Counted from the first letter of the stretch, positions 1 to 64,000 are shown. The stretch: 64,000 nucleotides of DNA from Candidatus Nanosynbacter sp. (GCA_015257665.1 JABZJS010000001.1:155526-219525); one strand, 5' to 3'. Notes: a model not told the origin generated them from the sequence alone. Program-made: numbers and translations.

Positions 1-29
1 TATATTCTAAGCACATTATGTACAGTGCA

Positions 30-38
30 TGGTATAAT
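30..38 (+). promoter_or_regulatory. Extended -10 promoter (TGgTATAAT) 8 nt upstream of the ATG at 47, implying a leaderless transcript for the glycosyltransferase gene
   Basis: tggtataat at 30-38; ATG at 47 has no Shine-Dalgarno; spacing matches the typical TSS-to-start distance of leaderless mRNAs. Confidence 0.3.
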
Positions 39-46
39 GATAATAG

Positions 47-1249
47 ATGAAAGTCCTAATTGCGTCCGACTTATATCCACCTGTCATCAATGGGGTGGCA
101 ACGTTTTCTCGTAACCTAGCCCATGGGTTAAGTGCTGCTGGGCATGAAGTTATTGTTATTGCACCAAGCCAAACTGGTAAGCAGTATAGCGAGCAAAGTG
201 GTGGTGTTACAGTGCATCGTGTGCGCAGTGTGGTATTTCCCTTTTATCAAAATATACGCATATGTATAGCGCCACAGCTTGAAGTGCGCAATATTATTAA
301 AGAATTTCGTCCGGACATTATTCATAGCCAAATGGTCTTAGGTATTGGGCAAGCAACGACAATGATTGGTCGACGTTATGGTATACCAATTGTATCAACA
401 AGCCACGCAATGCCCGAGAATCTCATGGATAACCTCAAAAACTTATCAGCGTTTTCGCGCCCAATAAACTATATGCTAGCAGACATTGGGAGGCGCTACC
501 ATAGCAAGTCTGATATTGTAACTTCTCCAACGCAATCTGGAATAGACAGTTTATCACGTTTTACGTCAAAGGTAACTGTACCAATAGAAGTCATCTCAAA
601 TGGTATAGATCTAAAAGCTTACAGACCCGACAGTGTGAGCAAATCACTATATCATACATATGGTTTGCCGACGAATAAGCCAATTATTACATATATAGGA
701 AGGCTTGATGCCGAGAAACACGTATGGGTACTGCTGTATGCGCTTCGTGAAGTGTTGAAAGAGCGTGAAGTTCATATGTTAATCGTTGGGAGCGGTGTTG
801 ACTTAGAACATGAAAAGCAGATTGCACAGAATATTGGTGTAGTTGATCATGTTACATTTACTGGCAGAGTGTCTGATGAAGACAAGAAGGCTTTGCATCG
901 GGTGGGGGCTCTATTTGTCGTTGCGTCCCCTGTAGAGTTGCAATGTATTGCAGCTCTCGAAGCAATGGCGAGTGGTAAGCCACTTGTTGCGGTGGATGCT
1001 GGTGCACTTGGTGAGCTGTGTCACCATGGTAAAAATGGCGAGCTATTTGCATTGGATGACTATCAAGGTGCTGCGAGAGCTATAGTGCGTGTTCTAAGCG
1101 ATAAAGACCTTCTGGAGGCGTACGGTAAGGAGAGTAGACAGATTGCTCAGATGCATGATCTTGATCAAGTCATCAAGAGATTCACTCAGTTATATGAAAC
1201 GACTATCGCCAGAAAAAAGAAAGAGATAGCTGGGCGCTCTACTAAATAG
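47..1249 (+). CDS. Glycosyltransferase family 4 (GT-B fold, group 1)
   Basis: 400-aa ORF; N-terminus MKVLIASDLYPPVINGVATF and C-terminal EAMASGKPLVAVDAGALGEL region are typical of GT4 enzymes. Confidence 0.85.
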   Translation: MKVLIASDLYPPVINGVATFSRNLAHGLSAAGHEVIVIAPSQTGKQYSEQSGGVTVHRVRSVVFPFYQNIRICIAPQLEVRNIIKEFRPDIIHSQMVLGIGQATTMIGRRYGIPIVSTSHAMPENLMDNLKNLSAFSRPINYMLADIGRRYHSKSDIVTSPTQSGIDSLSRFTSKVTVPIEVISNGIDLKAYRPDSVSKSLYHTYGLPTNKPIITYIGRLDAEKHVWVLLYALREVLKEREVHMLIVGSGVDLEHEKQIAQNIGVVDHVTFTGRVSDEDKKALHRVGALFVVASPVELQCIAALEAMASGKPLVAVDAGALGELCHHGKNGELFALDDYQGAARAIVRVLSDKDLLEAYGKESRQIAQMHDLDQVIKRFTQLYETTIARKKKEIAGRSTK

Positions 1250-1289
1250 AGCCAACCGTCTACACTAGTAAAATAGCGTAGATAAAGGT

Positions 1290-2144
1290 TTAATTTAGAG
1301 CCAGGAAGTTTTTTATAGCCATCGCCGCTTGGGGAGCCTTTTCATAGTGGATAAGATGACCAACATTAGAAATAACCAAGAACTTTTCTGGTGATATAGC
1401 CTGAGATAGTTTCTTCATATGTGTAAGTGGTGTGACACTGTCCTGGTTGCCTGCAACAAGAAGTACGCGTTTTTGGCGCAGTGCATTGGCATAGTCAATA
1501 GCACCGCGTTTGTTAAAATCTTGAAAAAGTATTTTATAGAATTTGATATTAGAGATAAAATCAAGATTGCGCAAGTGATGTTGATATATTACATGACGCT
1601 GGTCTCTGTCAACTGTTTTGAGAAGGCCAAAGGTGAGTATTCGCGAAATAAGTTTACTTCGTACAAAGGAATCGCCTATTTTGCCAGTTTTTGCACCAAT
1701 TGTGTATTGAGCGTCACCAAGCCGCCGTCCGACTTGGCGTTTGTCTGTTACGCCGTGGATGGCAGTTGGTACGGGGCTTATAAGAATAACCTGCGATGCA
1801 TAGAGTGTTGGTTGTTGGTGAATCATACTGCTCGCTACTAGCCCACCCATAGAATGTCCCAACAAGATAGGAGGCTTAGTAAGGTTGAGTGAGGCGACGA
1901 GCTGGTTTGTCAGCGCAGCAATGCCATCAATCGACCAGTTAGATTGGTTTGGCAGGTCGCTAACGCCAAAGCCCGGTAAATCTGGTATAATAAGATGAAT
2001 ATCAGGCAGGAGTGGTTCGAGATATTGGAACCCTTCATGGCTGCCTGTGAATCCATGGATGAGAACCATTGTCTGCTTTGCGCTCTCGTGATAGCTCCAA
2101 TAACTAACAGACAAAGAGCCGCGCAGTGTTGCCGTGTGTTGCAT
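1290..2144 (-). CDS. Alpha/beta-fold hydrolase
   Basis: 284 aa; HGFTGS oxyanion region and GHSMGG nucleophile elbow. Confidence 0.75.
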   Translation of the reverse strand: MQHTATLRGSLSVSYWSYHESAKQTMVLIHGFTGSHEGFQYLEPLLPDIHLIIPDLPGFGVSDLPNQSNWSIDGIAALTNQLVASLNLTKPPILLGHSMGGLVASSMIHQQPTLYASQVILISPVPTAIHGVTDKRQVGRRLGDAQYTIGAKTGKIGDSFVRSKLISRILTFGLLKTVDRDQRHVIYQHHLRNLDFISNIKFYKILFQDFNKRGAIDYANALRQKRVLLVAGNQDSVTPLTHMKKLSQAISPEKFLVISNVGHLIHYEKAPQAAMAIKNFLALN

Positions 2145-2150
2145 GTATCT

Positions 2151-2627
2151 CTATATCCTATTACGTATTCGTTGCTGCTCTCGCTCCACATCGCGGCGTT
2201 TGATGGTTTCGCGCTTGTCGTAGCGTTTCTTACCCTTACCGAGGGCAATGACGAGCTTAATATAACGGCCACTAGTGAGGAGCTTCGTGGGGACGATGGT
2301 ATAGCCGTCCTTCTTGCGAGCAGCAAGTTGCTCGATCTGCCGCCGCTTTGCCAGGAGCTTACGTGCACTAGTGCTGACTGTCCGGGCATTTGGTTGGCCC
2401 TGCTCGTTGTGACGCAGTGAGAAGCTGGCGTTATTGAGCCACAGCTCGTTATTGCGAATTGTTACATATGCCCCCTTGAGTTGCACGTGGCCCTCGCGCG
2501 CGGCGCGGACCTCTAGACCGGTCAGGTTCATGCCAACCACTATGTCGTCGCTCAGTTCATAATCAAACCGCGCGCGGCGGTTGACAATAGCTGGTACTGG
2601 TGGCTTGGTAAAATGGGACTTGCTCAT
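2151..2627 (-). CDS. smpB: SsrA-binding protein SmpB
   Basis: 158 aa; NRRARFDYEL...GLEVRAAREG...LLAKRR sequence characteristic of SmpB. Confidence 0.9.
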   Translation of the reverse strand: MSKSHFTKPPVPAIVNRRARFDYELSDDIVVGMNLTGLEVRAAREGHVQLKGAYVTIRNNELWLNNASFSLRHNEQGQPNARTVSTSARKLLAKRRQIEQLAARKKDGYTIVPTKLLTSGRYIKLVIALGKGKKRYDKRETIKRRDVEREQQRIRNRI

Positions 2628-2715
2628 ATGTCTCTTCTATTGTAGCAGATGCGATGGATATTGTAGCCTCTGAAGTTCTTGCTGTATCTGCTTGTGTATA
2701 TGAGAGGTTTGCTGG

Positions 2716-3111
2716 CTACTCTGTTGTGGAGATATTAGCGTCGGCTTTGCTATCTGCTGTAAGACTTGTCTCGATGAGCTGAATCATGTCACTCAGTGTC
2801 CCGTTCCTCCCTTTGATAAGCAAGCATTCTTGAGCAAGTTCGCTTGCCATAAGTTTATCAACATCAGCAATCGGATCAATGAATTTGGATAGTGTCGCTT
2901 GTTCTTCTTGTGTAAAATGAATATTGGCCTCGTCGAGCATTTCGTTCGTTGCCATAAATTGCAGCTCATCTGGCGAATGTCGCACTATCTCGCGTGGGGG
3001 GATATTGCGCGGAAAGAGTGCTGTTTGCAAACCGTAGGATGTGACAACATTGTCGCAATCTGCGAGCGTAATGCCGTCACTTTTAACAAAAGCGAGTTGC
3101 TCGCCCTTCAT
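2716..3111 (-). CDS. Hypothetical protein
   Basis: 131-aa ORF between smpB and the ABC-F gene; no recognisable motifs. Confidence 0.4.
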   Translation of the reverse strand: MKGEQLAFVKSDGITLADCDNVVTSYGLQTALFPRNIPPREIVRHSPDELQFMATNEMLDEANIHFTQEEQATLSKFIDPIADVDKLMASELAQECLLIKGRNGTLSDMIQLIETSLTADSKADANISTTE

Positions 3112-3257
3112 AATACAAATAATCCTTTCTGTTATTTTCTAGCGTGTCTGCAGACCATTATACCGCTAAATGTATGGAAAGAATGTCGTAAAAATAACAG
3201 AATAATAATGCGGAGTGCTCAACTCACCCCCTTGCCCGCAAAGGATATAACTCGCCA

Positions 3258-3266
3258 TGCTATAAT
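3258..3266 (+). promoter_or_regulatory. Extended -10 promoter (TGcTATAAT) 7 nt upstream of the ABC-F start codon (leaderless)
   Basis: tgctataat at 3258-3266; ATG at 3274 has no Shine-Dalgarno. Confidence 0.35.
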
Positions 3267-3273
3267 ATCCCCT

Positions 3274-4941
3274 ATGATTGCCGATATTGCCATTACTGAG
3301 AAATCGTTTGGGGCGAAGACGCTGATGACAGACGTGAAGTTTAGTGTGAATGATGGCGAAAAAGTGGGTCTAGTGGGGCGCAACGGTGTTGGCAAGTCGA
3401 CGCTGTTTGGTATGCTAACAGGGGTAGATGATGACTATAGTGGCTCGATTATTTTCAAACGTGGCAGTGTGGTGGTGGCAACGGCCCAAGAGCACCACGA
3501 CAGCGGCGATATCACGGTGCTCGAATATATCTTGCGTGGCCTGCCAGAATATGCGCGCCTACGCCATATCATCACAACTTACCCCGAGACGATGGGCGAT
3601 GACATGCATAAAATCGAGGCATACACCGCGGCGCTGGAGCGCTTTGGCCAGAAAGGCTTCTATCAGATTGAGGAGCTAGTGGCGGAGGAGCTAAAGAACT
3701 TCCAAATGGCAGGCTATGGTGAGCGACATCTGGCGAGTTTGAGTGGTGGACAGAAGCGCCTAGTGGAGGTGGTGAAGATCATGCACGCCCAGGCCGACCT
3801 TGCACTGATCGATGAGCCAACGAACCACATGGATTATGTCGCCAAGAAGCAGTTTATCGACTGGCTTAAGGGCGCGAAGCAAGCAATGCTCGTCATTACC
3901 CACGACCGAGATGTGCTGGCAGAGATGGATCGGATCGTTGAGATAAAAGATGGCACAGCCCTCAGCTACCGGGGTAACTACGATGCCTACCTCCGTCAAA
4001 ACGCCTCGGCAACGGGCAACGCGATGCATGAGTACGAGCAGGTCGAGCGGCGGATTGCTAATGTGAAGGATAAGGTAGTGCAATTTCGCCGGATGAAGGA
4101 GCGAGCGCGCGACCCCGGCACCATCAAGCAGTTTAAGCAGCGTGAGCAACAGGCTATGGCCGAGCTTGAGGAGCTTGAGCAGATTGAGAAGCCGACGTTT
4201 TGGATTGATCGCGACAACGTGGCACAACTGGAGTATAAGATGGCCGATCGCTACCAGAAGTTTAAGGCGCGAACGATTCGCCTCAGTATGCGCGATGGTG
4301 CAATGCGAAGCCAGCGCACGCTAGTAGCGGTGCGAGATTTGGCGCTGGGCTATGGCGAACGGATCTTGTTTGAGGGGGTGAATATCGATCTGCGTGAGGG
4401 TGAAGCTGTGGAACTGCGTGGCCGCAATGGCGCGGGCAAGACGACACTTATTCGAGAACTACTTGCCGCGCAAAATCTGGCGCAAGACAGAGGTAGCGAT
4501 ACGCCAATTGTCTATAGCGGCTCGCTGCAGCTCGATAGTCATATCCGGATTGGCGTGTATGAACAGGAGATTGCCCCGACATATCTTGACCTCACACTGG
4601 CTCAGGCGATTGAGCAGATGCACCTCGACCGTGGGCTGCCAATTGGTCAGACCAAGCTCCGCCAATTGATGAGCGACTACCTCTTTGCTGAGATGGATCG
4701 CGATGTGCCGCTCGCCCGCCTGAGCGGTGGACAGAAAGCGCGTTTCCAGATTATTAGCATGCTCGCTAATGAGCCGCAGCTGCTCATTCTCGATGAACCT
4801 ACTAACCACCTTGACCTACCTAGTATTGAAGAGCTTGAGGCGGCACTGGAGCGCTATACTGGCGCTATCCTCTACGTCAGCCACGACAACTACTTTCGGC
4901 AAAAGTTGGGTGGTGAGGTGGTGCAGATCGGGGCGCAGTAA
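3274..4941 (+). CDS. ABC-F family ATPase (EttA/Uup-like translation factor)
   Basis: Two ABC domains with Walker A motifs GRNGVGKST and GRNGAGKTT, signatures LSGGQKRL and LSGGQKAR, a charged inter-domain linker and no transmembrane domain. Start set at MIADIAITEKSFG (3274); an alternative ATG lies at 3208. Confidence 0.9.
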   Translation: MIADIAITEKSFGAKTLMTDVKFSVNDGEKVGLVGRNGVGKSTLFGMLTGVDDDYSGSIIFKRGSVVVATAQEHHDSGDITVLEYILRGLPEYARLRHIITTYPETMGDDMHKIEAYTAALERFGQKGFYQIEELVAEELKNFQMAGYGERHLASLSGGQKRLVEVVKIMHAQADLALIDEPTNHMDYVAKKQFIDWLKGAKQAMLVITHDRDVLAEMDRIVEIKDGTALSYRGNYDAYLRQNASATGNAMHEYEQVERRIANVKDKVVQFRRMKERARDPGTIKQFKQREQQAMAELEELEQIEKPTFWIDRDNVAQLEYKMADRYQKFKARTIRLSMRDGAMRSQRTLVAVRDLALGYGERILFEGVNIDLREGEAVELRGRNGAGKTTLIRELLAAQNLAQDRGSDTPIVYSGSLQLDSHIRIGVYEQEIAPTYLDLTLAQAIEQMHLDRGLPIGQTKLRQLMSDYLFAEMDRDVPLARLSGGQKARFQIISMLANEPQLLILDEPTNHLDLPSIEELEAALERYTGAILYVSHDNYFRQKLGGEVVQIGAQ

Positions 4942-5252
4942 GAGGTGATCTCATCGTAAAATATCAACTGCTTCTACGCCCCTTCTCTCAAGTACATATC
5001 CTTCAGCATTATGAGAGCTCGCATACTTGGTAGACTTACCTCTCGTAGTGGTGAACGTGAGCATTACAACAAGTCTCCACTTCTCTGCTCTGCACCTTTC
5101 TATCTACTACTTCACGTCGGTGGAGTGTACGTTGATTAATTTTAGAATTATGTAAGCTTCAGACATGAGAACCTATCATACGTATACTATACTGTGCATA
5201 ATTTTGTACCAGCATATTGCTTACGGTTGCAATCTACGCTATTGTAGAAGCA

Positions 5253-7514
5253 ATGCTAGTGAACAAAAATAGATCAAGCGCGGGGTTTGCTCTGCCAACA
5301 GTGATCGTGGCATCGGTGGTGGCAATGATGCTACTCCTCGTGGCGGCGTCTGCATCGACGGCGATTCGCGAGGGGCTCTACGCCCAGCACTACCGGCGCT
5401 TAGCCCGTGAGGCAGCAGAAAGTGGCGTTGTTCTTGCCAGTAAATGCCTTGAGCTTAATAACGACCTTGCCCAGTGGTCTAATAGCGCGAAGTTGCGACC
5501 CAACACCGATTGCAAAGGCGCAGTAGTAGCCGGGCGAACCCAGTATATTCAACAGGATGGCAATGTGCGCACAACCTTTGAAGTGGGTGAGCCAGAGCGC
5601 CGCGAAGGGAGTATTCAGCGTATCACGGCAGTGGGCCGGACGGAGCTTATTCGGACGACGGATGGCGCAGTGTGGAAGAGCTACGAGTATCGCCTGGCGG
5701 GTCAAGCGGGCCTCAGTACATTGCTCGATAGTGTCTCGTTTGGTTATGCAACCGGTGGTGGCTTTGCGATGAGTGGTGCATTCTTTACTGTTATCGATGA
5801 GTTTGGTCGGCCACGCTCGGCAGGGTTCAATGGTTTTGGTCAGCTCGGTGTTGGCTCAACCACTGACACTCTCACGCTTAAGCAGTTTAATATTCCTGCT
5901 AATAAGCGTGCTGTGCGCACCTACACTAACTTTCTCTCTCACGGTCGTAACATGTTTGCTTTGACGGAAAATGGTGAGGTGTGGGGCGCGGGGCTCAATA
6001 ACCATGGGCAGATTGGCAACCCGGGTCAGTCTGTTGCGTGGGTGACGAACCCGGTTCAGTTTGCTTTGCCGAGCACCGATAACGTCGCGACCTTTGTGGC
6101 TCCGCTAGGGATTGTTACCTTTGTCGTGACATCCCAGGGGAACGTCTATGCCGCTGGTCTTAATGAAAAAGGCGTAGCGGGCATCAACTCGACCGCAGCA
6201 ACGATCAAGACGCCCACCAGAGTACCTTTCCCTGAGAAGATTCGGGCCGATGCTCATTCCTGGGCGCTGGATAGCCAAACAGCCTATGCGATTGGCGAGA
6301 GCGGCGCGGTCTATGGCTGGGGTAATAATGAGTTTGGCCAGCTTGCTCAAGGTGACATCAATGAGCGGCGAGCACCTGTCCGCCTAGGTGATTTTGGCAA
6401 GCCTGGTAAGACCAAGGCGGTGCAGCTCGCCTTTGATGGCGACACCGTCTACATTCGCGACAGCGCGGGAGCGGTCTACTCGGCTGGCAAGACAAACTAC
6501 GGCCAGGCGGGGGTGCCGACTTTTCGGTTGCGTGCTGGGGTATCTAATCGCTGTCTAGCAGCAGTAGGAGCAAGCCTGCGGACAGAAAATTGCTCGAGTA
6601 CTGCTGCGAACCAAAAGTGGCACCTTGATCGCACGAATAACGCCCTACAAGTCGAGTCGAACCCAGGCGCAAGTCAAAATCGCTGTGTCGAAGCGACTGG
6701 GCATAATGGCGAGGAAACGCGCATGAGGTGGTGTGCCTGGTGGTCTGGCGGCAAACGTTTCGACTTTCGCTATCCGACAAATTCGTGGAGTTATGTCTAC
6801 CTCAGCAATAGTACCGATATTGGCGGGCGAGGCTTGTGTATAATTGAGGCAAATAGCGCAACTGGTGACACTAAGATGGATTCCTGCGAATATTATACTC
6901 ATAAGGTCTATGCGCCATACAATCCGACGCTGGAGCAGGTTGCTTCTAGTGGTGTCGTCGATATCACAACAGACCAGTACTTTGCGACGATGGTCTATGC
7001 TAATGGCGAAGTGAAAACCTTTGGCCTTAACAACGGTGCACTTGGTAATGGTGTTTATGTTGATACATCAAATTTCGATACATACAAACGTCAAGCTTAC
7101 AACCCTACCCCAGTCAAATTTATTCTCCCGCCCGGTGTCAAGGCGGTGTCGTCATGGACTACCTCCAATGGGGTCGATTCCAAGAATGGCAACACCTTCG
7201 TTGTTACCAGCGATGGTCGTGTCTTTGGTGCGGGCAGTAATGTAACTGGTCAGCTGGGTATTGGACATATCGGTGGTGGCACTAATGGCATCTACCCTAC
7301 CCCGCAGCAGATGTTGGTGCTCGGCGCGCAGGGTAACTTGGCATCGTATGTGCGTTCGGGCTACGGTACGACAGTGGTCTATGCTAACAACCGCAAAGTA
7401 TTCACCGTGGGTAATAACTCCAACGGCCAGCTGGGCGACGATACGACTACCACCAACCCAACGCCCCGTGCTAACAAAAATACCAATCCGCAGCGCCATG
7501 TGAAGTTCTATTAG
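5253..7514 (+). CDS. Surface protein: N-terminal hydrophobic pilin-like or signal-anchor segment, RCC1-repeat beta-propeller and ricin-B (QxW) lectin domain
   Basis: Repeated GxxGQLG motifs (GAGLNNHGQIG, GWGNNEFGQLA, GAGSNVTGQLG, VGNNSNGQLG); ricin-type repeats NRCLAAVG...QKWHL, NRCVEATG, GRGLCIIEA; N-terminus MLVNKNRSSAG/FALPTVIVASVVAMMLLLVAA. The six-frame ORF begins at a TTG (5217); the ATG at 5253 is preferred. Confidence 0.75.
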   Translation: MLVNKNRSSAGFALPTVIVASVVAMMLLLVAASASTAIREGLYAQHYRRLAREAAESGVVLASKCLELNNDLAQWSNSAKLRPNTDCKGAVVAGRTQYIQQDGNVRTTFEVGEPERREGSIQRITAVGRTELIRTTDGAVWKSYEYRLAGQAGLSTLLDSVSFGYATGGGFAMSGAFFTVIDEFGRPRSAGFNGFGQLGVGSTTDTLTLKQFNIPANKRAVRTYTNFLSHGRNMFALTENGEVWGAGLNNHGQIGNPGQSVAWVTNPVQFALPSTDNVATFVAPLGIVTFVVTSQGNVYAAGLNEKGVAGINSTAATIKTPTRVPFPEKIRADAHSWALDSQTAYAIGESGAVYGWGNNEFGQLAQGDINERRAPVRLGDFGKPGKTKAVQLAFDGDTVYIRDSAGAVYSAGKTNYGQAGVPTFRLRAGVSNRCLAAVGASLRTENCSSTAANQKWHLDRTNNALQVESNPGASQNRCVEATGHNGEETRMRWCAWWSGGKRFDFRYPTNSWSYVYLSNSTDIGGRGLCIIEANSATGDTKMDSCEYYTHKVYAPYNPTLEQVASSGVVDITTDQYFATMVYANGEVKTFGLNNGALGNGVYVDTSNFDTYKRQAYNPTPVKFILPPGVKAVSSWTTSNGVDSKNGNTFVVTSDGRVFGAGSNVTGQLGIGHIGGGTNGIYPTPQQMLVLGAQGNLASYVRSGYGTTVVYANNRKVFTVGNNSNGQLGDDTTTTNPTPRANKNTNPQRHVKFY

Positions 7515-7955
7515 ACAGGGTAAATAGTGGATTATGGACGCGTCAGGAATAGTCCGAAATTTAAGGCTCAATGTGCTCAGAATCACCCACTATTCAATAG
7601 AATATGACATGAGTGTAATGGTCGCCTATCAGCCCTGGCACTAGAATCCCATGTTTTGCAAGATAGTGATTAGGATAAGAGGTCTGATATTTAGTCAACA
7701 TCTACGTTAGCTGTTAGTGTTCAATGAGTACTAACTATAGTCAAGAATTAATACAGCACACCTGTTACAAATAAATCAATACACAATAATTATGGTCACT
7801 AAAAAGTCTCTCGTTGAGTCAAACAAAAAAGCATGAACAATATATGTATACTACTTATATTACTTATGCCCCTCCATTTCCCTCGTATGCGAGCAGCCAA
7901 TAGTAAAACTCACTGCCCTTCTCGAGCAGTGAGTTGAATGTGATGCATAGCCAAG

Positions 7956-8225
7956 CTATGCTTCTGGCAGCAATCCCTTTGCTGTAAGGAGCTCATCAAT
8001 TCGAGCTCGGTCAAAGCCATAGACGATCTCGCCAGCAATGTCTGTGACTGGAATACCCTGGGCTTTGCCGCCGGTTTTGGCAGCAAGCTCGTCCGCAGCG
8101 CCAGGCGTTTTCTCGATGTCTTTGACGGTGTAGTGTACGCCCAGCTTGTCGAGATATTGTTTCTCTGTTTTGCAATAGGCGCACCACTCTGCGCTATATA
8201 GTGTAACTGATGGTGTTGTACTCAT
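7956..8225 (-). CDS. Glutaredoxin-like (NrdH/Grx) small redox protein
   Basis: 89 aa; CAYC active-site motif in the glutaredoxin context (YSAEWCAYCKTEKQYLD). Confidence 0.8.
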   Translation of the reverse strand: MSTTPSVTLYSAEWCAYCKTEKQYLDKLGVHYTVKDIEKTPGAADELAAKTGGKAQGIPVTDIAGEIVYGFDRARIDELLTAKGLLPEA

Positions 8226-8341
8226 ACGTATTCCCCTTTCGCTCTTGCTAGTATAGCATGGACGGTGATGAAGTTGGCAAGCGTACTGGGTGTACGGCGC
8301 ACAGCTTCTTTCCTAGCGTTAGCTCTATGAGTGTGGGGAGG

Positions 8342-8548
8342 CTAATCCTCTGTGGTGTGTTGGCTTGTCAGATACCAGCCACCATCGTGCGGTGATTGAT
8401 ACACGCGTAACTGCACATCCAGCTGGTATTTGCGGAGCTCGGTGATAGCGCGCAAGGCGGCTGCACGGCTCGGGTAGCGCTTTTTGGCCGCTTCATTATG
8501 TTGCGGGCGGTAAGGCTGGTGTTTGGGCGTTTTATTGCGGCGTGGCAT
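8342..8548 (-). CDS. Small basic hypothetical protein
   Basis: About 68 aa starting at MPRRNKTPKHQ...; an overlapping alternative frame (8368-8661) looks less protein-like. Confidence 0.3.
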   Translation of the reverse strand: MPRRNKTPKHQPYRPQHNEAAKKRYPSRAAALRAITELRKYQLDVQLRVYQSPHDGGWYLTSQHTTED

Positions 8549-8807
8549 AGCTCTAGTATACGCGGCTTTGCAATGCGACGCCAGTTGTCTTGCATGCATC
8601 CTCTCAAGGAATGGTTATAAAAGTCAATGGAATATAGAGAAGAGCAGTAACTCCACGCCAAATCATCATGATCTATGCGCGCGCTCTATTGGCTCAAGGG
8701 GTGAAGAAAGAGGCTAGGATACCAAGAGAAGCCAGTGCTTTGAGATTCATACCCAACTGCCGCTTCCCTCTTTACGTCTGCCGAGCCTCCTGGTACAATA
8801 AGGCCAT

Positions 8808-9053
8808 ATGAGTATGGAGTCTCGTGAGAATGCCCGCTCGCACGGTAGCCAAGTGGTTAGTGTGTTGTGGTGTGCTGCACTAGGGACGACCTGGCGAATG
8901 GCGGTGCCAACTGTTGGGTTGTTTTTGCTCGGAGTCTGGGCAGACCGGCAGTTTGCAACCAAACCGTGGCTGATGTTTGCTTGCCTCATGGTTGGTGTTG
9001 TCCTTGCAGCTGGGCTCATTACGCACCAAATTAAGGGAGGTCATCGCACATGA
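8808..9053 (+). CDS. Small 2-TM membrane protein preceding atpB (AtpZ/AtpI-like accessory protein)
   Basis: 81 aa with two hydrophobic helices; its stop overlaps the atpB RBS (AAGGGAGGT). Confidence 0.4.
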   Translation: MSMESRENARSHGSQVVSVLWCAALGTTWRMAVPTVGLFLLGVWADRQFATKPWLMFACLMVGVVLAAGLITHQIKGGHRT

Positions 9054-9880
9054 TGTTTTTTGCGGCAGTGCCACACATCTCAGTCAAGGCAGACGAGGTG
9101 TTTTCGATCGCTGGCTGGCCAATTACTAATGCCAATCTCGTTGGTCTGCTGGGCCTCATCGTCTTGGCTTGGCTCATGTTTCGCACACGGGCTGCGGTGC
9201 TGGGCAAGAAGAAGGCGAATTTTGCAACTCGCTTGACTGTCTGGTGCTTCGAGGGGCTGTACAATACCGTTGGGCAGGTCATCCCCAGCAAGAAATGGAC
9301 GCGGCGCGTTGCCCCCCTTGTTATTACAATGTTTTTCTTTATCGCCGCGCAATATTGGCTGGGGCTGTTGCCAGTTGTTGGGCCAGTGATGGTTGGCCAT
9401 ACACCACTATTCCGTGGCCAAAATGCCGATCTTAACATGACCTTTGCCCTCGCAGCCGTTACGATTGTTATGGCGCAGGTATACGCAGCCCGCGAGCTCG
9501 GCTTTGTGGGCAATCTCAAGCGGTATCTTGTTAATCCACTGCGCGATCCGATCATGTCCTTTGTCGGGATTCTCGAGATCGTAGCGGAGTTCTCGCGCTT
9601 ACTGAGCCTGTCCTTCCGTCTGTTTGGTAATGTGCTGGCGGGTGAGATTTTGATCGCGATGATCGCTTACCTCACCCAGGTAGCAATGCCAGCGGTATTG
9701 CAGCCCTTCTATCTCTTTGAGCTATTCATTGGTGGCATTCAGGCCTATATCTTCTTTATGCTTTCAACCGTGTTTATTTCACTCGGGCTCACGCATCACG
9801 GCGGTGATGAGGAAAAAGATACGCACTCAAGCACTTCGACTTCTTCAGACGCGAACCTCGTGACCGAAGGAGCAAAATAA
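9050..9880 (+). CDS. atpB: F0F1 ATP synthase subunit a
   Basis: 276 aa; conserved LSLSFRLFGNVLAGEIL with the essential Arg. Confidence 0.9.
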   Translation: MMFFAAVPHISVKADEVFSIAGWPITNANLVGLLGLIVLAWLMFRTRAAVLGKKKANFATRLTVWCFEGLYNTVGQVIPSKKWTRRVAPLVITMFFFIAAQYWLGLLPVVGPVMVGHTPLFRGQNADLNMTFALAAVTIVMAQVYAARELGFVGNLKRYLVNPLRDPIMSFVGILEIVAEFSRLLSLSFRLFGNVLAGEILIAMIAYLTQVAMPAVLQPFYLFELFIGGIQAYIFFMLSTVFISLGLTHHGGDEEKDTHSSTSTSSDANLVTEGAK

Positions 9881-9912
9881 CATTGGTAATAACTAAATAA
9901 GGAGAAATAATT

Positions 9913-10125
9913 ATGAAAGACATCGCATTTACCTTGGCGTATGCTATCCCAGCAGCGTTTGCTGCGATCGGGTGTGGTTGGATTGGTGCCAACGCCATGA
10001 AGGCAGCTGGTCGCAACCCAGAGAAGATTAACGACCTACGCACCATGATGATCCTTGGTATCTCGTTTATCGATGCTTTGGCTATCATTGGTTTTGTGGC
10101 CGCGATCGTCGGCAAGGTGATGTAA
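9913..10125 (+). CDS. atpE: F0F1 ATP synthase subunit c
   Basis: 70-aa hairpin proteolipid, GRNPEKINDLRTMMILGISFIDALAIIG. Confidence 0.9.
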   Translation: MKDIAFTLAYAIPAAFAAIGCGWIGANAMKAAGRNPEKINDLRTMMILGISFIDALAIIGFVAAIVGKVM

Positions 10126-10138
10126 GGAGTTCGCACTC

Positions 10139-10687
10139 GTGAATACCCTGCACTATTTTGCATCGACAGAGGCGGGTGGTGGCGATTTATTCTCGTCGCT
10201 TGGTCTTGATTGGCAGCTGTTTGTCCTGCAAATGGTGGCATTTGTGGTGCTGCTCTTGGTTTTGAAGAAGTGGGTCTATCCACCGCTGCTCGACATGCTC
10301 GATCAGCGCGATGCGAAGATTCGCGATGGCCTCAAAGCAGCTGAGAAAGCGCAAAAGGCAGCTGACGAGACCGAGGAGCGCACTGCTGCAATGCTCAAAA
10401 AAGCCCGCCACGAGTCACAGGAAATTGTGACCGCTGCCAAAACTGAGGCAGCTAGCATGGTGAACGACGCCAAAGACGACGCCCACACGCAGGCCGAGCG
10501 CATCTTAGCGTCGGCTCGCACCCAGACGCAGACAGAGTTGGCCGAGGCCAAGCGGGCGCTGCGCCGTGAGATGGTCGACATGGTCGTCGAGGCAACGCGT
10601 GCAGTGACCGCTGAGACTGTTGACGCGTCGAAAGACCGCCAGCTGATCGAGAAGCATCTGACCAAGCTTGATAAGGAGCAGCGCTGA
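10139..10687 (+). CDS. atpF: F0F1 ATP synthase subunit b
   Basis: N-terminal TM helix followed by a long charged coiled coil; located within the operon. Confidence 0.85.
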   Translation: MNTLHYFASTEAGGGDLFSSLGLDWQLFVLQMVAFVVLLLVLKKWVYPPLLDMLDQRDAKIRDGLKAAEKAQKAADETEERTAAMLKKARHESQEIVTAAKTEAASMVNDAKDDAHTQAERILASARTQTQTELAEAKRALRREMVDMVVEATRAVTAETVDASKDRQLIEKHLTKLDKEQR

Positions 10688-11097
10688 TGGCGGCCGGTTT
10701 TTCGCGCCGCCGCCTCGCTGCGTATGTCGCTGAGCAGATTGCTGCTGGTGCTGAGGTGTCTGCCTTACTGCGGCAAGTTGCCGCCTATCTTATTGACACC
10801 CGTGCAACGCGCGATGTCGATGTGGTGGCAGCAACGATTGAGGAAGCGCTAGCTGAGCGCGGTATCGTTGTCGCTGAGGTCACGACGGCGCACGAGCTAT
10901 CGGCCGCCCTGCAGAAGCAGCTCAAGACAGAGGTCACGGCACTTGCTGAGCAGAGTGGCACTGCGCCAGTTCGGTCAGTGCAGCTCCGCCAGGTTGTCGA
11001 TCCGTCGGTGATCGGTGGCGTGAAGATTGCTCTGCCGGGCCAGCACTACGATGGCACTATCCAACACAAACTAACCGCCCTTGCGGGCACGAAATAA
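10687..11097 (+). CDS. atpH: F0F1 ATP synthase subunit delta (short form)
   Basis: 136 aa; position between atpF and atpA; start overlaps the atpF stop (TGATG). Confidence 0.65.
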   Translation: MAAGFSRRRLAAYVAEQIAAGAEVSALLRQVAAYLIDTRATRDVDVVAATIEEALAERGIVVAEVTTAHELSAALQKQLKTEVTALAEQSGTAPVRSVQLRQVVDPSVIGGVKIALPGQHYDGTIQHKLTALAGTK

Positions 11098-11109
11098 GAG
11101 GAATTATAC

Positions 11110-12645
11110 ATGGCTGAAACAACGGTTACAGAGTTGTCCGAGAGCTTGCGGCAAGCGATCGCAGGCCTGGAAGCCTCTGAAGGGCTAGAGCAGGTCGGTA
11201 TCGTGACCCGAGTGGGTGATGGTGTGGCCTGGGTACATGGCTTGCGCCACGCTGGCTATAGCGAGGTGCTCGAGATCGAGACCAAAACAGGTGTCGTTGA
11301 GGCATTTGCCCTCAACCTGATGGAAGATGAAATTGGTGCTGTGCTGCTTGGCAGCGACCAAGGTGTGGCTGCTGGTGACCGCGTTAAGCTCAAGGGCGAG
11401 GTCCTGAGTGTGCCGGTTGGTGAGGAGCTGCTTGGCCGCGTGGTGAACCCGCTCGGTGAGCCGCTTGATGGTGGCCCAGCCATCACCACCACGCAGCGCG
11501 GCCTCGTCGAGCGTGAGGCGATCGGCGTGATGGGCCGCAAGAGTGTGCACGAGCCACTGATGACTGGTATTATGAGCATCGATGCGATGTTCCCGATTGG
11601 CCGGGGTCAGCGCGAGCTTATCATTGGTGATCGCCAAACCGGTAAGACGGCAATCGCACTTGACACGATGATCAACCAAGCCCGTCAAAAGACTGGCGTG
11701 GTGAATGTCTACGTTGCCGTTGGGCAGAAGCTGAGTAAGATTGCTCGCCTGGTCGAGCGCCTCAAAGAAGAAGGTGTGATGGACCAAACTATCGTGGTAG
11801 CAACCAGCCCAAGCGACCCAGCTTCCCTGCTCTATCTCGCGCCATACGCTGGTACCGCCATGGGTGAGTACTTCCGTGACAATAGTGGCCATGCTTTGAT
11901 GATCTACGACGACCTCACCAAGCACGCTGTCGCCTACCGCCAGATGAGTCTGCTGCTGCGTCGCCCACCAGGGCGCGAGGCCTTCCCGGGTGATGTGTTC
12001 TATTTGCACAGCCGCCTACTTGAGCGCAGTGCCAAGCTAAGTGATGAGCTTGGGGCAGGTTCGCTCACTGCTCTGCCGATCATTGAGACCCAGGCGGGCG
12101 ATATTTCCGCTTACATCCCCACCAACGTGATTTCTATCACCGACGGGCAGATCTTTATGGAGACAGATCTCTTCTACCAAGGTATTCGCCCAGCCATTAG
12201 TGCTGGTCTCTCGGTGTCGCGTGTTGGTGGTGCAGCCCAGACTAAGGCGCTCAAGAGTGTTAGCGGTAACCTCAAGCTCGGGTTGAGTCAGTTCCGTGAG
12301 TTGGCAAGCTTTGCTCAGTTTGGAAGCGACCTTGATGCTGAGACCAAGGCACAGATTGGCCGTGGTCAGCGCCTAACAGAACTCCTCAAGCAGCCACAGT
12401 ACCAGCCAATGAGTGTCTGGGAGCAGGTGGTGAGCATTGTGGCGGTGAGCCAAGGCTACTTCGATACCGTGCCAGCTACGAAGATCAAAGCTGCGCAAGA
12501 TGCTCTGCTGAGCCGTCTCTGGGCCGAGGCTAAGGAACAAATGCGCACCCTCAACAAGGGCGACCAGAAGTTTGGCGCTGATGAGAAACTCACCCACTTG
12601 ATAGAATCAACCGCGGGCGAAATTGCCAAGGAATTTGCGGAGTAA
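11110..12645 (+). CDS. atpA: F0F1 ATP synthase subunit alpha
   Basis: 511 aa; Walker [10 protein letters not shown]; alpha-subunit signature sequences. Confidence 0.95.
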
Positions 12646-12660
12646 GCAACGGAGGTCGCT

Positions 12661-13548
12661 ATGCCCAATACGCAACAGCTCAAAGCACGGATTCGCTCGG
12701 TTAAGAGTACCAAGCAGATCACCAAGGCAATGCAAATGGTGGCAGCGAGCAAGATGCGTCGTGCCCAAGATGCAAGCCGCACCACTGCGCCATATACTAC
12801 GGCAGCACGTGGCCTCTTGCGCTACCTCTCGCGCCAGGGTGCGACCGACGATCACCCCCTGTTTGCCCAGCGCACAGTCAAGCGCCGCTTGATCATCGTC
12901 ATTGCCGCCGATAAAGGACTGGCTGGTGCCTACAATAGCAATGTCCTCAAGCGCTATGTCCAGCTCCTGCGCGATGACGATGCAGCGGGGATCGACAATA
13001 CTACCATTGCGGTGGGGCGCAAGGCAGCACAGTTTGTTGCTCGTCTTAAGGATACGCAGGTGGTTGGGGTGTATGAGGATGTGCCAGATCGCCCAACTGG
13101 GCCAGCTTTCCGAGCAATTCTCGACACCGCGCACGATATGTTTGTGAGTAAGCAGGTCGATGCGGTCGACGTTGTATTTACCCGCTTTTATAGCAGTATG
13201 ACGCAGCACCCTGATACGATCCACCTCTTGCCCGCTGGCCTTGATGCCGAGCAGCTCGATGCGGTGGATGACGATGAAGCAATCCCAGATGATGAAGCAC
13301 TCTTTGAGCCAAGCCCGCAAGCAGTACTCGACACTATCGCTGCGCGCATGGTGAGTGCCCGGCTCTACCAAGCCCTGCTCGATGCTCGGGCGAGCGAGCA
13401 CAGCCAGCGCATGCTTGCCATGAAAAATGCCACCGATAACGCTACCAGCCTTGTCGATGACCTAACACTCGAGATGAACAAACAGCGCCAAGGTGCCATC
13501 ACGCAAGAGCTGACCGAGATCAGCGCTGGTGTGGAGGCAATGGGATGA
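12661..13548 (+). CDS. atpG: F0F1 ATP synthase subunit gamma
   Basis: 295 aa; N-terminal LKARIRSVKSTKQITKAMQMVAASKMRRAQ. Confidence 0.9.
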   Translation: MPNTQQLKARIRSVKSTKQITKAMQMVAASKMRRAQDASRTTAPYTTAARGLLRYLSRQGATDDHPLFAQRTVKRRLIIVIAADKGLAGAYNSNVLKRYVQLLRDDDAAGIDNTTIAVGRKAAQFVARLKDTQVVGVYEDVPDRPTGPAFRAILDTAHDMFVSKQVDAVDVVFTRFYSSMTQHPDTIHLLPAGLDAEQLDAVDDDEAIPDDEALFEPSPQAVLDTIAARMVSARLYQALLDARASEHSQRMLAMKNATDNATSLVDDLTLEMNKQRQGAITQELTEISAGVEAMG

Positions 13549-14074
13549 AACACTACGCGCGTGTCGTGATAGCTGCGCTTATCATGTATGCGCTTGTATG
13601 TGTGGTGTTGCTTCTTGTGGGTGGTATTCTGATGCTGTCTGCTAGCCGTGGTGAGGGGTTACTCTTTGGCCTTGCGCTGATGCTGCCATTTGCTCTCGGT
13701 GGGCTGTGGTATTGGCGGTATGGCCAGCGGCGCGGCGCAAGCTTTGTGGGTTTTACAACTGGCCTGCTGGTTATCATTTGTGCCGGGCTTGGCTCGTATG
13801 TGGCGGGCTTTCTTGTATCCTTTGCTGTGCATGGTGTGGAGGCGCAAGCTAATGATATTGCTCGCCTGGCCTGGCCAGCTCAGCCTATTATGGCGTGTGC
13901 TGAGTTGCCAGTCGTCAGTAGTCTCTTACCGTATGTGCCAATTGTGGTGTTGCTAGCTTACTGTGGCATTGCAGCCCGTGATGCTATGCGCTATAGACAG
14001 AGGTCTCATACCAAAAAGTCAGGCAGCCAGGACAATCTGCAAGCAAAGAAAGTGGAGCCAGTGAAAGGAAGAAT

Positions 14075-14078
<4 letters not shown>
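13545..14078 (+). CDS. Polytopic membrane protein embedded in the atp operon
   Basis: 177 aa with 4-5 predicted TM helices; ATG overlaps the atpG TGA (ATGA), so it is translationally coupled. Confidence 0.55.
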
Positions 14079-16022
<1,944 letters not shown>

Positions 16023-16043
16023 CACTCTCTGCACATCCTTACA

Positions 16044-16092
16044 CGGCAGCAGCCAACCGAGATATTCTCTCCGTGTTGGCTGCTGTTTTCTT
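16044..16092 (+). terminator. Rho-independent terminator after atpD
   Basis: Hairpin cagcagccaa...ttggctgctg followed by ttttctttg. Confidence 0.55.
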
Positions 16093-16500
16093 TGCCTATC
16101 CTCCTCGCTATTTTCCCCTCCCTCCCCTCCCAACATATAGTACAAATCGATTTGTACTATAGTTACCCTGTTTTTTCTCTGTTGCAGCAGACTCTTTTTC
16201 TCTTCTTTTATATATTTATATATAATAGGAGAGAAATCGATATGGAGATATGGATGTATGGAGATATAGGTAAAGATAGAGGATAGAGATAAATAGAGAA
16301 ATAGAAAGAATAAGTAAATGGAGATAAAAGTAGAGATAAATAGAGAAATAGATATAAAGGTAAGTAAATGGATAAATAGAGATAGAGATGAGTATAGAAA
16401 TAGATAGATAAATAGTAGAGAAAGAAAGTTATAGGGATAAAGAGATGGATATAAAGATATCGATACATAGAGAATAGATATAGTATCGAGATATATTAGT
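16090..16500. repeat. Strand-skewed low-complexity region: pyrimidine-rich (CT) half then purine-rich (GA/TA) half with degenerate ~48-bp tandem units
   Basis: cctcctcgctattttcccctccctcccctccc...ctctttttctcttcttttatatatttatatataat followed by gagataaatagagaaatag...taagtaaatgga repeated 2-3 times; no spacer/repeat regularity. Confidence 0.7.
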
Positions 16501-16666
16501 ATGTATAGAAATATGCTTATTGCAGCGTATTATACTGCGTACAGTATGAGAAAGGAGTAAAGCGCTCAGCTTCAAATAGACGCACTTTGACTTACCCGAT
16601 CAAATATGGCACACTTGAGGGTGGTGGGGCGACCAGCGCTCCCAGACTGCATGGAAAGGAGATACC

Positions 16667-16993
16667 ATGCACAATAGGAACAACGCATGGGACAGCCGTT
16701 CCATGCGACACGAGGCCAGAAGGGCGCGCAACATTGCGCCGTTCTGGCTGGTTGCTGTGGCCTCCTGGGCGGGTGTACCGCTTGGCAGTTACCTGTTGCT
16801 GTTCCACTTTGGTGGGACGGCATTTGAGCATCACGAGCTGCCCTGGCTCGTGATGTATCTCTTATGGCTCCTCTTTGGAGGGGCTATTGTGGCAGGCCAG
16901 CGCCTGCCGAAGGCACCAGGGTTGCTGCTTATTGCTGTAGCCGCCGTCGGAGGGGTCTTCGTATCTCTCCTCGCCTGGGGGCTTTCTATCTAG
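16667..16993 (+). CDS. Small membrane protein (3 TM helices) in the atpD-atpC insert
   Basis: 108 aa; RBS GGAAAGGAGATACC before the ATG; high-GC codon usage; followed by a strong terminator. Confidence 0.5.
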   Translation: MHNRNNAWDSRSMRHEARRARNIAPFWLVAVASWAGVPLGSYLLLFHFGGTAFEHHELPWLVMYLLWLLFGGAIVAGQRLPKAPGLLLIAVAAVGGVFVSLLAWGLSI

Positions 16994-17020
16994 CTCCTTG
17001 GGTCGTCCCTTACCCACCAA

Positions 17021-17070
17021 GGGCGGGTTGAGCAGCGCCATGTGGCTTGCTGCTCCCCGCCCTTTTCTCT
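17021..17070 (+). terminator. Rho-independent terminator
   Basis: gggcgggttgagcagc...gctgctccccgccc followed by ttttctcttg. Confidence 0.55.
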
Positions 17071-17137
17071 TGCTTGAAGTAAAAATCACTTTGCCTTCTA
17101 CCTCGCTTTTTCTCTGCCACTCTGCTATAGTAAGGCT

Positions 17138-17569
17138 ATGGATTTAGAACTTGTGACACTGACTGGTAGCAAGCTGCACGAGACTGTGTATGAGGTGATG
17201 CTGCCGACGCCGGATGGGCAGATTGCGGTCTTCCCGGGGCACGAACCACTGGTAACCCTGGCAGTGCCAGGTGTTGTGGCGGTGCGTCGCGCTAAGGACG
17301 ACAGTGACGACCAGCTGGAATACTTTGCCATCTCTGGTGGGGTGGTCGAAATTAGCCAGACAAAGGTACGTATCTTGGTCGACGAAGCCGAGCACGGCGA
17401 CGATATCATTGAGGCTGAGAGTAAAGCCGCCCTTGAGCGCGCCCTCAAGCAGCGCGACAACGCTAGCACCCAGGTAGAGCTCGAAAAAGCGCACCAGCTG
17501 GTCGACCGTCATGCCGTGCGTCTGAAGGTGGCTGGCCTGCGCCGACGCCACAACAAGCACCGCGTATAA
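17138..17569 (+). CDS. atpC: F0F1 ATP synthase subunit epsilon
   Basis: 143 aa; N-terminal beta-sandwich sequence LVTLTGSKLHETVYEVMLPTPDGQIAVFPGHEPLVT typical of epsilon. Confidence 0.85.
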   Translation: MDLELVTLTGSKLHETVYEVMLPTPDGQIAVFPGHEPLVTLAVPGVVAVRRAKDDSDDQLEYFAISGGVVEISQTKVRILVDEAEHGDDIIEAESKAALERALKQRDNASTQVELEKAHQLVDRHAVRLKVAGLRRRHNKHRV

Positions 17570-17612
17570 AATATTAGGATAACAGAGATAACCGCAGAGA
17601 GACAGCAGTATA

Positions 17613-18566
17613 ATGACGGAATTTTATCCTCCCCATCCATCATTACCAGAGGGGACATATGGTTATCGAGATAATAAGAAGACTACAAGTAATTGCTATG
17701 AGCAGCCTGTCGTATCCTACCAGCTAGGCGATGAGTATGGCCTTGGCAATCTTGATACACCACAGTGCCCCCATGCGGTAGAATTTATCCAGGAACTTGG
17801 TGAACACTACGTGCCAGCAGCGCAGAATATCATTGGCGCGTGTATGGATGGCCGGCCCGGCAGCACAGCAGAAGCAGTGCCAAATGGTGCAGGTGGTGGT
17901 TTACTCTACCTAGTGACAGATCGACTGGTACGTGGTAATAGTGATGGTATTGATGAAACGAATGCGCGTGTCCTGGGGCGAATTGGCCAGATACCCGCGA
18001 CAGTGCACGTCCATCGGGATGACCATGCTCATGGCGAAGACGCTGGCTGTGCAGCGGCCGACAAGGTGGGTGCGATCTTTACTATCATTGCTCAGCATGG
18101 TGAGCAATTGCGCAGCCTCGCCACCGAGCTTGGTCTTGGTAGTGACAGTAGCGACGAAGCACACCAGCAGATTATTCACCATGCAGCAGATGAGTCGAAG
18201 CTTGTTATGGCTAGTGGCAACAAACTCGTGACAATGGTCGACGCGCAGTTAGCAAAGAATACTGATAACACTAATGAGCCTACTGGTGCTCATACCGATA
18301 TATTGTATGGCAACCACCATGAGGTAGCAGTGGTGATGAATCGACGCACAGGGACAACACTCGACCGCCAGTCCTTAGCACAGGAGTTCGACCAGCGGTA
18401 CCAGGCCTTCAATATCGATACATGGGCCTTTGCACCCTCAGCCGAAGCACTCTACCCGGGCGATCCAACTGCCCAGCAGCACGCTACCACTGCTATGCTC
18501 TACTACAACCTCGCTGCTATTATGGCGCTGTGTGGCCCACGCATGACGGTGACCGTGCTTACATAA
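17613..18566 (+). CDS. Hypothetical protein with Cys/His-rich putative metal-binding motifs
   Basis: 317 aa; motifs ACMDGRPG and VHVHRDDHAHGEDAGCAAAD; no confident family assignment. Confidence 0.5.
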   Translation: MTEFYPPHPSLPEGTYGYRDNKKTTSNCYEQPVVSYQLGDEYGLGNLDTPQCPHAVEFIQELGEHYVPAAQNIIGACMDGRPGSTAEAVPNGAGGGLLYLVTDRLVRGNSDGIDETNARVLGRIGQIPATVHVHRDDHAHGEDAGCAAADKVGAIFTIIAQHGEQLRSLATELGLGSDSSDEAHQQIIHHAADESKLVMASGNKLVTMVDAQLAKNTDNTNEPTGAHTDILYGNHHEVAVVMNRRTGTTLDRQSLAQEFDQRYQAFNIDTWAFAPSAEALYPGDPTAQQHATTAMLYYNLAAIMALCGPRMTVTVLT

Positions 18567-18618
18567 TTCTTACTTCGCAGAATAAGGATACCTCACGCAT
18601 CACTACCCTGCCCATACC

Positions 18619-18652
18619 GATGGAGAACCATCGCTTTAGATGGTTCTCCATC
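18619..18652. terminator. Bidirectional terminator hairpin between convergent genes
   Basis: Perfect 14-bp inverted repeat gatggagaaccatc / gatggttctccatc with a 6-nt loop. Confidence 0.6.
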
Positions 18653-18696
18653 TCATAACAACACAATATGAGGATCAAGCATAGCAAGAACGCCAG

Positions 18697-19683
18697 CTAC
18701 TCAGACGCAGACATTGCTTCGTGCCACTGACGGATAATCCGCCGCGCTTCATCCGTGCTGGTGGTATGCATCAGCTGGTCGCGCAGCTCCTTCGCGCCGT
18801 CAAAGTCGCGAATGTAGATCTTGTAGAAGCGTTTGAGCGTCTCGTATGGCCGGCCCAGTGTTGGTTGCCAGTGGTCGAAGACATCGAGGTGGTAGTGAAG
18901 GAGTGCGAAGTTGCGCTGCGCCATAGAGCTACTGCCCTGCGCTACACTATCGGCACGCGGCGCAAAGCAAAATGGATCGGCAAACACCCCACGGCCAATC
19001 ATCAGGCCATTAACGCCCGGGTGGGCGGCTACCAGTGCCATGCCATGCGCCCGATCACGAATATCGCCATTGATAGTGAGCAGCGTCTGCGGCGCAATCG
19101 CATCGCGCAGCGCCACGATATCATCAATCAGCTCATAGTGCGCCGCTACCTTGCTCATCTCCTTCTTGGTACGCAGGTGAATAGTCAAGTTGACGATATC
19201 TTGCTGGAGCAGTGTCGTGAGCCACGCTCGCCACTCATCCACAACACTGTAGCCAAGGCGGGTCTTAACGCTGACTGGCAAGCCAGCCGTCTTGGCCGCG
19301 GCAATAGCGGCTACTGCAACGTCTGGATTGCGAATTAGCGCCGCTCCCCCACTCTTGATAGCACTCTTTGCAGGGCAGCCCATATTAATATCGATCCCTG
19401 CAAAGCCCAGGCGCGCGCAGTGCTGGGCAAATTGCTCCATATCGCCTGGCTCGCCGCCCCAAATCTGCGCTACCAGGGGGTACTCGTCGTCCGTCTTAAT
19501 GAGCCGGCCAGCAATTGCTCTGTCACCAGCGTGTACCCAGCCCGTCGCATTAGCAAACTCAGTAAAAAACACATCGGGCGCACCAGCCCGCTCCACCACG
19601 TGGCGAAATACCACATCCGTCACCGCCTCCATCGGTGCCAAAACAAAAAACGGCTGCGGCAAATCATTCCAAAACGACGTCAT
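18697..19683 (-). CDS. dus: tRNA-dihydrouridine synthase
   Basis: 328 aa; LAPMEAVTDVVFR...IDINMGCPAKSAIKSGGAALIRNP (catalytic Cys context) and the TIM-barrel Dus pattern. Confidence 0.9.
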   Translation of the reverse strand: MTSFWNDLPQPFFVLAPMEAVTDVVFRHVVERAGAPDVFFTEFANATGWVHAGDRAIAGRLIKTDDEYPLVAQIWGGEPGDMEQFAQHCARLGFAGIDINMGCPAKSAIKSGGAALIRNPDVAVAAIAAAKTAGLPVSVKTRLGYSVVDEWRAWLTTLLQQDIVNLTIHLRTKKEMSKVAAHYELIDDIVALRDAIAPQTLLTINGDIRDRAHGMALVAAHPGVNGLMIGRGVFADPFCFAPRADSVAQGSSSMAQRNFALLHYHLDVFDHWQPTLGRPYETLKRFYKIYIRDFDGAKELRDQLMHTTSTDEARRIIRQWHEAMSASE

Positions 19684-19858
19684 ATCAAGCTATTATAACA
19701 CAATTGATCAGGGGAGAGGCCCCGCACCCACGCTTTATGCGTAGATGGGTACCACGGTGGGTGCGGGGCGATGTGAGCAAAATACGGCCTTATAGACCAC
19801 CCCCTTTCTGGGGTCGACTCCTCCAAGGCATTTCCTTGGAGGGTATACTTACTCACGG

Positions 19859-19957
19859 CTGGGATGGCAGGAGTCGAACCTGCGACGAGAGCCCTCACAT
19901 GCCTGTCGCCATTGACAAGCAAACCTCTCGTACCCCTATACCAAACGGGGCATCCCA
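19859..19957 (-). ncRNA. tRNA-like structured RNA (canonical T-arm plus 7-bp acceptor stem, but non-canonical D and anticodon regions)
   Basis: RNA 5'-TGGGATG...ACGAGAG...[hairpin CTTGTCAATGGCGACAGG]...CTCTCGT-GCAGGTTCGACTCCTGC-CATCCCA-G; T-loop GGTTCGACTCC; no 8-9 spacer; 43-nt elaboration where the anticodon arm should be. Confidence 0.35.
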
Positions 19958-20487
19958 GGTTGGTCACCATTGACCAACCATTCCTTACAAAAACTCAAGC
20001 CGGAGCAGATCCGGCGAGTTCCTTGTAAGGATAGAGATAATTGTAATCTACTTGGGCGAGGCTGTCAAGTGGTAGCTCACTAAAGCTGGCTGGCGTATCG
20101 CAGTCTTGCGTTGGTGTGCTCCATTCCCCTTGTGATGGTATACTCAATCAGCTTTGCACACGTGCAAGTATATATTCTCAAGAAAAGGAAGAAGCTCCTA
20201 CCTCAACGCATGATGCGGATGCAGGAGCTCGGGAGAGACTACAAGCGGTTCTGCTCGTCCTGGCCGGTAGCCAGGGCGCGAGTGAATCTCGCGAGTCTCA
20301 CGTGTTTTAAAGAAGCCTCCGTGGCAGGTGCACGGTGCGCGGCAGTGAGACGCACAGCATGAGATTTCTCGATCGTTGCCTCCAAGTGGCAACGATACCG
20401 CCTACCCCCCTTGATGTCCGATAAAGGGTAACCTGCGGCGGTTGCTATGGCAATGCTCTACGCGAAAAACGGAGCATTCGCCAGTAG

Positions 20488-20563
20488 CGGAGATAGCAGG
20501 AATCGAACCTGCACCTCTATGTGAGCTAACACATAAAGGCAAAAGGGGGACCACCCCATCTCC
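20488..20563 (-). ncRNA. tRNA-like structured RNA (second copy of the same architecture)
   Basis: RNA 5'-GGAGATG-GGGGTGGTCCCC-...CTTTATGTG-TTAGCTC-CACATAGAG-GT-GCAGGTTCGATTCCTGC-TATCTCC-G; T-arm nearly identical to the upstream element; 9-bp anticodon-like stem; no canonical D-stem. Confidence 0.35.
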
Positions 20564-20652
20564 AGTGACGGATAGGTGCACGACCTTATTCTGTCGTGGC
20601 TTTTTACCTACTCTCTCAGCCTCGCACGTGAGGCTGACCGTCATCCTGTGTG

Positions 20653-20820
20653 CTACCGACCGTTTGGTCGGCCGCAGGCACAGACATAACCTGTACCATT
20701 ACACGTGGCACAGGCGGATTTGAAGGAAAAAGAAGGCCCTTTTTCCTTTTTACTGCCCCTGCAGGAGGGGCAGATCTTTGTGCCGGTATAACCGTTACCG
20801 GCACAGACCTTACAGGACAT
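20653..20820 (-). CDS. Small DnaJ-type zinc-finger protein (4x CxxCxGxG repeats)
   Basis: 55 aa MSCKVCAGNGYTGTKICPSCRGSKKEKGPSFSFKSACATCNGTGYVCACGRPNGR; RBS GGAGG 10 nt upstream; preceded by a consensus promoter. Confidence 0.55.
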   Translation of the reverse strand: MSCKVCAGNGYTGTKICPSCRGSKKEKGPSFSFKSACATCNGTGYVCACGRPNGR

Positions 20821-20957
20821 GAGGTATTCACCTCCTCTCTGCCGAAGTTTCGGCAAAGACATCGGTGAACCCTTTTTTCAAGGACGCTCTCGTGCTGAGC
20901 GTCTCGAGATAGCTACATCGGGTAGCTACCAGGGTTCACTCAGTTTCGAGCTGTTAC

Positions 20958-20988
20958 TATATATACCAATATACGGCGAGCCTGTCAA
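20958..20988 (-). promoter_or_regulatory. Near-consensus sigma70 promoter (-35 TTGACA, 17-bp spacer, -10 TATATA), copy 1 of a repeated cassette
   Basis: Minus-strand TTGACAggctcgccgtatattggTATATA; the same architecture and spacer core occur at 30054-30082 and 46546-46574. Confidence 0.5.
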
Positions 20989-21343
20989 TCAATATGCGCA
21001 TGTCTTGCAGAGATTCTTGTTTTGTTCTTACGTTCTGCTTCATTCTATGTATTATTCGCAACAAATGACAGACGACGTAGATTTATTGCAATCAAACAGT
21101 TTCATGCTTCCGCTGCAGGAATCAGGTAAAGATAAGCAGATTATCCCCCTAGAAAAACTCACCCACCAGCGCGAGAGCTAAGGATGTCTCGTATACTGCA
21201 CTGAAGATATCCCGGCTAAAGTAGCAGAAAAATCTGCCCATATATTTCGCTCATTAGCCACTCCATTGTCTCCTGTAGTGCGTTGCAGCAAGGGCGTATA
21301 GCGAATACATTGCCTATTGTGTCGCAAGTGCTCGTGCGAGCGG

Positions 21344-24300
21344 CTATTCTCGCTCTTCTATACGCCGCAGCAGATCTTCCTCAAAGGCGAGAATGCCTTT
21401 GTAGGTGGCTGGGTAGTGGCTGGTGTCGGGTAGCTGGAGGTGAGTAATGCAGTGCCACACGGCGGCGATGAGCTGAGCAAATTCATCCAGCTCGGCCTGA
21501 GAAAAGCTGGTGCTGAGCTGGTGGATAGCGCCCGTGTCCTTGTCTGGCTCGACGAACTGCAGCGTGGCCCCGGCAAAGTCGTAGCGCACATAGTCGCGCG
21601 AGTGGCGCACGAGGAGCTCGTAGAACATCAGCTGCTGGCGGTATTTGTGCAGCTTAATCTTCTCGGCATCGGTGCGACCCTGCCAGCTGCGAGCAGGCTT
21701 ACCCGTCTTGTAGTCTGTAACGGCGATGGTATTGGCAGTGTGGTCAATATCGACAAGGTCAAGCGTGCCAGTAAGGCGAGCATCACCAAGCACGACTCCT
21801 TGGCCGGCAAAGCTTAGCTCGGTCTTTTGCTCGGGACGGAAGGTATGCGCCTCGGCCTGCAAGAAGGCGCTCAGTGAATCAAGCCCTTTGCGGCTAAAGT
21901 ACGCGAAGTCCTCTGGCCCCAGTGGCTGGCGATTAAGCTCTTGCTCAAAGTCGCCGAGGATATCTTCGGCCGGTCGCACCTTGCCAGTGGCAGCAAGATG
22001 GGTGTGAGCACGCTGCAATACGTGGTGGATGGCATTGCCATAGATGGCATGTGGGCTCGGTGCCTGCGGAAAGCGCAGCAAGTAGTTGGTTAAGAAGGTC
22101 GTGGGCCCACCCCGCGACACATCTAAGAAGGCAGTAAGATGGGTACTAGAGAGCTTATACTGCTCGAGCATAGGCTGGAGGAGCTGCTGCAAATCGGGCT
22201 CGGGCGTGCCAACTGGCGCAAGGCGGCGCTGCCAATCGGTGGTGAGCTGGGTGGTGAGGCTTGGCACATCATTGGGCATGTCGACAGTGGTTGCAGTGAG
22301 GTCGACACCGTCGAGGAAGCTGGCCGGTAGTGTTGCTTTGCCAGTATCATCTTGGGTGCTGTAGCTGATAGTCAGGTGATTGCGCGCCCGCGTCATGGCG
22401 ACGAAAAAGAGACGGAGGCGCTCGTCGTACGTGTTACCAGCTGGAGCAATAGCAAGATTATCTGGATACGTGATAAGCGACACTGGCGAGCGCACACGCC
22501 GTCCCCAGGTGCTATCAACAGCGCCCATGATGTAGACATGACCAAACTCTAGCCCCTTGGCCTTGTGCGCCGTCATGAGGTTAATACGGCCGGTATGCGC
22601 CTCGGTGCGCTGGCGGATGGTGGTGATCGGCGTCTTGAACTGCCGGTGCATACCGAGGAGATCGAGCATATCGGCAAGCCGGAGCGTCTCATCATCACCG
22701 CGATACTCCTGGGCGCGGCTGCGCAGAGTCCGCAAGGCCTCAAGACAGGCGAGATATGCATCGGGCTGCTCGGCAAGCCTCTCGCGCGAGAAATAATAAT
22801 CGTACAGTGGTGAGCGGTAACGTACGGTGGGCATAGCAGCGGCCGCCTCGGTAGAGAGGCTAATTGGCTGGTCGAGTTGGGCTATCTGCTGCGTCATGTA
22901 CTCGGTAATCGCACTGGCTATGGCGGCCTGAGTCTTTTGGCTATCGGCTGGCTGCGGGACACCAAGCAAATCATCAAGTACCATCTCAAGCGGTTGATAC
23001 TGCGCCTGCCACGCCATATGGATCAGCCACATCGTTAAGGGTTGGAAGGTGGGGCTCGCCATCATCGCCTCGCCCCACGTTTGGCGGTTGCGCCACGCCC
23101 GGAGGCTGAGCTGCCAAATATCCTGGCTGGCAAAACCAAAGGCCGGGTGCGCCACCAGCTTTGAGAGCAAGCTATCAGCCATAGGAAACTCCCCTGCTGC
23201 TATGGCTTCGACCACCCGCGCGAGCAACTCGAGCACCTGGATGACAGGATTATCAAGAATATTGTCGCGCCGCTCGTAATTGATGGCAATCCCTGCCGTC
23301 TGCAGGTGTGGCACCAGCGCCACCAGCTCGCGGTGACGCCGAGCCAGGACGGCAATCTCCTCGGGCGGCGTGCCACTGTCGATCTGCTGGCGAATCTGCT
23401 GTGCCAGCCATTGGCGCTCGGCTAGGCTGGTGGGCAGCTCGGCGAGGTTGACGGCAGTCTGGGTTGGCTGGTGATGGGCGGTGAGCGTCTTATCGAGCTC
23501 GGGAAGCACCGCCTCTAACCGGTCACCCCCCTGAGTGATAACAGCCCGGGCTGGTGTGAGAATGGCGCGACTCGAGCGGTAGTTATCCGTCAAGGCAATC
23601 AGCCGCACATCGCGGTAATGGCTCCGGAAGCGGTGAATGTTACTGACATCTGCTCCCTGGAAGCTGTAGATTGCTTGGTCATCATCACCGACTGCCATAA
23701 TGTTGGGGCGACCCTCGTGGACCGGACTACTCGTCAGCGAAAAGAGGATGCGCAGCTGCGCGAGGTTGGTATCTTGGAATTCATCCACCATGATGTATTG
23801 GTACTGCTCCTCAAGGTTAGCGCGCAGCTCAGGCTGGGCATCGAGCGCCTGAGCGAGCTGGAGAATCATATCATCGTAGTCATACAGACCAGCCGCACTC
23901 AGCTCGGTAAGATATGCATCATAAACCTCAGCAAGGGCGCGCAGCTTACCGAGGCGCTTGCGATCTTTTAAGACATAATTCCCAGTAGCGTCCTTCTCGC
24001 ACCAGTGGTTGCGCCAGGCGGTCAGTGGCGTGGTCTTGCCACTATCGAGCGTCTCATCGATTGCTCGAGCCAGGCTGAGCGAGAAGCTATCAGCCAGTGG
24101 TGGAATGGTGGGCGGCAACGGCGGCAGTGGCAGCTGAGCTGCCTCGCCCGCCAGCGGGGCGAGCTTGCCGGCCATTGGTTTGCTTATTCGCCCGGCGGCA
24201 AAGACCTCGCTGAGGCGTGGTTCGACAGCTGCCACGAGCGCCTCATCTGCATCGATAACCTGCCGAAGCTCTGCGCTACTCAGGCCAGCCTGCTTGAGCT

Positions 24301-24775
24301 GGCTAATACTGCGGCTAATGTCCTGCAGATAGGTAAACTCACCATTTTGCTTACTACTTAGAGGGCTCTGATGATCGAGCTGGCCAAGGATGCTGCGCAA
24401 AATCTCGTAGCTGCCAAGCTCATCGGTAGGTTTACGTGATGCACCGTGATAAAAATACTCCCGGTGGTGGTTTATCACCTCACTGCCAAAGCTGTGGAAG
24501 GTATGGATAGCGACGCGGTAAGCATCTGCCCCAATGATACTGCGCAGACGCTGCCGCATCGCAGCCGCCCCACTGTCGGTAAAGGTAAGACAGAGAATAT
24601 TCTCGGGCAGTACATCTGTTTGGCGCAGGATGTTGGCGGCGCGCATGCTGAGTAGCTCTGTCTTGCCGGTACCGGGGCCAGCCACAACGAGCAGTGGCCC
24701 ATCAATCGTATCGACAGCGGCGCGCTGCTGGTTATTGAGGTGCGTGTATCGAGTCGAAAATTCGTGTTCAGACAT
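21344..24775 (-). CDS. UvrD/Rep-family helicase fused to a C-terminal PD-(D/E)XK (RecB/Cas4-like) nuclease
   Basis: About 1143 aa; Walker A AGPGTGKTE; UvrD helicase motifs throughout; C-terminal IDHT...VTDYKTGK...YRQQLMFYELL nuclease motifs. Start taken at MSEHEF (24775). Confidence 0.9.
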   Translation of the reverse strand: MSEHEFSTRYTHLNNQQRAAVDTIDGPLLVVAGPGTGKTELLSMRAANILRQTDVLPENILCLTFTDSGAAAMRQRLRSIIGADAYRVAIHTFHSFGSEVINHHREYFYHGASRKPTDELGSYEILRSILGQLDHQSPLSSKQNGEFTYLQDISRSISQLKQAGLSSAELRQVIDADEALVAAVEPRLSEVFAAGRISKPMAGKLAPLAGEAAQLPLPPLPPTIPPLADSFSLSLARAIDETLDSGKTTPLTAWRNHWCEKDATGNYVLKDRKRLGKLRALAEVYDAYLTELSAAGLYDYDDMILQLAQALDAQPELRANLEEQYQYIMVDEFQDTNLAQLRILFSLTSSPVHEGRPNIMAVGDDDQAIYSFQGADVSNIHRFRSHYRDVRLIALTDNYRSSRAILTPARAVITQGGDRLEAVLPELDKTLTAHHQPTQTAVNLAELPTSLAERQWLAQQIRQQIDSGTPPEEIAVLARRHRELVALVPHLQTAGIAINYERRDNILDNPVIQVLELLARVVEAIAAGEFPMADSLLSKLVAHPAFGFASQDIWQLSLRAWRNRQTWGEAMMASPTFQPLTMWLIHMAWQAQYQPLEMVLDDLLGVPQPADSQKTQAAIASAITEYMTQQIAQLDQPISLSTEAAAAMPTVRYRSPLYDYYFSRERLAEQPDAYLACLEALRTLRSRAQEYRGDDETLRLADMLDLLGMHRQFKTPITTIRQRTEAHTGRINLMTAHKAKGLEFGHVYIMGAVDSTWGRRVRSPVSLITYPDNLAIAPAGNTYDERLRLFFVAMTRARNHLTISYSTQDDTGKATLPASFLDGVDLTATTVDMPNDVPSLTTQLTTDWQRRLAPVGTPEPDLQQLLQPMLEQYKLSSTHLTAFLDVSRGGPTTFLTNYLLRFPQAPSPHAIYGNAIHHVLQRAHTHLAATGKVRPAEDILGDFEQELNRQPLGPEDFAYFSRKGLDSLSAFLQAEAHTFRPEQKTELSFAGQGVVLGDARLTGTLDLVDIDHTANTIAVTDYKTGKPARSWQGRTDAEKIKLHKYRQQLMFYELLVRHSRDYVRYDFAGATLQFVEPDKDTGAIHQLSTSFSQAELDEFAQLIAAVWHCITHLQLPDTSHYPATYKGILAFEEDLLRRIEERE

Positions 24776-24844
24776 GTCTCCATTATCGCACACTCACCGC
24801 CTCGACTCTAGCGGCCAGGCCGAGATTCCGGTATAATATCCATC

Positions 24845-25336
24845 ATGGACTTTGGTAACCACATGGATGTCGCATATGTGCAAAAGGCTCTCGCCGCGCG
24901 CTTTGGCGTGCAGCTAGTGATCGACCGCGTGGTGGCGCGCAATATTGCCGCAGGGCTTGCCGCCAAGGCGTCGGTGTTTTTTGCGACAGACGGCCAGCTC
25001 TATTGCTTGGTTTATGGGCCATCGCGCCTTCTGCTTGGCGATATCAAGAAGATCGCTGTGCGAATTGGCCTGCGCGCTGAGACATTCTTCCCGCCACGGG
25101 GTCAGCCAGAGTATTTTGACGAATTTGGCCGGCAAAAATTTCGCGAAATATTTCCCGGATTTGGGCGCATCACCGATCGCGACATTATGTACTATCGCAC
25201 TCTTGCACCGTACAACCCAGCTCTCATTCTCGTTGATGAGGTGAAGGACGGCCACATCTACCAAGCAGACAGCGACGCGCGCAGTGGCTGGCGGGTTGCC
25301 GCGAAGTGTCAGTATCATCGAGGAGGAATGAACTAA
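24845..25336 (+). CDS. Hypothetical protein
   Basis: 163-aa ORF, no recognisable motif. Confidence 0.45.
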   Translation: MDFGNHMDVAYVQKALAARFGVQLVIDRVVARNIAAGLAAKASVFFATDGQLYCLVYGPSRLLLGDIKKIAVRIGLRAETFFPPRGQPEYFDEFGRQKFREIFPGFGRITDRDIMYYRTLAPYNPALILVDEVKDGHIYQADSDARSGWRVAAKCQYHRGGMN

Positions 25337-25339
25337 CCT

Positions 25340-27661
25340 ATGAAGGATTATCTGGTCATCATCCGGCGCAACTTTGCCTCGCCCATCGTGCTGGCGATTT
25401 TGCTCCTTGCTATGGCGCTGGTCTATGTGCGGGAGTATCGCGATGCCTGGTTTATATCATTCGTCATTATGGTCAATTCGCTGATTGGTGCCGTGCAGGA
25501 GGTTCGGGCTAAGCGCGCTCTGCGCAAGCTCGAGCTCATGAGCGCCCCACGCGCCCGCGTTGTCCAGGCCGATGGTACCGTAATCGAGGTGCTTTACGAT
25601 GCACTGCAGGTTGGCGATACTCTCGCACTACACACTGGCGATGAGCTACCCGCCGACGGTGTCGTGCTTGACGCAAAAGGCCTCGAAGTGAACGAGAGCA
25701 TGCTCACGGGTGAATCTGCCGCGGTTGACAAAGCACCCGGTGATACCATCTATGCAGCCACAACAGTAGTAGCGGGTACAGCCCACGCTCGCGTCACGGC
25801 AGTTGGTAGCGCCACCAAGGCTGGTGCAATCAGTACCGTACTTAAGCAGTATGCACCGCAGCCCACGCCGCTCCAGCGGGCTATCCAGCGGGCTATTACC
25901 GTCTTAACCTATGGCGCAGTCGTGCTAGCGCTGCTTATCTTCGCGCGCTACCATATTGCGGGGCTGCAGGCGGTCAGTATCCTCAAGACGATTATTACCG
26001 CAGCGATCACAGTTGTGCCAGAAGGGCTGCTCCTGGCGAGCTCGCTCCTGCTTGCCTTTGGCTCGCTGCGCCTGGCTCAGGCTAAGGTTTTACCTCAAAA
26101 GCTCTCGGCGATTGAGGCAATGGCGCTACTTGGTGTGCTCTGCGTGGATAAGACGGGTACCTTGACAAGTGATGATGTTATCTTCGAGCAGGCTGCGTCG
26201 TTCGACACATCGGCTAATGACGAGGTGGTCGCTCAGTACGCTGCCCTGGTTGCGCACGAAACCAGTGGTGGCAACGCGACTGGCCAGGCAATTCTTGCTT
26301 CGCACCAGGCACCCGCCGCCCACGTTCAAGAGGTGATGGCGTTCTCATCGAGCCGGAAAATGGCAGGGGTGCGGGCCGAGATTGATGGCTCAGTGCAGAC
26401 GCTGATGCTAGGCGCACCAGAGTTTGTGGCGCGGCTCGCCCCGCTCTCACCAGCCCAGCAAGCGCAAATCGACGCCTGGGCAAATGATGGCCTGCGTGTC
26501 CTCCTGCTCGCCCGCTTTGCCGACAGTAGCGTGCCACTCAAGCAGCTCACCGCTGGCTCGGGCCAGCCGCTGGGGGCGATTGTCCTGCGCAACAGTCTGC
26601 GCCATGGCGTGGTCGATACCGTACGATTTTTGCAGGGCCAAGGAGTGACAATTCGCGTTATTAGTGGAGATAACCCGCGGACGGTCAGCTATATCGCCAA
26701 GGCAGCGGGGATCCATCGGCCTGAGGCAGCTATCACCGGGGCGGAGCTTGCCCAGCTCGATGATGCAGCCTTTGCCCAGGCGGCCGATACGCACACAATC
26801 TTTGCTCGCGTCTTACCCGAGCAAAAGGAGCGGCTCATTGCACACTTCTCAGAGCAAGGGCGGTTTACTGGCATGGTGGGCGATGGCGTCAATGATGCCT
26901 TGGCGCTCAAGCGAGCCGACCTTGGCGTCGCGATGTATGCTGGTGCACCAGCCAGCCGGCGTGTTGCCGATATCATCTTGCTCAACAACTCCTTCACCTC
27001 GCTACCCCTGGGGATGGAGCTAGGTAATCGCATCATGCAGGCCATTGAGCTCATTGGCGTGCTCTTCTTCCATAAGATTATCTATGGTGTCGTACTGCTC
27101 GCCATTACCCTCACCCTCGGCATTATGTACCCATATGCGCCGCGCCATCTTACCTTCATGAATATTTTCCTCGTGACAATGCCGACCATTATGTGGACGC
27201 TCTTCCCGCCCTCACCGCGACACCGGATTGACCCCCGGCGCTTCTGGCACGATACCCTGCTGGCAGTGGCACCAATTGCAGTGCTCACGGGAGTAACGGT
27301 CGCTAGTGTGTATTGGCTTGGTCGCACACTCTATCCAGATCGCCTTGGCGAAGTAGCAACAATGACAGTGCTGGTAGCGACCTTCTACGGCGTATATCTG
27401 GTATTTTTGGCTGGCCGCATGCTTGGCATCCAGCTCGATAAGCGGGCTCACCTTGCCCGCACACTCTACATGCTCGCAGTATTACTCGTGACAGTGGTGA
27501 GCTTTGGCATCATTCCACTTCGCCAATTCTTTGACTTCACCCCGCCAAATCTGCTCCTCCTCTGGCCCAGCATTGCCATTATTATTCCAGTAACCATCCT
27601 GCAATGGTGGTGGGCGTGGCGTGTGAGCCAGCGCTTTGTGGCGGCGTCTTGTGCTGAGTAG
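25340..27661 (+). CDS. P-type cation-transporting ATPase
   Basis: 773 aa; phosphorylation motif CVDKTGTLT, hinge GDGVNDALAL, multiple TM segments. Confidence 0.9.
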   Translation: MKDYLVIIRRNFASPIVLAILLLAMALVYVREYRDAWFISFVIMVNSLIGAVQEVRAKRALRKLELMSAPRARVVQADGTVIEVLYDALQVGDTLALHTGDELPADGVVLDAKGLEVNESMLTGESAAVDKAPGDTIYAATTVVAGTAHARVTAVGSATKAGAISTVLKQYAPQPTPLQRAIQRAITVLTYGAVVLALLIFARYHIAGLQAVSILKTIITAAITVVPEGLLLASSLLLAFGSLRLAQAKVLPQKLSAIEAMALLGVLCVDKTGTLTSDDVIFEQAASFDTSANDEVVAQYAALVAHETSGGNATGQAILASHQAPAAHVQEVMAFSSSRKMAGVRAEIDGSVQTLMLGAPEFVARLAPLSPAQQAQIDAWANDGLRVLLLARFADSSVPLKQLTAGSGQPLGAIVLRNSLRHGVVDTVRFLQGQGVTIRVISGDNPRTVSYIAKAAGIHRPEAAITGAELAQLDDAAFAQAADTHTIFARVLPEQKERLIAHFSEQGRFTGMVGDGVNDALALKRADLGVAMYAGAPASRRVADIILLNNSFTSLPLGMELGNRIMQAIELIGVLFFHKIIYGVVLLAITLTLGIMYPYAPRHLTFMNIFLVTMPTIMWTLFPPSPRHRIDPRRFWHDTLLAVAPIAVLTGVTVASVYWLGRTLYPDRLGEVATMTVLVATFYGVYLVFLAGRMLGIQLDKRAHLARTLYMLAVLLVTVVSFGIIPLRQFFDFTPPNLLLLWPSIAIIIPVTILQWWWAWRVSQRFVAASCAE

Positions 27662-27739
27662 TTAGTGCGATGCGCTTGCATTAACGGGCTTCTTATAGTA
27701 TTTTTAGAATTATTACAGTGAACTAACTCCCAGAAAGGG

Positions 27740-28015
27740 ATGTATGTTATGTCAGACAATGCAGATAGATCAGTCTACGATAAGGTCATACGCGCTATGC
27801 TGGATGAGCCTGTGACGCTTGTGCTAACGAATGAAGAAGTTAGTAAGCTGATGTTGTTCATCAGTGAGCTGACACTTGGCCCCTATTCGCCCACTGAGGA
27901 AGAGTGGAAACAGATGGAAAATGTGCATGGTCTTTCCTCTGCTGATTATTACTTAAATATTTCCAAGAAGCTGGGAAGGTATCTGGACAATACTACTTCT
28001 CCTAGCGATAAATAA
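27740..28015 (+). CDS. Small hypothetical protein (paralog of 28244-28495)
   Basis: 91 aa; shared motif ELTLGPYSPTEEEW vs ELTMGDYAPDIKGW; AT-rich island. Confidence 0.45.
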   Translation: MYVMSDNADRSVYDKVIRAMLDEPVTLVLTNEEVSKLMLFISELTLGPYSPTEEEWKQMENVHGLSSADYYLNISKKLGRYLDNTTSPSDK

Positions 28016-28024
28016 AGAATACCC

Positions 28025-28112
28025 TAAAGAATAGTATAGAAGCATCATCCCAGCCATAAGGGGCGCACAGATAGACTACACCTGTATAATGAGTGTATCT
28101 ATTCTTATATAT
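28025..28112. repeat. Direct repeat copy A (~80 % identical to 30508-30598); degraded 5' fragment of a membrane-protein paralog
   Basis: agcatcatcccagccataag...cctgtataatgagtgta matches the 5' end of gene 30130-30588 but with the ATG lost and an early stop. Confidence 0.7.
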
Positions 28113-28243
28113 CCTTGCTGGAGATACGGAATGGGTTGGGGTAAAACGACGCCTTAAATCAACCAGTTTCTAGCAATGATACTTGATTTTAAATACAACT
28201 CGAGATATGTTTGATATAGCATTAATACCACAAAGGAGTTTAT

Positions 28244-28495
28244 ATGTCATCCACTGACCCAACATCGAGTTCAGGCAAAAAATACGACTACGACAAGCCA
28301 GTCACCATCACCTTTACCGCGAAAGAATGGTTTGATCTCACTGGGGCAATCGATGAGCTTACGATGGGCGACTATGCACCTGACATAAAAGGATGGGAAT
28401 GGCTGCAAGAGGTAATGGGCGTCGCTGATCGACAGACAATCAACAACTTGAGCGATAGGATCACTTACGCATGCCACAAAGAGCTCAATAGCTGA
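28244..28495 (+). CDS. Small hypothetical protein (paralog of 27740-28015)
   Basis: 83 aa; strong RBS AAAGGAG; paralogous motif. Confidence 0.5.
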   Translation: MSSTDPTSSSGKKYDYDKPVTITFTAKEWFDLTGAIDELTMGDYAPDIKGWEWLQEVMGVADRQTINNLSDRITYACHKELNS

Positions 28496-28526
28496 TTAGG
28501 ACACAATGCAAAGACGGTGATTCTCC

Positions 28527-28859
28527 TTGAATGCCAATTCTTCTGACGGTCAAGCAAATCCTTCTCCAGACAATGCGAAGGAAGAGATGCCAGATCGCTA
28601 CATTCCAGACAATCTCGATGAAATTATGCAGAGAGTCTACGAGCATGGCGTCGTTCAGAGAAGACATCACATCCAACAGGGCATGAGCGAGCAAGAATAT
28701 CTTCAAGCAACAAGAGACACTATTACCTCACCTTCTATCATAGTCGAAGCTAATCAGCACGGCGGCCCCACGCGGATATACGGTCGTAAGTTCGGGAATA
28801 CTGAACAGGTTGTCGTAGTCCCCAATATAGAGGGTGAGGCGGGAGCCGATCGAGATTAG
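28527..28859 (+). CDS. Hypothetical protein
   Basis: 110-aa ORF (TTG start, or an internal ATG at EEMPDRY); AT-rich island. Confidence 0.4.
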   Translation: MNANSSDGQANPSPDNAKEEMPDRYIPDNLDEIMQRVYEHGVVQRRHHIQQGMSEQEYLQATRDTITSPSIIVEANQHGGPTRIYGRKFGNTEQVVVVPNIEGEAGADRD

Positions 28860-28871
28860 AATGCTACACCC

Positions 28872-29390
28872 CTACGATGCACCATCATACCCGTACGCAA
28901 ACGCCCCTGTCGAAGGCGACAAGCAGAATATATCACCGTGTGACTCTGGGCGGTAGCAAGCAACACACTGACTTCCCTCTCCTGTTGCTGCGCGAAGAAT
29001 GTTGCGCGAGTCGGGTGATGAATTTTGCTCGATACTAAGCAGCGGCGATGTTTTGCCATACTCACTATACGGCTGCCACGACGAGCAGCCACCAGAGCAA
29101 TCGGCAAAAGGCTGAGCTTGGAGCAGCTTCTGGCGTGTCTTCGTGTCTGTGACGTAGCCAAGTACTGTGCCGCTTGGGCTTTCGCGGCTGAGCTGAGGCG
29201 ACCCTTTGCTATATTTGACATCGAGCGATTGCGTATATTCGCGAGAAAAGCGCTGCTTAAGGGTCTCAGTTGCATTAACCCGTGCGAACGGTGCATCCAA
29301 AAGCAGATAAGGAAGGCCGTATGTAATAGTGCCGTACGCCATAAGGAGAACCCCAACGATAATAATCTTTCTTCGAGTAGAGTGTCGCAT
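28872..29390 (-). CDS. Secreted or membrane-anchored hypothetical protein
   Basis: 172 aa; N-terminal signal/TM IIIVGVLLMAYGTITYGLPYLLL; Cys-containing C-terminal region. Confidence 0.5.
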   Translation of the reverse strand: MRHSTRRKIIIVGVLLMAYGTITYGLPYLLLDAPFARVNATETLKQRFSREYTQSLDVKYSKGSPQLSRESPSGTVLGYVTDTKTRQKLLQAQPFADCSGGCSSWQPYSEYGKTSPLLSIEQNSSPDSRNILRAATGEGSQCVACYRPESHGDIFCLSPSTGAFAYGYDGAS

Positions 29391-29584
29391 AAAATTTATT
29401 ATAACCTATTAACATACAGGTGTCTAATCCAACACTGTCATTTCTATTCTTGGCCCGCGATGTAAGGTAATAATTGCGTAATAAGATAATTCAAAGGTGT
29501 GCTCACTATCGACAGAAAAACACCAAATGCTCCTACAGGGCGAACATGACAAGCAGCAAGGCGAGTCAGAGGTTCGCGCGGGTG

Positions 29585-29995
29585 CTAGCCCGCAGTTTCC
29601 TCCTCTCTAGGCTCAGGGTTTTCGAAGAAGACGAAAACGTCAAACATCTTCAGATCTTCAGCGTGTGGCGTGCCATATGTATTATCGATGCCCATATAGA
29701 CATCAGTGACACGTGGATCAACACGCTGGAGTGCACGGCGTAGCTCGTATGTGCAAACAATGCTATTCTTAAAGTCCCTCAGATCCTCGAAGACACTAAG
29801 ACAAAGAACATTGCCGTACAGCCGATTGTTGTCGACACTCATCATCTTCTCGATGAATTTAGACACAATAAGCGGAACCTCATGATTTGCAAATTGTGCA
29901 ATCTTCATCGCTCGACGTTGCTGCAATACCAGCTCGTAGTTATGCTCAGCGAGCTGGTGCTCGCGGACAGCTTCGGCTGGAATGAGATCAGCCAT
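29585..29995 (-). CDS. Acidic cytoplasmic hypothetical protein
   Basis: Start reassigned to MADLIPAEAV (RBS GGAGGG 6 nt upstream) because the longer ORF would overlap its own promoter. Confidence 0.5.
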   Translation of the reverse strand: MADLIPAEAVREHQLAEHNYELVLQQRRAMKIAQFANHEVPLIVSKFIEKMMSVDNNRLYGNVLCLSVFEDLRDFKNSIVCTYELRRALQRVDPRVTDVYMGIDNTYGTPHAEDLKMFDVFVFFENPEPREEETAG

Positions 29996-30053
29996 TATAA
30001 CCCTCCTGCTTGTCATGGAAGCTTCTGAGCAGGATAACTCAAAAGCTAATATA

Positions 30054-30082
30054 TATATATCAATATATGGCGAGTGTGTCAA
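30054..30082 (-). promoter_or_regulatory. Near-consensus sigma70 promoter cassette, copy 2
   Basis: Minus-strand TTGACAcactcgccatatattgaTATATA. Confidence 0.5.
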
Positions 30083-30129
30083 TAAGATAAACGTTCTCTC
30101 ATTTCCTCATGACCCTTGGCGATTGAGAC

Positions 30130-30588
30130 CTATAACAATGTAAGCAAAAGAGCAGCCGATACAGTATAGAGGAGAGTGTATGTGATATGGAGTGGCATAT
30201 TCCATGCAAGGTATGTTTTTACGGTCTTCTCATCATCTAATCGCTGCCCACCATTAATAAAAAATTCCGCCTTGGCAAAGCCAGTTACCACATGAGTGGT
30301 AAGCATAAGAAATGGAACAGCCGCTGCGACCACGAGTGGAGCTGGCCCTCTCGTATGGTTGGTAGCGAGAGAAACTATCGACACTATTGCGTGGCCAACC
30401 AATACAGCTGTGTGGTAGATCTGCACTCGAGTATTATTATGAAACAGTGCCCAATTTTGAGATGCGCCAGGTATCTTGTGTTTTAAAATATAATCAAAAT
30501 AGCGTCCTAAAGTAATAGTATACATAAGCATCATCCCAGCCATAAGAGCTGTATAGATAACTTGCACTTGTATAATGAGTGTGCCCAT
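30130..30588 (-). CDS. Membrane protein (4 TM helices)
   Basis: 152-aa hydrophobic ORF; its 5' end lies in direct-repeat copy B. Confidence 0.55.
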   Translation of the reverse strand: MGTLIIQVQVIYTALMAGMMLMYTITLGRYFDYILKHKIPGASQNWALFHNNTRVQIYHTAVLVGHAIVSIVSLATNHTRGPAPLVVAAAVPFLMLTTHVVTGFAKAEFFINGGQRLDDEKTVKTYLAWNMPLHITYTLLYTVSAALLLTLL

Positions 30589-30598
30589 CTTTGTATTT
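30508..30598. repeat. Direct repeat copy B (intact gene 5' end)
   Basis: Aligns with 28025-28112. Confidence 0.7.
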
Positions 30599-30655
30599 CC
30601 TTTCTCAATGTCTGAATCGTGAAGAATCGCTTTTTACAAGTGCGATATAAAGCCA

Positions 30656-31975
30656 CTACGTAAGCCGATCAAGCACCACCAAATGCTCACTATGCGGCGT
30701 GCGAGGGAAAAAGTTGTAGCCCCGGTGGTAGGCAATGCCGTAGTACGCGGCAAGAAGCGCTACGTCGCGCGCCTGAGTGACGGGGTTGCAACTAAGGTAG
30801 AGGATGCGCTGCGGCTGGGTGGCGAGGAGTTTGGTAATGACATCGGCGTGAAGGCCAGCGCGTGGTGGGTCCAGAATGATGAGCGCATCGCCAGTAATGT
30901 GTTCCAGCGCTTGCTCGCTGGGTGCGAGAATAGCCTTGGCTTGGCTCGTGCGGCCCAGCTGGCGGATGTTGCGCTGCATCTCACGCACCGCATTGGCGTT
31001 GATCTCCACCAGTGTGACGTTATCACTGCCGATCGTGAGGCCAATCGTCCCTACCCCGGCATAGAGGTCGAGCGTGGGCCGGGACGTGCTATCCTGCACC
31101 GGGACGAACCGCTGCATATCGCGCAGTGCTTGCTCATAGACCGGCAGATTAACTTGGAAGAACCCTTCGGTGGCGTAGCGAAACGGCACGCCAAGAATGG
31201 TATCCTGTAATACAGGATCGCCAAAGTATGCCAGGCGCTCGGTGATGCGACTGGCTGGCGAGCGGGGGTCGGAGTAGATAATCTCGCCGCCCTGGGCTGA
31301 CAAAGTGGCGGCTTCGTCTGGGCTGATAACATCGCCTAGGCGGTCTTTGGTGTAGAGCTGCCACACGCAGTGGCCGGCTTGGTCACAGCGGATGAGGAGG
31401 GTCTTGAGCTGGCGCGCTGTCACTTGCTTGGTGCGCAGCAGGTCGCGCACCTGCCGGGCGAGCTGGTTGATATCCGGCCGAGCTAAGCTCGTCCCGTCAA
31501 CGACAATTTTGCCCTTGCTCCCCCGCCGAAAGAACGCGAGGTCGAGCGTCTCGGTGCCATCCTCTGCCCTGTCGCTATACCAACTCAGCTCAACTTTATT
31601 GCGGTAGCCATAGGGTATACCATCGCAAAAAACGTCGATCGGCTCTGGCAGGACGATATTGTGCAGCTCAAAGGCTTCCTCGATCAGCGCTGCCTTATAA
31701 TGCTGTTCGCTGGCCAGTGGCATAATTTGCCATGGGCTGGTGCTGAGGTAGCTCTCGGGGTCGCGCGGAGTAATGCGTTCGGGCGAAGCAGCGAGCACCT
31801 CAGTCACCACTCCTTCGACGAAGTGCGATTTTTTCTTGGTGATGCGAATAGTGACGGTCTCGCCAGGTAACCCACCCCAGACGAAGGCCTTGCGGCCATC
31901 ATCAAGTGTGCCGAGAGCTTGCCCACCACCGACGATCTTTTCGAGCTGGATTGTTGCGAATGTTGGTTTTCTCAT
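30656..31975 (-). CDS. rlmD: 23S rRNA (uracil-C5)-methyltransferase RlmD/RumA family (TRAM + SAM-dependent MTase)
   Basis: 439 aa; N-terminal TRAM, FFQVN..., LDLYAGVGTIGL SAM motif, DPPRAGL. Confidence 0.8.
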   Translation of the reverse strand: MRKPTFATIQLEKIVGGGQALGTLDDGRKAFVWGGLPGETVTIRITKKKSHFVEGVVTEVLAASPERITPRDPESYLSTSPWQIMPLASEQHYKAALIEEAFELHNIVLPEPIDVFCDGIPYGYRNKVELSWYSDRAEDGTETLDLAFFRRGSKGKIVVDGTSLARPDINQLARQVRDLLRTKQVTARQLKTLLIRCDQAGHCVWQLYTKDRLGDVISPDEAATLSAQGGEIIYSDPRSPASRITERLAYFGDPVLQDTILGVPFRYATEGFFQVNLPVYEQALRDMQRFVPVQDSTSRPTLDLYAGVGTIGLTIGSDNVTLVEINANAVREMQRNIRQLGRTSQAKAILAPSEQALEHITGDALIILDPPRAGLHADVITKLLATQPQRILYLSCNPVTQARDVALLAAYYGIAYHRGYNFFPRTPHSEHLVVLDRLT

Positions 31976-32040
31976 TATAGTCTAGTATACCATGTGTCGC
32001 GAGGTGATGGCGGCGTCGATGGGTGTTGTGTGGAGCTTCT

Positions 32041-34395
32041 CTATTTGCCTTGCTGCCACTGCCAGGTGGTGACCATTGGGTGGTCGGTGTGGTGCTCGCG
32101 TGCGTGGGCGAGGCACTGCTCAATCGCTGCGTGGCAGTGCTCCGTGAGGCGCTGGGTGTCGTCTGGGGAGATAACGCCTGTTGCACTAAGGCAGGTTGCG
32201 GCGGCAATGGCAAGATCATAGCGGCTAGCCTGCTGGGTAATGAGGCTTGTCATGAGCGTGTCGCCATGTGGTGCCAGGCCGAAGCTGCGGATATCAAACT
32301 GCCGACCATCAACCCCATAAGCAAAGAGCGTTGCCGCGAGAGAGCGTTCTTCGCCCGGGTAGGCGATAATCACCGGCTTGGTCGTTGTGAGGGTACGGGC
32401 GAGCGTTCGCCGCGAGACAGGTTGAGCGAGCGTGCCAAAGCCACGTGGTGTGAGGCTCGAGATATTGACGCAGCGTACCCGGGCAGCCGGGCAAGCATGA
32501 GCGATGAGCTCAATAGCGGCCAATACTTCTGTAGTAGCAACATCGCCACACGCGGCTAGTACAATATCTGGACTGGTGTGGCTGGCGAAGTTCCACGTAG
32601 CAAGCCCCGCCTGCATCTGAGCTCGAGCCGCCTTGGTGGTGAGCCAGGTGGGCTGCGTGGTATCGCTGGCATGCAATATATTGATCACCTGCGTGCTCGA
32701 CAGCATCATATCGAGCGTCACCACCGCGCAGTTGCTATCGGCTGGGAAGTAGACCGTTGTGGGGGCGTCTCGCTGATCAAGCACATTGGTTATCTGCTCG
32801 GCACTCTGGTGCGAGAGGATGGTGTTGAGGCTCGGTAGCGGCGCGCTGCTTGGCTGGCTCGATAGAGCTGCGGTATACGAGCGACTTGCCGCGCTCATGT
32901 CCTCATGCAGGGACGCTCCAACGAAGACGCTTTGCCTCCCCTGCTCCAGATAGCCAAGCTGCATACCGCGTAGCGCGCCTGCTGCTGGGTAGCTCATCGT
33001 ATGGCTATCTGGTGCGTGTGGCGCTGTGCTGGGCTGACTGCCCCACTGCCAGGCTCGTGGGTTTGATGCAAAACGCTGAGCGAGCGTACCGCTCTGTAGC
33101 GACGGACTTATAAACAGCCGGAAACTATCTGGTACCGCGTCCTTGGCAAGATCGGTCAGGTACGAACCAACGCGAGAGAGCGTATTGCTGCGCTGCGTGC
33201 CAGGTGGCGTTGCGACGACTGCATAAGGCTCAATAGCCGGCCGGCGTAGTCGCGTGGCTGATAGGGCGGGCTGCGTAGCGGTGAGCTGAGCTGCACCTAA
33301 GGAGGGGTCATTATCGGCATGAGCTGCAGCCGTGTGCGGCAGAGCCTTCGTCTCGGCAAACGTGAGATTGCCTGCTGCGTCAAACAGATTCTCTGGCTCA
33401 CACCACGCAAGCACCTGAGCAAGCCATGCCTGCGTGCGTGCCTGGCTCGAGTCAGTGCCATCTGCTTTGCGGTGAGCAAGCGCTGCCTGTGCCCGGGCAA
33501 TGCTTGATGGCTGAACATCGCCGCTATCATGTTCGGCTGGAGCGAGTGAGTCCTCTTGTGTTTCGTGCTCAGCGAGTAACGTCTCAAGCTGTTCTGGAGT
33601 ACGCACAAGCAACAGTGGTCGACGGGCTTTGTGTGGGCGCGGTTGGGCTGGCTGGCGCAAAGCAGCAGTGCGCTCAGTTGCCCAGGCGAGCGCAGCAGTG
33701 TAGTCTGCGTCTGGCTGGCACGGGTTAGCTGTGGTACAGTCAACGATTCGCGGCTCATACCCATAGCCAATAAAAAGCGCAAGCAGCTCGTAGGTGGAAA
33801 GCGTAGCGAGCAGTGTCTTGGGCCGCAGCTGAATGATCGGGATAATCGTGCCGTCAGTCGCAGGGCTGAGGAGCTTCGCCAGGTGCCACGGGGTATCGTC
33901 TTGGGCGACTGCGCTATCGATCAAGCAGTAGATCACTTGCTCTGGCTGGCCAAGTGCCCTGCCGCTTGCCTGAGCGAGTGCACCACCAAGACGAGCGTCA
34001 CAGAGATGTATTGCGTCAGACAATGAAGTTTGCGGGTCGTGTGTTAACGTGCAAAGCGCATCAATCCCCGCTTGTGAGCGAGCAATATCGCAGCCAGGTT
34101 GCAACATATCATAGACGAGCGCATGAGCGCGTGCTGCCGCCCATCGCTCGCGATCGGTAATAATGAGCGGCGCTGCGCCACCCGACTGAGCATACTCCGC
34201 AATCTGAGCCAAGCTAAAGCTCAGCGCGAAGTCTGCCGCAAGCGCTGCCCGGAGCTCATCCGAGTCAAGCTGCTTTATATCGCTTGGCTGTAACGGCTGG
34301 CCAGCTGGCAGTGTGCGCCAGAGTGCACGCTGTGCTAGCACAGTATAATAGGCCGCTTGCCGGTAGCGCATCGTCATCCCACCATTCGTATCCAT
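32041..34395 (-). CDS. Divergent phosphoketolase-family homolog lacking canonical TPP/catalytic motifs (possible pseudoenzyme)
   Basis: Several blocks align with Xfp by eye: TDGTIIPIIQLRPKTLLATL...LFIGYGYEP, LGGALAQASG, NILHASDTTQPTWLT...AACGDVATTEVLAA, C-terminal FDIRSFGL. The expected GHWGT and GPGHGG positions are replaced (DELRAALA / TDRERWAA). Ala-rich, ~60 % GC. The N-terminus is uncertain; the six-frame ORF extends to 34524. Confidence 0.55.
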   Translation of the reverse strand: MDTNGGMTMRYRQAAYYTVLAQRALWRTLPAGQPLQPSDIKQLDSDELRAALAADFALSFSLAQIAEYAQSGGAAPLIITDRERWAAARAHALVYDMLQPGCDIARSQAGIDALCTLTHDPQTSLSDAIHLCDARLGGALAQASGRALGQPEQVIYCLIDSAVAQDDTPWHLAKLLSPATDGTIIPIIQLRPKTLLATLSTYELLALFIGYGYEPRIVDCTTANPCQPDADYTAALAWATERTAALRQPAQPRPHKARRPLLLVRTPEQLETLLAEHETQEDSLAPAEHDSGDVQPSSIARAQAALAHRKADGTDSSQARTQAWLAQVLAWCEPENLFDAAGNLTFAETKALPHTAAAHADNDPSLGAAQLTATQPALSATRLRRPAIEPYAVVATPPGTQRSNTLSRVGSYLTDLAKDAVPDSFRLFISPSLQSGTLAQRFASNPRAWQWGSQPSTAPHAPDSHTMSYPAAGALRGMQLGYLEQGRQSVFVGASLHEDMSAASRSYTAALSSQPSSAPLPSLNTILSHQSAEQITNVLDQRDAPTTVYFPADSNCAVVTLDMMLSSTQVINILHASDTTQPTWLTTKAARAQMQAGLATWNFASHTSPDIVLAACGDVATTEVLAAIELIAHACPAARVRCVNISSLTPRGFGTLAQPVSRRTLARTLTTTKPVIIAYPGEERSLAATLFAYGVDGRQFDIRSFGLAPHGDTLMTSLITQQASRYDLAIAAATCLSATGVISPDDTQRLTEHCHAAIEQCLAHAREHHTDHPMVTTWQWQQGK

Positions 34396-34491
34396 TGCCT
34401 CTAGTATACACGCTTGTGCTTGCTGACGGAATAGGCCGAGGCGAGATTGTGTGCGTTTACGACGCATAGGCTTGTTTGCTACACTAGCAGT

Positions 34492-35217
34492 ATGAAACGA
34501 CGTGTTGCTAGCCATGGCCAACATTTTTTGCGTAGCCCCCGCGTGGCGGCTATCTTACTGGGTCATAGTACCATCCGCCGGCGCGATACAGTTTATGACC
34601 TCGGGGCAGGTAGCGGCGTCATTACAAGCGCCTTAGCGCGGCGCTGCCAGCAGGTGGTAGCGGTCGAGAATGAGCCACGTGCGCTCGATGCTCTGCGCAG
34701 GCATACCGCAGCCGTGCCACATGTCCGCATCATCGCGGCTGATATTCGCCAGCTGACTCTTCCTGCTGAGCCATATAAAGTATTTGCCAATATCCCCTTT
34801 GCGCTCAGTGCCGATATCGTGCGGATGCTCACTACCGCCCCTGCCCCACCACAAGCGATCTATCTCATCGTCCAGCGCCAATTTGCGTACAAGCTCGTGC
34901 CGAGCGACCGCCACTTTACGGCGGCGCTGGGTGCCCAACTCGCCCCGTGGTGGCAGGCGCGGATCCGCTACCGCTTGCGCCGGACAGATTTCACACCACC
35001 ACCCGCCGTCGATACGGTATTGCTCGAGCTCTTGCCGCGCACCGAGCCCTGGCTACCCCGCAATCAGCAGGCAGCGTACAGCCAGTTTGTCGCGCAGCAC
35101 TACGCCGAGCCGCGGCGCTTCGCTGCCCTGCCGCGCGCCCAGCTTGGTATCAACCCTGAACGTAAGCCATCAGAACTTCAGCCTAGGCAGTGGGTGCAGC
35201 TCTATCAAATATCCTGA
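34492..35217 (+). CDS. rRNA adenine N6-methyltransferase, Erm/KsgA family (Erm-like)
   Basis: HGQHFL...DTVYDLGAGSGVIT...VVAVENE...KVFANIPFALSADIV...AIYLIVQRQFAYKLV. The pattern is closer to Erm (SIPYHLST / DIYLIVEEGFYKR) than to KsgA (NLPYNISTP). Confidence 0.7.
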   Translation: MKRRVASHGQHFLRSPRVAAILLGHSTIRRRDTVYDLGAGSGVITSALARRCQQVVAVENEPRALDALRRHTAAVPHVRIIAADIRQLTLPAEPYKVFANIPFALSADIVRMLTTAPAPPQAIYLIVQRQFAYKLVPSDRHFTAALGAQLAPWWQARIRYRLRRTDFTPPPAVDTVLLELLPRTEPWLPRNQQAAYSQFVAQHYAEPRRFAALPRAQLGINPERKPSELQPRQWVQLYQIS

Positions 35218-35233
35218 AGAATTTCGGTTACTG

Positions 35234-35581
35234 CTAGGCGAGCTCCTGATTATACGCGAGTGCTCGGTCAATCCAGTAGGATAACTCTCGTTGCCCTTCT
35301 GTATCGAGATCAATGTAGCCATGATAAAGCCGACCCTTCATCAATGTGACGCGAGCACCCTTTCTAGGTAAAACCTGTTTTTCCATTTCTTTGCCAATTC
35401 GCACCATGACAAGATCTTGACCTCGTGAACTGACCGTGACTGCCATCTTCCCACGGACCATAAAGGCTAAGCCGCCAAACATCTTCTTTTCTACTACTTC
35501 TTCCTCGAAGATATGAGGCGAAAGTGTATGTGCTAGAATGCTACGGATCTGTTGGGCTAAGGATTCGTTATATGTCATCAC
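35234..35581 (-). CDS. TfoX N-terminal domain protein
   Basis: 115 aa; KKMFGGLAFMVRGKMAV motif. Confidence 0.5.
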   Translation of the reverse strand: MMTYNESLAQQIRSILAHTLSPHIFEEEVVEKKMFGGLAFMVRGKMAVTVSSRGQDLVMVRIGKEMEKQVLPRKGARVTLMKGRLYHGYIDLDTEGQRELSYWIDRALAYNQELA

Positions 35582-35587
35582 TTGTCC

Positions 35588-36004
35588 TTACTTTAGCATC
35601 ACATCCCAGCCAATACCAAAACGGTCAATCACACGGCTATAAAACTCCGCAAAAGGTTGCTTCTCGAGAGTATAGAGAATTTGGCCTCCTTCTGCAAGCT
35701 GAGCAAAGAATTTATCCGCTTCTTCTCGACTATCTGGGTATATAACCAACCATTGGTTGGGCTGGTGGTTACGAGAAATAGACAGATTATTGAAGACACC
35801 AACATCCTCCCCATTGAGAGTCAGATTCTCAATATCCAAAGCAATCCAGGCAATTTTATTTCGCTTTTCTACTGGAAGACTCGCTGGATCCATCATATCA
35901 CTGGCTCGAGCAATCCCCTTTATCTCTGTCTGAAAAAGGTCTGCATAAAAGCGAAACGCCTCTTCAGCCTGACCATTAAAACTCAAAAATACTCCTAATT
36001 TCAT
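35588..36004 (-). CDS. VOC/glyoxalase-like (PhnB-like) protein
   Basis: 138 aa; overall glyoxalase/bleomycin-resistance-like pattern. Confidence 0.5.
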   Translation of the reverse strand: MKLGVFLSFNGQAEEAFRFYADLFQTEIKGIARASDMMDPASLPVEKRNKIAWIALDIENLTLNGEDVGVFNNLSISRNHQPNQWLVIYPDSREEADKFFAQLAEGGQILYTLEKQPFAEFYSRVIDRFGIGWDVMLK

Positions 36005-36059
36005 TGTTGTTCCTCCGATATTTACGTCTGAGAATGCATTCCTACCAGTAGTTTATCAA

Positions 36060-36863
36060 CTATGATAAAAAATTTCTTATTCTCAATTGCGCTTGTGTGG
36101 CAAGGGAGCGCATGACAAAAACCGGAAGATTAATTGTGATAGGTGGACCACTCGGCAAGGGCCTACGCATGAGGATTTTCTCCTGACGGGCGCTATCTCC
36201 TGTAAAAACGAGAGGCTCGTCACTCCCCCAGCGAAAGTTATGTTTCAAGACATAATTTTTAGTCAGGCGTAAATCCTCTAGTAATTCACAAGCCAAAAGA
36301 TAGTACTGGCCATTAGGCACATTAGCAAAAGTAAATCGCCTCTCCTGACTTAGCGCCACTCCAACAACTGGCGCTTCTTTTGGCATACGAGTCTTAAAAA
36401 GCCCGACACAGCTAATACGAGGCTCATAATCAGCAGGATAAAGAAGCTCTACTACCAGGCGGTTGCTACTTCGATAGTGAGGATCTTGATGTAAGAGTGT
36501 ACCTTTCTCTTCTAGCTGCTTGATCATACAATCATAAGCCTTGGTTGATTCTTGGTAATATCTTTTCGGCGATAGCCCTGTATGGCGCTTAAAGGTGTTA
36601 GAAAAGCTACCCAGACTATCATAACCAACTTCCAGAGACGTCTCAGTTACGTTTTGCCGACCTTCTATAATCTCCTGAATCCCTTTTTCTATCTTAAGAG
36701 CTTCTTGGTATTGTTTGATAGAAAAGCCCATCTTTTTCTTGAAGGTTCTGGACAGATGAGAAGGGCTATAATGGAAGTTCTGCGCCAGCTCTGCGAGGCC
36801 TACTTCTCTATCTGCACGCTGACGAATGTAGATCGCTACTGCTTCCATGGTCTCTCTGGCCAT
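36060..36863 (-). CDS. AraC-family transcriptional regulator
   Basis: N-terminal AraC HTH (HYSPSHLSRTFKKKMGFSIKQYQ) with a C-terminal effector domain. Confidence 0.8.
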   Translation of the reverse strand: MARETMEAVAIYIRQRADREVGLAELAQNFHYSPSHLSRTFKKKMGFSIKQYQEALKIEKGIQEIIEGRQNVTETSLEVGYDSLGSFSNTFKRHTGLSPKRYYQESTKAYDCMIKQLEEKGTLLHQDPHYRSSNRLVVELLYPADYEPRISCVGLFKTRMPKEAPVVGVALSQERRFTFANVPNGQYYLLACELLEDLRLTKNYVLKHNFRWGSDEPLVFTGDSARQEKILMRRPLPSGPPITINLPVFVMRSLATQAQLRIRNFLS

Positions 36864-36990
36864 AATAGTTCTCCTTCTCTCTTTCTGTGTCAGTATCCTG
36901 AAAAGAATTATTACACCAACTAACGTATCTACTCAATAAAGGCTATCATCGTGTACTTACACCACAAAGACGAAGAGATAGTGTGTCTTA

Positions 36991-38451
36991 TTAAAGTGGC
37001 TCGTACTGATAAAACCGATTGCTGTCATGTGCACGTGCATTAGTAATAATATGTGCTGGGCGCGTTAGGTCGCGGTGTTGCTGGCGGTAAGCGCGCGTTG
37101 CGGTAAAGACGGTTTGCTGCTCGGGCACAGTGGTAACAACGCGCAATCGGTCGTTATAGCGAGCAATCATTTCATACATTGGTCGCTCCGTCTCGGTCAC
37201 GGCAAGTGTCATAGGGCGATCGACGCGCACATTGTCACCCTGGAGTTGGTCGTTGAGAAGCTTGACGTCGCTCGAGTAGTGAGCAAGAACATCTGGATTA
37301 TAGCGATACGTCTCGGCATAGCGCCCAATACCAGTAAGGGTGAGCCCACCAATCAAGAGTGTCATAGGTAGTAGCCCAGCCACCCGGGCATATGGGTTGC
37401 GCGGAAACATCTGGTACCAGTGGTTAATCAGCCACGCCACGCCAAATGCAATGATGATCGCCACCACCGGAAAGAGCGAGGTCACCAGCTGTGGATTACT
37501 AATCACCACGCCCAGTAATGGCAGTCCCACCAGGAGCGCTGCATAGCTGCGTGCTGTATAGTAGTGGCTCAGGAGAGAGGTAAGACCAATCAGCATAATC
37601 AAAATCATACCGACTGAATATAATGGCTGCACAAGATACGATTTATTTGATGCAAAGAGCCCAAAGAGTGTGACGCCAAGGCGGCGAAGGTTTGCCCCCA
37701 CATTGATCGATTCGAGCGGCAAGCCAAAGAGCTGCTTGAGTACATCATGGTTAGTGATGCTTGCGTAGATAAGTGGCAGCATCGCCACGAGGCCAATGAC
37801 GGCTGCCAGAGCAAGGCGGCTGCGCTGTACGCGCAGGATTGTATAACGAGCATGCGGGTGAGATACCCCCAGAATTCCAAGGGCAATAACGACATAAATA
37901 CCAAGTGGCGCATACAGCAGGAGTGCCGCCAGTACACAGGCCGTCACTTTCCAGAGAGTGGAGAGAAACTTCTTCGTCCGAATGGCGCGCGTTGCAGCAT
38001 AGAGCAGCCATACAGTGAGGCAGCTAAAGAGTATAGCTGGCGTGCCATCTTGCGCCAAGAAAAGAAACTGCGCCGTCATCGTCACGAGGATCGTTGTAAT
38101 AAGTGCAATGTTCCGCGAAAACCAGGAGCGAAATAGAAGAAGTAGCCCAAGCGCTGTCATCAGGGCGATTACCATAGATGGTAGCTTCACCGACAGTGGT
38201 GTCACGCCGAGCCCTGCAAAGCTTAATTTTTGCAAGCCATGATACGGCGCATTGATAACCATAGCGGGAGTAAGATTTTGGAAAGATAATTGGCTGCTTT
38301 GCAGTGCGCTATCGAGCTCACCTTGCCGCAACTCACCAGGGATAAACAGCCCAGCCAGCACAACTGCCGCAATAATTGCTACCACTACAAAGCCATAGCC
38401 GAGGCCATACCGCCAGCGGTACAAATGGTAGTCGACAACTTGCTTTGCCAT
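36991..38451 (-). CDS. Polytopic membrane protein, possibly a GT-C-type glycosyltransferase
   Basis: 486 aa, more than 10 TM helices with a periplasmic C-terminal domain; no definitive motif. Confidence 0.45.
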   Translation of the reverse strand: MAKQVVDYHLYRWRYGLGYGFVVVAIIAAVVLAGLFIPGELRQGELDSALQSSQLSFQNLTPAMVINAPYHGLQKLSFAGLGVTPLSVKLPSMVIALMTALGLLLLFRSWFSRNIALITTILVTMTAQFLFLAQDGTPAILFSCLTVWLLYAATRAIRTKKFLSTLWKVTACVLAALLLYAPLGIYVVIALGILGVSHPHARYTILRVQRSRLALAAVIGLVAMLPLIYASITNHDVLKQLFGLPLESINVGANLRRLGVTLFGLFASNKSYLVQPLYSVGMILIMLIGLTSLLSHYYTARSYAALLVGLPLLGVVISNPQLVTSLFPVVAIIIAFGVAWLINHWYQMFPRNPYARVAGLLPMTLLIGGLTLTGIGRYAETYRYNPDVLAHYSSDVKLLNDQLQGDNVRVDRPMTLAVTETERPMYEMIARYNDRLRVVTTVPEQQTVFTATRAYRQQHRDLTRPAHIITNARAHDSNRFYQYEPL

Positions 38452-38499
38452 ATTGCCCTATTATACCCGAGTTTGCGGGGGTGCTCAAGAGCGAACCGC

Positions 38500-38994
38500 C
38501 TACCCTTTGCGTGTTCGCAGTAACACATACCACAGATAAAGCGAGCCAAGACCAGAGATAGCGAGGCCAAGAGCAGCACCGGCCGTCGTCTGGAGAAAAG
38601 TGTGTGGACCGAATCCATCTTGAACAAAATAGTGATGGTAGAGATGTACGGCAGCCAATGCGACAAAATAACCAAGGATGGCCACACATGCTACCGCTTG
38701 CTGACGGTACGGCGCAATCGCTGAACGCAGCGTGCGAATAATGACATAGACAGCTTGACTAGTAAGATTGATTGCATAAACAAACATAATGAACATGGTG
38801 ATATACACATGTGGCTCTGTCCTCTCAAAGCCGGTTGACGTGATGTAAATACCCATCGATTCAACAAAAGTGAGAAAAACGCCGATAAGGATAATCCCAC
38901 AGCAGGCAAGAATGGTAGCGAGCCGCTCGATGATTCTGCGCGGCGTGGCTTGAATCGTCTGAGCTGTTACGGTTGTTGTCTGAGATATGGCCAT
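38500..38994 (-). CDS. Membrane protein (4 TM)
   Basis: 164-aa hydrophobic ORF. Confidence 0.45.
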   Translation of the reverse strand: MAISQTTTVTAQTIQATPRRIIERLATILACCGIILIGVFLTFVESMGIYITSTGFERTEPHVYITMFIMFVYAINLTSQAVYVIIRTLRSAIAPYRQQAVACVAILGYFVALAAVHLYHHYFVQDGFGPHTFLQTTAGAALGLAISGLGSLYLWYVLLRTRKG

Positions 38995-39155
38995 AGGTAC
39001 CTTCTCCTTCGTCGTGCTAGAGTGTGTATGGCTATATTATAGCAGGTTTCTTGTTTTCATGGGTTGCCCGTCTATGTATAGGTAGTGAGATCAGTTTAGG
39101 TGGAAGGTTGTGGTGGAGCGCCTCGCGGTGTTAGCAGGCGCAGTGTAAAATCCCT

Positions 39156-39806
39156 CTACCCTCCAATCAGCCACACCCCGTGCCACTCCTCACGCACCGC
39201 GTCAACTAGCGCAGCGGCAAAATCTTCATAACTAATGCCATCAGTTAAGAAGGCCTGCTCGCGGTCGCCTGCAGGTAGTCTGCTGTATCGTCCTTGGCAT
39301 GGGCCGTCTGGTACATACCGAGGCGGCGGGATAAGGTATGACCATTGACACGACTGCTCATGCTGTTCTAGATAATCACGCAAATGCGCGTGACCGATTC
39401 CCCGTGGTAAGGTAACGGCTGGGAAGCCTGGCGTTTCCCAGAATCGTCGCCCATCGTCCATATGCAGAGCTCCTGCACCACCAACATGGACGACAAAGAG
39501 TTCTCGGCTTGCATCGCGCGCGGCAACAATAGACTGATGGAGCTCGACGAGTGCCGATGCAGCAATATCCTCTCGGAGGCGAATCGCATTGACCACCACG
39601 TCAACGCCCTCTAGCGCGGTCGACAAGCTTGTGTGGTCATCGATATCGACAACCCGAAGGGCATCAGCGCCATCCGGCAATGATCGTTGTCCTTCGACAT
39701 AACTTGCCTGACGCAATCCGGCGTACACCGTTGCGTTATCTGGCCGATGCTTACAGACAAGGCGGCCAGTCCGCCCCGTAGCCCCAAGAACAAGAATAGT
39801 TTTCAT
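39156..39806 (-). CDS. NAD(P)H-binding (NmrA/SDR-like) oxidoreductase
   Basis: N-terminal Rossmann MKTILVLGATGRTGRLV. Confidence 0.75.
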   Translation of the reverse strand: MKTILVLGATGRTGRLVCKHRPDNATVYAGLRQASYVEGQRSLPDGADALRVVDIDDHTSLSTALEGVDVVVNAIRLREDIAASALVELHQSIVAARDASRELFVVHVGGAGALHMDDGRRFWETPGFPAVTLPRGIGHAHLRDYLEQHEQSCQWSYLIPPPRYVPDGPCQGRYSRLPAGDREQAFLTDGISYEDFAAALVDAVREEWHGVWLIGG

Positions 39807-41038
39807 GATGACGAGCCCTTTCGTAGGATGGCTCCAAGCGTGAGAAGCGACGTTGCTGCTAGCCCTAGCAGGGCAACTAATGTGAGCGTCAGAGTGCCAA
39901 ACCCTCCGATTGCCTTACCAACCAATGCGCCGATGCTTGCACCGATAAACAGAACGAAACCATTGATCGCCATACCGCTTCCTCGGTGCGGCGCTGCAGT
40001 CTCACCGTACAGCATGATCATTGAGGGAATAGACAGCGCAACACCCGAGACGTAGACAATACTGAACGCGACGACACCAAAAATTGTCTGAGCTGTGAAC
40101 GTCTCTCCCAACATGCCGACTGCAGCTAAGCCAAAGCCCACCTGTGCGACCCGAATTGCACCGATACGCTTGGTCAAAGCGCCTGCCCCGAGGCTAATAA
40201 ACATCGCCGGAAGTGCAGCTAGACGAATGAGAATGATGTTTGACGCGGCAACGTGAAGATCTTCGAGATGGTGACTAATGCCGGTGTATAACGCCACAAA
40301 CGATAACAGCAGCGTAATATGGGCGATGCCAAGCAATACAATGGCCGGCCGAAACAGAAGCACGACGAGGTTGCCAAACTGCTGCAGCAACGTCATTGAT
40401 GGACTGTGGTTGGGAACTTCTGCGACAGAAAAAAGGATGATCGTAAAGATAATCGCTAGAACGACGCCGCATGCAATGAAGAACCACGACCAACTTGCGC
40501 GTAGGGCGATTGTTGATGCCAGCACTTGCCCAAAAATTCCCGCCACCAAGAATGCGGCTGACATCGCCCCGATTGCTCGTGCCCGCCGCTGAGGAGCAAC
40601 AGCCTCAGTCAAATATGCTAATGCCACCGGCGCAAATCCAGACGCAGCTGCACCTTGGAGCGCCCGCAGCCCAGCGAGCATCGGCAGCGACGAAGCTGCT
40701 GAGCACAGGAGTGTTGCCACCGCAAGCACACCAATCGACGCCGTCATCACCTTCTTGCGTCCATAGCGGTCCGAGATAGGTCCCCACACCAGGAACCCAA
40801 CAGCATAGGTCACACTAAAGCATGTCGATAATGCGAAGGTTGCATCAGCTCCCATCGAGGCTCCGACTGGGCCAAGTAACGGAATAGCCGCATACAACTG
40901 AGTCAAGACAAATAGTGCGGCGATAACCAGGACGGAGACAGCACCTCCATTACCCGGATAGATTGCTGTAGGAGAACCACCGCCTTCCTGTTGGTCTACC
41001 GCAATATGGTCTCCATGATGAGGTTGCTGTTTGGTCAT
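39803..41038 (-). CDS. MFS transporter
   Basis: 12-TM pattern with MFS signatures; start at MTKQQP. Confidence 0.8.
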   Translation of the reverse strand: MTKQQPHHGDHIAVDQQEGGGSPTAIYPGNGGAVSVLVIAALFVLTQLYAAIPLLGPVGASMGADATFALSTCFSVTYAVGFLVWGPISDRYGRKKVMTASIGVLAVATLLCSAASSLPMLAGLRALQGAAASGFAPVALAYLTEAVAPQRRARAIGAMSAAFLVAGIFGQVLASTIALRASWSWFFIACGVVLAIIFTIILFSVAEVPNHSPSMTLLQQFGNLVVLLFRPAIVLLGIAHITLLLSFVALYTGISHHLEDLHVAASNIILIRLAALPAMFISLGAGALTKRIGAIRVAQVGFGLAAVGMLGETFTAQTIFGVVAFSIVYVSGVALSIPSMIMLYGETAAPHRGSGMAINGFVLFIGASIGALVGKAIGGFGTLTLTLVALLGLAATSLLTLGAILRKGSSS

Positions 41039-41109
41039 GCTGACACTCCTTTCCAACGTTATCGTTGGAACTAGTGTAGTATAATAAATAAGAAGATGCA
41101 ACCACAACG

Positions 41110-41739
41110 TTGGAGATGAAAGTGAGGCCTCCCTTGGCTTGGGACACAGAAGGCACTAAACGTAAGATCAAGGAAGCTGCGACGGCTGAGTTTGCGCAGT
41201 ACGGCCCTGATGGCACCACAGTCGAGCACATCGCGAAAAAGGCTGGCGTCAACAAAGAACGTGTATACAACTACTTCGGTGGCAAACGTACGTTATTCGC
41301 AACCATCCTTCGTGATGAATTGGCGACGGTCGCTCAAGCGGTTCCAGCTACCTCATTCGCGACGGAGGATATCGGCGACTACGCCGGGCGCGTCTATGAC
41401 TACCATTGCCAGCGACCTGAGCTCATCCGTCTTCTCCGCTGGGAGGCGTTGGTGTTTGACAATGAAGTACCAGACGAAGACCTGCGAAGGACGTTCTACC
41501 ACGATAAAACTGCCGCTGTCCTTGAAGGTCAGAAGGCGGGAGTAGTCACCAAAGACATTGATGCCGCACAATTGATGATGTTCATACTCTCGATTGCAGG
41601 CTGGTGGTCGACCGTTCCTCAAGTCGCGCGTATGCTTTGTGGGCCGCTCTCCGAGGAAGAGCATGCCAGGCGGCGAGCAGCTGTTGTCCAAGCCGCCCGC
41701 CGCCTGGCTGCACCGGGAACGGAGGTACCCGCGAAGTGA
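41110..41739 (+). CDS. TetR/AcrR-family transcriptional regulator
   Basis: N-terminal HTH KIKEAATAEFAQYGPDGTTVEHIAKKAGVNKERVYNYF; divergently transcribed from the MFS gene. Confidence 0.8.
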   Translation: MEMKVRPPLAWDTEGTKRKIKEAATAEFAQYGPDGTTVEHIAKKAGVNKERVYNYFGGKRTLFATILRDELATVAQAVPATSFATEDIGDYAGRVYDYHCQRPELIRLLRWEALVFDNEVPDEDLRRTFYHDKTAAVLEGQKAGVVTKDIDAAQLMMFILSIAGWWSTVPQVARMLCGPLSEEEHARRRAAVVQAARRLAAPGTEVPAK

Positions 41740-41797
41740 TAGTCAGGCCACTTGCGCCGAGTACTACGGGTATTGACAGTTAGCTAGTCTTGAGGGG

Positions 41798-42331
41798 TTA
41801 TAACAGAGCCCTGCTTTGCAGTTGCCGCATTGATGCTGACCGTCCCAACTGATACCACAGGTATATTGCGCCGAGCGTGATCATGATAATACCCATCAGT
41901 ACCGCTAGAGGATTGGTAAATGCCATGATATTCTGCTGTGATTGACTATGTATGAGTGCTTTGTACCCTATCTCGACACCTGCGAGCAGTGGATAGAGCA
42001 GTGTAACACCGAGCCCAAACCCTTCCTCGTGGTAGCGCTGCCCCGAGCGACGGGTGTAAGTATGGATTAGCGCAATTGCCTCAATAATGAGGGCAATCCC
42101 GAGTATCCAAAATAAGCCTACAACGACATATTCTATCCAAATCAGGAATGCAAACGGCCCAATGGCAGAGACTGCTACTGCCCAGCCAAGATAGATGAGC
42201 CACCCAGCAGTGCCAAGGAGGCCAAGTGCTCCACAAATCATCGCACAGCGAACCAGTGGTGAGCAGGACGGTGAGGGTGAAGACGATTCTTTAGTGAGTT
42301 GTGTGTGTGATGATGTCGTGTGAGCTGCCAT
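41798..42331 (-). CDS. Membrane protein
   Basis: 177-aa hydrophobic ORF. Confidence 0.45.
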   Translation of the reverse strand: MAAHTTSSHTQLTKESSSPSPSCSPLVRCAMICGALGLLGTAGWLIYLGWAVAVSAIGPFAFLIWIEYVVVGLFWILGIALIIEAIALIHTYTRRSGQRYHEEGFGLGVTLLYPLLAGVEIGYKALIHSQSQQNIMAFTNPLAVLMGIIMITLGAIYLWYQLGRSASMRQLQSRALL

Positions 42332-42370
42332 TGCTGTGGTCCTCCTATGTGTAATACCTATAGTATAGCA

Positions 42371-43723
42371 TCAATCATGCCGCTTGTCGAGGCTCATAAA
42401 GCGCAGCCGCTCGGGGTGGAAGTAGAGTTGGATCTTGCCCACTGGGCCATTGCGGTGCTTAGCGATGATGAGATCGGTAATATTTTGGAACTCAGGATTG
42501 TCTGGCTCGTAGTAGCCAGGCCGGTAAATAAATGAGACAATATCGGCGTCTTGCTCAATCGAGCCCGACTCGCGCAGGTCGGCCAATTGCGGCACTGGCG
42601 GGGTGCGTGACTCCACCGAGCGGCTTAGCTGGCTCAGAGCAATGACCGGTACATTGAGCTCGCGGGCAATCAGCTTGAGCCCGCGCGATATTTCACTCAC
42701 CTCTTGGACACGGTTGCCATTGTGGTTGCCATTGGCCTGCATCAACTGTAAGTAGTCAACGATCACCAGCCCAAGCTGCTGGTCGTGCATGGCGCGCCGT
42801 GCCTTGGTGCGCATCTCGAGGACGCTCAGACCTGGCGTGTCATCAATGAAGATTGGCGCTTCGGCCATCTCACCCATTGCCTCAGAGAGCTTGGCCCAGT
42901 CATCATCACTGAGGTTGCCAGTACGGATATTCCAGCTGTCCACACCACTGGCATCGGCCAGCATGCGGTCGGTGAGCTGCTCCTTACTCATCTCAAGTGA
43001 AAAGAAGAGGACGGGTTTTTTCTCGATTGTCGCGACGTTATACGCGAGGTTTGTCACCAGCGTCGTCTTACCCATGGCGGGGCGAGCTGCAATGATAATA
43101 AGGTCGGAGCGCTGCAGGCCAGCCGTCATCGTGTCGAGGTCGCGGTAGCCCGTGCGAATGCCACGCAGCTGTCCTTTGTTGCGGTGTAGCTCTTCAATAC
43201 GGTCGAAGCTATCGGTGAGAATACTCTCCAAGCTCACGAGGTCTTGCTTGAGTGACTGGTCAGACACACTAAAGAGCTCTGCCTCGGCCTTTTCGAGCAG
43301 CTCTTGGGTGGTGGTATTTTCGTCGAAGCCAAGCTGGCTAATATCGGCACTGGCTTTAATGAGCCGTCGCCGCACTGCTTTTTGGGCAACGATCTCGGCA
43401 TAGCTACTGGCATGGGCTGCAGTAGGGACGTAGTTGGTTAGCTCGGTCAGATAGGCCGAGCCGCCTACCTCGGCAAGCTGGTCTTTCTTTTGCAATTCAT
43501 TCGTCAGTGTGAGGAGGTCAACTGGCTTATGCCGCTCGTAAAGACGCATCATTGCTCCAAAGATCATCGCGTGACGCTTATCATAAAAGTCTTCTGCGCC
43601 GACATGCTCGCTAGCATCGGCCAAAACTTCTTCGTCGATAAGTACCGCACCAAGCAAACTCATCTCAGCATCGAGACTTTGCGGTGGTACTTTGCCTTTT
43701 GGTTGGGGTGATTGGTCAGCCAT
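42371..43723 (-). CDS. dnaB: Replicative DNA helicase DnaB
   Basis: 450 aa; Walker A GARPAMGKTT; DnaB N- and C-terminal motifs. Confidence 0.95.
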   Translation of the reverse strand: MADQSPQPKGKVPPQSLDAEMSLLGAVLIDEEVLADASEHVGAEDFYDKRHAMIFGAMMRLYERHKPVDLLTLTNELQKKDQLAEVGGSAYLTELTNYVPTAAHASSYAEIVAQKAVRRRLIKASADISQLGFDENTTTQELLEKAEAELFSVSDQSLKQDLVSLESILTDSFDRIEELHRNKGQLRGIRTGYRDLDTMTAGLQRSDLIIIAARPAMGKTTLVTNLAYNVATIEKKPVLFFSLEMSKEQLTDRMLADASGVDSWNIRTGNLSDDDWAKLSEAMGEMAEAPIFIDDTPGLSVLEMRTKARRAMHDQQLGLVIVDYLQLMQANGNHNGNRVQEVSEISRGLKLIARELNVPVIALSQLSRSVESRTPPVPQLADLRESGSIEQDADIVSFIYRPGYYEPDNPEFQNITDLIIAKHRNGPVGKIQLYFHPERLRFMSLDKRHD

Positions 43724-45218
43724 TGATGGTAATTTCTTCTCCTCCCCCCATCATAGCAAGAATGGCGGCTTTTTGGCGATCTTTAGGCGGCTTACTGGTA
43801 GCTAAGACGGCAATCTCTGCAGTAATACCAAGGCGATTTAGTGCTGCGCTGAGTGTGGGGAGGGCGCGATCGATCTGCATTTTGGCGAATTTTTTGCCAG
43901 CGTAGATCGTTAGTGTCTGGCCGTCAAACGTGTGCCCTGCTTTAGTCAGGTACGTGCGCGCTCCGACTACTCCAACCGCATCGAGAAACTGCTCCCATGG
44001 GAAGTCGATTGGCATGGAACTTGCTGCGGGCGTTTCATCGTTTGCTGAAGAAACGCTTGGTTGCTTGACTGGTGTATGATCAGTAGCGGAAGCACTTGTA
44101 GTACCAGATTGACCAGCCGATGATGCTGCCGCACCATTTGTCTCTTGACGGTGAGGGTCTGAAGAAGGAGCTACAGGAGGTTTTTGCGATGATGGTGCAG
44201 CTGGTGAGTGGGTATATGACGCAACTGGCTCACTGACGGTAGCGGGCGATGGCTGACGATGAGGTGCTGCGACTGGTGGCGTTGCCTGGCTTGCAAGAGA
44301 GGTAAGCAGCGCAATACGCGGCCAACCAGCTCGTGGTACAGTCAGTAGTTTATCGAGTAATGGCAACAGTGCTGCGTCCTCTACAACACGCTGGCGCGCG
44401 ATACCAAGCAGCTGCTCGGCAAGAAGTTCAGCTGGTGTGCCGGCCGCCTCAGCCTCATCGATCAGTTGGGCAGCGCGGCCAATATCTGCCGTAGCATAAG
44501 CAGCCAGCAGCCCCTCTACTAGCTCATCCTGCGCAAGGCCCAGCACTTCTGCGACCATCGCGCGGTCGATCGTCTCATCACTTAGTGAGCGCAGTTGGTC
44601 GAGCAAACTAATACTATCTCGAAAGCTCCCCTTCCCCTGCTCAGCAATCAGCTCGAGCGCATCGGGTGTAATGGCAATCTTCTCCTGCTTGGCAATAAAC
44701 GCCAAATGCTTGGCTGCATCACGTGGACTAATGGCTCGGAAATTGAAGCGCTGCACCCGGCTCAAGATCGTCGCGGGGAGCTTGTCGGCGTCGGTCGTCG
44801 CAAGAATGAAGACGACGTGCTCGGGTGGCTCTTCTAGCGTCTTGAGTAAGGCATTAAAGGCCGACTTGCTGAGCATATGAACTTCATCGATAATGTAGAT
44901 CTTTTTTGGACTGCTGGTTGGTGCAATTTGCACCTTGTCGCGCAAATCACGGATATCCTCCACAGAGTTATTGCTCGCTGCGTCGATCTCGATAATATCA
45001 AGATGAGTTGACTCATCGGTGTATGGCAGGCCGTTGATCTCGTGCGCCAAGATACGCGCGATCGATGTCTTACCTACTCCACGTGGCCCCGTTAGGAGAT
45101 AGGCATGGGCAATATGCCCACGAGCAATTGCCCGCTGCAAAATCCGCGTGATATGCGACTGCCCCACAATCTCATCAAGCGACCGACTCCGATACGTCCG
45201 ATATAGTGCTCTGCTCAT
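43716..45218 (-). CDS. dnaX: DNA polymerase III subunit gamma/tau
   Basis: 500 aa; GPRGVGKTS Walker A, clamp-loader boxes, Pro/Ser-rich linker. Confidence 0.9.
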   Translation of the reverse strand: MSRALYRTYRSRSLDEIVGQSHITRILQRAIARGHIAHAYLLTGPRGVGKTSIARILAHEINGLPYTDESTHLDIIEIDAASNNSVEDIRDLRDKVQIAPTSSPKKIYIIDEVHMLSKSAFNALLKTLEEPPEHVVFILATTDADKLPATILSRVQRFNFRAISPRDAAKHLAFIAKQEKIAITPDALELIAEQGKGSFRDSISLLDQLRSLSDETIDRAMVAEVLGLAQDELVEGLLAAYATADIGRAAQLIDEAEAAGTPAELLAEQLLGIARQRVVEDAALLPLLDKLLTVPRAGWPRIALLTSLASQATPPVAAPHRQPSPATVSEPVASYTHSPAAPSSQKPPVAPSSDPHRQETNGAAASSAGQSGTTSASATDHTPVKQPSVSSANDETPAASSMPIDFPWEQFLDAVGVVGARTYLTKAGHTFDGQTLTIYAGKKFAKMQIDRALPTLSAALNRLGITAEIAVLATSKPPKDRQKAAILAMMGGGEEITING

Positions 45219-45384
45219 TTGCTATATTATACCGCAGAATGGATGGAGATGCGATCGAAATGCAGAAGGAGTAATCACGTCGCATACAAACTGAGCGGTT
45301 GTAAAATGTCTACCGAAAATATCAAAAACCTAAACATGAGCAAGAGAGCTCTTTATTATATAAAAGCTATCGATAGCTGTAACT

Positions 45385-45939
45385 TTATAACGGTGCTTCC
45401 ACCGCTGCCCACGTTGCGTCGGGTTTGTCCTCAGGAATGATGACAGTGACCTGATGACCAATCTCAATCCGGAAAAATGTCACACTTGCCAGCAGGATCC
45501 GGTATTCTCTCCCCTGTGCTTCCACGTAGTATGCACCATCGTGTTGGGTGAGTGTGCCAATAATCTGCTTGCGCTCTACTCGCTTGATTTGTTTGTAGAT
45601 AAATCCGCCATCGTCGGCAATTGTCAGCTTGAGCTTGTCGCCCTCAACAAGCTTAGACTTACTGGCGTAATTAGCTGGCACAGGATAATTCTTACCGTCG
45701 GCATCGACCATTACCTGCCCGTCAAAGATACCTTCGACTATCTTGCCCGATACCTCCTCGCGGCTATTGCTTGGCACGACGACTTCGCCATCGTCACCAA
45801 TAATACTCATCAATAATTCCTTTGCAGCGGCCAGGTTTGTCTCTGCCTCTTGAATCAGCGATCGTAATCGCTTCACCTGTTTCTCTGGTAGTTCAGACAT
45901 ATTTTCTCGCAATTCCTTGTCTGTTTTCTTAGTTATCAA
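45385..45939 (-). CDS. Hypothetical protein
   Basis: 184-aa ORF, no motif recognised. Confidence 0.45.
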   Translation of the reverse strand: MITKKTDKELRENMSELPEKQVKRLRSLIQEAETNLAAAKELLMSIIGDDGEVVVPSNSREEVSGKIVEGIFDGQVMVDADGKNYPVPANYASKSKLVEGDKLKLTIADDGGFIYKQIKRVERKQIIGTLTQHDGAYYVEAQGREYRILLASVTFFRIEIGHQVTVIIPEDKPDATWAAVEAPL

Positions 45940-46125
45940 CCCATTATATAGCGATGGGGTGGGGCCTTGTCAAGGCACCTTGTGGTTATCCACAGCAATA
46001 ACAGGGGTAGCCAATAGTTCGTTGTAAAAATGGTACGATGCTTAGAGCGCTACGCATATGGAGTGACGCACAGCAATCAGGAGCAGTGAGCTCAACAGAT
46101 TGCTGTGCGTGGGCACCTCCTTTTG

Positions 46126-46491
46126 TCATCGGCTACTAATCTCTGACGGGAAACCGCGCAGACTATCATACATGTCGATAGCCTTATCGAATACGTGATC
46201 AACAGTGGACACTGATGCCATCATATGGAAACCCATGATAGTCAATGCCCCACCAGTCAGAGCGAAGATCGTCTCACCAGTGTTGATTTGCAAACTGTGG
46301 CAAATAGCAAAGATGAGAATCTCCATCTCGAGAGTGTAACAAGCGAAGAGTATCCAGAGGAGACGAGCTCCCGCCTTCTCTTTGTCTTGAACGTGCCATC
46401 GCAGCTCTCGGCCTACCGCGATGAGTATGATAAACCATGGCAGTGGTCCAATGACCAGCAAAACTATGGCAGCGATAGTCATGACGCTCAT
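46126..46491 (-). CDS. Small membrane protein
   Basis: About 121 aa (start at MSVMTIAAIV, RBS GGAAGGGAGA); driven by promoter cassette copy 3. Confidence 0.5.
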   Translation of the reverse strand: MSVMTIAAIVLLVIGPLPWFIILIAVGRELRWHVQDKEKAGARLLWILFACYTLEMEILIFAICHSLQINTGETIFALTGGALTIMGFHMMASVSTVDHVFDKAIDMYDSLRGFPSEISSR

Positions 46492-46545
46492 GATATTCTC
46501 CCTTCCTCGGAGGTGCAAACCCTCTGCGGTCGCAAAAGGTTAATA

Positions 46546-46574
46546 TATATATCAATACACGGAGGACTTGTCAA
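46546..46574 (-). promoter_or_regulatory. Near-consensus sigma70 promoter cassette, copy 3
   Basis: Minus-strand TTGACAagtcctccgtgtattgaTATATA. Confidence 0.5.
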
Positions 46575-46705
46575 ATTTTCGTAAATTTAGCTACCACGCA
46601 CTACGTTTTCAGTTCTAAATCTTTCGCACTGATTCCATTCTGAACCCTAACCAAAAACACACCCAAGCGGGTGTGCTGATGGTATCAATGCGGTCGGTAG
46701 GGTGA

Positions 46706-47080
46706 TTACGCCAGTTCGACGGTAGCGCCAGCCTCTTCCAAGGTCTTCTTGGCAGCTTCAGCGTCGTCTTTGCTGACCTTTTCTTTGATTGGGCTTGGTG
46801 CGTTGTCGACCAAAGCCTTTGCCTCACCCAGGCCAAGGCCAGTGAGTTCCTTAACAGCCTTGATGACGGCAACCTTTTGGCCGCCAACTTCTTTGAGGGT
46901 GACGGTGAATTCGGTCTGCTCGTCTTCAGCAGCACCAGCGTCGGCGGCTGGGCCAGCGACAGCAACTGCAGCAGCGGCTGGCTCAATGCCGTATTCGTCC
47001 TTGAGGACATTTTTGAGTTCGTTGACTTCCAGAACGGTCAAAGCAACCAGTTCTTCGGCCAGTTTTTTCACATCTGCCAT
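46706..47080 (-). CDS. rplL: 50S ribosomal protein L7/L12
   Basis: 124 aa; [18 protein letters not shown]...[30 protein letters not shown]. Confidence 0.95.
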
Positions 47081-47167
47081 GATGGATTCCTTTCGATAAT
47101 GTGCGGTAGAATTATCGCACGAGTTATTGTCTGCCTAGTGCAAACGTTAGTACAATGCTGCGCTTGG

Positions 47168-47695
47168 TTACGCAGCTGCTTTGGCGTCTTCGATGCCATC
47201 GAGCAACGCATGAAGGTTGCCCGAAAGTGCGTTGGTAGTGTCGTGTACTGGCGAGAGCAGCTGTGCCACCACTTCGGCCACCAGCTGGTTCTTGCTTGGC
47301 AAGCCAGCTAGTGCAGTGACATCGGCTGTGTTGAGAGCTTCACCTTCGCCACTAAAGCCAGCAACCAACTGAAGTGTTGGATGCGTCTTAGCAAACTCGT
47401 GCAACACCTTCGCTGCCATCACTTCGTCATCTGGCGAGATTGCATAAAGCAACTGCCCAGCCAGGGCCGAAGTGTCGGTATCTTTGTAGGTGTCATGCTG
47501 CGCAAAGGCAACACGCACGAGACGGTTCTTCACCACCTTAATGACAACACCAGCTTCGCGAGCTTCGCGGCGCAACACCTGCAGATCTGCCACACTTGTC
47601 CCCTGGTAGGTCGCAACGGCAGTGCCCTTTGCCTCTGCGAGAAGCTCGCTCATTTCAGCCACCAAAGCTTGTTTTTTATCTTTGGAAATTGCCAT
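47168..47695 (-). CDS. rplJ: 50S ribosomal protein L10
   Basis: Start at MAISKDKKQALVAEMSELL; an upstream leader of ~200 nt. Confidence 0.9.
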   Translation of the reverse strand: MAISKDKKQALVAEMSELLAEAKGTAVATYQGTSVADLQVLRREAREAGVVIKVVKNRLVRVAFAQHDTYKDTDTSALAGQLLYAISPDDEVMAAKVLHEFAKTHPTLQLVAGFSGEGEALNTADVTALAGLPSKNQLVAEVVAQLLSPVHDTTNALSGNLHALLDGIEDAKAAA

Positions 47696-48029
47696 AAGAT
47701 AAAATCCTTTCTTTGGAGTTGTAATACCTATGCACACCGAGAAGGAGTGCAGTATTACTGGTTTGTTGTTGTATCCGACCGCGTTGTTAATGTCCGACAT
47801 ATGCCGCAAAAAAATCGCCTCTGCACGATTGCAAAGACGAGTCTCGAGTTTCGTACTAAAACGCTAGCGCAAGAGGCTAAGGCGTATCCGAAATTCCCTC
47901 GGTAGCATACTTATCGACTGCTTTGTCGTACATAACAGCCCGCTACGGTCTTTGGCAATGTCTGGAGAAGATTATAGCAGATGGTGGTGGGTGGATGCAA
48001 GGTGTGGAGTGGCTTTAGATAAGCAGGCT

Positions 48030-50201
48030 TTACTCCATAGCTAAAGAAGAGTTGGCGCTAAGAAGGAGGTCGTCAATCGCCTTGTTTACTTTCTTAATGC
48101 GGCGATAGCTTGCTTTGTTGACTGTTCTCTTACCAAAGTTTTTCTTTCGCCCATTGAGCGCGCTCATACTTGCGAGCTGTTTTTTAGTTGGTTCAAGCCG
48201 ATAGCCAAGTTGTTTGCTTAACTTATACAGGATGTGTGCAGCTTCGCCATAGCGTGCCGACTGCCGATCCTTTTCCGTGAGAACTTGAATTTCGAAGGGT
48301 AGAATGCCCGATGTATGGTCTTCGTAGAGACCCGTTATCTTCGAGACATGGAAACCTTTTTCATTTTCTTCTTTAAACTCTATATATTGCTCGGGATCAA
48401 TGTTGAAATAGCGTTCTTTAAACTTTGTTTTGATATAATTGATAAATTCTGTGCGCCCCTCAACTTTGAGTATCTCGTCTCGGCTTGGCGCAGCATGTGG
48501 CGTGACAGAGTAACCGTTTTCACTGTAACCTTCATCGCCCTGAGCGGGCAGCTGGTTATCTTGAATAAGTTCATCCTGTGAGCGATGAAGGACATTACTA
48601 TTATCCACCATTTTAAAGAATATGTCCATTAGATTTGCTCGGTCTCTTGCGATTAATGTCATACCAAGAAGATCAAAAAGTATCTCAAGCGAGTTGTCTT
48701 CCTTTTTATAGTCGAGAAGAGATACTTCCTTTGGTGTAATTCCATTGAATTCCTCATAGAGCTCAGCCAAATGTATATCCATAAGCTTGAGCAAGGAATC
48801 TGCTACCTTTTTGTTGTATATATGCGACATCTCATCTCGAATATATTCTCGAGTGATATTCCAATCTTCGTTCTTTTCCTTATCTGTCTGATCGGTTCTC
48901 TTCTTGCTGTATGCTTCTAGAGAACTAACAGCAAGAGTAGATTCTTGAATCTTTTGGCGTTCTTCTTCCTGTTGTCTCTCTGCTTTTTCTGCCTGCTCTA
49001 CAAGCCCGCGTGCTAGAGAGCCAACTGACTTCAAGCGAAACACCAATCGCAGCAGATCAGCAATAATATCACCATTGCCTATCACAATATCATGACCAGA
49101 CTCTCCACCAAGTACCAGTTCCACACTATAGCCAGCGCCATTATCAATATCGCCAATTACGGACTCGAGTACTCTGTAGACGATAGTACCATAGTTTTGA
49201 TTGCGCTCTTCGGCTGTGATGGTCTCTTCAGGACTAGCAGCGCTCAATACACCAAGCTCTGATAGTATCTGCTTGGCGAGGTCTACAAAGTGTCCTCTGC
49301 CGGTATTGCGCAGCTGGAGGCACGCCACCTTGCTCCGCAATGCCATTGCTACCCCGTCAAAGCCAATAATCTCACACAGTGGTGCAAGCAATGCCTCGCT
49401 CTTGTATGCTAGCTCATAGGCTTCCGATGTATCATAGCGAGTGTTGTTAAGTTTATTGAGTGTGTTGACAGACTCCATAAAGATAGTCGATAGCCCAACA
49501 TTATGACCTGTCCGCAAAAGGTCATCGATATCAAGCATATTCATTGGTTGTTGCCAAAGTTGTTTCATCATTATTTCGGCCTGCATACGATCATGCATTG
49601 CGGCTTCGAACAGCTGGTCTTGTTGACCCTCTTCAGTCAGGTACTGATTTTCTGTGCCGCCATATGCAGATTGGCTGCTTGCTATGCCTTTGGATTTTCT
49701 AAGTCTGCTTACTCTTCTGATAGCACTATAGAGTGATTCTTTGCTCTGAGCAGTTGGATTTGTCTCAACCTTTTGCGTATTCATGAATTTTTGCCAGGAG
49801 CTCGATAGTCGTGTTGTGTCCATCATGATTGATACGATCTGATTGAACTTTTCTCTTGCCGCTTTTTTATCGTTGCTGCCAGCGTGATCTTGCTCTATTC
49901 TTTGACGGAGAGCGGCAAGATTATTGATGTCAAGCAACTCATCACGGTTATTTGCCGCACAGAGCAAGTATGCAGTATAAGCACTGTGATTACTGTATTT
50001 TGCAAATAGTTCTCCAGCAAAGTCTCGCATAAGGCTCAGGCCCGACACGATTTGCTTTGTTTCAGATTCTGGTATGTCAGTGAGATTGAGCGCTTTTTCG
50101 TATATATCATATCGATCTTTATCAAAGCACACATTTGTCTCGTGTGCTGCAGTGCTATTTGTTGGTCTGGCGGCTCTACGCTCTCTCGTTAGATTCGACA
50201 C
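48030..50201 (-). CDS. Large AT-rich hypothetical protein with a C-terminal RelA/SpoT-like (RSH) nucleotidyltransferase signature
   Basis: 723 aa; C-terminal GRTEFINYIKTKFK...HVSKITGLYEDHTSGILPFEIQVLTEKDRQSARYGEAAHILYK resembles RSH motifs (GRxK...SxxxK; GYQSLHT; EIQIRT...AAHWxYK); long coiled-coil middle region; ~42 % GC. Confidence 0.55.
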   Translation of the reverse strand: MSNLTRERRAARPTNSTAAHETNVCFDKDRYDIYEKALNLTDIPESETKQIVSGLSLMRDFAGELFAKYSNHSAYTAYLLCAANNRDELLDINNLAALRQRIEQDHAGSNDKKAAREKFNQIVSIMMDTTRLSSSWQKFMNTQKVETNPTAQSKESLYSAIRRVSRLRKSKGIASSQSAYGGTENQYLTEEGQQDQLFEAAMHDRMQAEIMMKQLWQQPMNMLDIDDLLRTGHNVGLSTIFMESVNTLNKLNNTRYDTSEAYELAYKSEALLAPLCEIIGFDGVAMALRSKVACLQLRNTGRGHFVDLAKQILSELGVLSAASPEETITAEERNQNYGTIVYRVLESVIGDIDNGAGYSVELVLGGESGHDIVIGNGDIIADLLRLVFRLKSVGSLARGLVEQAEKAERQQEEERQKIQESTLAVSSLEAYSKKRTDQTDKEKNEDWNITREYIRDEMSHIYNKKVADSLLKLMDIHLAELYEEFNGITPKEVSLLDYKKEDNSLEILFDLLGMTLIARDRANLMDIFFKMVDNSNVLHRSQDELIQDNQLPAQGDEGYSENGYSVTPHAAPSRDEILKVEGRTEFINYIKTKFKERYFNIDPEQYIEFKEENEKGFHVSKITGLYEDHTSGILPFEIQVLTEKDRQSARYGEAAHILYKLSKQLGYRLEPTKKQLASMSALNGRKKNFGKRTVNKASYRRIKKVNKAIDDLLLSANSSLAME

Positions 50202-50399
50202 AGTGCATATAACTGTAGCAAAATTATCAAAAAATCACAAGAGTTGACCTCTGAAGCGTGTGTGTCTCTGTATTATAAAAAATAGGTAACTATACAATTC
50301 CAGAAGTGCTCTGTGCTATACAGGCATAATGGTCTCACGCAGGATAAAAGCTATATACTAAAGACTTTGCTATGTAAAAATAGCCCCATAGAGTATTTT

Positions 50400-51074
50400 T
50401 TACTGAAGTTTTGCGTTAATGATCGAGAGGATCTCACGTTGTATCTCATGAGGCGACTTATGTGCGCCGCTATCGCTCATACACTGAATTATAGGCACCT
50501 GGTAATCTTTAGCGAGGACACCATAGCCAGCATGGACGCGCTGCTGGAAATCATTACCTTGTGACTCGAACGTGTCTGGCGTCGTGAGTGGGCCTCGCTG
50601 CTGGATGCGATGCATACGCTCCTGTTCGTTATTAAGCATAAGAATAATGAGATGATCCGGCGCAAGGTAGCGCTGACTGGTAAATAAAGCAGTAACGTGC
50701 CGAATATGTTCTTGGCTCAGACCTTCGCCATACCCCTGATATGCGAGTGTTGAAAAATAATTGCGCGACGCGAGGACGGTTTCGCTGCGCTCCAGCGCCG
50801 GCTGAATCATATGCTGCCATAGTTCGCGTCGGGCAGTGCTGAGCAGCGCAAGGTTGATCTCTGGGTCGCGACGGAGATCGCCGTTTTTGATAACAGTGCG
50901 GAGATAGTGAGCAATTGGCGTGGTTTGGGCTGGGTCATCGCTGCTTGGCTCCTCGACAACCGTCACTGAATGGCCTTGGGCTCGATAGTGCTTCGCAAGG
51001 AGATCGATCTGGGTGGATTTGCCCGTGCCATCGATCCCTTCAATAACAATGTAGCTCCCTCGCTGCTTCGGCAT
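50400..51074 (-). CDS. tmk: Thymidylate kinase
   Basis: IVIEGIDGTGKSTQ P-loop and DRY-like motifs. Confidence 0.9.
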   Translation of the reverse strand: MPKQRGSYIVIEGIDGTGKSTQIDLLAKHYRAQGHSVTVVEEPSSDDPAQTTPIAHYLRTVIKNGDLRRDPEINLALLSTARRELWQHMIQPALERSETVLASRNYFSTLAYQGYGEGLSQEHIRHVTALFTSQRYLAPDHLIILMLNNEQERMHRIQQRGPLTTPDTFESQGNDFQQRVHAGYGVLAKDYQVPIIQCMSDSGAHKSPHEIQREILSIINAKLQ

Positions 51075-51517
51075 TAGCGCATTATCCTGAAGTAAGGTTT
51101 GCGAAGATATATCATTACGTTCTTTTGCTTGTCATCAATCTTGATAAGGTGGGTGTGCTGATGGCCAATTGACTTACTTATTGCGCTCGGTGCTCGCCCA
51201 TAGAATGAATAGCCTTTTGCCTCATACTCTGTTATTGCAGTAAGACAACACTGCTGCTCTTCAGGCAGAAGTTCGTGGAATGCTACGACGTGCCGTCGTG
51301 GGATAACCATTAGCTGGTCAATGACGCCATAATTATCCCAATTATCGTATGGATAACGGTTCTTGATAACAAGACAGTGTTGACGCGCCTCAACGACCTG
51401 TGCGCCACCGTCGCGAACGAGTGTACAAAAAGCACGACCTTTGCCGTGCTCTCGTTGACTGTCGTCGCTATATCGCTTGGCAGTTGCACGGTCCCGAAAA
51501 AACGATGCGCTAAGCAT
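51074..51517 (-). CDS. HIT-family protein
   Basis: Histidine triad HQHTHLI, IKNRYPY. Confidence 0.6.
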   Translation of the reverse strand: MLSASFFRDRATAKRYSDDSQREHGKGRAFCTLVRDGGAQVVEARQHCLVIKNRYPYDNWDNYGVIDQLMVIPRRHVVAFHELLPEEQQCCLTAITEYEAKGYSFYGRAPSAISKSIGHQHTHLIKIDDKQKNVMIYLRKPYFRIMR

Positions 51518-52263
51518 TAGTATAGCCCCTCCGCCAAACCCTCAACGGGGGCTGGCATCGCAATTGGCGAAGCATAGGCTCGCGGCAGGAGCATGCGTGG
51601 GTGCCAGGCTGCCTTGATGGCAGCGAGGTTGTTGCTTGTAATTGTTTGGTAGTTCCCTGACGCATGAGCGTACTCTGTCTCTACTGGTCCGGTCGCGCTA
51701 AAGACAATCTGGGCAATGCGATACCCAACTGGCAAAACAATATGCTCGCGCTCATTGAGGTTATGAATCTCCATCGTCCAGCGATTAATGTAGCCAGGGT
51801 CACCCCAACCTGCGCAGTAGCAAGCCGAGATACCAATCCGTCCTGTTGTGCTGCGAGCTTGCATGCTGGTCGTGCCAGGCGGCAAGATGCCAATGAATTC
51901 ATGAGTGTGTGACAGGATGCGCTCATTTGGCCGCAGGACGATCACTGGATGGTCGTCTGGGATGTTGGCAAGCGCCGTGAGCTGAGCAATCGGCTGGCTC
52001 GCAATATGGTTGCGCACACTGTGCCACGGTTTCGCAATTTTGTATTCACCAAAGTAGCGCTCGACATCTGCTTGATCGAATGGATTAAATAGCTCGTCGT
52101 CTTGCTCGTTACCGCCAGCGTGATAAAAATAGTAGCCGAGTGTCACATCGACACTACTGCCATTGATGTGGGTTGGCGCAGGGTCACAGATGATATGTCC
52201 AGCGCGGAGGGCTGCCTTGATTTCGCTATCACTATAGATACTGGTTGGCATTACTGGGTGCAT
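51517..52263 (-). CDS. dcd: dCTP deaminase family protein
   Basis: INGSSVDVTLG and STTGRIGI...GWGDPGY...EIHN motifs align with Dcd; start uncertain (M at 52272 or 52263). Confidence 0.7.
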   Translation of the reverse strand: MHPVMPTSIYSDSEIKAALRAGHIICDPAPTHINGSSVDVTLGYYFYHAGGNEQDDELFNPFDQADVERYFGEYKIAKPWHSVRNHIASQPIAQLTALANIPDDHPVIVLRPNERILSHTHEFIGILPPGTTSMQARSTTGRIGISACYCAGWGDPGYINRWTMEIHNLNEREHIVLPVGYRIAQIVFSATGPVETEYAHASGNYQTITSNNLAAIKAAWHPRMLLPRAYASPIAMPAPVEGLAEGLY

Positions 52264-52319
52264 ATGTCTCATTATACGGCTTTTGCTGGTCGACACAAGC
52301 AATATGCTATGATACGAAT

Positions 52320-52829
52320 ATGACGCTATATAAAAAATCGTTATCCATAGTTGTTGCGTATGATCGTCAGCGTGGTATTGGTGTAGGTGGTGCCCTGCCC
52401 TGGGGGCGAAGCCTTCCGGCTGATCTTGCACACTTCAAACAACTAACAACCGGTGGCAGTATTATCATGGGGCGCACAACATTTGAATCAATTGGCTCCA
52501 GGCCATTACCTCAACGTGAAAATATTGTCATATCGCGCACTCCAACGCAGGTACACGGCGTGCTAACAGCGGTATCACTTGAAGCGGCGGTAGCCTTGAG
52601 TCGATACCAGCCTTGGATTATTGGTGGCGGGCAATTGTATCGTTATGCATTGCCGTATGTCACAACCATTTACGCAACGGAGGTTGATGCGATGTTTTCC
52701 CGTGCTGATGTATTCTTTCCCTGTTTGGCCCGCGAACAGTGGCGCGAAGTGCATCGGGTACACCACCCTGCCGACAGTGCTAATGCATATGCCTTTGATT
52801 TTGTAGAATACAGTCGAATAAACGATTGA
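52320..52829 (+). CDS. folA: Dihydrofolate reductase
   Basis: SIVVAYDRQRGIGVGGALPW...GRTTFESIG...IIGGGQLY. Confidence 0.85.
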   Translation: MTLYKKSLSIVVAYDRQRGIGVGGALPWGRSLPADLAHFKQLTTGGSIIMGRTTFESIGSRPLPQRENIVISRTPTQVHGVLTAVSLEAAVALSRYQPWIIGGGQLYRYALPYVTTIYATEVDAMFSRADVFFPCLAREQWREVHRVHHPADSANAYAFDFVEYSRIND

Positions 52830-52875
52830 CAAATAGGTATACGGGGTATTCTGCTCCCAATATAATGGTTCTCTA

Positions 52876-53814
52876 TTATACGGCAATTGGTGCCTTGATT
52901 GCAGGATGAGAATGGTAGCCATCGAGTCGGATATCGTCGAAGGTGAAGTCGTCAATGCGGGTGATTGCTGGGTTGAGCCACAGTGTTGGTAGCGAAAGTG
53001 GCTGCCGAGTAAGTTGTTCTTCAACTTGATCAAGATGATTGAGATATAAGTGGGTATCTGCCATCGTATGAATAAACTCACCTGGCTGAGTCTGTGTCAC
53101 ATGGGCAACCATGCTAAGGAGGAGCGCGTATGAGGCGATATTAAAAGGCACTCCGAGAAAGGCATCAGCAGAACGCTGATAGAGATGGAGGTCGAGAATG
53201 TCTTTTTCGTCAGTTGGCGTTGAGCGCACATTGAATTGAAAAAGCGTGTGACATGGTGGTAACCCGCCAATCGCGACAATATCATCTATCTCAGCCACGT
53301 TCCAGGCACTAACAATATTTCTCCGTGATGACGGTTGATGGATAATCGTATCAATTGCCTGCTGAATCTGATCGACCTCTCCGCCCTTGCCATCTGGCCA
53401 TTTCCGCCATTGAACACCATAGACCGGACCAAGATTACCCCAGCGCATTGCAAAATCATGATCGGTCGCGATACGCTGAATAAATTCACGCAGCTGCGTT
53501 TGCCATGCTGAAGAATTTGCTTTGGGTAGTGGTATATTGTTGTGCAGACAATATGCTTTGAAAGGCCATTCGTCCCAAATATGGACATTGTGCTGCGCCA
53601 AATATTCAATATTCCCACTCCCCTGAAGAAACCACAAGAGTTCATGCACAACGCTACGAAAATATAGTTTCTTTGTTGTAACAGCCGGAAAACCTTGAGA
53701 CAGGTTATAACGAACTTGCCGACCAAAGACACTCCGTGTGCCAACCCCAGTCCGATCATCCTTCGTTGTCCCGTTATCACGAATATCGCGAAGAAGATCT
53801 AGATATTGCTTCAT
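52876..53814 (-). CDS. thyA: Thymidylate synthase (ThyA)
   Basis: [11 protein letters not shown], catalytic [10 protein letters not shown], and [20 protein letters not shown]. Confidence 0.9.
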
Positions 53815-53855
53815 ATCACCTCCTGTCTATAAATTAGTGCAAAATACCCCTCACC

Positions 53856-54365
53856 CTATATATCAATCTTTCGCAAAACGGATTCAGACGGTATAATGCC
53901 CTTTGTAATATAACCTGCAAAGATCCGCCCAGCTTGTTCTCCCGTAAATACCTCTTCTGGATGAATACGTATCGTAAATGGTTCGCCATCACGCTGCCAG
54001 GTGAGTGGAACGAATCGCTCTTTATCAGCCACTGGCTTTCGGGCAATCACATAGTGAATATATGGATACTGAGCTGTGTGATTGTCTGGATCTGGCACGC
54101 GCACTTCTATAGTCATGCCGGTATTCGACCCAGCACATTGCATGTAGTAGCCATCAGCCAAGCTATCCTTTGGCACATTCTTTGGATGGTCAATACCATC
54201 TGGCAAGGCCCACACGCAGATACTAAAGCAGCGGTTGCCATCAAGGACAGTTGGGTCGGCAATAGCCTGGCTCACCTTTTGTGCAACCTGCTCTGGTGTC
54301 TGTGGCTGCAAAAATCGCTCAAGATAACCAACACTACCAACGAGCGAGTAGACATATTTTTTCAT
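53856..54365 (-). CDS. Hypothetical protein
   Basis: 169-aa ORF. Confidence 0.45.
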   Translation of the reverse strand: MKKYVYSLVGSVGYLERFLQPQTPEQVAQKVSQAIADPTVLDGNRCFSICVWALPDGIDHPKNVPKDSLADGYYMQCAGSNTGMTIEVRVPDPDNHTAQYPYIHYVIARKPVADKERFVPLTWQRDGEPFTIRIHPEEVFTGEQAGRIFAGYITKGIIPSESVLRKIDI

Positions 54366-54509
54366 ATAGCACCTCCGTTATTATGGTGATGAATGAATTG
54401 TATGAGAGTATCACCACTCATTCCATCATACCATGCATAGGTAGGCACATAAATAATACTGCCAGCTTCCCCGACTGGCAGTATTATAGCGAGTGCTATA
54501 CGCTTATTA

Positions 54510-55490
54510 CTAGTCGAGCTTGTGCTCAACCTTGATGCCGGGCCCCATCGTCGTTGCAGCTGCGATGGATTTGACATACACACCCTTGAGTGAGCTTGGC
54601 TTTTGAGCTTGCAAGCTTGCGAAGAAGGCATCGGCGTTAGCGCGGAGCTTCTCTGTACCAAAGCTTACCTTGCCGATACTGAGGTGAATCGCGGCTTGCT
54701 TGTCTACGCGGTACTCCACCTTACCAGCTTTTGCCTCAGTGACGGCAGTTGCAATGTCAGTTGTTACAGTACCGCTCTTTGGGTTAGGCATCAAACCCTT
54801 TGGCCCAAGCAGACGGGCGTATTTACCAAGCTTTGGCATGTACTGTGGGGTGGCGATCAAAACGTCAAAGTCTAACGTGCCTTTGTCGAGCAGCTTGATG
54901 ATAACCTCTTCGCCAGCAATGTCTGCCCCTGCTTTGGTGGCAGTTGCAACCTCAGCTTCTGGCGCAAAAACGGCAACGCGAACAGTTTTACCTGTGCCGT
55001 GTGGCAAGACAACTGTCGAGCGGATATTTTGATCAGCCTGGCGTGGATCAACACCAAGGCGGACGTGCAGCTCAACACTCGCATCAAACTTAGCAGGATT
55101 AGTCTCAGTCGCAAGCTGGAGTGCTTCGTCTAGCGAGTACACCTTATCTTTTTTAACCTTCTCAGCTAGTTTTCGATAGGCCTTGCCGCGGCGCTCAATC
55201 AGTGGGCGAACCTTTGGCGCGGGCCCTTTCTTGATAGCTGCATCGACATCACCCTGAGGCGTTGTATCGCCAGCCTCTTTGCGGGCTTCTTTCTCAGCCT
55301 TCGCTTCGGCCTCGTCGAGAGCCTTTTGGCTACGCTTACCAGCCTTTGCCACGGTGGCTTCGCGCTGAGCAATGACATCCTTATCGTTTGCGGCAGCGAT
55401 GGCTGCCTCAATCTCTGCAATAGTGTTTTTTTCTGAAACATCGAGTTTCAGCTCTGCTGCTTTTTCAAGCAGATCGGCTTTTTTTGCCAT
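54510..55490 (-). CDS. rplA: 50S ribosomal protein L1 with an ~95-aa Lys/Ala/Glu-rich N-terminal extension
   Basis: L1 core GKAYRKLAEKV...VLPHGTGKTVRVAVFA...GLMPNPKSGTVT aligns with E. coli L1 from residue ~96; the ATG at 55490 gives MAKKADLLEK... Confidence 0.85.
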   Translation of the reverse strand: MAKKADLLEKAAELKLDVSEKNTIAEIEAAIAAANDKDVIAQREATVAKAGKRSQKALDEAEAKAEKEARKEAGDTTPQGDVDAAIKKGPAPKVRPLIERRGKAYRKLAEKVKKDKVYSLDEALQLATETNPAKFDASVELHVRLGVDPRQADQNIRSTVVLPHGTGKTVRVAVFAPEAEVATATKAGADIAGEEVIIKLLDKGTLDFDVLIATPQYMPKLGKYARLLGPKGLMPNPKSGTVTTDIATAVTEAKAGKVEYRVDKQAAIHLSIGKVSFGTEKLRANADAFFASLQAQKPSSLKGVYVKSIAAATTMGPGIKVEHKLD

Positions 55491-55645
55491 AGTACCCTTT
55501 CTGTGGTGCAAGCGGCTTGGGTGCCTCCCACGATTACTCATTAACCTTTCTAGTATAGCATATATGGGCCCTGCAGCATGAGATAATAAGCTTGTACAAT
55601 GCGAAAAAACAGAGTAGTTATTTTGAGCACGCATCACCAATTGTG

Positions 55646-57607
55646 CTATAATAAGAGACGTTGTCGGGGTGTAGCGCAGCTGGTAGCGCGTACGGCTGGG
55701 GGCCGTGAGGTCGCAAGTTCAAGTCTTGTCACCCCGACCATTGAGTCAACACTCAAACCCACGTCATGGAAGCCCCATGACGTGGGTTTTTGCTTGTTTT
55801 TGCTGGGTTTTGGGGCAGGAAGGCCATCATCTGGCAGACCGTACAAGCCTGGCCCTTCTGACACCGAGACGACGATGTCACTTGGCTGGCTCAATGTGAC
55901 TTCGTCGTCTCCAGAGGCTTCCAGGCTGTCGCCATCTCCTACCTCCACACCCTCTTTGCTCAGGCACGGCTCTCCTCCTCTCACCCCCAGCACCCCATCA
56001 AACGGTGGCTGGTAGCGCACCATCGCAGTGAGCAGCCCAGTCTCGTCGTCTGGTGTGATGTACACCTTGTCGAAGAGCACCTGGTTGAGCATGCGCCGGA
56101 TGTGCTCAGGAGCCTGCCGGTAGGCGGTGGCCATGTGCTGGGCAATATCTAACGCTTGCCCGACCAAGGCCTGCCGCTCTGTCATCTCACCCTCCAGCCC
56201 CGTCATCTGCCGCTCCACACCGCACAGCTCACGGCTTATCCGGCTTTGCTCACGCTTGAGGACGTCAAGCGGAATGGCGTCGGCGTAGTGAGCTTGGAGG
56301 AGCTTGTCTCGCTCCCGTTCGAGCCGTCGCCGCACGGTCTTCGCTTCCGTCAGCCGCTGAGTCGACTCTGCTACCAGCATGGCCACCTGCCGCTGCAGGG
56401 CGGTTTCGAGGACAGCTCGCTGCCCAGGCCGCAACGCCACTCGGTCGTAGAGCCGGACGATCTCATCCTCAATCTGCTCCGCCAACGTTGCCCGAAACAA
56501 GCACTGCGGCTGCTTCTTGGAGTGCCGCCCCAAGCAGACGAAGTACTCATACACCACACCGCGGGGCTTCACATTCGTCACGATGAGACGGGAACCACAG
56601 ATCCCGCAGTAGATCGTCGACTTCAGGTAGTGCGCGTGCTTGACCGTCCGCTCACCGTTGACGCGGGTGGCCAGCAGCGTCTGCACCGACTCGTACGTCG
56701 CCCGATCCACCAAGGGCTCATGGCTCCCGGCATAGTGCACCCCTTGGTAGACCACCTCACCGACGTAGAAGGGATTGTGGAGCACCTTGCTGAGTAGCTG
56801 CACCGTCACCGGCTTCTCCGGCAGTGAGGCGGTCGGCACGGTGGTCAGGCCGCGCAGCGTCAACTCTTCGGCCAAGCGCCTGAGCGTCCACTCCCCACTG
56901 GCGTAGGCCGCAAAGGCCCAGGCCACCAGCGGCCCACGTACCTCATCCACCACCACAATGCGCGCCTCCTGGCCATTCTTCGTCGTGATGACGTTGCGGT
57001 AACCCAGCGGTGCTCGGCCGATGCAGCCACCACCCCGCACTTTCTCAGCCATGCCTTTCTTCACCTCATTGGAGAGGTTCTTGGAGTAGAACTCAGCGAT
57101 ACTGGCCATAATGCCGTGAACCAGCAGCCCACCGGGCGTCTGATCGATATTCTCGCTGGTCGACACCAGCCGAACGCCGAGCTCATCGAAGCGTTTACCC
57201 AAGGTGGTGTCGTCGTAGCGGTTGCGCACCAGGCGGTCGAGTTTGTGGACGATGACGTAGTCGACCGGCCGCCCCGACCGAGCCTCCTCCTCCAGGTAGG
57301 TCAGCATCGCCTGGAGAGCCGGGCGCCGCGTGGTAGTGGCGCTGACACCACCTTCGGTGAACTCCTTGCCGATGATGGCGCCGATGCTCATCGCCTTGCG
57401 CTTGTTGGCCGACCGCTGGGCCGGGATGGAGAAGCCCTCCTCACGGCCGCCCCGCCGGGCCTGCTCGCGGGTAGAGACGCGCAGGTAGGACACGGCGCGC
57501 CGGGGAGTCAGCTCCTGGGCCAGCTGCTCGGCCGAGTTTTGGATGGTGGGAGAAGGGGCGGTAGCGCGCCCTGTTGCTCCATAATTAGGTGATAGCGTAT
57601 TGCTCAT
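55646..57607 (-). CDS. Large serine recombinase (integrase of the tRNA-Pro-inserted element)
   Basis: 653 aa; N-terminal resolvase domain AVSYLRVSTREQ (catalytic Ser), recombinase domain, zinc ribbon CGICGSRLIV...CLGRHSKKQPQC and coiled coil. The 3' end of the ORF runs through the tRNA-Pro sequence, consistent with integration into the tRNA 3' end; ~65 % GC. Confidence 0.9.
   Translation of the reverse strand: MSNTLSPNYGATGRATAPSPTIQNSAEQLAQELTPRRAVSYLRVSTREQARRGGREEGFSIPAQRSANKRKAMSIGAIIGKEFTEGGVSATTTRRPALQAMLTYLEEEARSGRPVDYVIVHKLDRLVRNRYDDTTLGKRFDELGVRLVSTSENIDQTPGGLLVHGIMASIAEFYSKNLSNEVKKGMAEKVRGGGCIGRAPLGYRNVITTKNGQEARIVVVDEVRGPLVAWAFAAYASGEWTLRRLAEELTLRGLTTVPTASLPEKPVTVQLLSKVLHNPFYVGEVVYQGVHYAGSHEPLVDRATYESVQTLLATRVNGERTVKHAHYLKSTIYCGICGSRLIVTNVKPRGVVYEYFVCLGRHSKKQPQCLFRATLAEQIEDEIVRLYDRVALRPGQRAVLETALQRQVAMLVAESTQRLTEAKTVRRRLERERDKLLQAHYADAIPLDVLKREQSRISRELCGVERQMTGLEGEMTERQALVGQALDIAQHMATAYRQAPEHIRRMLNQVLFDKVYITPDDETGLLTAMVRYQPPFDGVLGVRGGEPCLSKEGVEVGDGDSLEASGDDEVTLSQPSDIVVSVSEGPGLYGLPDDGLPAPKPSKNKQKPTSWGFHDVGLSVDSMVGVTRLELATSRPPAVRATSCATPRQRLLL
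55665..55740 (+). tRNA. tRNA-Pro (anticodon GGG), CCA encoded
   Basis: Acceptor CGGGGTG/CACCCCG, D-arm GCGCAGCTGGTAGCGC, anticodon loop CTGGGGG, T-loop TTCAAGT, 3' ACCA. Confidence 0.8.
55757..55795 (+). terminator. Rho-independent terminator after tRNA-Pro
   Basis: aaacccacgtcatgg / ccatgacgtgggttt hairpin followed by ttgcttgtttttg. Confidence 0.55.
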
Positions 57608-57781
57608 TGTTTACTCCTTTCATAGTAGGTAATGTTGATTCACTTCGCTCTTTCTAGTAACGCTCCACATCGAGAAAATGTCCAGTCATCACACCGATAT
57701 CACCACACATTCACACGAGACACCGAGAGGGAGGCACTATAGGTAATTGACAGCCACCAACTCAAAGGATACACTTATAGT

Positions 57782-58162
57782 ATGCGTAAATCTCATAGGT
57801 CACACCAAGATGCTCGGCCATCATGTTCCTCTCGCCACGGTGAGTGCTATACCGAACAGCCGGAGGTTGGTGCTACGATCGGGCGCCATGCCGTAGATCT
57901 CGCATCTCCGGACAGCACAGGAGCGACAAGCACAGCCACAGAAACAACCAAGGACGCTGTCACCACGATGGACGCTGAAGCAACGCCTTCCACCACCCCT
58001 GAGGAGTGGGGTAAGCTAACCGAGGAATTCACAGTAACCCTGCACGGCAAGGTTATCCACGCTTTAGTGTACTCGCGCCCTTATGACGACAGATGGACTT
58101 TGTTCACAACTGTTGATGCAGAAACCAATCAGGTCATCAACGCCGAAGTCTCTCTAACGTAG
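57782..58162 (+). CDS. Hypothetical protein (low-GC cargo gene 1)
   Basis: 126-aa ORF (possibly shorter, from MDAEATPST); GC clearly lower than the flanking element. Confidence 0.35.
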   Translation: MRKSHRSHQDARPSCSSRHGECYTEQPEVGATIGRHAVDLASPDSTGATSTATETTKDAVTTMDAEATPSTTPEEWGKLTEEFTVTLHGKVIHALVYSRPYDDRWTLFTTVDAETNQVINAEVSLT

Positions 58163-58179
58163 CCATTCCATCTTTTCTG

Positions 58180-59130
58180 GTGAGGCCTATGACGTCTCAA
58201 GATGATGCAATCGATACCGACCGCCCACCACCCCCTCTTTCTTATCGAATCCCTGCCGCCATTCTCGAATTCATCGGATATTCATCTGCGTTCGTAACGA
58301 TTCTCGGCTATTTTATTGGCCCATTTCCTGAGATTATCCCTCCTCCATGGCGAATCCCCTTAGTGGTTGTCGGGTTCTTGGCTGTGTTGGTCGCCGCATC
58401 GATCACTTCCGCACGAGCCACAACTCGCTACCTATCGCATTTCGACGTTTCTCTCGCCAAGCATCTCGATGATTTCAAAAGCGATGTTGGCAACGCGCTT
58501 GAAGAAGCGACATCCGTGCAAGCGAACGCCGAGGCCATGCGCGCTGCCGGCAAAGAAATTTCCTCGCTCACACACGACCTTCAGAAGTCAGCATTCAAGA
58601 TCAGCAATTCCGACAATCCTCGCGAGTACGCTCGCAATCAGATCCACCAAGCACTCACTCGGTTCGCCCGCACCTATAGCCGTTTGAGCGGGCACGAGAT
58701 GAGAGCTTGTATCAAGATCATCAAGACCGACGACAAAGGCAAACGCGTCGCCGTCACGCTTGCGCGAAGCAACACCACCTTGCTGGACGATGACGAGTAC
58801 AACCTCATCACGCACAACACCGATTTCAAAGCGATCAGTGCTGGTCAGCTGACGTGGCACTCCTCCTCGGTCTCCACCGAGAACGACTACCAAAACTCCA
58901 GCCCGAACCGGCAGTACGAATCTGTTCTCGTCTGGGGGATACGCGATATCGGTAGGCCGCCGCCTACAGATTCCCTTGTCGGCTTCCTCTGTCTCGACTC
59001 AGTCGACGCCGGCGCGATAGACCCAGACAGAGATGCACCTTTCGGCTGGTGGTTCATTGATGCCTTCCGGGCGTTGTGCACGAATGCTCCCGACTCTGTT
59101 TTGGACATCACGTTGTCAAAGAACGATTAA
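58180..59130 (+). CDS. 2-TM membrane-anchored hypothetical protein (low-GC cargo gene 2)
   Basis: 316 aa; two N-terminal TM helices followed by a ~240-aa soluble domain; no recognisable catalytic motif. Confidence 0.5.
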   Translation: MRPMTSQDDAIDTDRPPPPLSYRIPAAILEFIGYSSAFVTILGYFIGPFPEIIPPPWRIPLVVVGFLAVLVAASITSARATTRYLSHFDVSLAKHLDDFKSDVGNALEEATSVQANAEAMRAAGKEISSLTHDLQKSAFKISNSDNPREYARNQIHQALTRFARTYSRLSGHEMRACIKIIKTDDKGKRVAVTLARSNTTLLDDDEYNLITHNTDFKAISAGQLTWHSSSVSTENDYQNSSPNRQYESVLVWGIRDIGRPPPTDSLVGFLCLDSVDAGAIDPDRDAPFGWWFIDAFRALCTNAPDSVLDITLSKND

Positions 59131-59137
59131 CGGTACT

Positions 59138-59935
59138 TCATGTACTCACCGCCCCATTCCGTATCGTCTCCCCGATCTGCTGGTTAGTGATGACAGCGAA
59201 AAGCGCAGCGGGTAGGCGTTGGTCGCTGGCGATGACGCGGCGCAGCTGCTGGCAGCGCGTAGCGCTTGGCACCACCCACAGCACGAGTGGAAAGACACCG
59301 CAGGCTCGCTGCTCGGCCCCACTGGCGTAGTAGGCGGCGTAGCGCTGGCAGGCAGTCAGGACACGGGCGGGGTTCTCGGTGTCGCGGTCGACCTCGATGA
59401 AGTAATGGTCGTCGTAGTGCGGGCTGGTGACGACGGCGTGCAGGTCGGGCCGCAGGGTGAGCTGCTGCCCAGCCGGCCCCAGGTAGGAGCGCCAGCAGCC
59501 TGGCTCGGTGGTGATGGCGGCACTGGCGTCCGTCATGGAGCGAGCGGTCTCGGTTATCTGCACACTGGTCTCGGTGATCGCCAGCAAATGAGCCAAGAAG
59601 CTGATGGACAGGCTGCGCGGGCGCTGCCGACTACGGCTGCCGGTTTGCACGCGGCGCCCACGAGTCGTGAGCGTCCAGATGGAGACGGTAGAGCCGCCCT
59701 GCCAGCCGCCAACCCGTCGCTCCAGGCGGGTGACCAGGTCGTACTCCTGCAGCCGCGCTAGGTGGCGCAGCGTCTGCCGGATAGCGGAGGACAGCGAGCC
59801 ATAAGCCTCAGCTGTCAGGCGGGCCAGCTGGGTCGTCGTCGCGAAGCGGTAGGTGGCCAGCAGCGCCAGGAGCCGATGCGCCGCGGGGTGGTCGCAGGCA
59901 TGGGGAAGATGCTGTCTCATGGTGTCCTCCTCCAT
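59138..59935 (-). CDS. Putative replication-relaxation family protein (winged-helix N-terminus)
   Basis: 265 aa; LLALLATYRFATTTQLARLT...LARLQEYDLVTRLERR pattern typical of plasmid/ICE replication-relaxation proteins. Confidence 0.4.
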   Translation of the reverse strand: MEEDTMRQHLPHACDHPAAHRLLALLATYRFATTTQLARLTAEAYGSLSSAIRQTLRHLARLQEYDLVTRLERRVGGWQGGSTVSIWTLTTRGRRVQTGSRSRQRPRSLSISFLAHLLAITETSVQITETARSMTDASAAITTEPGCWRSYLGPAGQQLTLRPDLHAVVTSPHYDDHYFIEVDRDTENPARVLTACQRYAAYYASGAEQRACGVFPLVLWVVPSATRCQQLRRVIASDQRLPAALFAVITNQQIGETIRNGAVST

Positions 59936-60110
59936 GGTTCGTCCTTCTCCCCCACGGGCCAGTGGTGACGCCAGAACATGGGGTCAGTCACCGCCACTGC
60001 TCGGCCGTATGCCGCGCTATGGCGGGCATTGGTGGCTCGGCTCAGGCCAGCGATCCGTCTGCCGAACCGTCGTGCCAGGCGTCCTGCGAAGGCGGTGCGA
60101 AGCAACGGCA

Positions 60111-62249
60111 TCATCGCCGCCTCCGGCCGATTGGGCTGTCGTTATCCGTCGCTGATGTAGGTGCGCTGGTAGACGTCGATGAGGTGAGGGCGAGCAGCGC
60201 CTGCTCGGTCTGCTCTGCCGGTACGCCGTAGCGCGCGTGGCTGGCGGCATAGAGGGTGGCTGGGTCACGGCGCCGTGCGGCCGCCGGCTGGGTGGTGAGC
60301 GAGAACCAGTCGCTGCGCTGGCCGCGCTGCATCAGCTGGGCGTAGGCGTGGAAGGCGGGCAGCAGCTGGAAGTCGACCGCCTCCAGCTCGGGCGCCAGGC
60401 GGGCGGCCGCCGCGGCGTCGGTGCCTGAGAGGCCGAAGTACAGCTTGTTGCGCGCATTGCTCTCGATCGCCTGCACCATCGCGGGCGACAGCTGCGCGCG
60501 GTACTGATGCGCCAGGTGGAAGGCCCCGCCCAGCGAGCGGGCCTGGGCCAGCGCTTCTGACAGGTCATGCGGCAAGCCACCGATGAACTCATGCGCCTCG
60601 TCGATGAAGATGCTGACGATGTGGCGCTGCTCTGGCGGCAGAGATTGGCGGGCCAGGAGGAGCGTCCACAACTGCGACACCAGCAAGGTACCCAGCAGCC
60701 GGGCTGCACCCGCCCCGAGCAGGCCACGGTTGAGATTGACGACGACGACGCGCCGCCGGGTAAAGAGCTCTGCCAAGTCGAAGCGCGGCTGCGCTTGCCC
60801 CAGCACGGCGCGCAGATAGGGACGCAGGATGAGCTGGCGCAGCTTGTTGAGCACTGGCGCGATCTCCGTCGCTTGCGCCTCCGGTTTCTTGGCGTTGTAG
60901 GCCGCCCAGAAGGCGCCGGTGCCCAGTGGATCGTCCGGCACCTGAGCCAGCACCCACCGGCGAAAGGCCGGATCCGTCAGCAAGGGCGGCAGCCACAGCA
61001 GCGTCGCCTGCGGTAGGCGGACCAAGGTCAGCAGCGCGGCAGATAGGACATCAGCGGTGCGAATGCCCCAGTGCTCGCGAAACAGCGCCTCAAAGGTGCT
61101 CAGCATCGCCTCTGCCGTGACGGGTGCCATCTGAGGCGGCCCGGCCAGCGGATTGAGGCCAACTGGTGCTGGGTTGCTTGGGTCAATCACCACCACGTCG
61201 CGCTGGCGCTGCTCGGGCAGGCGGGCGAGAAAGTCCGTCGCCAGGTCACCCTTAGGGTCGATCAGGAGCAAACCCCGGCCCTGCGCGGCGTCGGCCAGAG
61301 CCAAGGCCAGCATGACGGTGGACTTACCAGCCCCAGTCGGCCCCAGCAGGTGTGTGTGGTAGGCGGCATCGACGATGGCGATCCCTACTGGCTGCGCCTG
61401 GCCAGGCGCGCTGGTCATACCCACCACGCGACGCCGCTCCAGCAGTGGTGTCGACGGCGGCAAACGGCGCGGATGCAGGCTGCCCAGCAGCGGCAATGGC
61501 GCCTCACCGATCGGCCAACCAGTCAGTGCGGCCAACCGACCAGAGCGCAGGCGCAGGGGCCAGCACCAGGGGCGACGGGCCTCATCGATCTTGTCTGTCG
61601 CCTCAGCCACCAGCCGGACGGACGACTGCGCGGTCTCCACCAGGCGCAGCGCCCCAAGCAGCTGAGCAAAGCGCTGGTGTGCCTCAGCACTCGGCCCGCG
61701 ATAGCCGAGCCGGAGGCAGACGGCGGCGCCATGCTGCTCATCGGCTGGTTTGCTGGCGCGGGCGGGCGACTGTGCCGCGTCGTAGCCGACCAGCAACTGC
61801 CGCCAGAGCGAGGGCGGCGGCGTCTCCGCCAAAGAGGCTGGACTGAGTCGGCGCCCCACCAGCAGTTGCAGCACTACCTGCTGCGAACCCGTCAGGCCAG
61901 AAAGGGCAGCATAGAGGGCGCGCACCGCCGCAGTAACGCGCTCGGGCAGGTGACTGACCTGCCGCCCCCGTACCATCACGCGCACCGCCCGCGTCATGGG
62001 CAGGCGCGGCTGCTCGGGTCGGTGCAAGCGTGCCGGCAGGTGATTGCTCAGCAGCGCCGCCAGGCCGGGCCGGCCAGTTTGCGTGCCCACCAGCCAGTGC
62101 GCACCACTGGCGTCGGCGCGCAGCTCCAGCACCAGTGGCCCCAATTCCGTCGCCGTCGTCAGGCGCTCCAATGCCGTGGTGGCCAGTGCTGGGCTGATTG
62201 GGCTGTCCCAGGCCAGCTCCTGCCACTGCCACTGCCGGTGCCCGGTCAT
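60111..62249 (-). CDS. Type IV coupling-protein-like ATPase (VirD4/TraD/TraG family)
   Basis: 712 aa; Walker A GPTGAGKST, LLIDPKGD motif, Walker B region IFIDEAHEF, C-terminal TraD-like HLAHQYRAQLSP. Confidence 0.65.
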   Translation of the reverse strand: MTGHRQWQWQELAWDSPISPALATTALERLTTATELGPLVLELRADASGAHWLVGTQTGRPGLAALLSNHLPARLHRPEQPRLPMTRAVRVMVRGRQVSHLPERVTAAVRALYAALSGLTGSQQVVLQLLVGRRLSPASLAETPPPSLWRQLLVGYDAAQSPARASKPADEQHGAAVCLRLGYRGPSAEAHQRFAQLLGALRLVETAQSSVRLVAEATDKIDEARRPWCWPLRLRSGRLAALTGWPIGEAPLPLLGSLHPRRLPPSTPLLERRRVVGMTSAPGQAQPVGIAIVDAAYHTHLLGPTGAGKSTVMLALALADAAQGRGLLLIDPKGDLATDFLARLPEQRQRDVVVIDPSNPAPVGLNPLAGPPQMAPVTAEAMLSTFEALFREHWGIRTADVLSAALLTLVRLPQATLLWLPPLLTDPAFRRWVLAQVPDDPLGTGAFWAAYNAKKPEAQATEIAPVLNKLRQLILRPYLRAVLGQAQPRFDLAELFTRRRVVVVNLNRGLLGAGAARLLGTLLVSQLWTLLLARQSLPPEQRHIVSIFIDEAHEFIGGLPHDLSEALAQARSLGGAFHLAHQYRAQLSPAMVQAIESNARNKLYFGLSGTDAAAAARLAPELEAVDFQLLPAFHAYAQLMQRGQRSDWFSLTTQPAAARRRDPATLYAASHARYGVPAEQTEQALLALTSSTSTSAPTSATDNDSPIGRRRR

Positions 62250-62486
62250 GACGCCCCTCCATCTGCCCTGTTAGCTGCGGAGTCATTAGCCGCGTCATCA
62301 ACCTCATCGTCATCCGGTAGCGTGGTTTTCTCATCCCGTTGCTGCTCCAGCCGTTGCAGCATGAGCAGCAGCAAGACCCGTGCCAATGCATCGGCGTCCA
62401 GCTCGCTGCGCCAGGACGGCACCGCGCGGTAGTGCGGCCGTCCCTGGTCTCGTCGCTTGCGGCAGGTCATAGCCGCCTCCGATCCA

Positions 62487-62675
62487 TCACCAGCGCTGGC
62501 GATACCAACGCCACACGGCAACTAGCAGCGCCACCACACCGGCCAGGGCCAGCACCCACCAGTAGCGGCAGAGCAGCTCGACCGCCCAGATCAGCAGCAC
62601 CACGCCACCAAAGACGTACACGCAACTGCGGAAGAAGCGCGCCGCCAGCGACCCCATGCCGATTCCATCTCGCAT
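62487..62675 (-). CDS. Small membrane protein
   Basis: 62 aa, 2 TM. Confidence 0.3.
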   Translation of the reverse strand: MRDGIGMGSLAARFFRSCVYVFGGVVLLIWAVELLCRYWWVLALAGVVALLVAVWRWYRQRW

Positions 62676-62696
62676 CAGTCAGTCCTCTCATCGCTC

Positions 62697-63407
62697 TCAT
62701 GACGTGCCCTCCTCGCCAGCGGCATCCATAGCGTCTGTTTCATCGTCAGCCGGAGCCAGCGCCGCCTGCGGCCACTGCCGATCGCTCGGCACGCGGTAGC
62801 CCCAGCGGGCCAGCGAGATGGTCGAGGCGCATTCGTCGCCCCAGATGTCCCAGTGCTGGCGCGATGGCGCCGCCCGGCGGGCGAACAACTCCACAAAGGG
62901 CCCGTTGCCCACCAGTCGCTCGACGATCTGGTGGATCTCCTCCGGCTTGTGCGAGTGCTCCTGCAACGGGTGGAAGCCCCAGTTGGGCTGGGCCCGAAAG
63001 GCCACCCGGGTACCCTGTCCCCGCACGCCCAGCAACAACAGCTCGCCGGCGTTACGGAAGGTGTGCCCCATGGAGAAGCGCGGCTTGGCCCAGAAGTAGA
63101 AGCTGGTGTAGCGGAAGCCCCAGGCCTCCAGCAGCTCGATCCCCTGCGGCACTGTCGCCGTAGTCACCCAGACGAAGCAGAACGAGCGCGGCGCCGTTAT
63201 CTCCCGCACTGCCTCACCCATGGCACGCAGCCGCGGCAGCGGCATCAGGCGGTAGTGCTGCGCCGCCCCGTGACGCCCCATCTGCTGGCTGCACCACGGC
63301 GGATCGGCCAGCACCGCTCGGAACGTCCCACGCTGCGGCGCCCCATCTGCCTGGTTATGCGTGGCGTGCGATTGGCTCGCCAGCGCGTGATTTGTCAGAT
63401 TGCTCAT
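62697..63407 (-). CDS. MT-A70-family N6-adenine DNA methyltransferase
   Basis: DPPW catalytic motif (LADPPWCSQQMG) and MT-A70-like downstream blocks. Confidence 0.7.
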   Translation of the reverse strand: MSNLTNHALASQSHATHNQADGAPQRGTFRAVLADPPWCSQQMGRHGAAQHYRLMPLPRLRAMGEAVREITAPRSFCFVWVTTATVPQGIELLEAWGFRYTSFYFWAKPRFSMGHTFRNAGELLLLGVRGQGTRVAFRAQPNWGFHPLQEHSHKPEEIHQIVERLVGNGPFVELFARRAAPSRQHWDIWGDECASTISLARWGYRVPSDRQWPQAALAPADDETDAMDAAGEEGTS

Positions 63408-63695
63408 TACGATCCCTCCTTTGCGCGCTTATCTGCTATTTGTGTACGCGTACAAAACGCGCTCACACTCCCCATTACGAACCGATTTGCTCGATTTGTG
63501 AACCCCCTCGCCAGCCACAACTCCCACCGACGCGACACGCCACCAGCGATGTGCCGTTCTGGGGTGGCACCACAGAGAACAAAATGGACACGAAGGCCAA
63601 ATAGTGGCGGCGAAAATACATGCTGTAGTTATTGCAACAGGCAGCCAGGTCGGCCCGCACATGGCAATGTGGAGCGCGAATCAGCTGGGCGTCTG

Positions 63696-63977
63696 TCAGC
63701 ACGAGCTGTTCGCGCCGCCTGGCTCGTCCTTGCCGTTGGCGGCCTCTTCAGGCTCCGCAGCCGCCTCCTGCGCCCGCCTCGTCATCGCCACGGCGCTGTG
63801 GAAGGCGGCCAGGTCGTGGGCCTGCTTGGTGGCGATGGCCTGCTGCCAGGCGTCGGTCTGGGCGCGGGTGGTTGTGGTGGGCGAAGTGTCGTCGCGCCAG
63901 ACCGCCCAGGCCAGCAGGGCGATGGCGATGAGCGTCAGGCAGCCGACGAAGGCCAGGCCATTGATGATCCAGCTCAT
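63696..63977 (-). CDS. Small membrane-anchored protein
   Basis: 93 aa, N-terminal TM. Confidence 0.3.
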   Translation of the reverse strand: MSWIINGLAFVGCLTLIAIALLAWAVWRDDTSPTTTTRAQTDAWQQAIATKQAHDLAAFHSAVAMTRRAQEAAAEPEEAANGKDEPGGANSSC

Positions 63978-64000
63978 GGTGGGTATGTCCTTTCTGGTGA

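Follow-up and report, generated by a model that had tools for sequence, protein, structure and literature searches.

The stretch of DNA analysed here (the window, 64,000 nt from Candidatus Nanosynbacter sp., a member of the Saccharibacteria or TM7) changes character at a host tRNA-Pro(GGG) gene that lies between rplK and rplA in the chromosome (Table 1). The G+C content is 0.519 in positions 1-55664, 0.637 in 55741-64000 and 0.676 in 59138-64000, which, as a step from 0.52 to 0.64, confirms the jump that a sequence-only reading of the window had placed at the 3′ end of this gene. The flanking rplA is similar only to Saccharibacteria MAGs (98-99 % identity), the same tRNA adjoins rplA in 11 related Saccharibacteria genomes, and the tRNA body is TM7-specific as far as ...CACCC.

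Table 1. Features at the right end of the element and in the adjoining host DNA
Position	Strand	Feature	Evidence or remark
55646..57607	-	Large serine recombinase (integrase), 653 aa	Pfam, PHROG, PDB matches
55665..55740	+	tRNA-Pro(GGG), host gene, attB side of junction	ARAGORN; Rfam RF00005, 61 bits
55735..55742	+	att core CGACCATT, last 6 nt of tRNA plus TT	Four-site comparison
55755..55805	+	Element-borne hairpin, 15-bp stem, then TTTTTGCTTGTTTTT	Inverted repeat I1, 100 % complementary
55866..55911	.	16-nt inverted repeat with 14-nt spacer (I2)	Inner edge of ~190-bp conserved arm
57782..58162	+	126-aa ORF in lower-GC variable insert	ORF call
58180..59130	+	316-aa ORF, predicted transmembrane segments, same variable insert as 126-aa ORF	ORF call
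59138..59935	-	Replic_Relax protein (MobC relaxase superfamily), putative relaxase	PF13814, 3.1e-36
59917..60114	-	65-aa ORF between ATPase and relaxase, overlapping both	Gene call in most copies examined
60111..62249	-	712-aa T4SS-type ATPase, VirD4/VirB4-like superfamily, soluble, putative coupling protein	Pfam, Foldseek
62246-62470	-	74-aa ORF upstream of ATPase	Gene call
62487-62675	-	62-aa ORF upstream of ATPase, predicted membrane-embedded (hydropathy)	Gene call
62697..63407	-	MT-A70 family DNA methyltransferase, DPPW motif	Pfam, 2e-24; PADLOC MTase_II, 2.6e-36
63696..63977	-	93-aa ORF, N-terminal transmembrane segment; element continues past window end	ORF call

The recombinase has matches to Resolvase (PF00239, 5e-28, residues 38-193), Recombinase (PF07508, 8.5e-10) and Zn_ribbon_recom (PF13408, 9e-07), the latter two both above the Pfam cut-offs; its N-terminal resolvase domain has the serine nucleophile, and the catalytic-domain motif AVSYLRVSTREQ is present. 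It is also similar to a PHROG integrase family (6.8e-81) and, among PDB sequences, to the TP901-1 and A118 integrases, with the A118 C-terminal domain matched at residues 273-385. The conserved backbone of which it is a part has the order MT-A70 methyltransferase, two small ORFs, soluble T4SS-type ATPase, 65-aa ORF, MobC/Replic_Relax relaxase, two optional ORFs and large serine recombinase. The variable insert is missing from variants L157, L159 and L160, and for the 316-aa ORF within it none of Pfam, NCBIfam, PHROGs and PADLOC gave a family. HMM searches uphold the calls of the sequence-only reading for the recombinase, the Replic_Relax/MobC protein, the T4SS-type ATPase and the MT-A70 methyltransferase with its DPPW motif; the methyltransferase gene, which has the same position in Mycetocola, is conserved backbone and not cargo.

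The tRNA-Pro target and the recombinase gene

The recombinase had been said to run into the tRNA, and its ORF indeed passes antisense through the whole of tRNA-Pro. It never has a stop codon of its own, so that its last ~30 codons are antisense tRNA and host DNA, and its length, which is set by context, lies between 622 and 926 aa. Where the element is in the attP form, the recombinase ORF continues in frame into an HTH ORF that belongs to the opposite end, and this left-end 2xHTH ORF is a candidate, though only that, for a recombination directionality factor. The sequence-only reading had regarded a serine recombinase running into a tRNA as classic, but the classic pattern belongs to tyrosine integrases.

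The right end of the element lies in the window, and related copies served to define attP and the left end. An empty TM7 tRNA-Pro site (L071), of the kind that the same reading had proposed to look for in related genomes, was compared with the right junction (window and L015), the left junction (L021) and attP-form junctions (L015 and L157). The direct repeat between attL and attR in TM7 is the 8 bp CGACCATT only, and attP and attB share just 3-8 bp with no long direct repeat, a feature of serine integrases. The left-end junctions in metagenomes end in TCG without exception (56/56), and TCG/CGA are the only bases common to all of them; the crossover would lie within the CGA at 55735-55737 (…CCCCGA/CCA). 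The search that had been proposed for attR, a repeat of the 24-nt tRNA 3′ segment, would fail even for a genuine element: the 24-mer occurs once in the window, and since an 8-bp repeat is what is expected of a serine integrase, the longer repeat should not exist. The placing of the boundary exactly at the tRNA 3′ end holds for the G+C step, but in a comparison with copies in another host the identity ends within the final bases of the tRNA.

Across genomes the isoacceptors GGG, TGG and CGG are all used as targets. At the recombination site attP is joined to the tRNA at the CGA of the acceptor-stem/discriminator end, and because the element arm re-supplies ...CCA and a terminator hairpin, the tRNA stays intact. 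This hairpin, which by its sequence resembles an intrinsic terminator that would serve the tRNA in place of the native one, lies within the tail of the recombinase ORF on the opposite strand and is conserved in all copies and remnants. The second inverted repeat, I2, does not vary, not even in the divergent copy L002, and is kept in the shortest TM7 remnants (L013 and L017); it is a candidate for an oriT or for an accessory binding site.

Putative transfer functions of the element

The Replic_Relax protein scores 125.7 bits against PF13814 (cut-off 25.3), a family that has been equated with MobC (PMC5357655), and is similar to the PHROG 'replication initiation by nicking' (3e-10); its score with NCBIfam MobC_subf, 16.9 bits, is under the cut-off of 200, and it is from the Pfam match that we call it a putative relaxase. 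The 65-aa ORF may encode a relaxosome accessory protein.

The 712-aa ATPase, whose exact sequence is NCBI MBF1032330.1 (annotated as Candidatus Nanosynbacter sp.), contains the Walker A motif GPTGAGKST and matches TrwB_AAD_bind (PF10412, 31 bits) and T4SS-DNA_transf (PF02534, 21.3 bits), both above the cut-offs. With its AlphaFold model (pLDDT 71) Foldseek finds TrwK/VirB4 first, and also DotL, Cag-beta, TrwB, DndH-C and HerA; hydropathy predicts no transmembrane segment in the protein. Of the earlier designation as a VirD4/TraD-like coupling ATPase the T4SS-type superfamily stands, but not the coupling role specifically: since there is no membrane anchor and the fold is as close to VirB4 as to VirD4, 'coupling protein' applies at the superfamily level only.

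No VirB4, VirB6, VirB8 or other T4SS families were found among the proteins that the window, L001, L003, L092, L120 and L160 encode. The lack of mating-pore genes in ~27 kb of family sequence indicates an integrative and mobilizable element (IME), so that of the alternatives 'ICE or IME' offered earlier the first falls; an ICE is rejected because no complete T4SS, VirB4 included, occurs among these proteins and the sole T4SS-type ATPase is the 712-aa protein. An IME agrees with what is present, namely an integrase and att ends of its own and a PF13814 relaxase, with no mating-pair-formation genes of its own among the proteins examined. The general claim of the sequence-only reading, an integrative element driven by a serine recombinase and carrying conjugation-type genes in a small-genome host (here Saccharibacteria), is thus supported.

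We consider it probable that positions 55,741-64,000 are the integrase-proximal third of a ~20-27 kb IME of an Actinomycetota family, inserted at TM7 tRNA-Pro(GGG) after recent transfer from Actinomyces to TM7. Single-stranded DNA of such an element would be nicked by the MobC relaxase and passed on by the element's own ATPase to the type IV secretion system of a helper. Equally, the DNA could have entered TM7 through natural transformation, with the integrase expressed afterwards.

It is unlikely that the element is instead self-transmissible in the manner of AICEs, with double-stranded DNA moved by a single FtsK/HerA-superfamily ATPase without a T4SS and with the Replic_Relax protein as a replication initiator. 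AICEs integrate at tRNA 3′ ends (pSAM2 of Streptomyces at tRNA-Pro) by means of tyrosine integrases, their att sites are identical over tens of bp, and they encode dedicated Rep proteins and a TraB that is FtsK-like. Like them, the present element is of an actinobacterial kind and has the 3′ end of tRNA-Pro as its target, and a soluble ATPase of the FtsK-HerA-VirB4/D4 superfamily, the lack of T4SS genes in the element proteins examined and the PHROG label of the Replic_Relax homologue would all suit such a mechanism. However, the tyrosine integrase, the long att identity, the FtsK-like TraB and the Rep proteins were all not found here. The integrase is of the serine type; the FtsK/SpoIIIE TraB, RepSA, RepAM and Prim-Pol families give no match at Pfam E ≤ 0.01 in any element protein; and the ATPase, with no FtsK_SpoIIIE match, is best matched by TrwB_AAD_bind, T4SS-DNA_transf and VirB4 and T4CP structures. 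Moreover, the double-stranded DNA mechanism of TraB is restricted to mycelial Actinobacteria (PMC5704250), and neither Actinomyces nor TM7 is mycelial.

The ATPase is more similar to PADLOC mad8 (3.7e-16, 57 bits) than to the Pfam T4CP families, DndH-C is among its fold matches, it has no transmembrane anchor, and a methyltransferase adjoins it; other cargo of defence type (AAA_13/PDC-S06, HsdR) is found elsewhere in the element family. These points would agree with a methylation-associated defence cargo (MADS- or Dnd-like), made up of the MT-A70 protein, the ATPase and their neighbours, on a simple island without conjugative function, but we judge this to be very improbable. A PADLOC scan of the 126- and 316-aa ORFs and six left-part ORFs found none of mad1-7 except a weak mad3 match to a distant AAA_13 protein, and a MADS system, which is a multi-gene mad1-mad8 set, is rejected with only this match and the mad8-like ATPase among the proteins scanned. 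The overlap of the ATPase in an operon with the MobC-family relaxase, and the fact that throughout Actinomycetota, at 54 % identity, the integrase always accompanies it, fit a mobility backbone and not cargo, and the module matches a described class of IME.

A temperate phage or prophage was also rejected, as the element proteins searched include no capsid, portal or terminase families and the PHROG matches are to an integrase, a methyltransferase and a nicking protein; a search of 50,697 phage records gave no nucleotide match. One tail-like fragment is located far to the left in L092.

Copies in Actinomyces and in Saccharibacteria

Loci L001-L010, from many human metagenomes, are 99.3-100 % identical to the window over up to 8.3 kb and lie at tRNA-Pro(CGG) in flanks of 70-73 % G+C whose proteins carry the name Actinomyces oris; the identity breaks off within the tRNA end, and the tRNA body in one host is different from that in the other. 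In Mycetocola sp. both the tRNA-Pro target and, at ~54 % amino acid identity, the backbone are found again, with equivalents of the small ORFs upstream of the ATPase, and named homologues come from Actinomyces, Leucobacter, Pseudoclavibacter, Cellulomonas and Corynebacterium. The backbone recurs in other Actinomycetota, to which the family is probably native. With a core module of ~65-70 % G+C and relatives only in Actinomycetota, the transfer would have been from Actinomyces to TM7, and the 100 % identity suggests that it was very recent. Saccharibacteria are tiny parasitic bacteria that grow on Actinomyces, and A. oris is a mouth bacterium; its element, virtually identical in a TM7 epibiont, gives direct evidence that DNA has recently passed between host and epibiont.

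Further junctions are found in TM7. A Logan k=31 contig (L011) is 100 % identical and extends without a branch from the element across the tRNA and on to rplA. Four other assemblies (L159, a MEGAHIT k141 contig; L160, a 22.9-kb contig with 12 kb of element and rplA, a 169-aa gene and tmk; L162, at tRNA-Pro(TGG); and L163) join the full-length recombinase and up to 12 kb of element to a TM7 tRNA-Pro. These copies are 95-98 % identical to the window, and so are distinct variants, and they lie on distinct TM7 flanks. Related TM7 genomes also contain many decayed copies with TM7 DNA on both sides, in contigs of 164 kb to 1.0 Mb; remnants with both junctions in such long contigs show that integration does happen in TM7. 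The sequence-only reading had counted the same high-GC genes at syntenic positions in relatives as evidence against an element. Such genes are present in part, but as decayed remnants at the same site, which indicate repeated or old invasion and not native genes.

That the window is an assembly or binning chimera, in which TM7 has only a remnant and the assembler crossed the shared arm into a co-occurring A. oris element, seems extremely improbable, since the junctions in four further assemblies and the remnants in contigs of up to 1 Mb argue against it. A graph assembler could in principle mis-join here, because the last ~55 nt of the arm (at least 55 nt beside the tRNA) are identical between TM7 remnants and intact copies; the window is probably from a short-read MAG, other assemblies contain copies that match the one in the window at 100 % identity, and TM7 contigs L012, L018 and L020 break exactly at the shared stretch. 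Nevertheless, the arm in the window has the intact-type allele as far as the core itself, the k=31 contig is unbranched, the four assemblies come from other samples and assemblers, and one TM7-joined variant differs by a SNP of its own, which lies 45 nt from the core.

Relationship to known systems and a possible shuttle

The streptococcal IME_Class_8 (Coluzzi et al. 2017, PMC5357655; PMC5704250) combines a coupling ATPase of VirD4 type with a MobC (PF13814) relaxase and a serine integrase, and by module make-up it appears to be the closest described relative of the IME proposed here. In gene content both have a coupling-type ATPase (putatively so in our element), a MobC relaxase, a serine integrase at the element end and no mating-pore genes, although the present family is found in Actinomycetota and Saccharibacteria and IME_Class_8 in Bacillota; the tRNA-Pro 3′ target, the anchorless ATPase, the MT-A70 gene in the backbone and an integrase ORF without its own stop set it apart. 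The mobilizable plasmid CloDF13, as cited in PMC5704250, likewise encodes, together with a MobC relaxase, a VirD4-like coupling protein of its own (putative in our element), which is thought to replace that of the helper, but CloDF13 is a proteobacterial plasmid that is not integrated and has no recombinase.

The integrase shares with those of phages TP901-1, A118, phiC31 and Bxb1 the Resolvase, Recombinase and zinc ribbon domains, a very short att identity and a central crossover of a few bases. Known phage large serine integrases mostly target protein-coding genes, whereas here the tRNA-Pro acceptor end is the target, across several isoacceptors and two phyla, and the ORF crosses the att site. 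Broussard and colleagues reportedly described in 2013 an integration-dependent immunity of mycobacteriophages, in which attP lies inside a gene and integration alters the protein made. The affected protein in that system is a repressor, or a tyrosine integrase with a degradation tag. Our element is similar in having attP inside an ORF, so that the integrated and excised states encode different C-termini, but here it is a serine recombinase that would gain or lose a 2xHTH extension.

These features can be joined in a more tentative reading, doubtful as a whole, in which the element is a two-way shuttle between Actinomyces and Saccharibacteria at cell-cell contact. The element could travel through the monoderm-type T4SS encoded on the epibiont's chromosome, or rely on a helper that the host provides. 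The state of the element would be sensed by the split recombinase gene: only the excised circle would complete the stop-less ORF with the 2xHTH ORF, giving an 833-aa fusion, and integration would part the two halves and so control directionality or expression. The low-GC modules, and a gene family common to the element and TM7 chromosomes, would be DNA acquired in TM7.

Genes and type of the element

The sequence-only reading had reported a sharp rise in G+C content at the 3' end of tRNA-Pro(GGG), followed by genes of conjugation type, and both observations hold. ARAGORN and Rfam alike place the tRNA at the same position, Rfam finding nothing else in the whole window, and the G+C fraction rises there from 0.519 (1-55664) to 0.637 (55741-64000), with 0.676 beyond 59138. 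Profile searches recover each of the genes that had been named in that reading, i.e. a large serine recombinase, a replication-relaxation protein, a VirD4/TraD-like ATPase (both of its matches exceeding the Pfam cut-offs) and an MT-A70 methyltransferase, and the recombinase ORF does run into the tRNA, which it crosses antisense over its entire length. The recombinase is CcrB/XisF-like by NCBIfam and matches an integrase in PHROGs (6.8e-81) and the TP901-1 and A118 integrases in a PDB search, while a PDB sequence search with the ATPase and the Replic_Relax protein gave no matches.

When overlapping loci are joined, members of the family span roughly 20-27 kb from the left end (the end opposite the tRNA) to the tRNA. 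In the conserved module MT-A70 and two small ORFs precede the ATPase, which is followed by a 65-aa ORF, Replic_Relax and, after two optional ORFs, the serine recombinase. The left and middle portions have a mosaic make-up and a lower G+C. Their cargo varies and is partly of defence type, with an AAA_13 ATPase and, in L160, a type I HsdR, both outside the window; an SH3 secreted protein and Xre-type HTH proteins occur as well. The module recurs at about 54 % amino acid identity in the isolate Mycetocola sp. BIGb0189, where the recombinase ORF likewise ends inside tRNA-Pro(GGG), and homologues of the recombinase and ATPase are named from Actinomyces, Schaalia, Leucobacter, Pseudoclavibacter, Cellulomonas, Corynebacterium and related genera. 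A comparison of 8.3 kb of element DNA with 72,556 plasmids and 50,697 phages gave no nucleotide match.

Coordinates of features in the window and, where a locus (L) is named, in matching metagenome contigs and related genomes
Feature	Position	Strand	Remark
Phosphoketolase (XFP) gene	32041-34524
rplA (ribosomal protein L1)	54510-55490	-	326 aa
Region parting rplK and rplA	55490-55665; L071 7372-9830
Recombinase, 653 aa	55646-57607	-	Resolvase, Recombinase, Zn_ribbon_recom
Recombinase ORF end, integrated form	55646-55740
tRNA-Pro(GGG)	55665-55740	+
attP/attB identity	55735-55742		tRNA strand, CGACCATT
Inverted repeat	55866-55911		16 nt, spacer 14 nt
Replic_Relax protein	59138-59935	-	3.1e-36
ATPase, 712 aa	60111-62249	-	TrwB_AAD_bind, T4SS-DNA_transf
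MT-A70 methyltransferase	62697-63407	-	2e-24
AAA_13 ATPase cargo	L092 3868-6267; L120 6669-9320		PADLOC candidate PDC-S06, 4.8e-140
HsdR cargo	L160 1-134		TM7-resident variant
199/229-aa gene	L120 11062-11661; L021 8426-9115; window 28887-29366; L071 7828-8427		membrane-anchored, conserved GAFVY motif
Recombinase-HTH fusion (protein P0056)	L157 4934-7435		833 aa
Recombinase into TM7 tRNA-Pro(TGG)	L162 2724-4733		full length
169-aa protein cluster	L160 13341-13850		typical of Saccharibacteria
Remnants at tRNA-Pro	L013 7230-9747; L016 8218-9750; L017 7228-9749; L021 7507-9750		also L019, L014 and L015, upstream of rplA

The earlier proposal of an ICE or IME can be narrowed to an IME, the ICE part falling away, since the element proteins tested contain no T4SS families and the gene set, with the ATPase as putative coupling protein, is that of streptococcal IME_Class_8, in which MobC (PF13814, the MobC relaxase superfamily), a VirD4-type coupling protein and a serine integrase occur in exactly this combination (PMC5357655). 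Capsid, portal and terminase families were likewise found in none of these proteins, and a prophage reading was rejected for want of virion genes. IMEs of this kind probably use the T4SS of a helper with its coupling protein replaced by the one that they encode; as of 2017 a single IME was known in Actinobacteria (2017 review, PMC5704250).

An AlphaFold model of the ATPase (20-sequence alignment, mean pLDDT 71) was compared with the PDB using Foldseek, which returned R388 TrwK/VirB4 first, followed by DotL, Cag-beta, DndH-C, HerA and TrwB. The protein has no hydrophobic segment, carries a 280-residue alpha/beta N-terminal domain and matches PADLOC mad8 (3.7e-16). It is a T4SS-type motor at the superfamily level, and a strict coupling protein only putatively. 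Assignment at that level leaves room for an AICE-like element, which we think improbable, and for a defence module around the ATPase, to which we give somewhat less credence still.

Attachment sites and the stop-less recombinase gene

The gene order in related TM7 genomes is rplK, a 199-aa ORF, a 169-aa membrane ORF, a variable segment of 0.7-2.5 kb, tRNA-Pro and rplA. An empty tRNA-Pro site in a relative, for which the sequence-only reading had advised a search, is present in L071, which lacks the arm (the ~190-bp conserved element end beside the tRNA). We compared four att sites on the strand complementary to the tRNA: the empty site of L071, ...AAGCAAAAAATGGTCG/GGGTGACAAG; the right junction, ...GTTGACTCAATGGTCG/GGGTGACAAG; the left junction of L021, ...AAACCAAAATGGTCG/CCCTCTCCCTACCCC; and the attP-type junction of L015 and L157, ...GACTCAATGGTCG/CCCTCTCCCTACC. 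The identity between attP and the TM7 attB is AATGGTCG. A scan of metagenomes with the left-end sequence gave 56 loci with widely differing outer flanks, and since all 56 flanks end in TCG the crossover must lie within the CGA of ...CCCCGA/CCA. So short a shared core is as expected of a serine integrase, so that a 24-nt tRNA repeat should not exist; the 3' 24-mer of the tRNA, which had been put forward as a probe for attR, has no second copy in the window and, from the att comparison, none is expected. The far junction of this copy would be expected roughly 12-20 kb downstream of 64,000, as GGGGTAGGGAGAGGGCGACCATT followed by the TM7 tRNA terminator, the 169-aa membrane gene and rplK. The attP-junction pattern had no match in IMG/VR.

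The CCA is re-supplied by the arm, in which a hairpin (15-bp stem, then a T-run) is oriented as a terminator for the tRNA, and tRNA-Pro GGG, TGG and CGG are all used across the family. The inner edge of the arm, kept in the shortest remnants, is formed by an inverted repeat. All copies, even a divergent one, have it unchanged, and it is a candidate accessory site or oriT. In high-G+C contexts the 60-160 nt before the left end in many cases (among L096-L147) hold a unit of ~78 nt that contains a hairpin and ends in TCG (translation ...GVFGLAASYPFLLGRLTSKLADVLVV), once or several times over; these units could belong to the native flank in A. oris or be tandem and att-like.

In none of the copies does the recombinase gene bring its own stop codon, and the length of the ORF is set by the DNA past the crossover: in TM7 it has 653-685 aa, at the TGG locus 669 aa and in A. 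oris contexts 672-926 aa. At L157, where an intact backbone meets an attP-type junction, the ORF reads on into the left-end gene without a change of frame, and the 207 extra residues of the resulting P0056 end in two HTH motifs (HTH_23, 8e-10; resolvase HTH_7, 5e-07). Tandem remnants likewise keep the two ORFs in one frame, and P0153, a 50 %-identical homologue whose contig stops 260 nt past the gene, is also a recombinase-HTH fusion with a similar ...LV/ALS... junction. At the TM7 left junction the ATG start of the HTH ORF consists of the tRNA's CA and the next T. Integration thus splits an ORF, 833 aa in the fused state, that only the excised form has complete; an in-frame fit alone has a chance expectation of 1/3, and a functional role is only putative. 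An end-overlap test for circular contigs among the attP-type loci L103, L105, L107, L134 and L157 found none, and L103 and L105 carry truncated recombinases and are therefore tandem remnants, not excised circles.

Intact and decayed copies in Saccharibacteria

The rplA gene beside the tRNA shows 98-99 % identity only with Candidatus Saccharibacteria MAGs, and all 80 loci returned by a genome scan with it are from Saccharibacteria or other Patescibacteria. The remainder of the window holds ordinary housekeeping genes (ATP synthase, AddA-like helicase, phosphoketolase, thymidylate synthase), and the 712-aa ATPase is identical in sequence to NCBI MBF1032330.1 ('MAG: ... [Candidatus Nanosynbacter sp.]'), which is encoded on a 248,680-nt contig. 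Ribosomal protein L1 of these Saccharibacteria is extended at its N terminus by ~100 residues, with many Lys, Ala and Glu, and this extension lies inside the alignment (residue 1-4 to 322-326) in 80/80 scan matches. The rplK and rplA genes, usually neighbours, are parted in this clade by the integration hotspot together with two small genes and a tRNA-Pro in the opposite orientation, and rplA therefore needs its own promoter in the ~175 bp between it and the tRNA.

Decayed copies are present at tRNA-Pro in 11 related TM7 genomes. What survives in them includes the last 190-1190 bp of the recombinase gene, fragments of internal genes and the left-end (HTH) gene; L013 and L017 have in addition a 518-aa membrane transporter-like ORF of 68 % G+C. 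A second integration site in Saccharibacteria is a tRNA-Pro(TGG)/tRNA-Pro(CGG) pair (L095, L128, L130 and L142; 3.1-3.9 kb, oriented from left end to tRNA), which holds left-end remnants and then low-G+C genes including an ABC-transporter ATPase-like ORF.

These remnants raise the question of a chimera, in which the assembler mis-joined element and TM7 DNA through the common arm: a stretch of at least 55 nt beside the tRNA is identical in decayed TM7 remnants and intact copies, and several TM7 contigs break at it. The arm in the window, however, is the intact-type allele up to the core, from which the remnants differ by 2-5 %, and a Logan k=31 contig from SRR7448307 runs unbranched from element to tRNA to rplA. 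The junction recurs in other samples and with other assemblers, where both the element variant and the TM7 flank differ. L159 (MEGAHIT k141, 7.3 kb) joins the element to a TM7 tRNA-Pro; L160 is a 22.9-kb contig with 12 kb of element and then the tRNA, rplA, the 169-aa gene and tmk; L163 carries Replic_Relax, 312-aa and 126-aa ORFs, the 653-aa recombinase, tRNA and rplA; and in L162 the recombinase enters a TM7 tRNA-Pro(TGG). These four copies are 95-98 % identical to the window, and a SNP 45 nt from the core is peculiar to the arm of L159 and L160. Remnants with TM7 DNA on both sides occur in L013, L016, L017 and L021, on contigs of up to 1.0 Mb, and the second TM7 locus, with flank proteins named Candidatus Saccharibacteria, bears the same scars. 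We thus regard a chimera as very improbable, and the element as integrated in TM7.

Copies in Actinomyces oris and the probable direction of transfer

Look-ups of the exact proteins gave many human metagenome contigs (L001-L010 and L149-L156) with 99.3-100 % nucleotide identity to the window over up to 8.3 kb. Their DNA past the recombinase is 70-73 % G+C and encodes Macro, VWA and DUF5682 proteins in clusters with members named [Actinomyces oris]. The alignment continues across the element without interruption as far as ...CTCAATGGTCGGGGTG, inside the tRNA end, beyond which the window has the body of tRNA-Pro(GGG) and the other loci that of tRNA-Pro(CGG). Because identity ends inside the tRNA and the bodies differ, one element occupies an equivalent site in two very different hosts, and this is the strongest evidence for mobility and site specificity. 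Locus-tag names in 'avisC_' were dropped as evidence for Actinomyces, as a TM7 protein has the same prefix: such a record labels both the element ATPase and the 169-aa Saccharibacteria protein (L160 cluster), which suggests that some public assembly mixes Actinomyces and TM7 DNA.

Since the backbone is 65-70 % G+C and its relatives are actinobacterial, transfer from Actinomyces to TM7 would be the parsimonious direction. Judged from sequence identity, the 100 % copies indicate very recent events, and the 95-98 % variants and decayed remnants older ones. A helper T4SS could mobilize the element into the attached epibiont, or TM7 could take it up by natural transformation, which is documented for Saccharibacteria (PMC10187176).

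McLean et al. 2020 (PMC7427843) saw no strong indication that genes had passed between TM7x and the Actinomyces that is its host. The element is a concrete counter-example in other strains, with up to 100 % nucleotide identity in both partners, a defined site and decayed copies spread over the oral Saccharibacteria. Earlier reports describe prophages of oral TM7 and phages against which both TM7 and Actinomyces carry CRISPR spacers (PMC7739484; PMC10746230); a full-text literature search found no description of this element family or of any IME shared by host and epibiont. The element type is known, and what is new is a tRNA-Pro-targeting serine integrase with a split ORF and a cross-phylum, host-epibiont distribution. 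Whether an ultrasmall epibiont and its host exchange DNA can now be tested directly. A CPR-wide survey describes MobC as the commonest relaxase class, together with chromosomal monoderm-type T4SS (10.1101/2025.01.22.634366), and elements of this kind may explain the former. The serine integrase, mapped attP and natural tRNA-Pro attB would form a ready-made integration tool for Saccharibacteria, which are naturally competent but genetically difficult (PMC10187176).

The product of one low-G+C element gene (199/229 aa) shares 22-31 % identity with proteins encoded on TM7 chromosomes, a weak hint that the gene may be TM7-derived cargo and that traffic also runs in the opposite direction. Within the host part of the window the G+C fraction varies between 0.43 and 0.60 (32001-34000; also 10001-12000 and 22001-24000), and the 0.60 peak is the phosphoketolase gene, which could be an older foreign acquisition.
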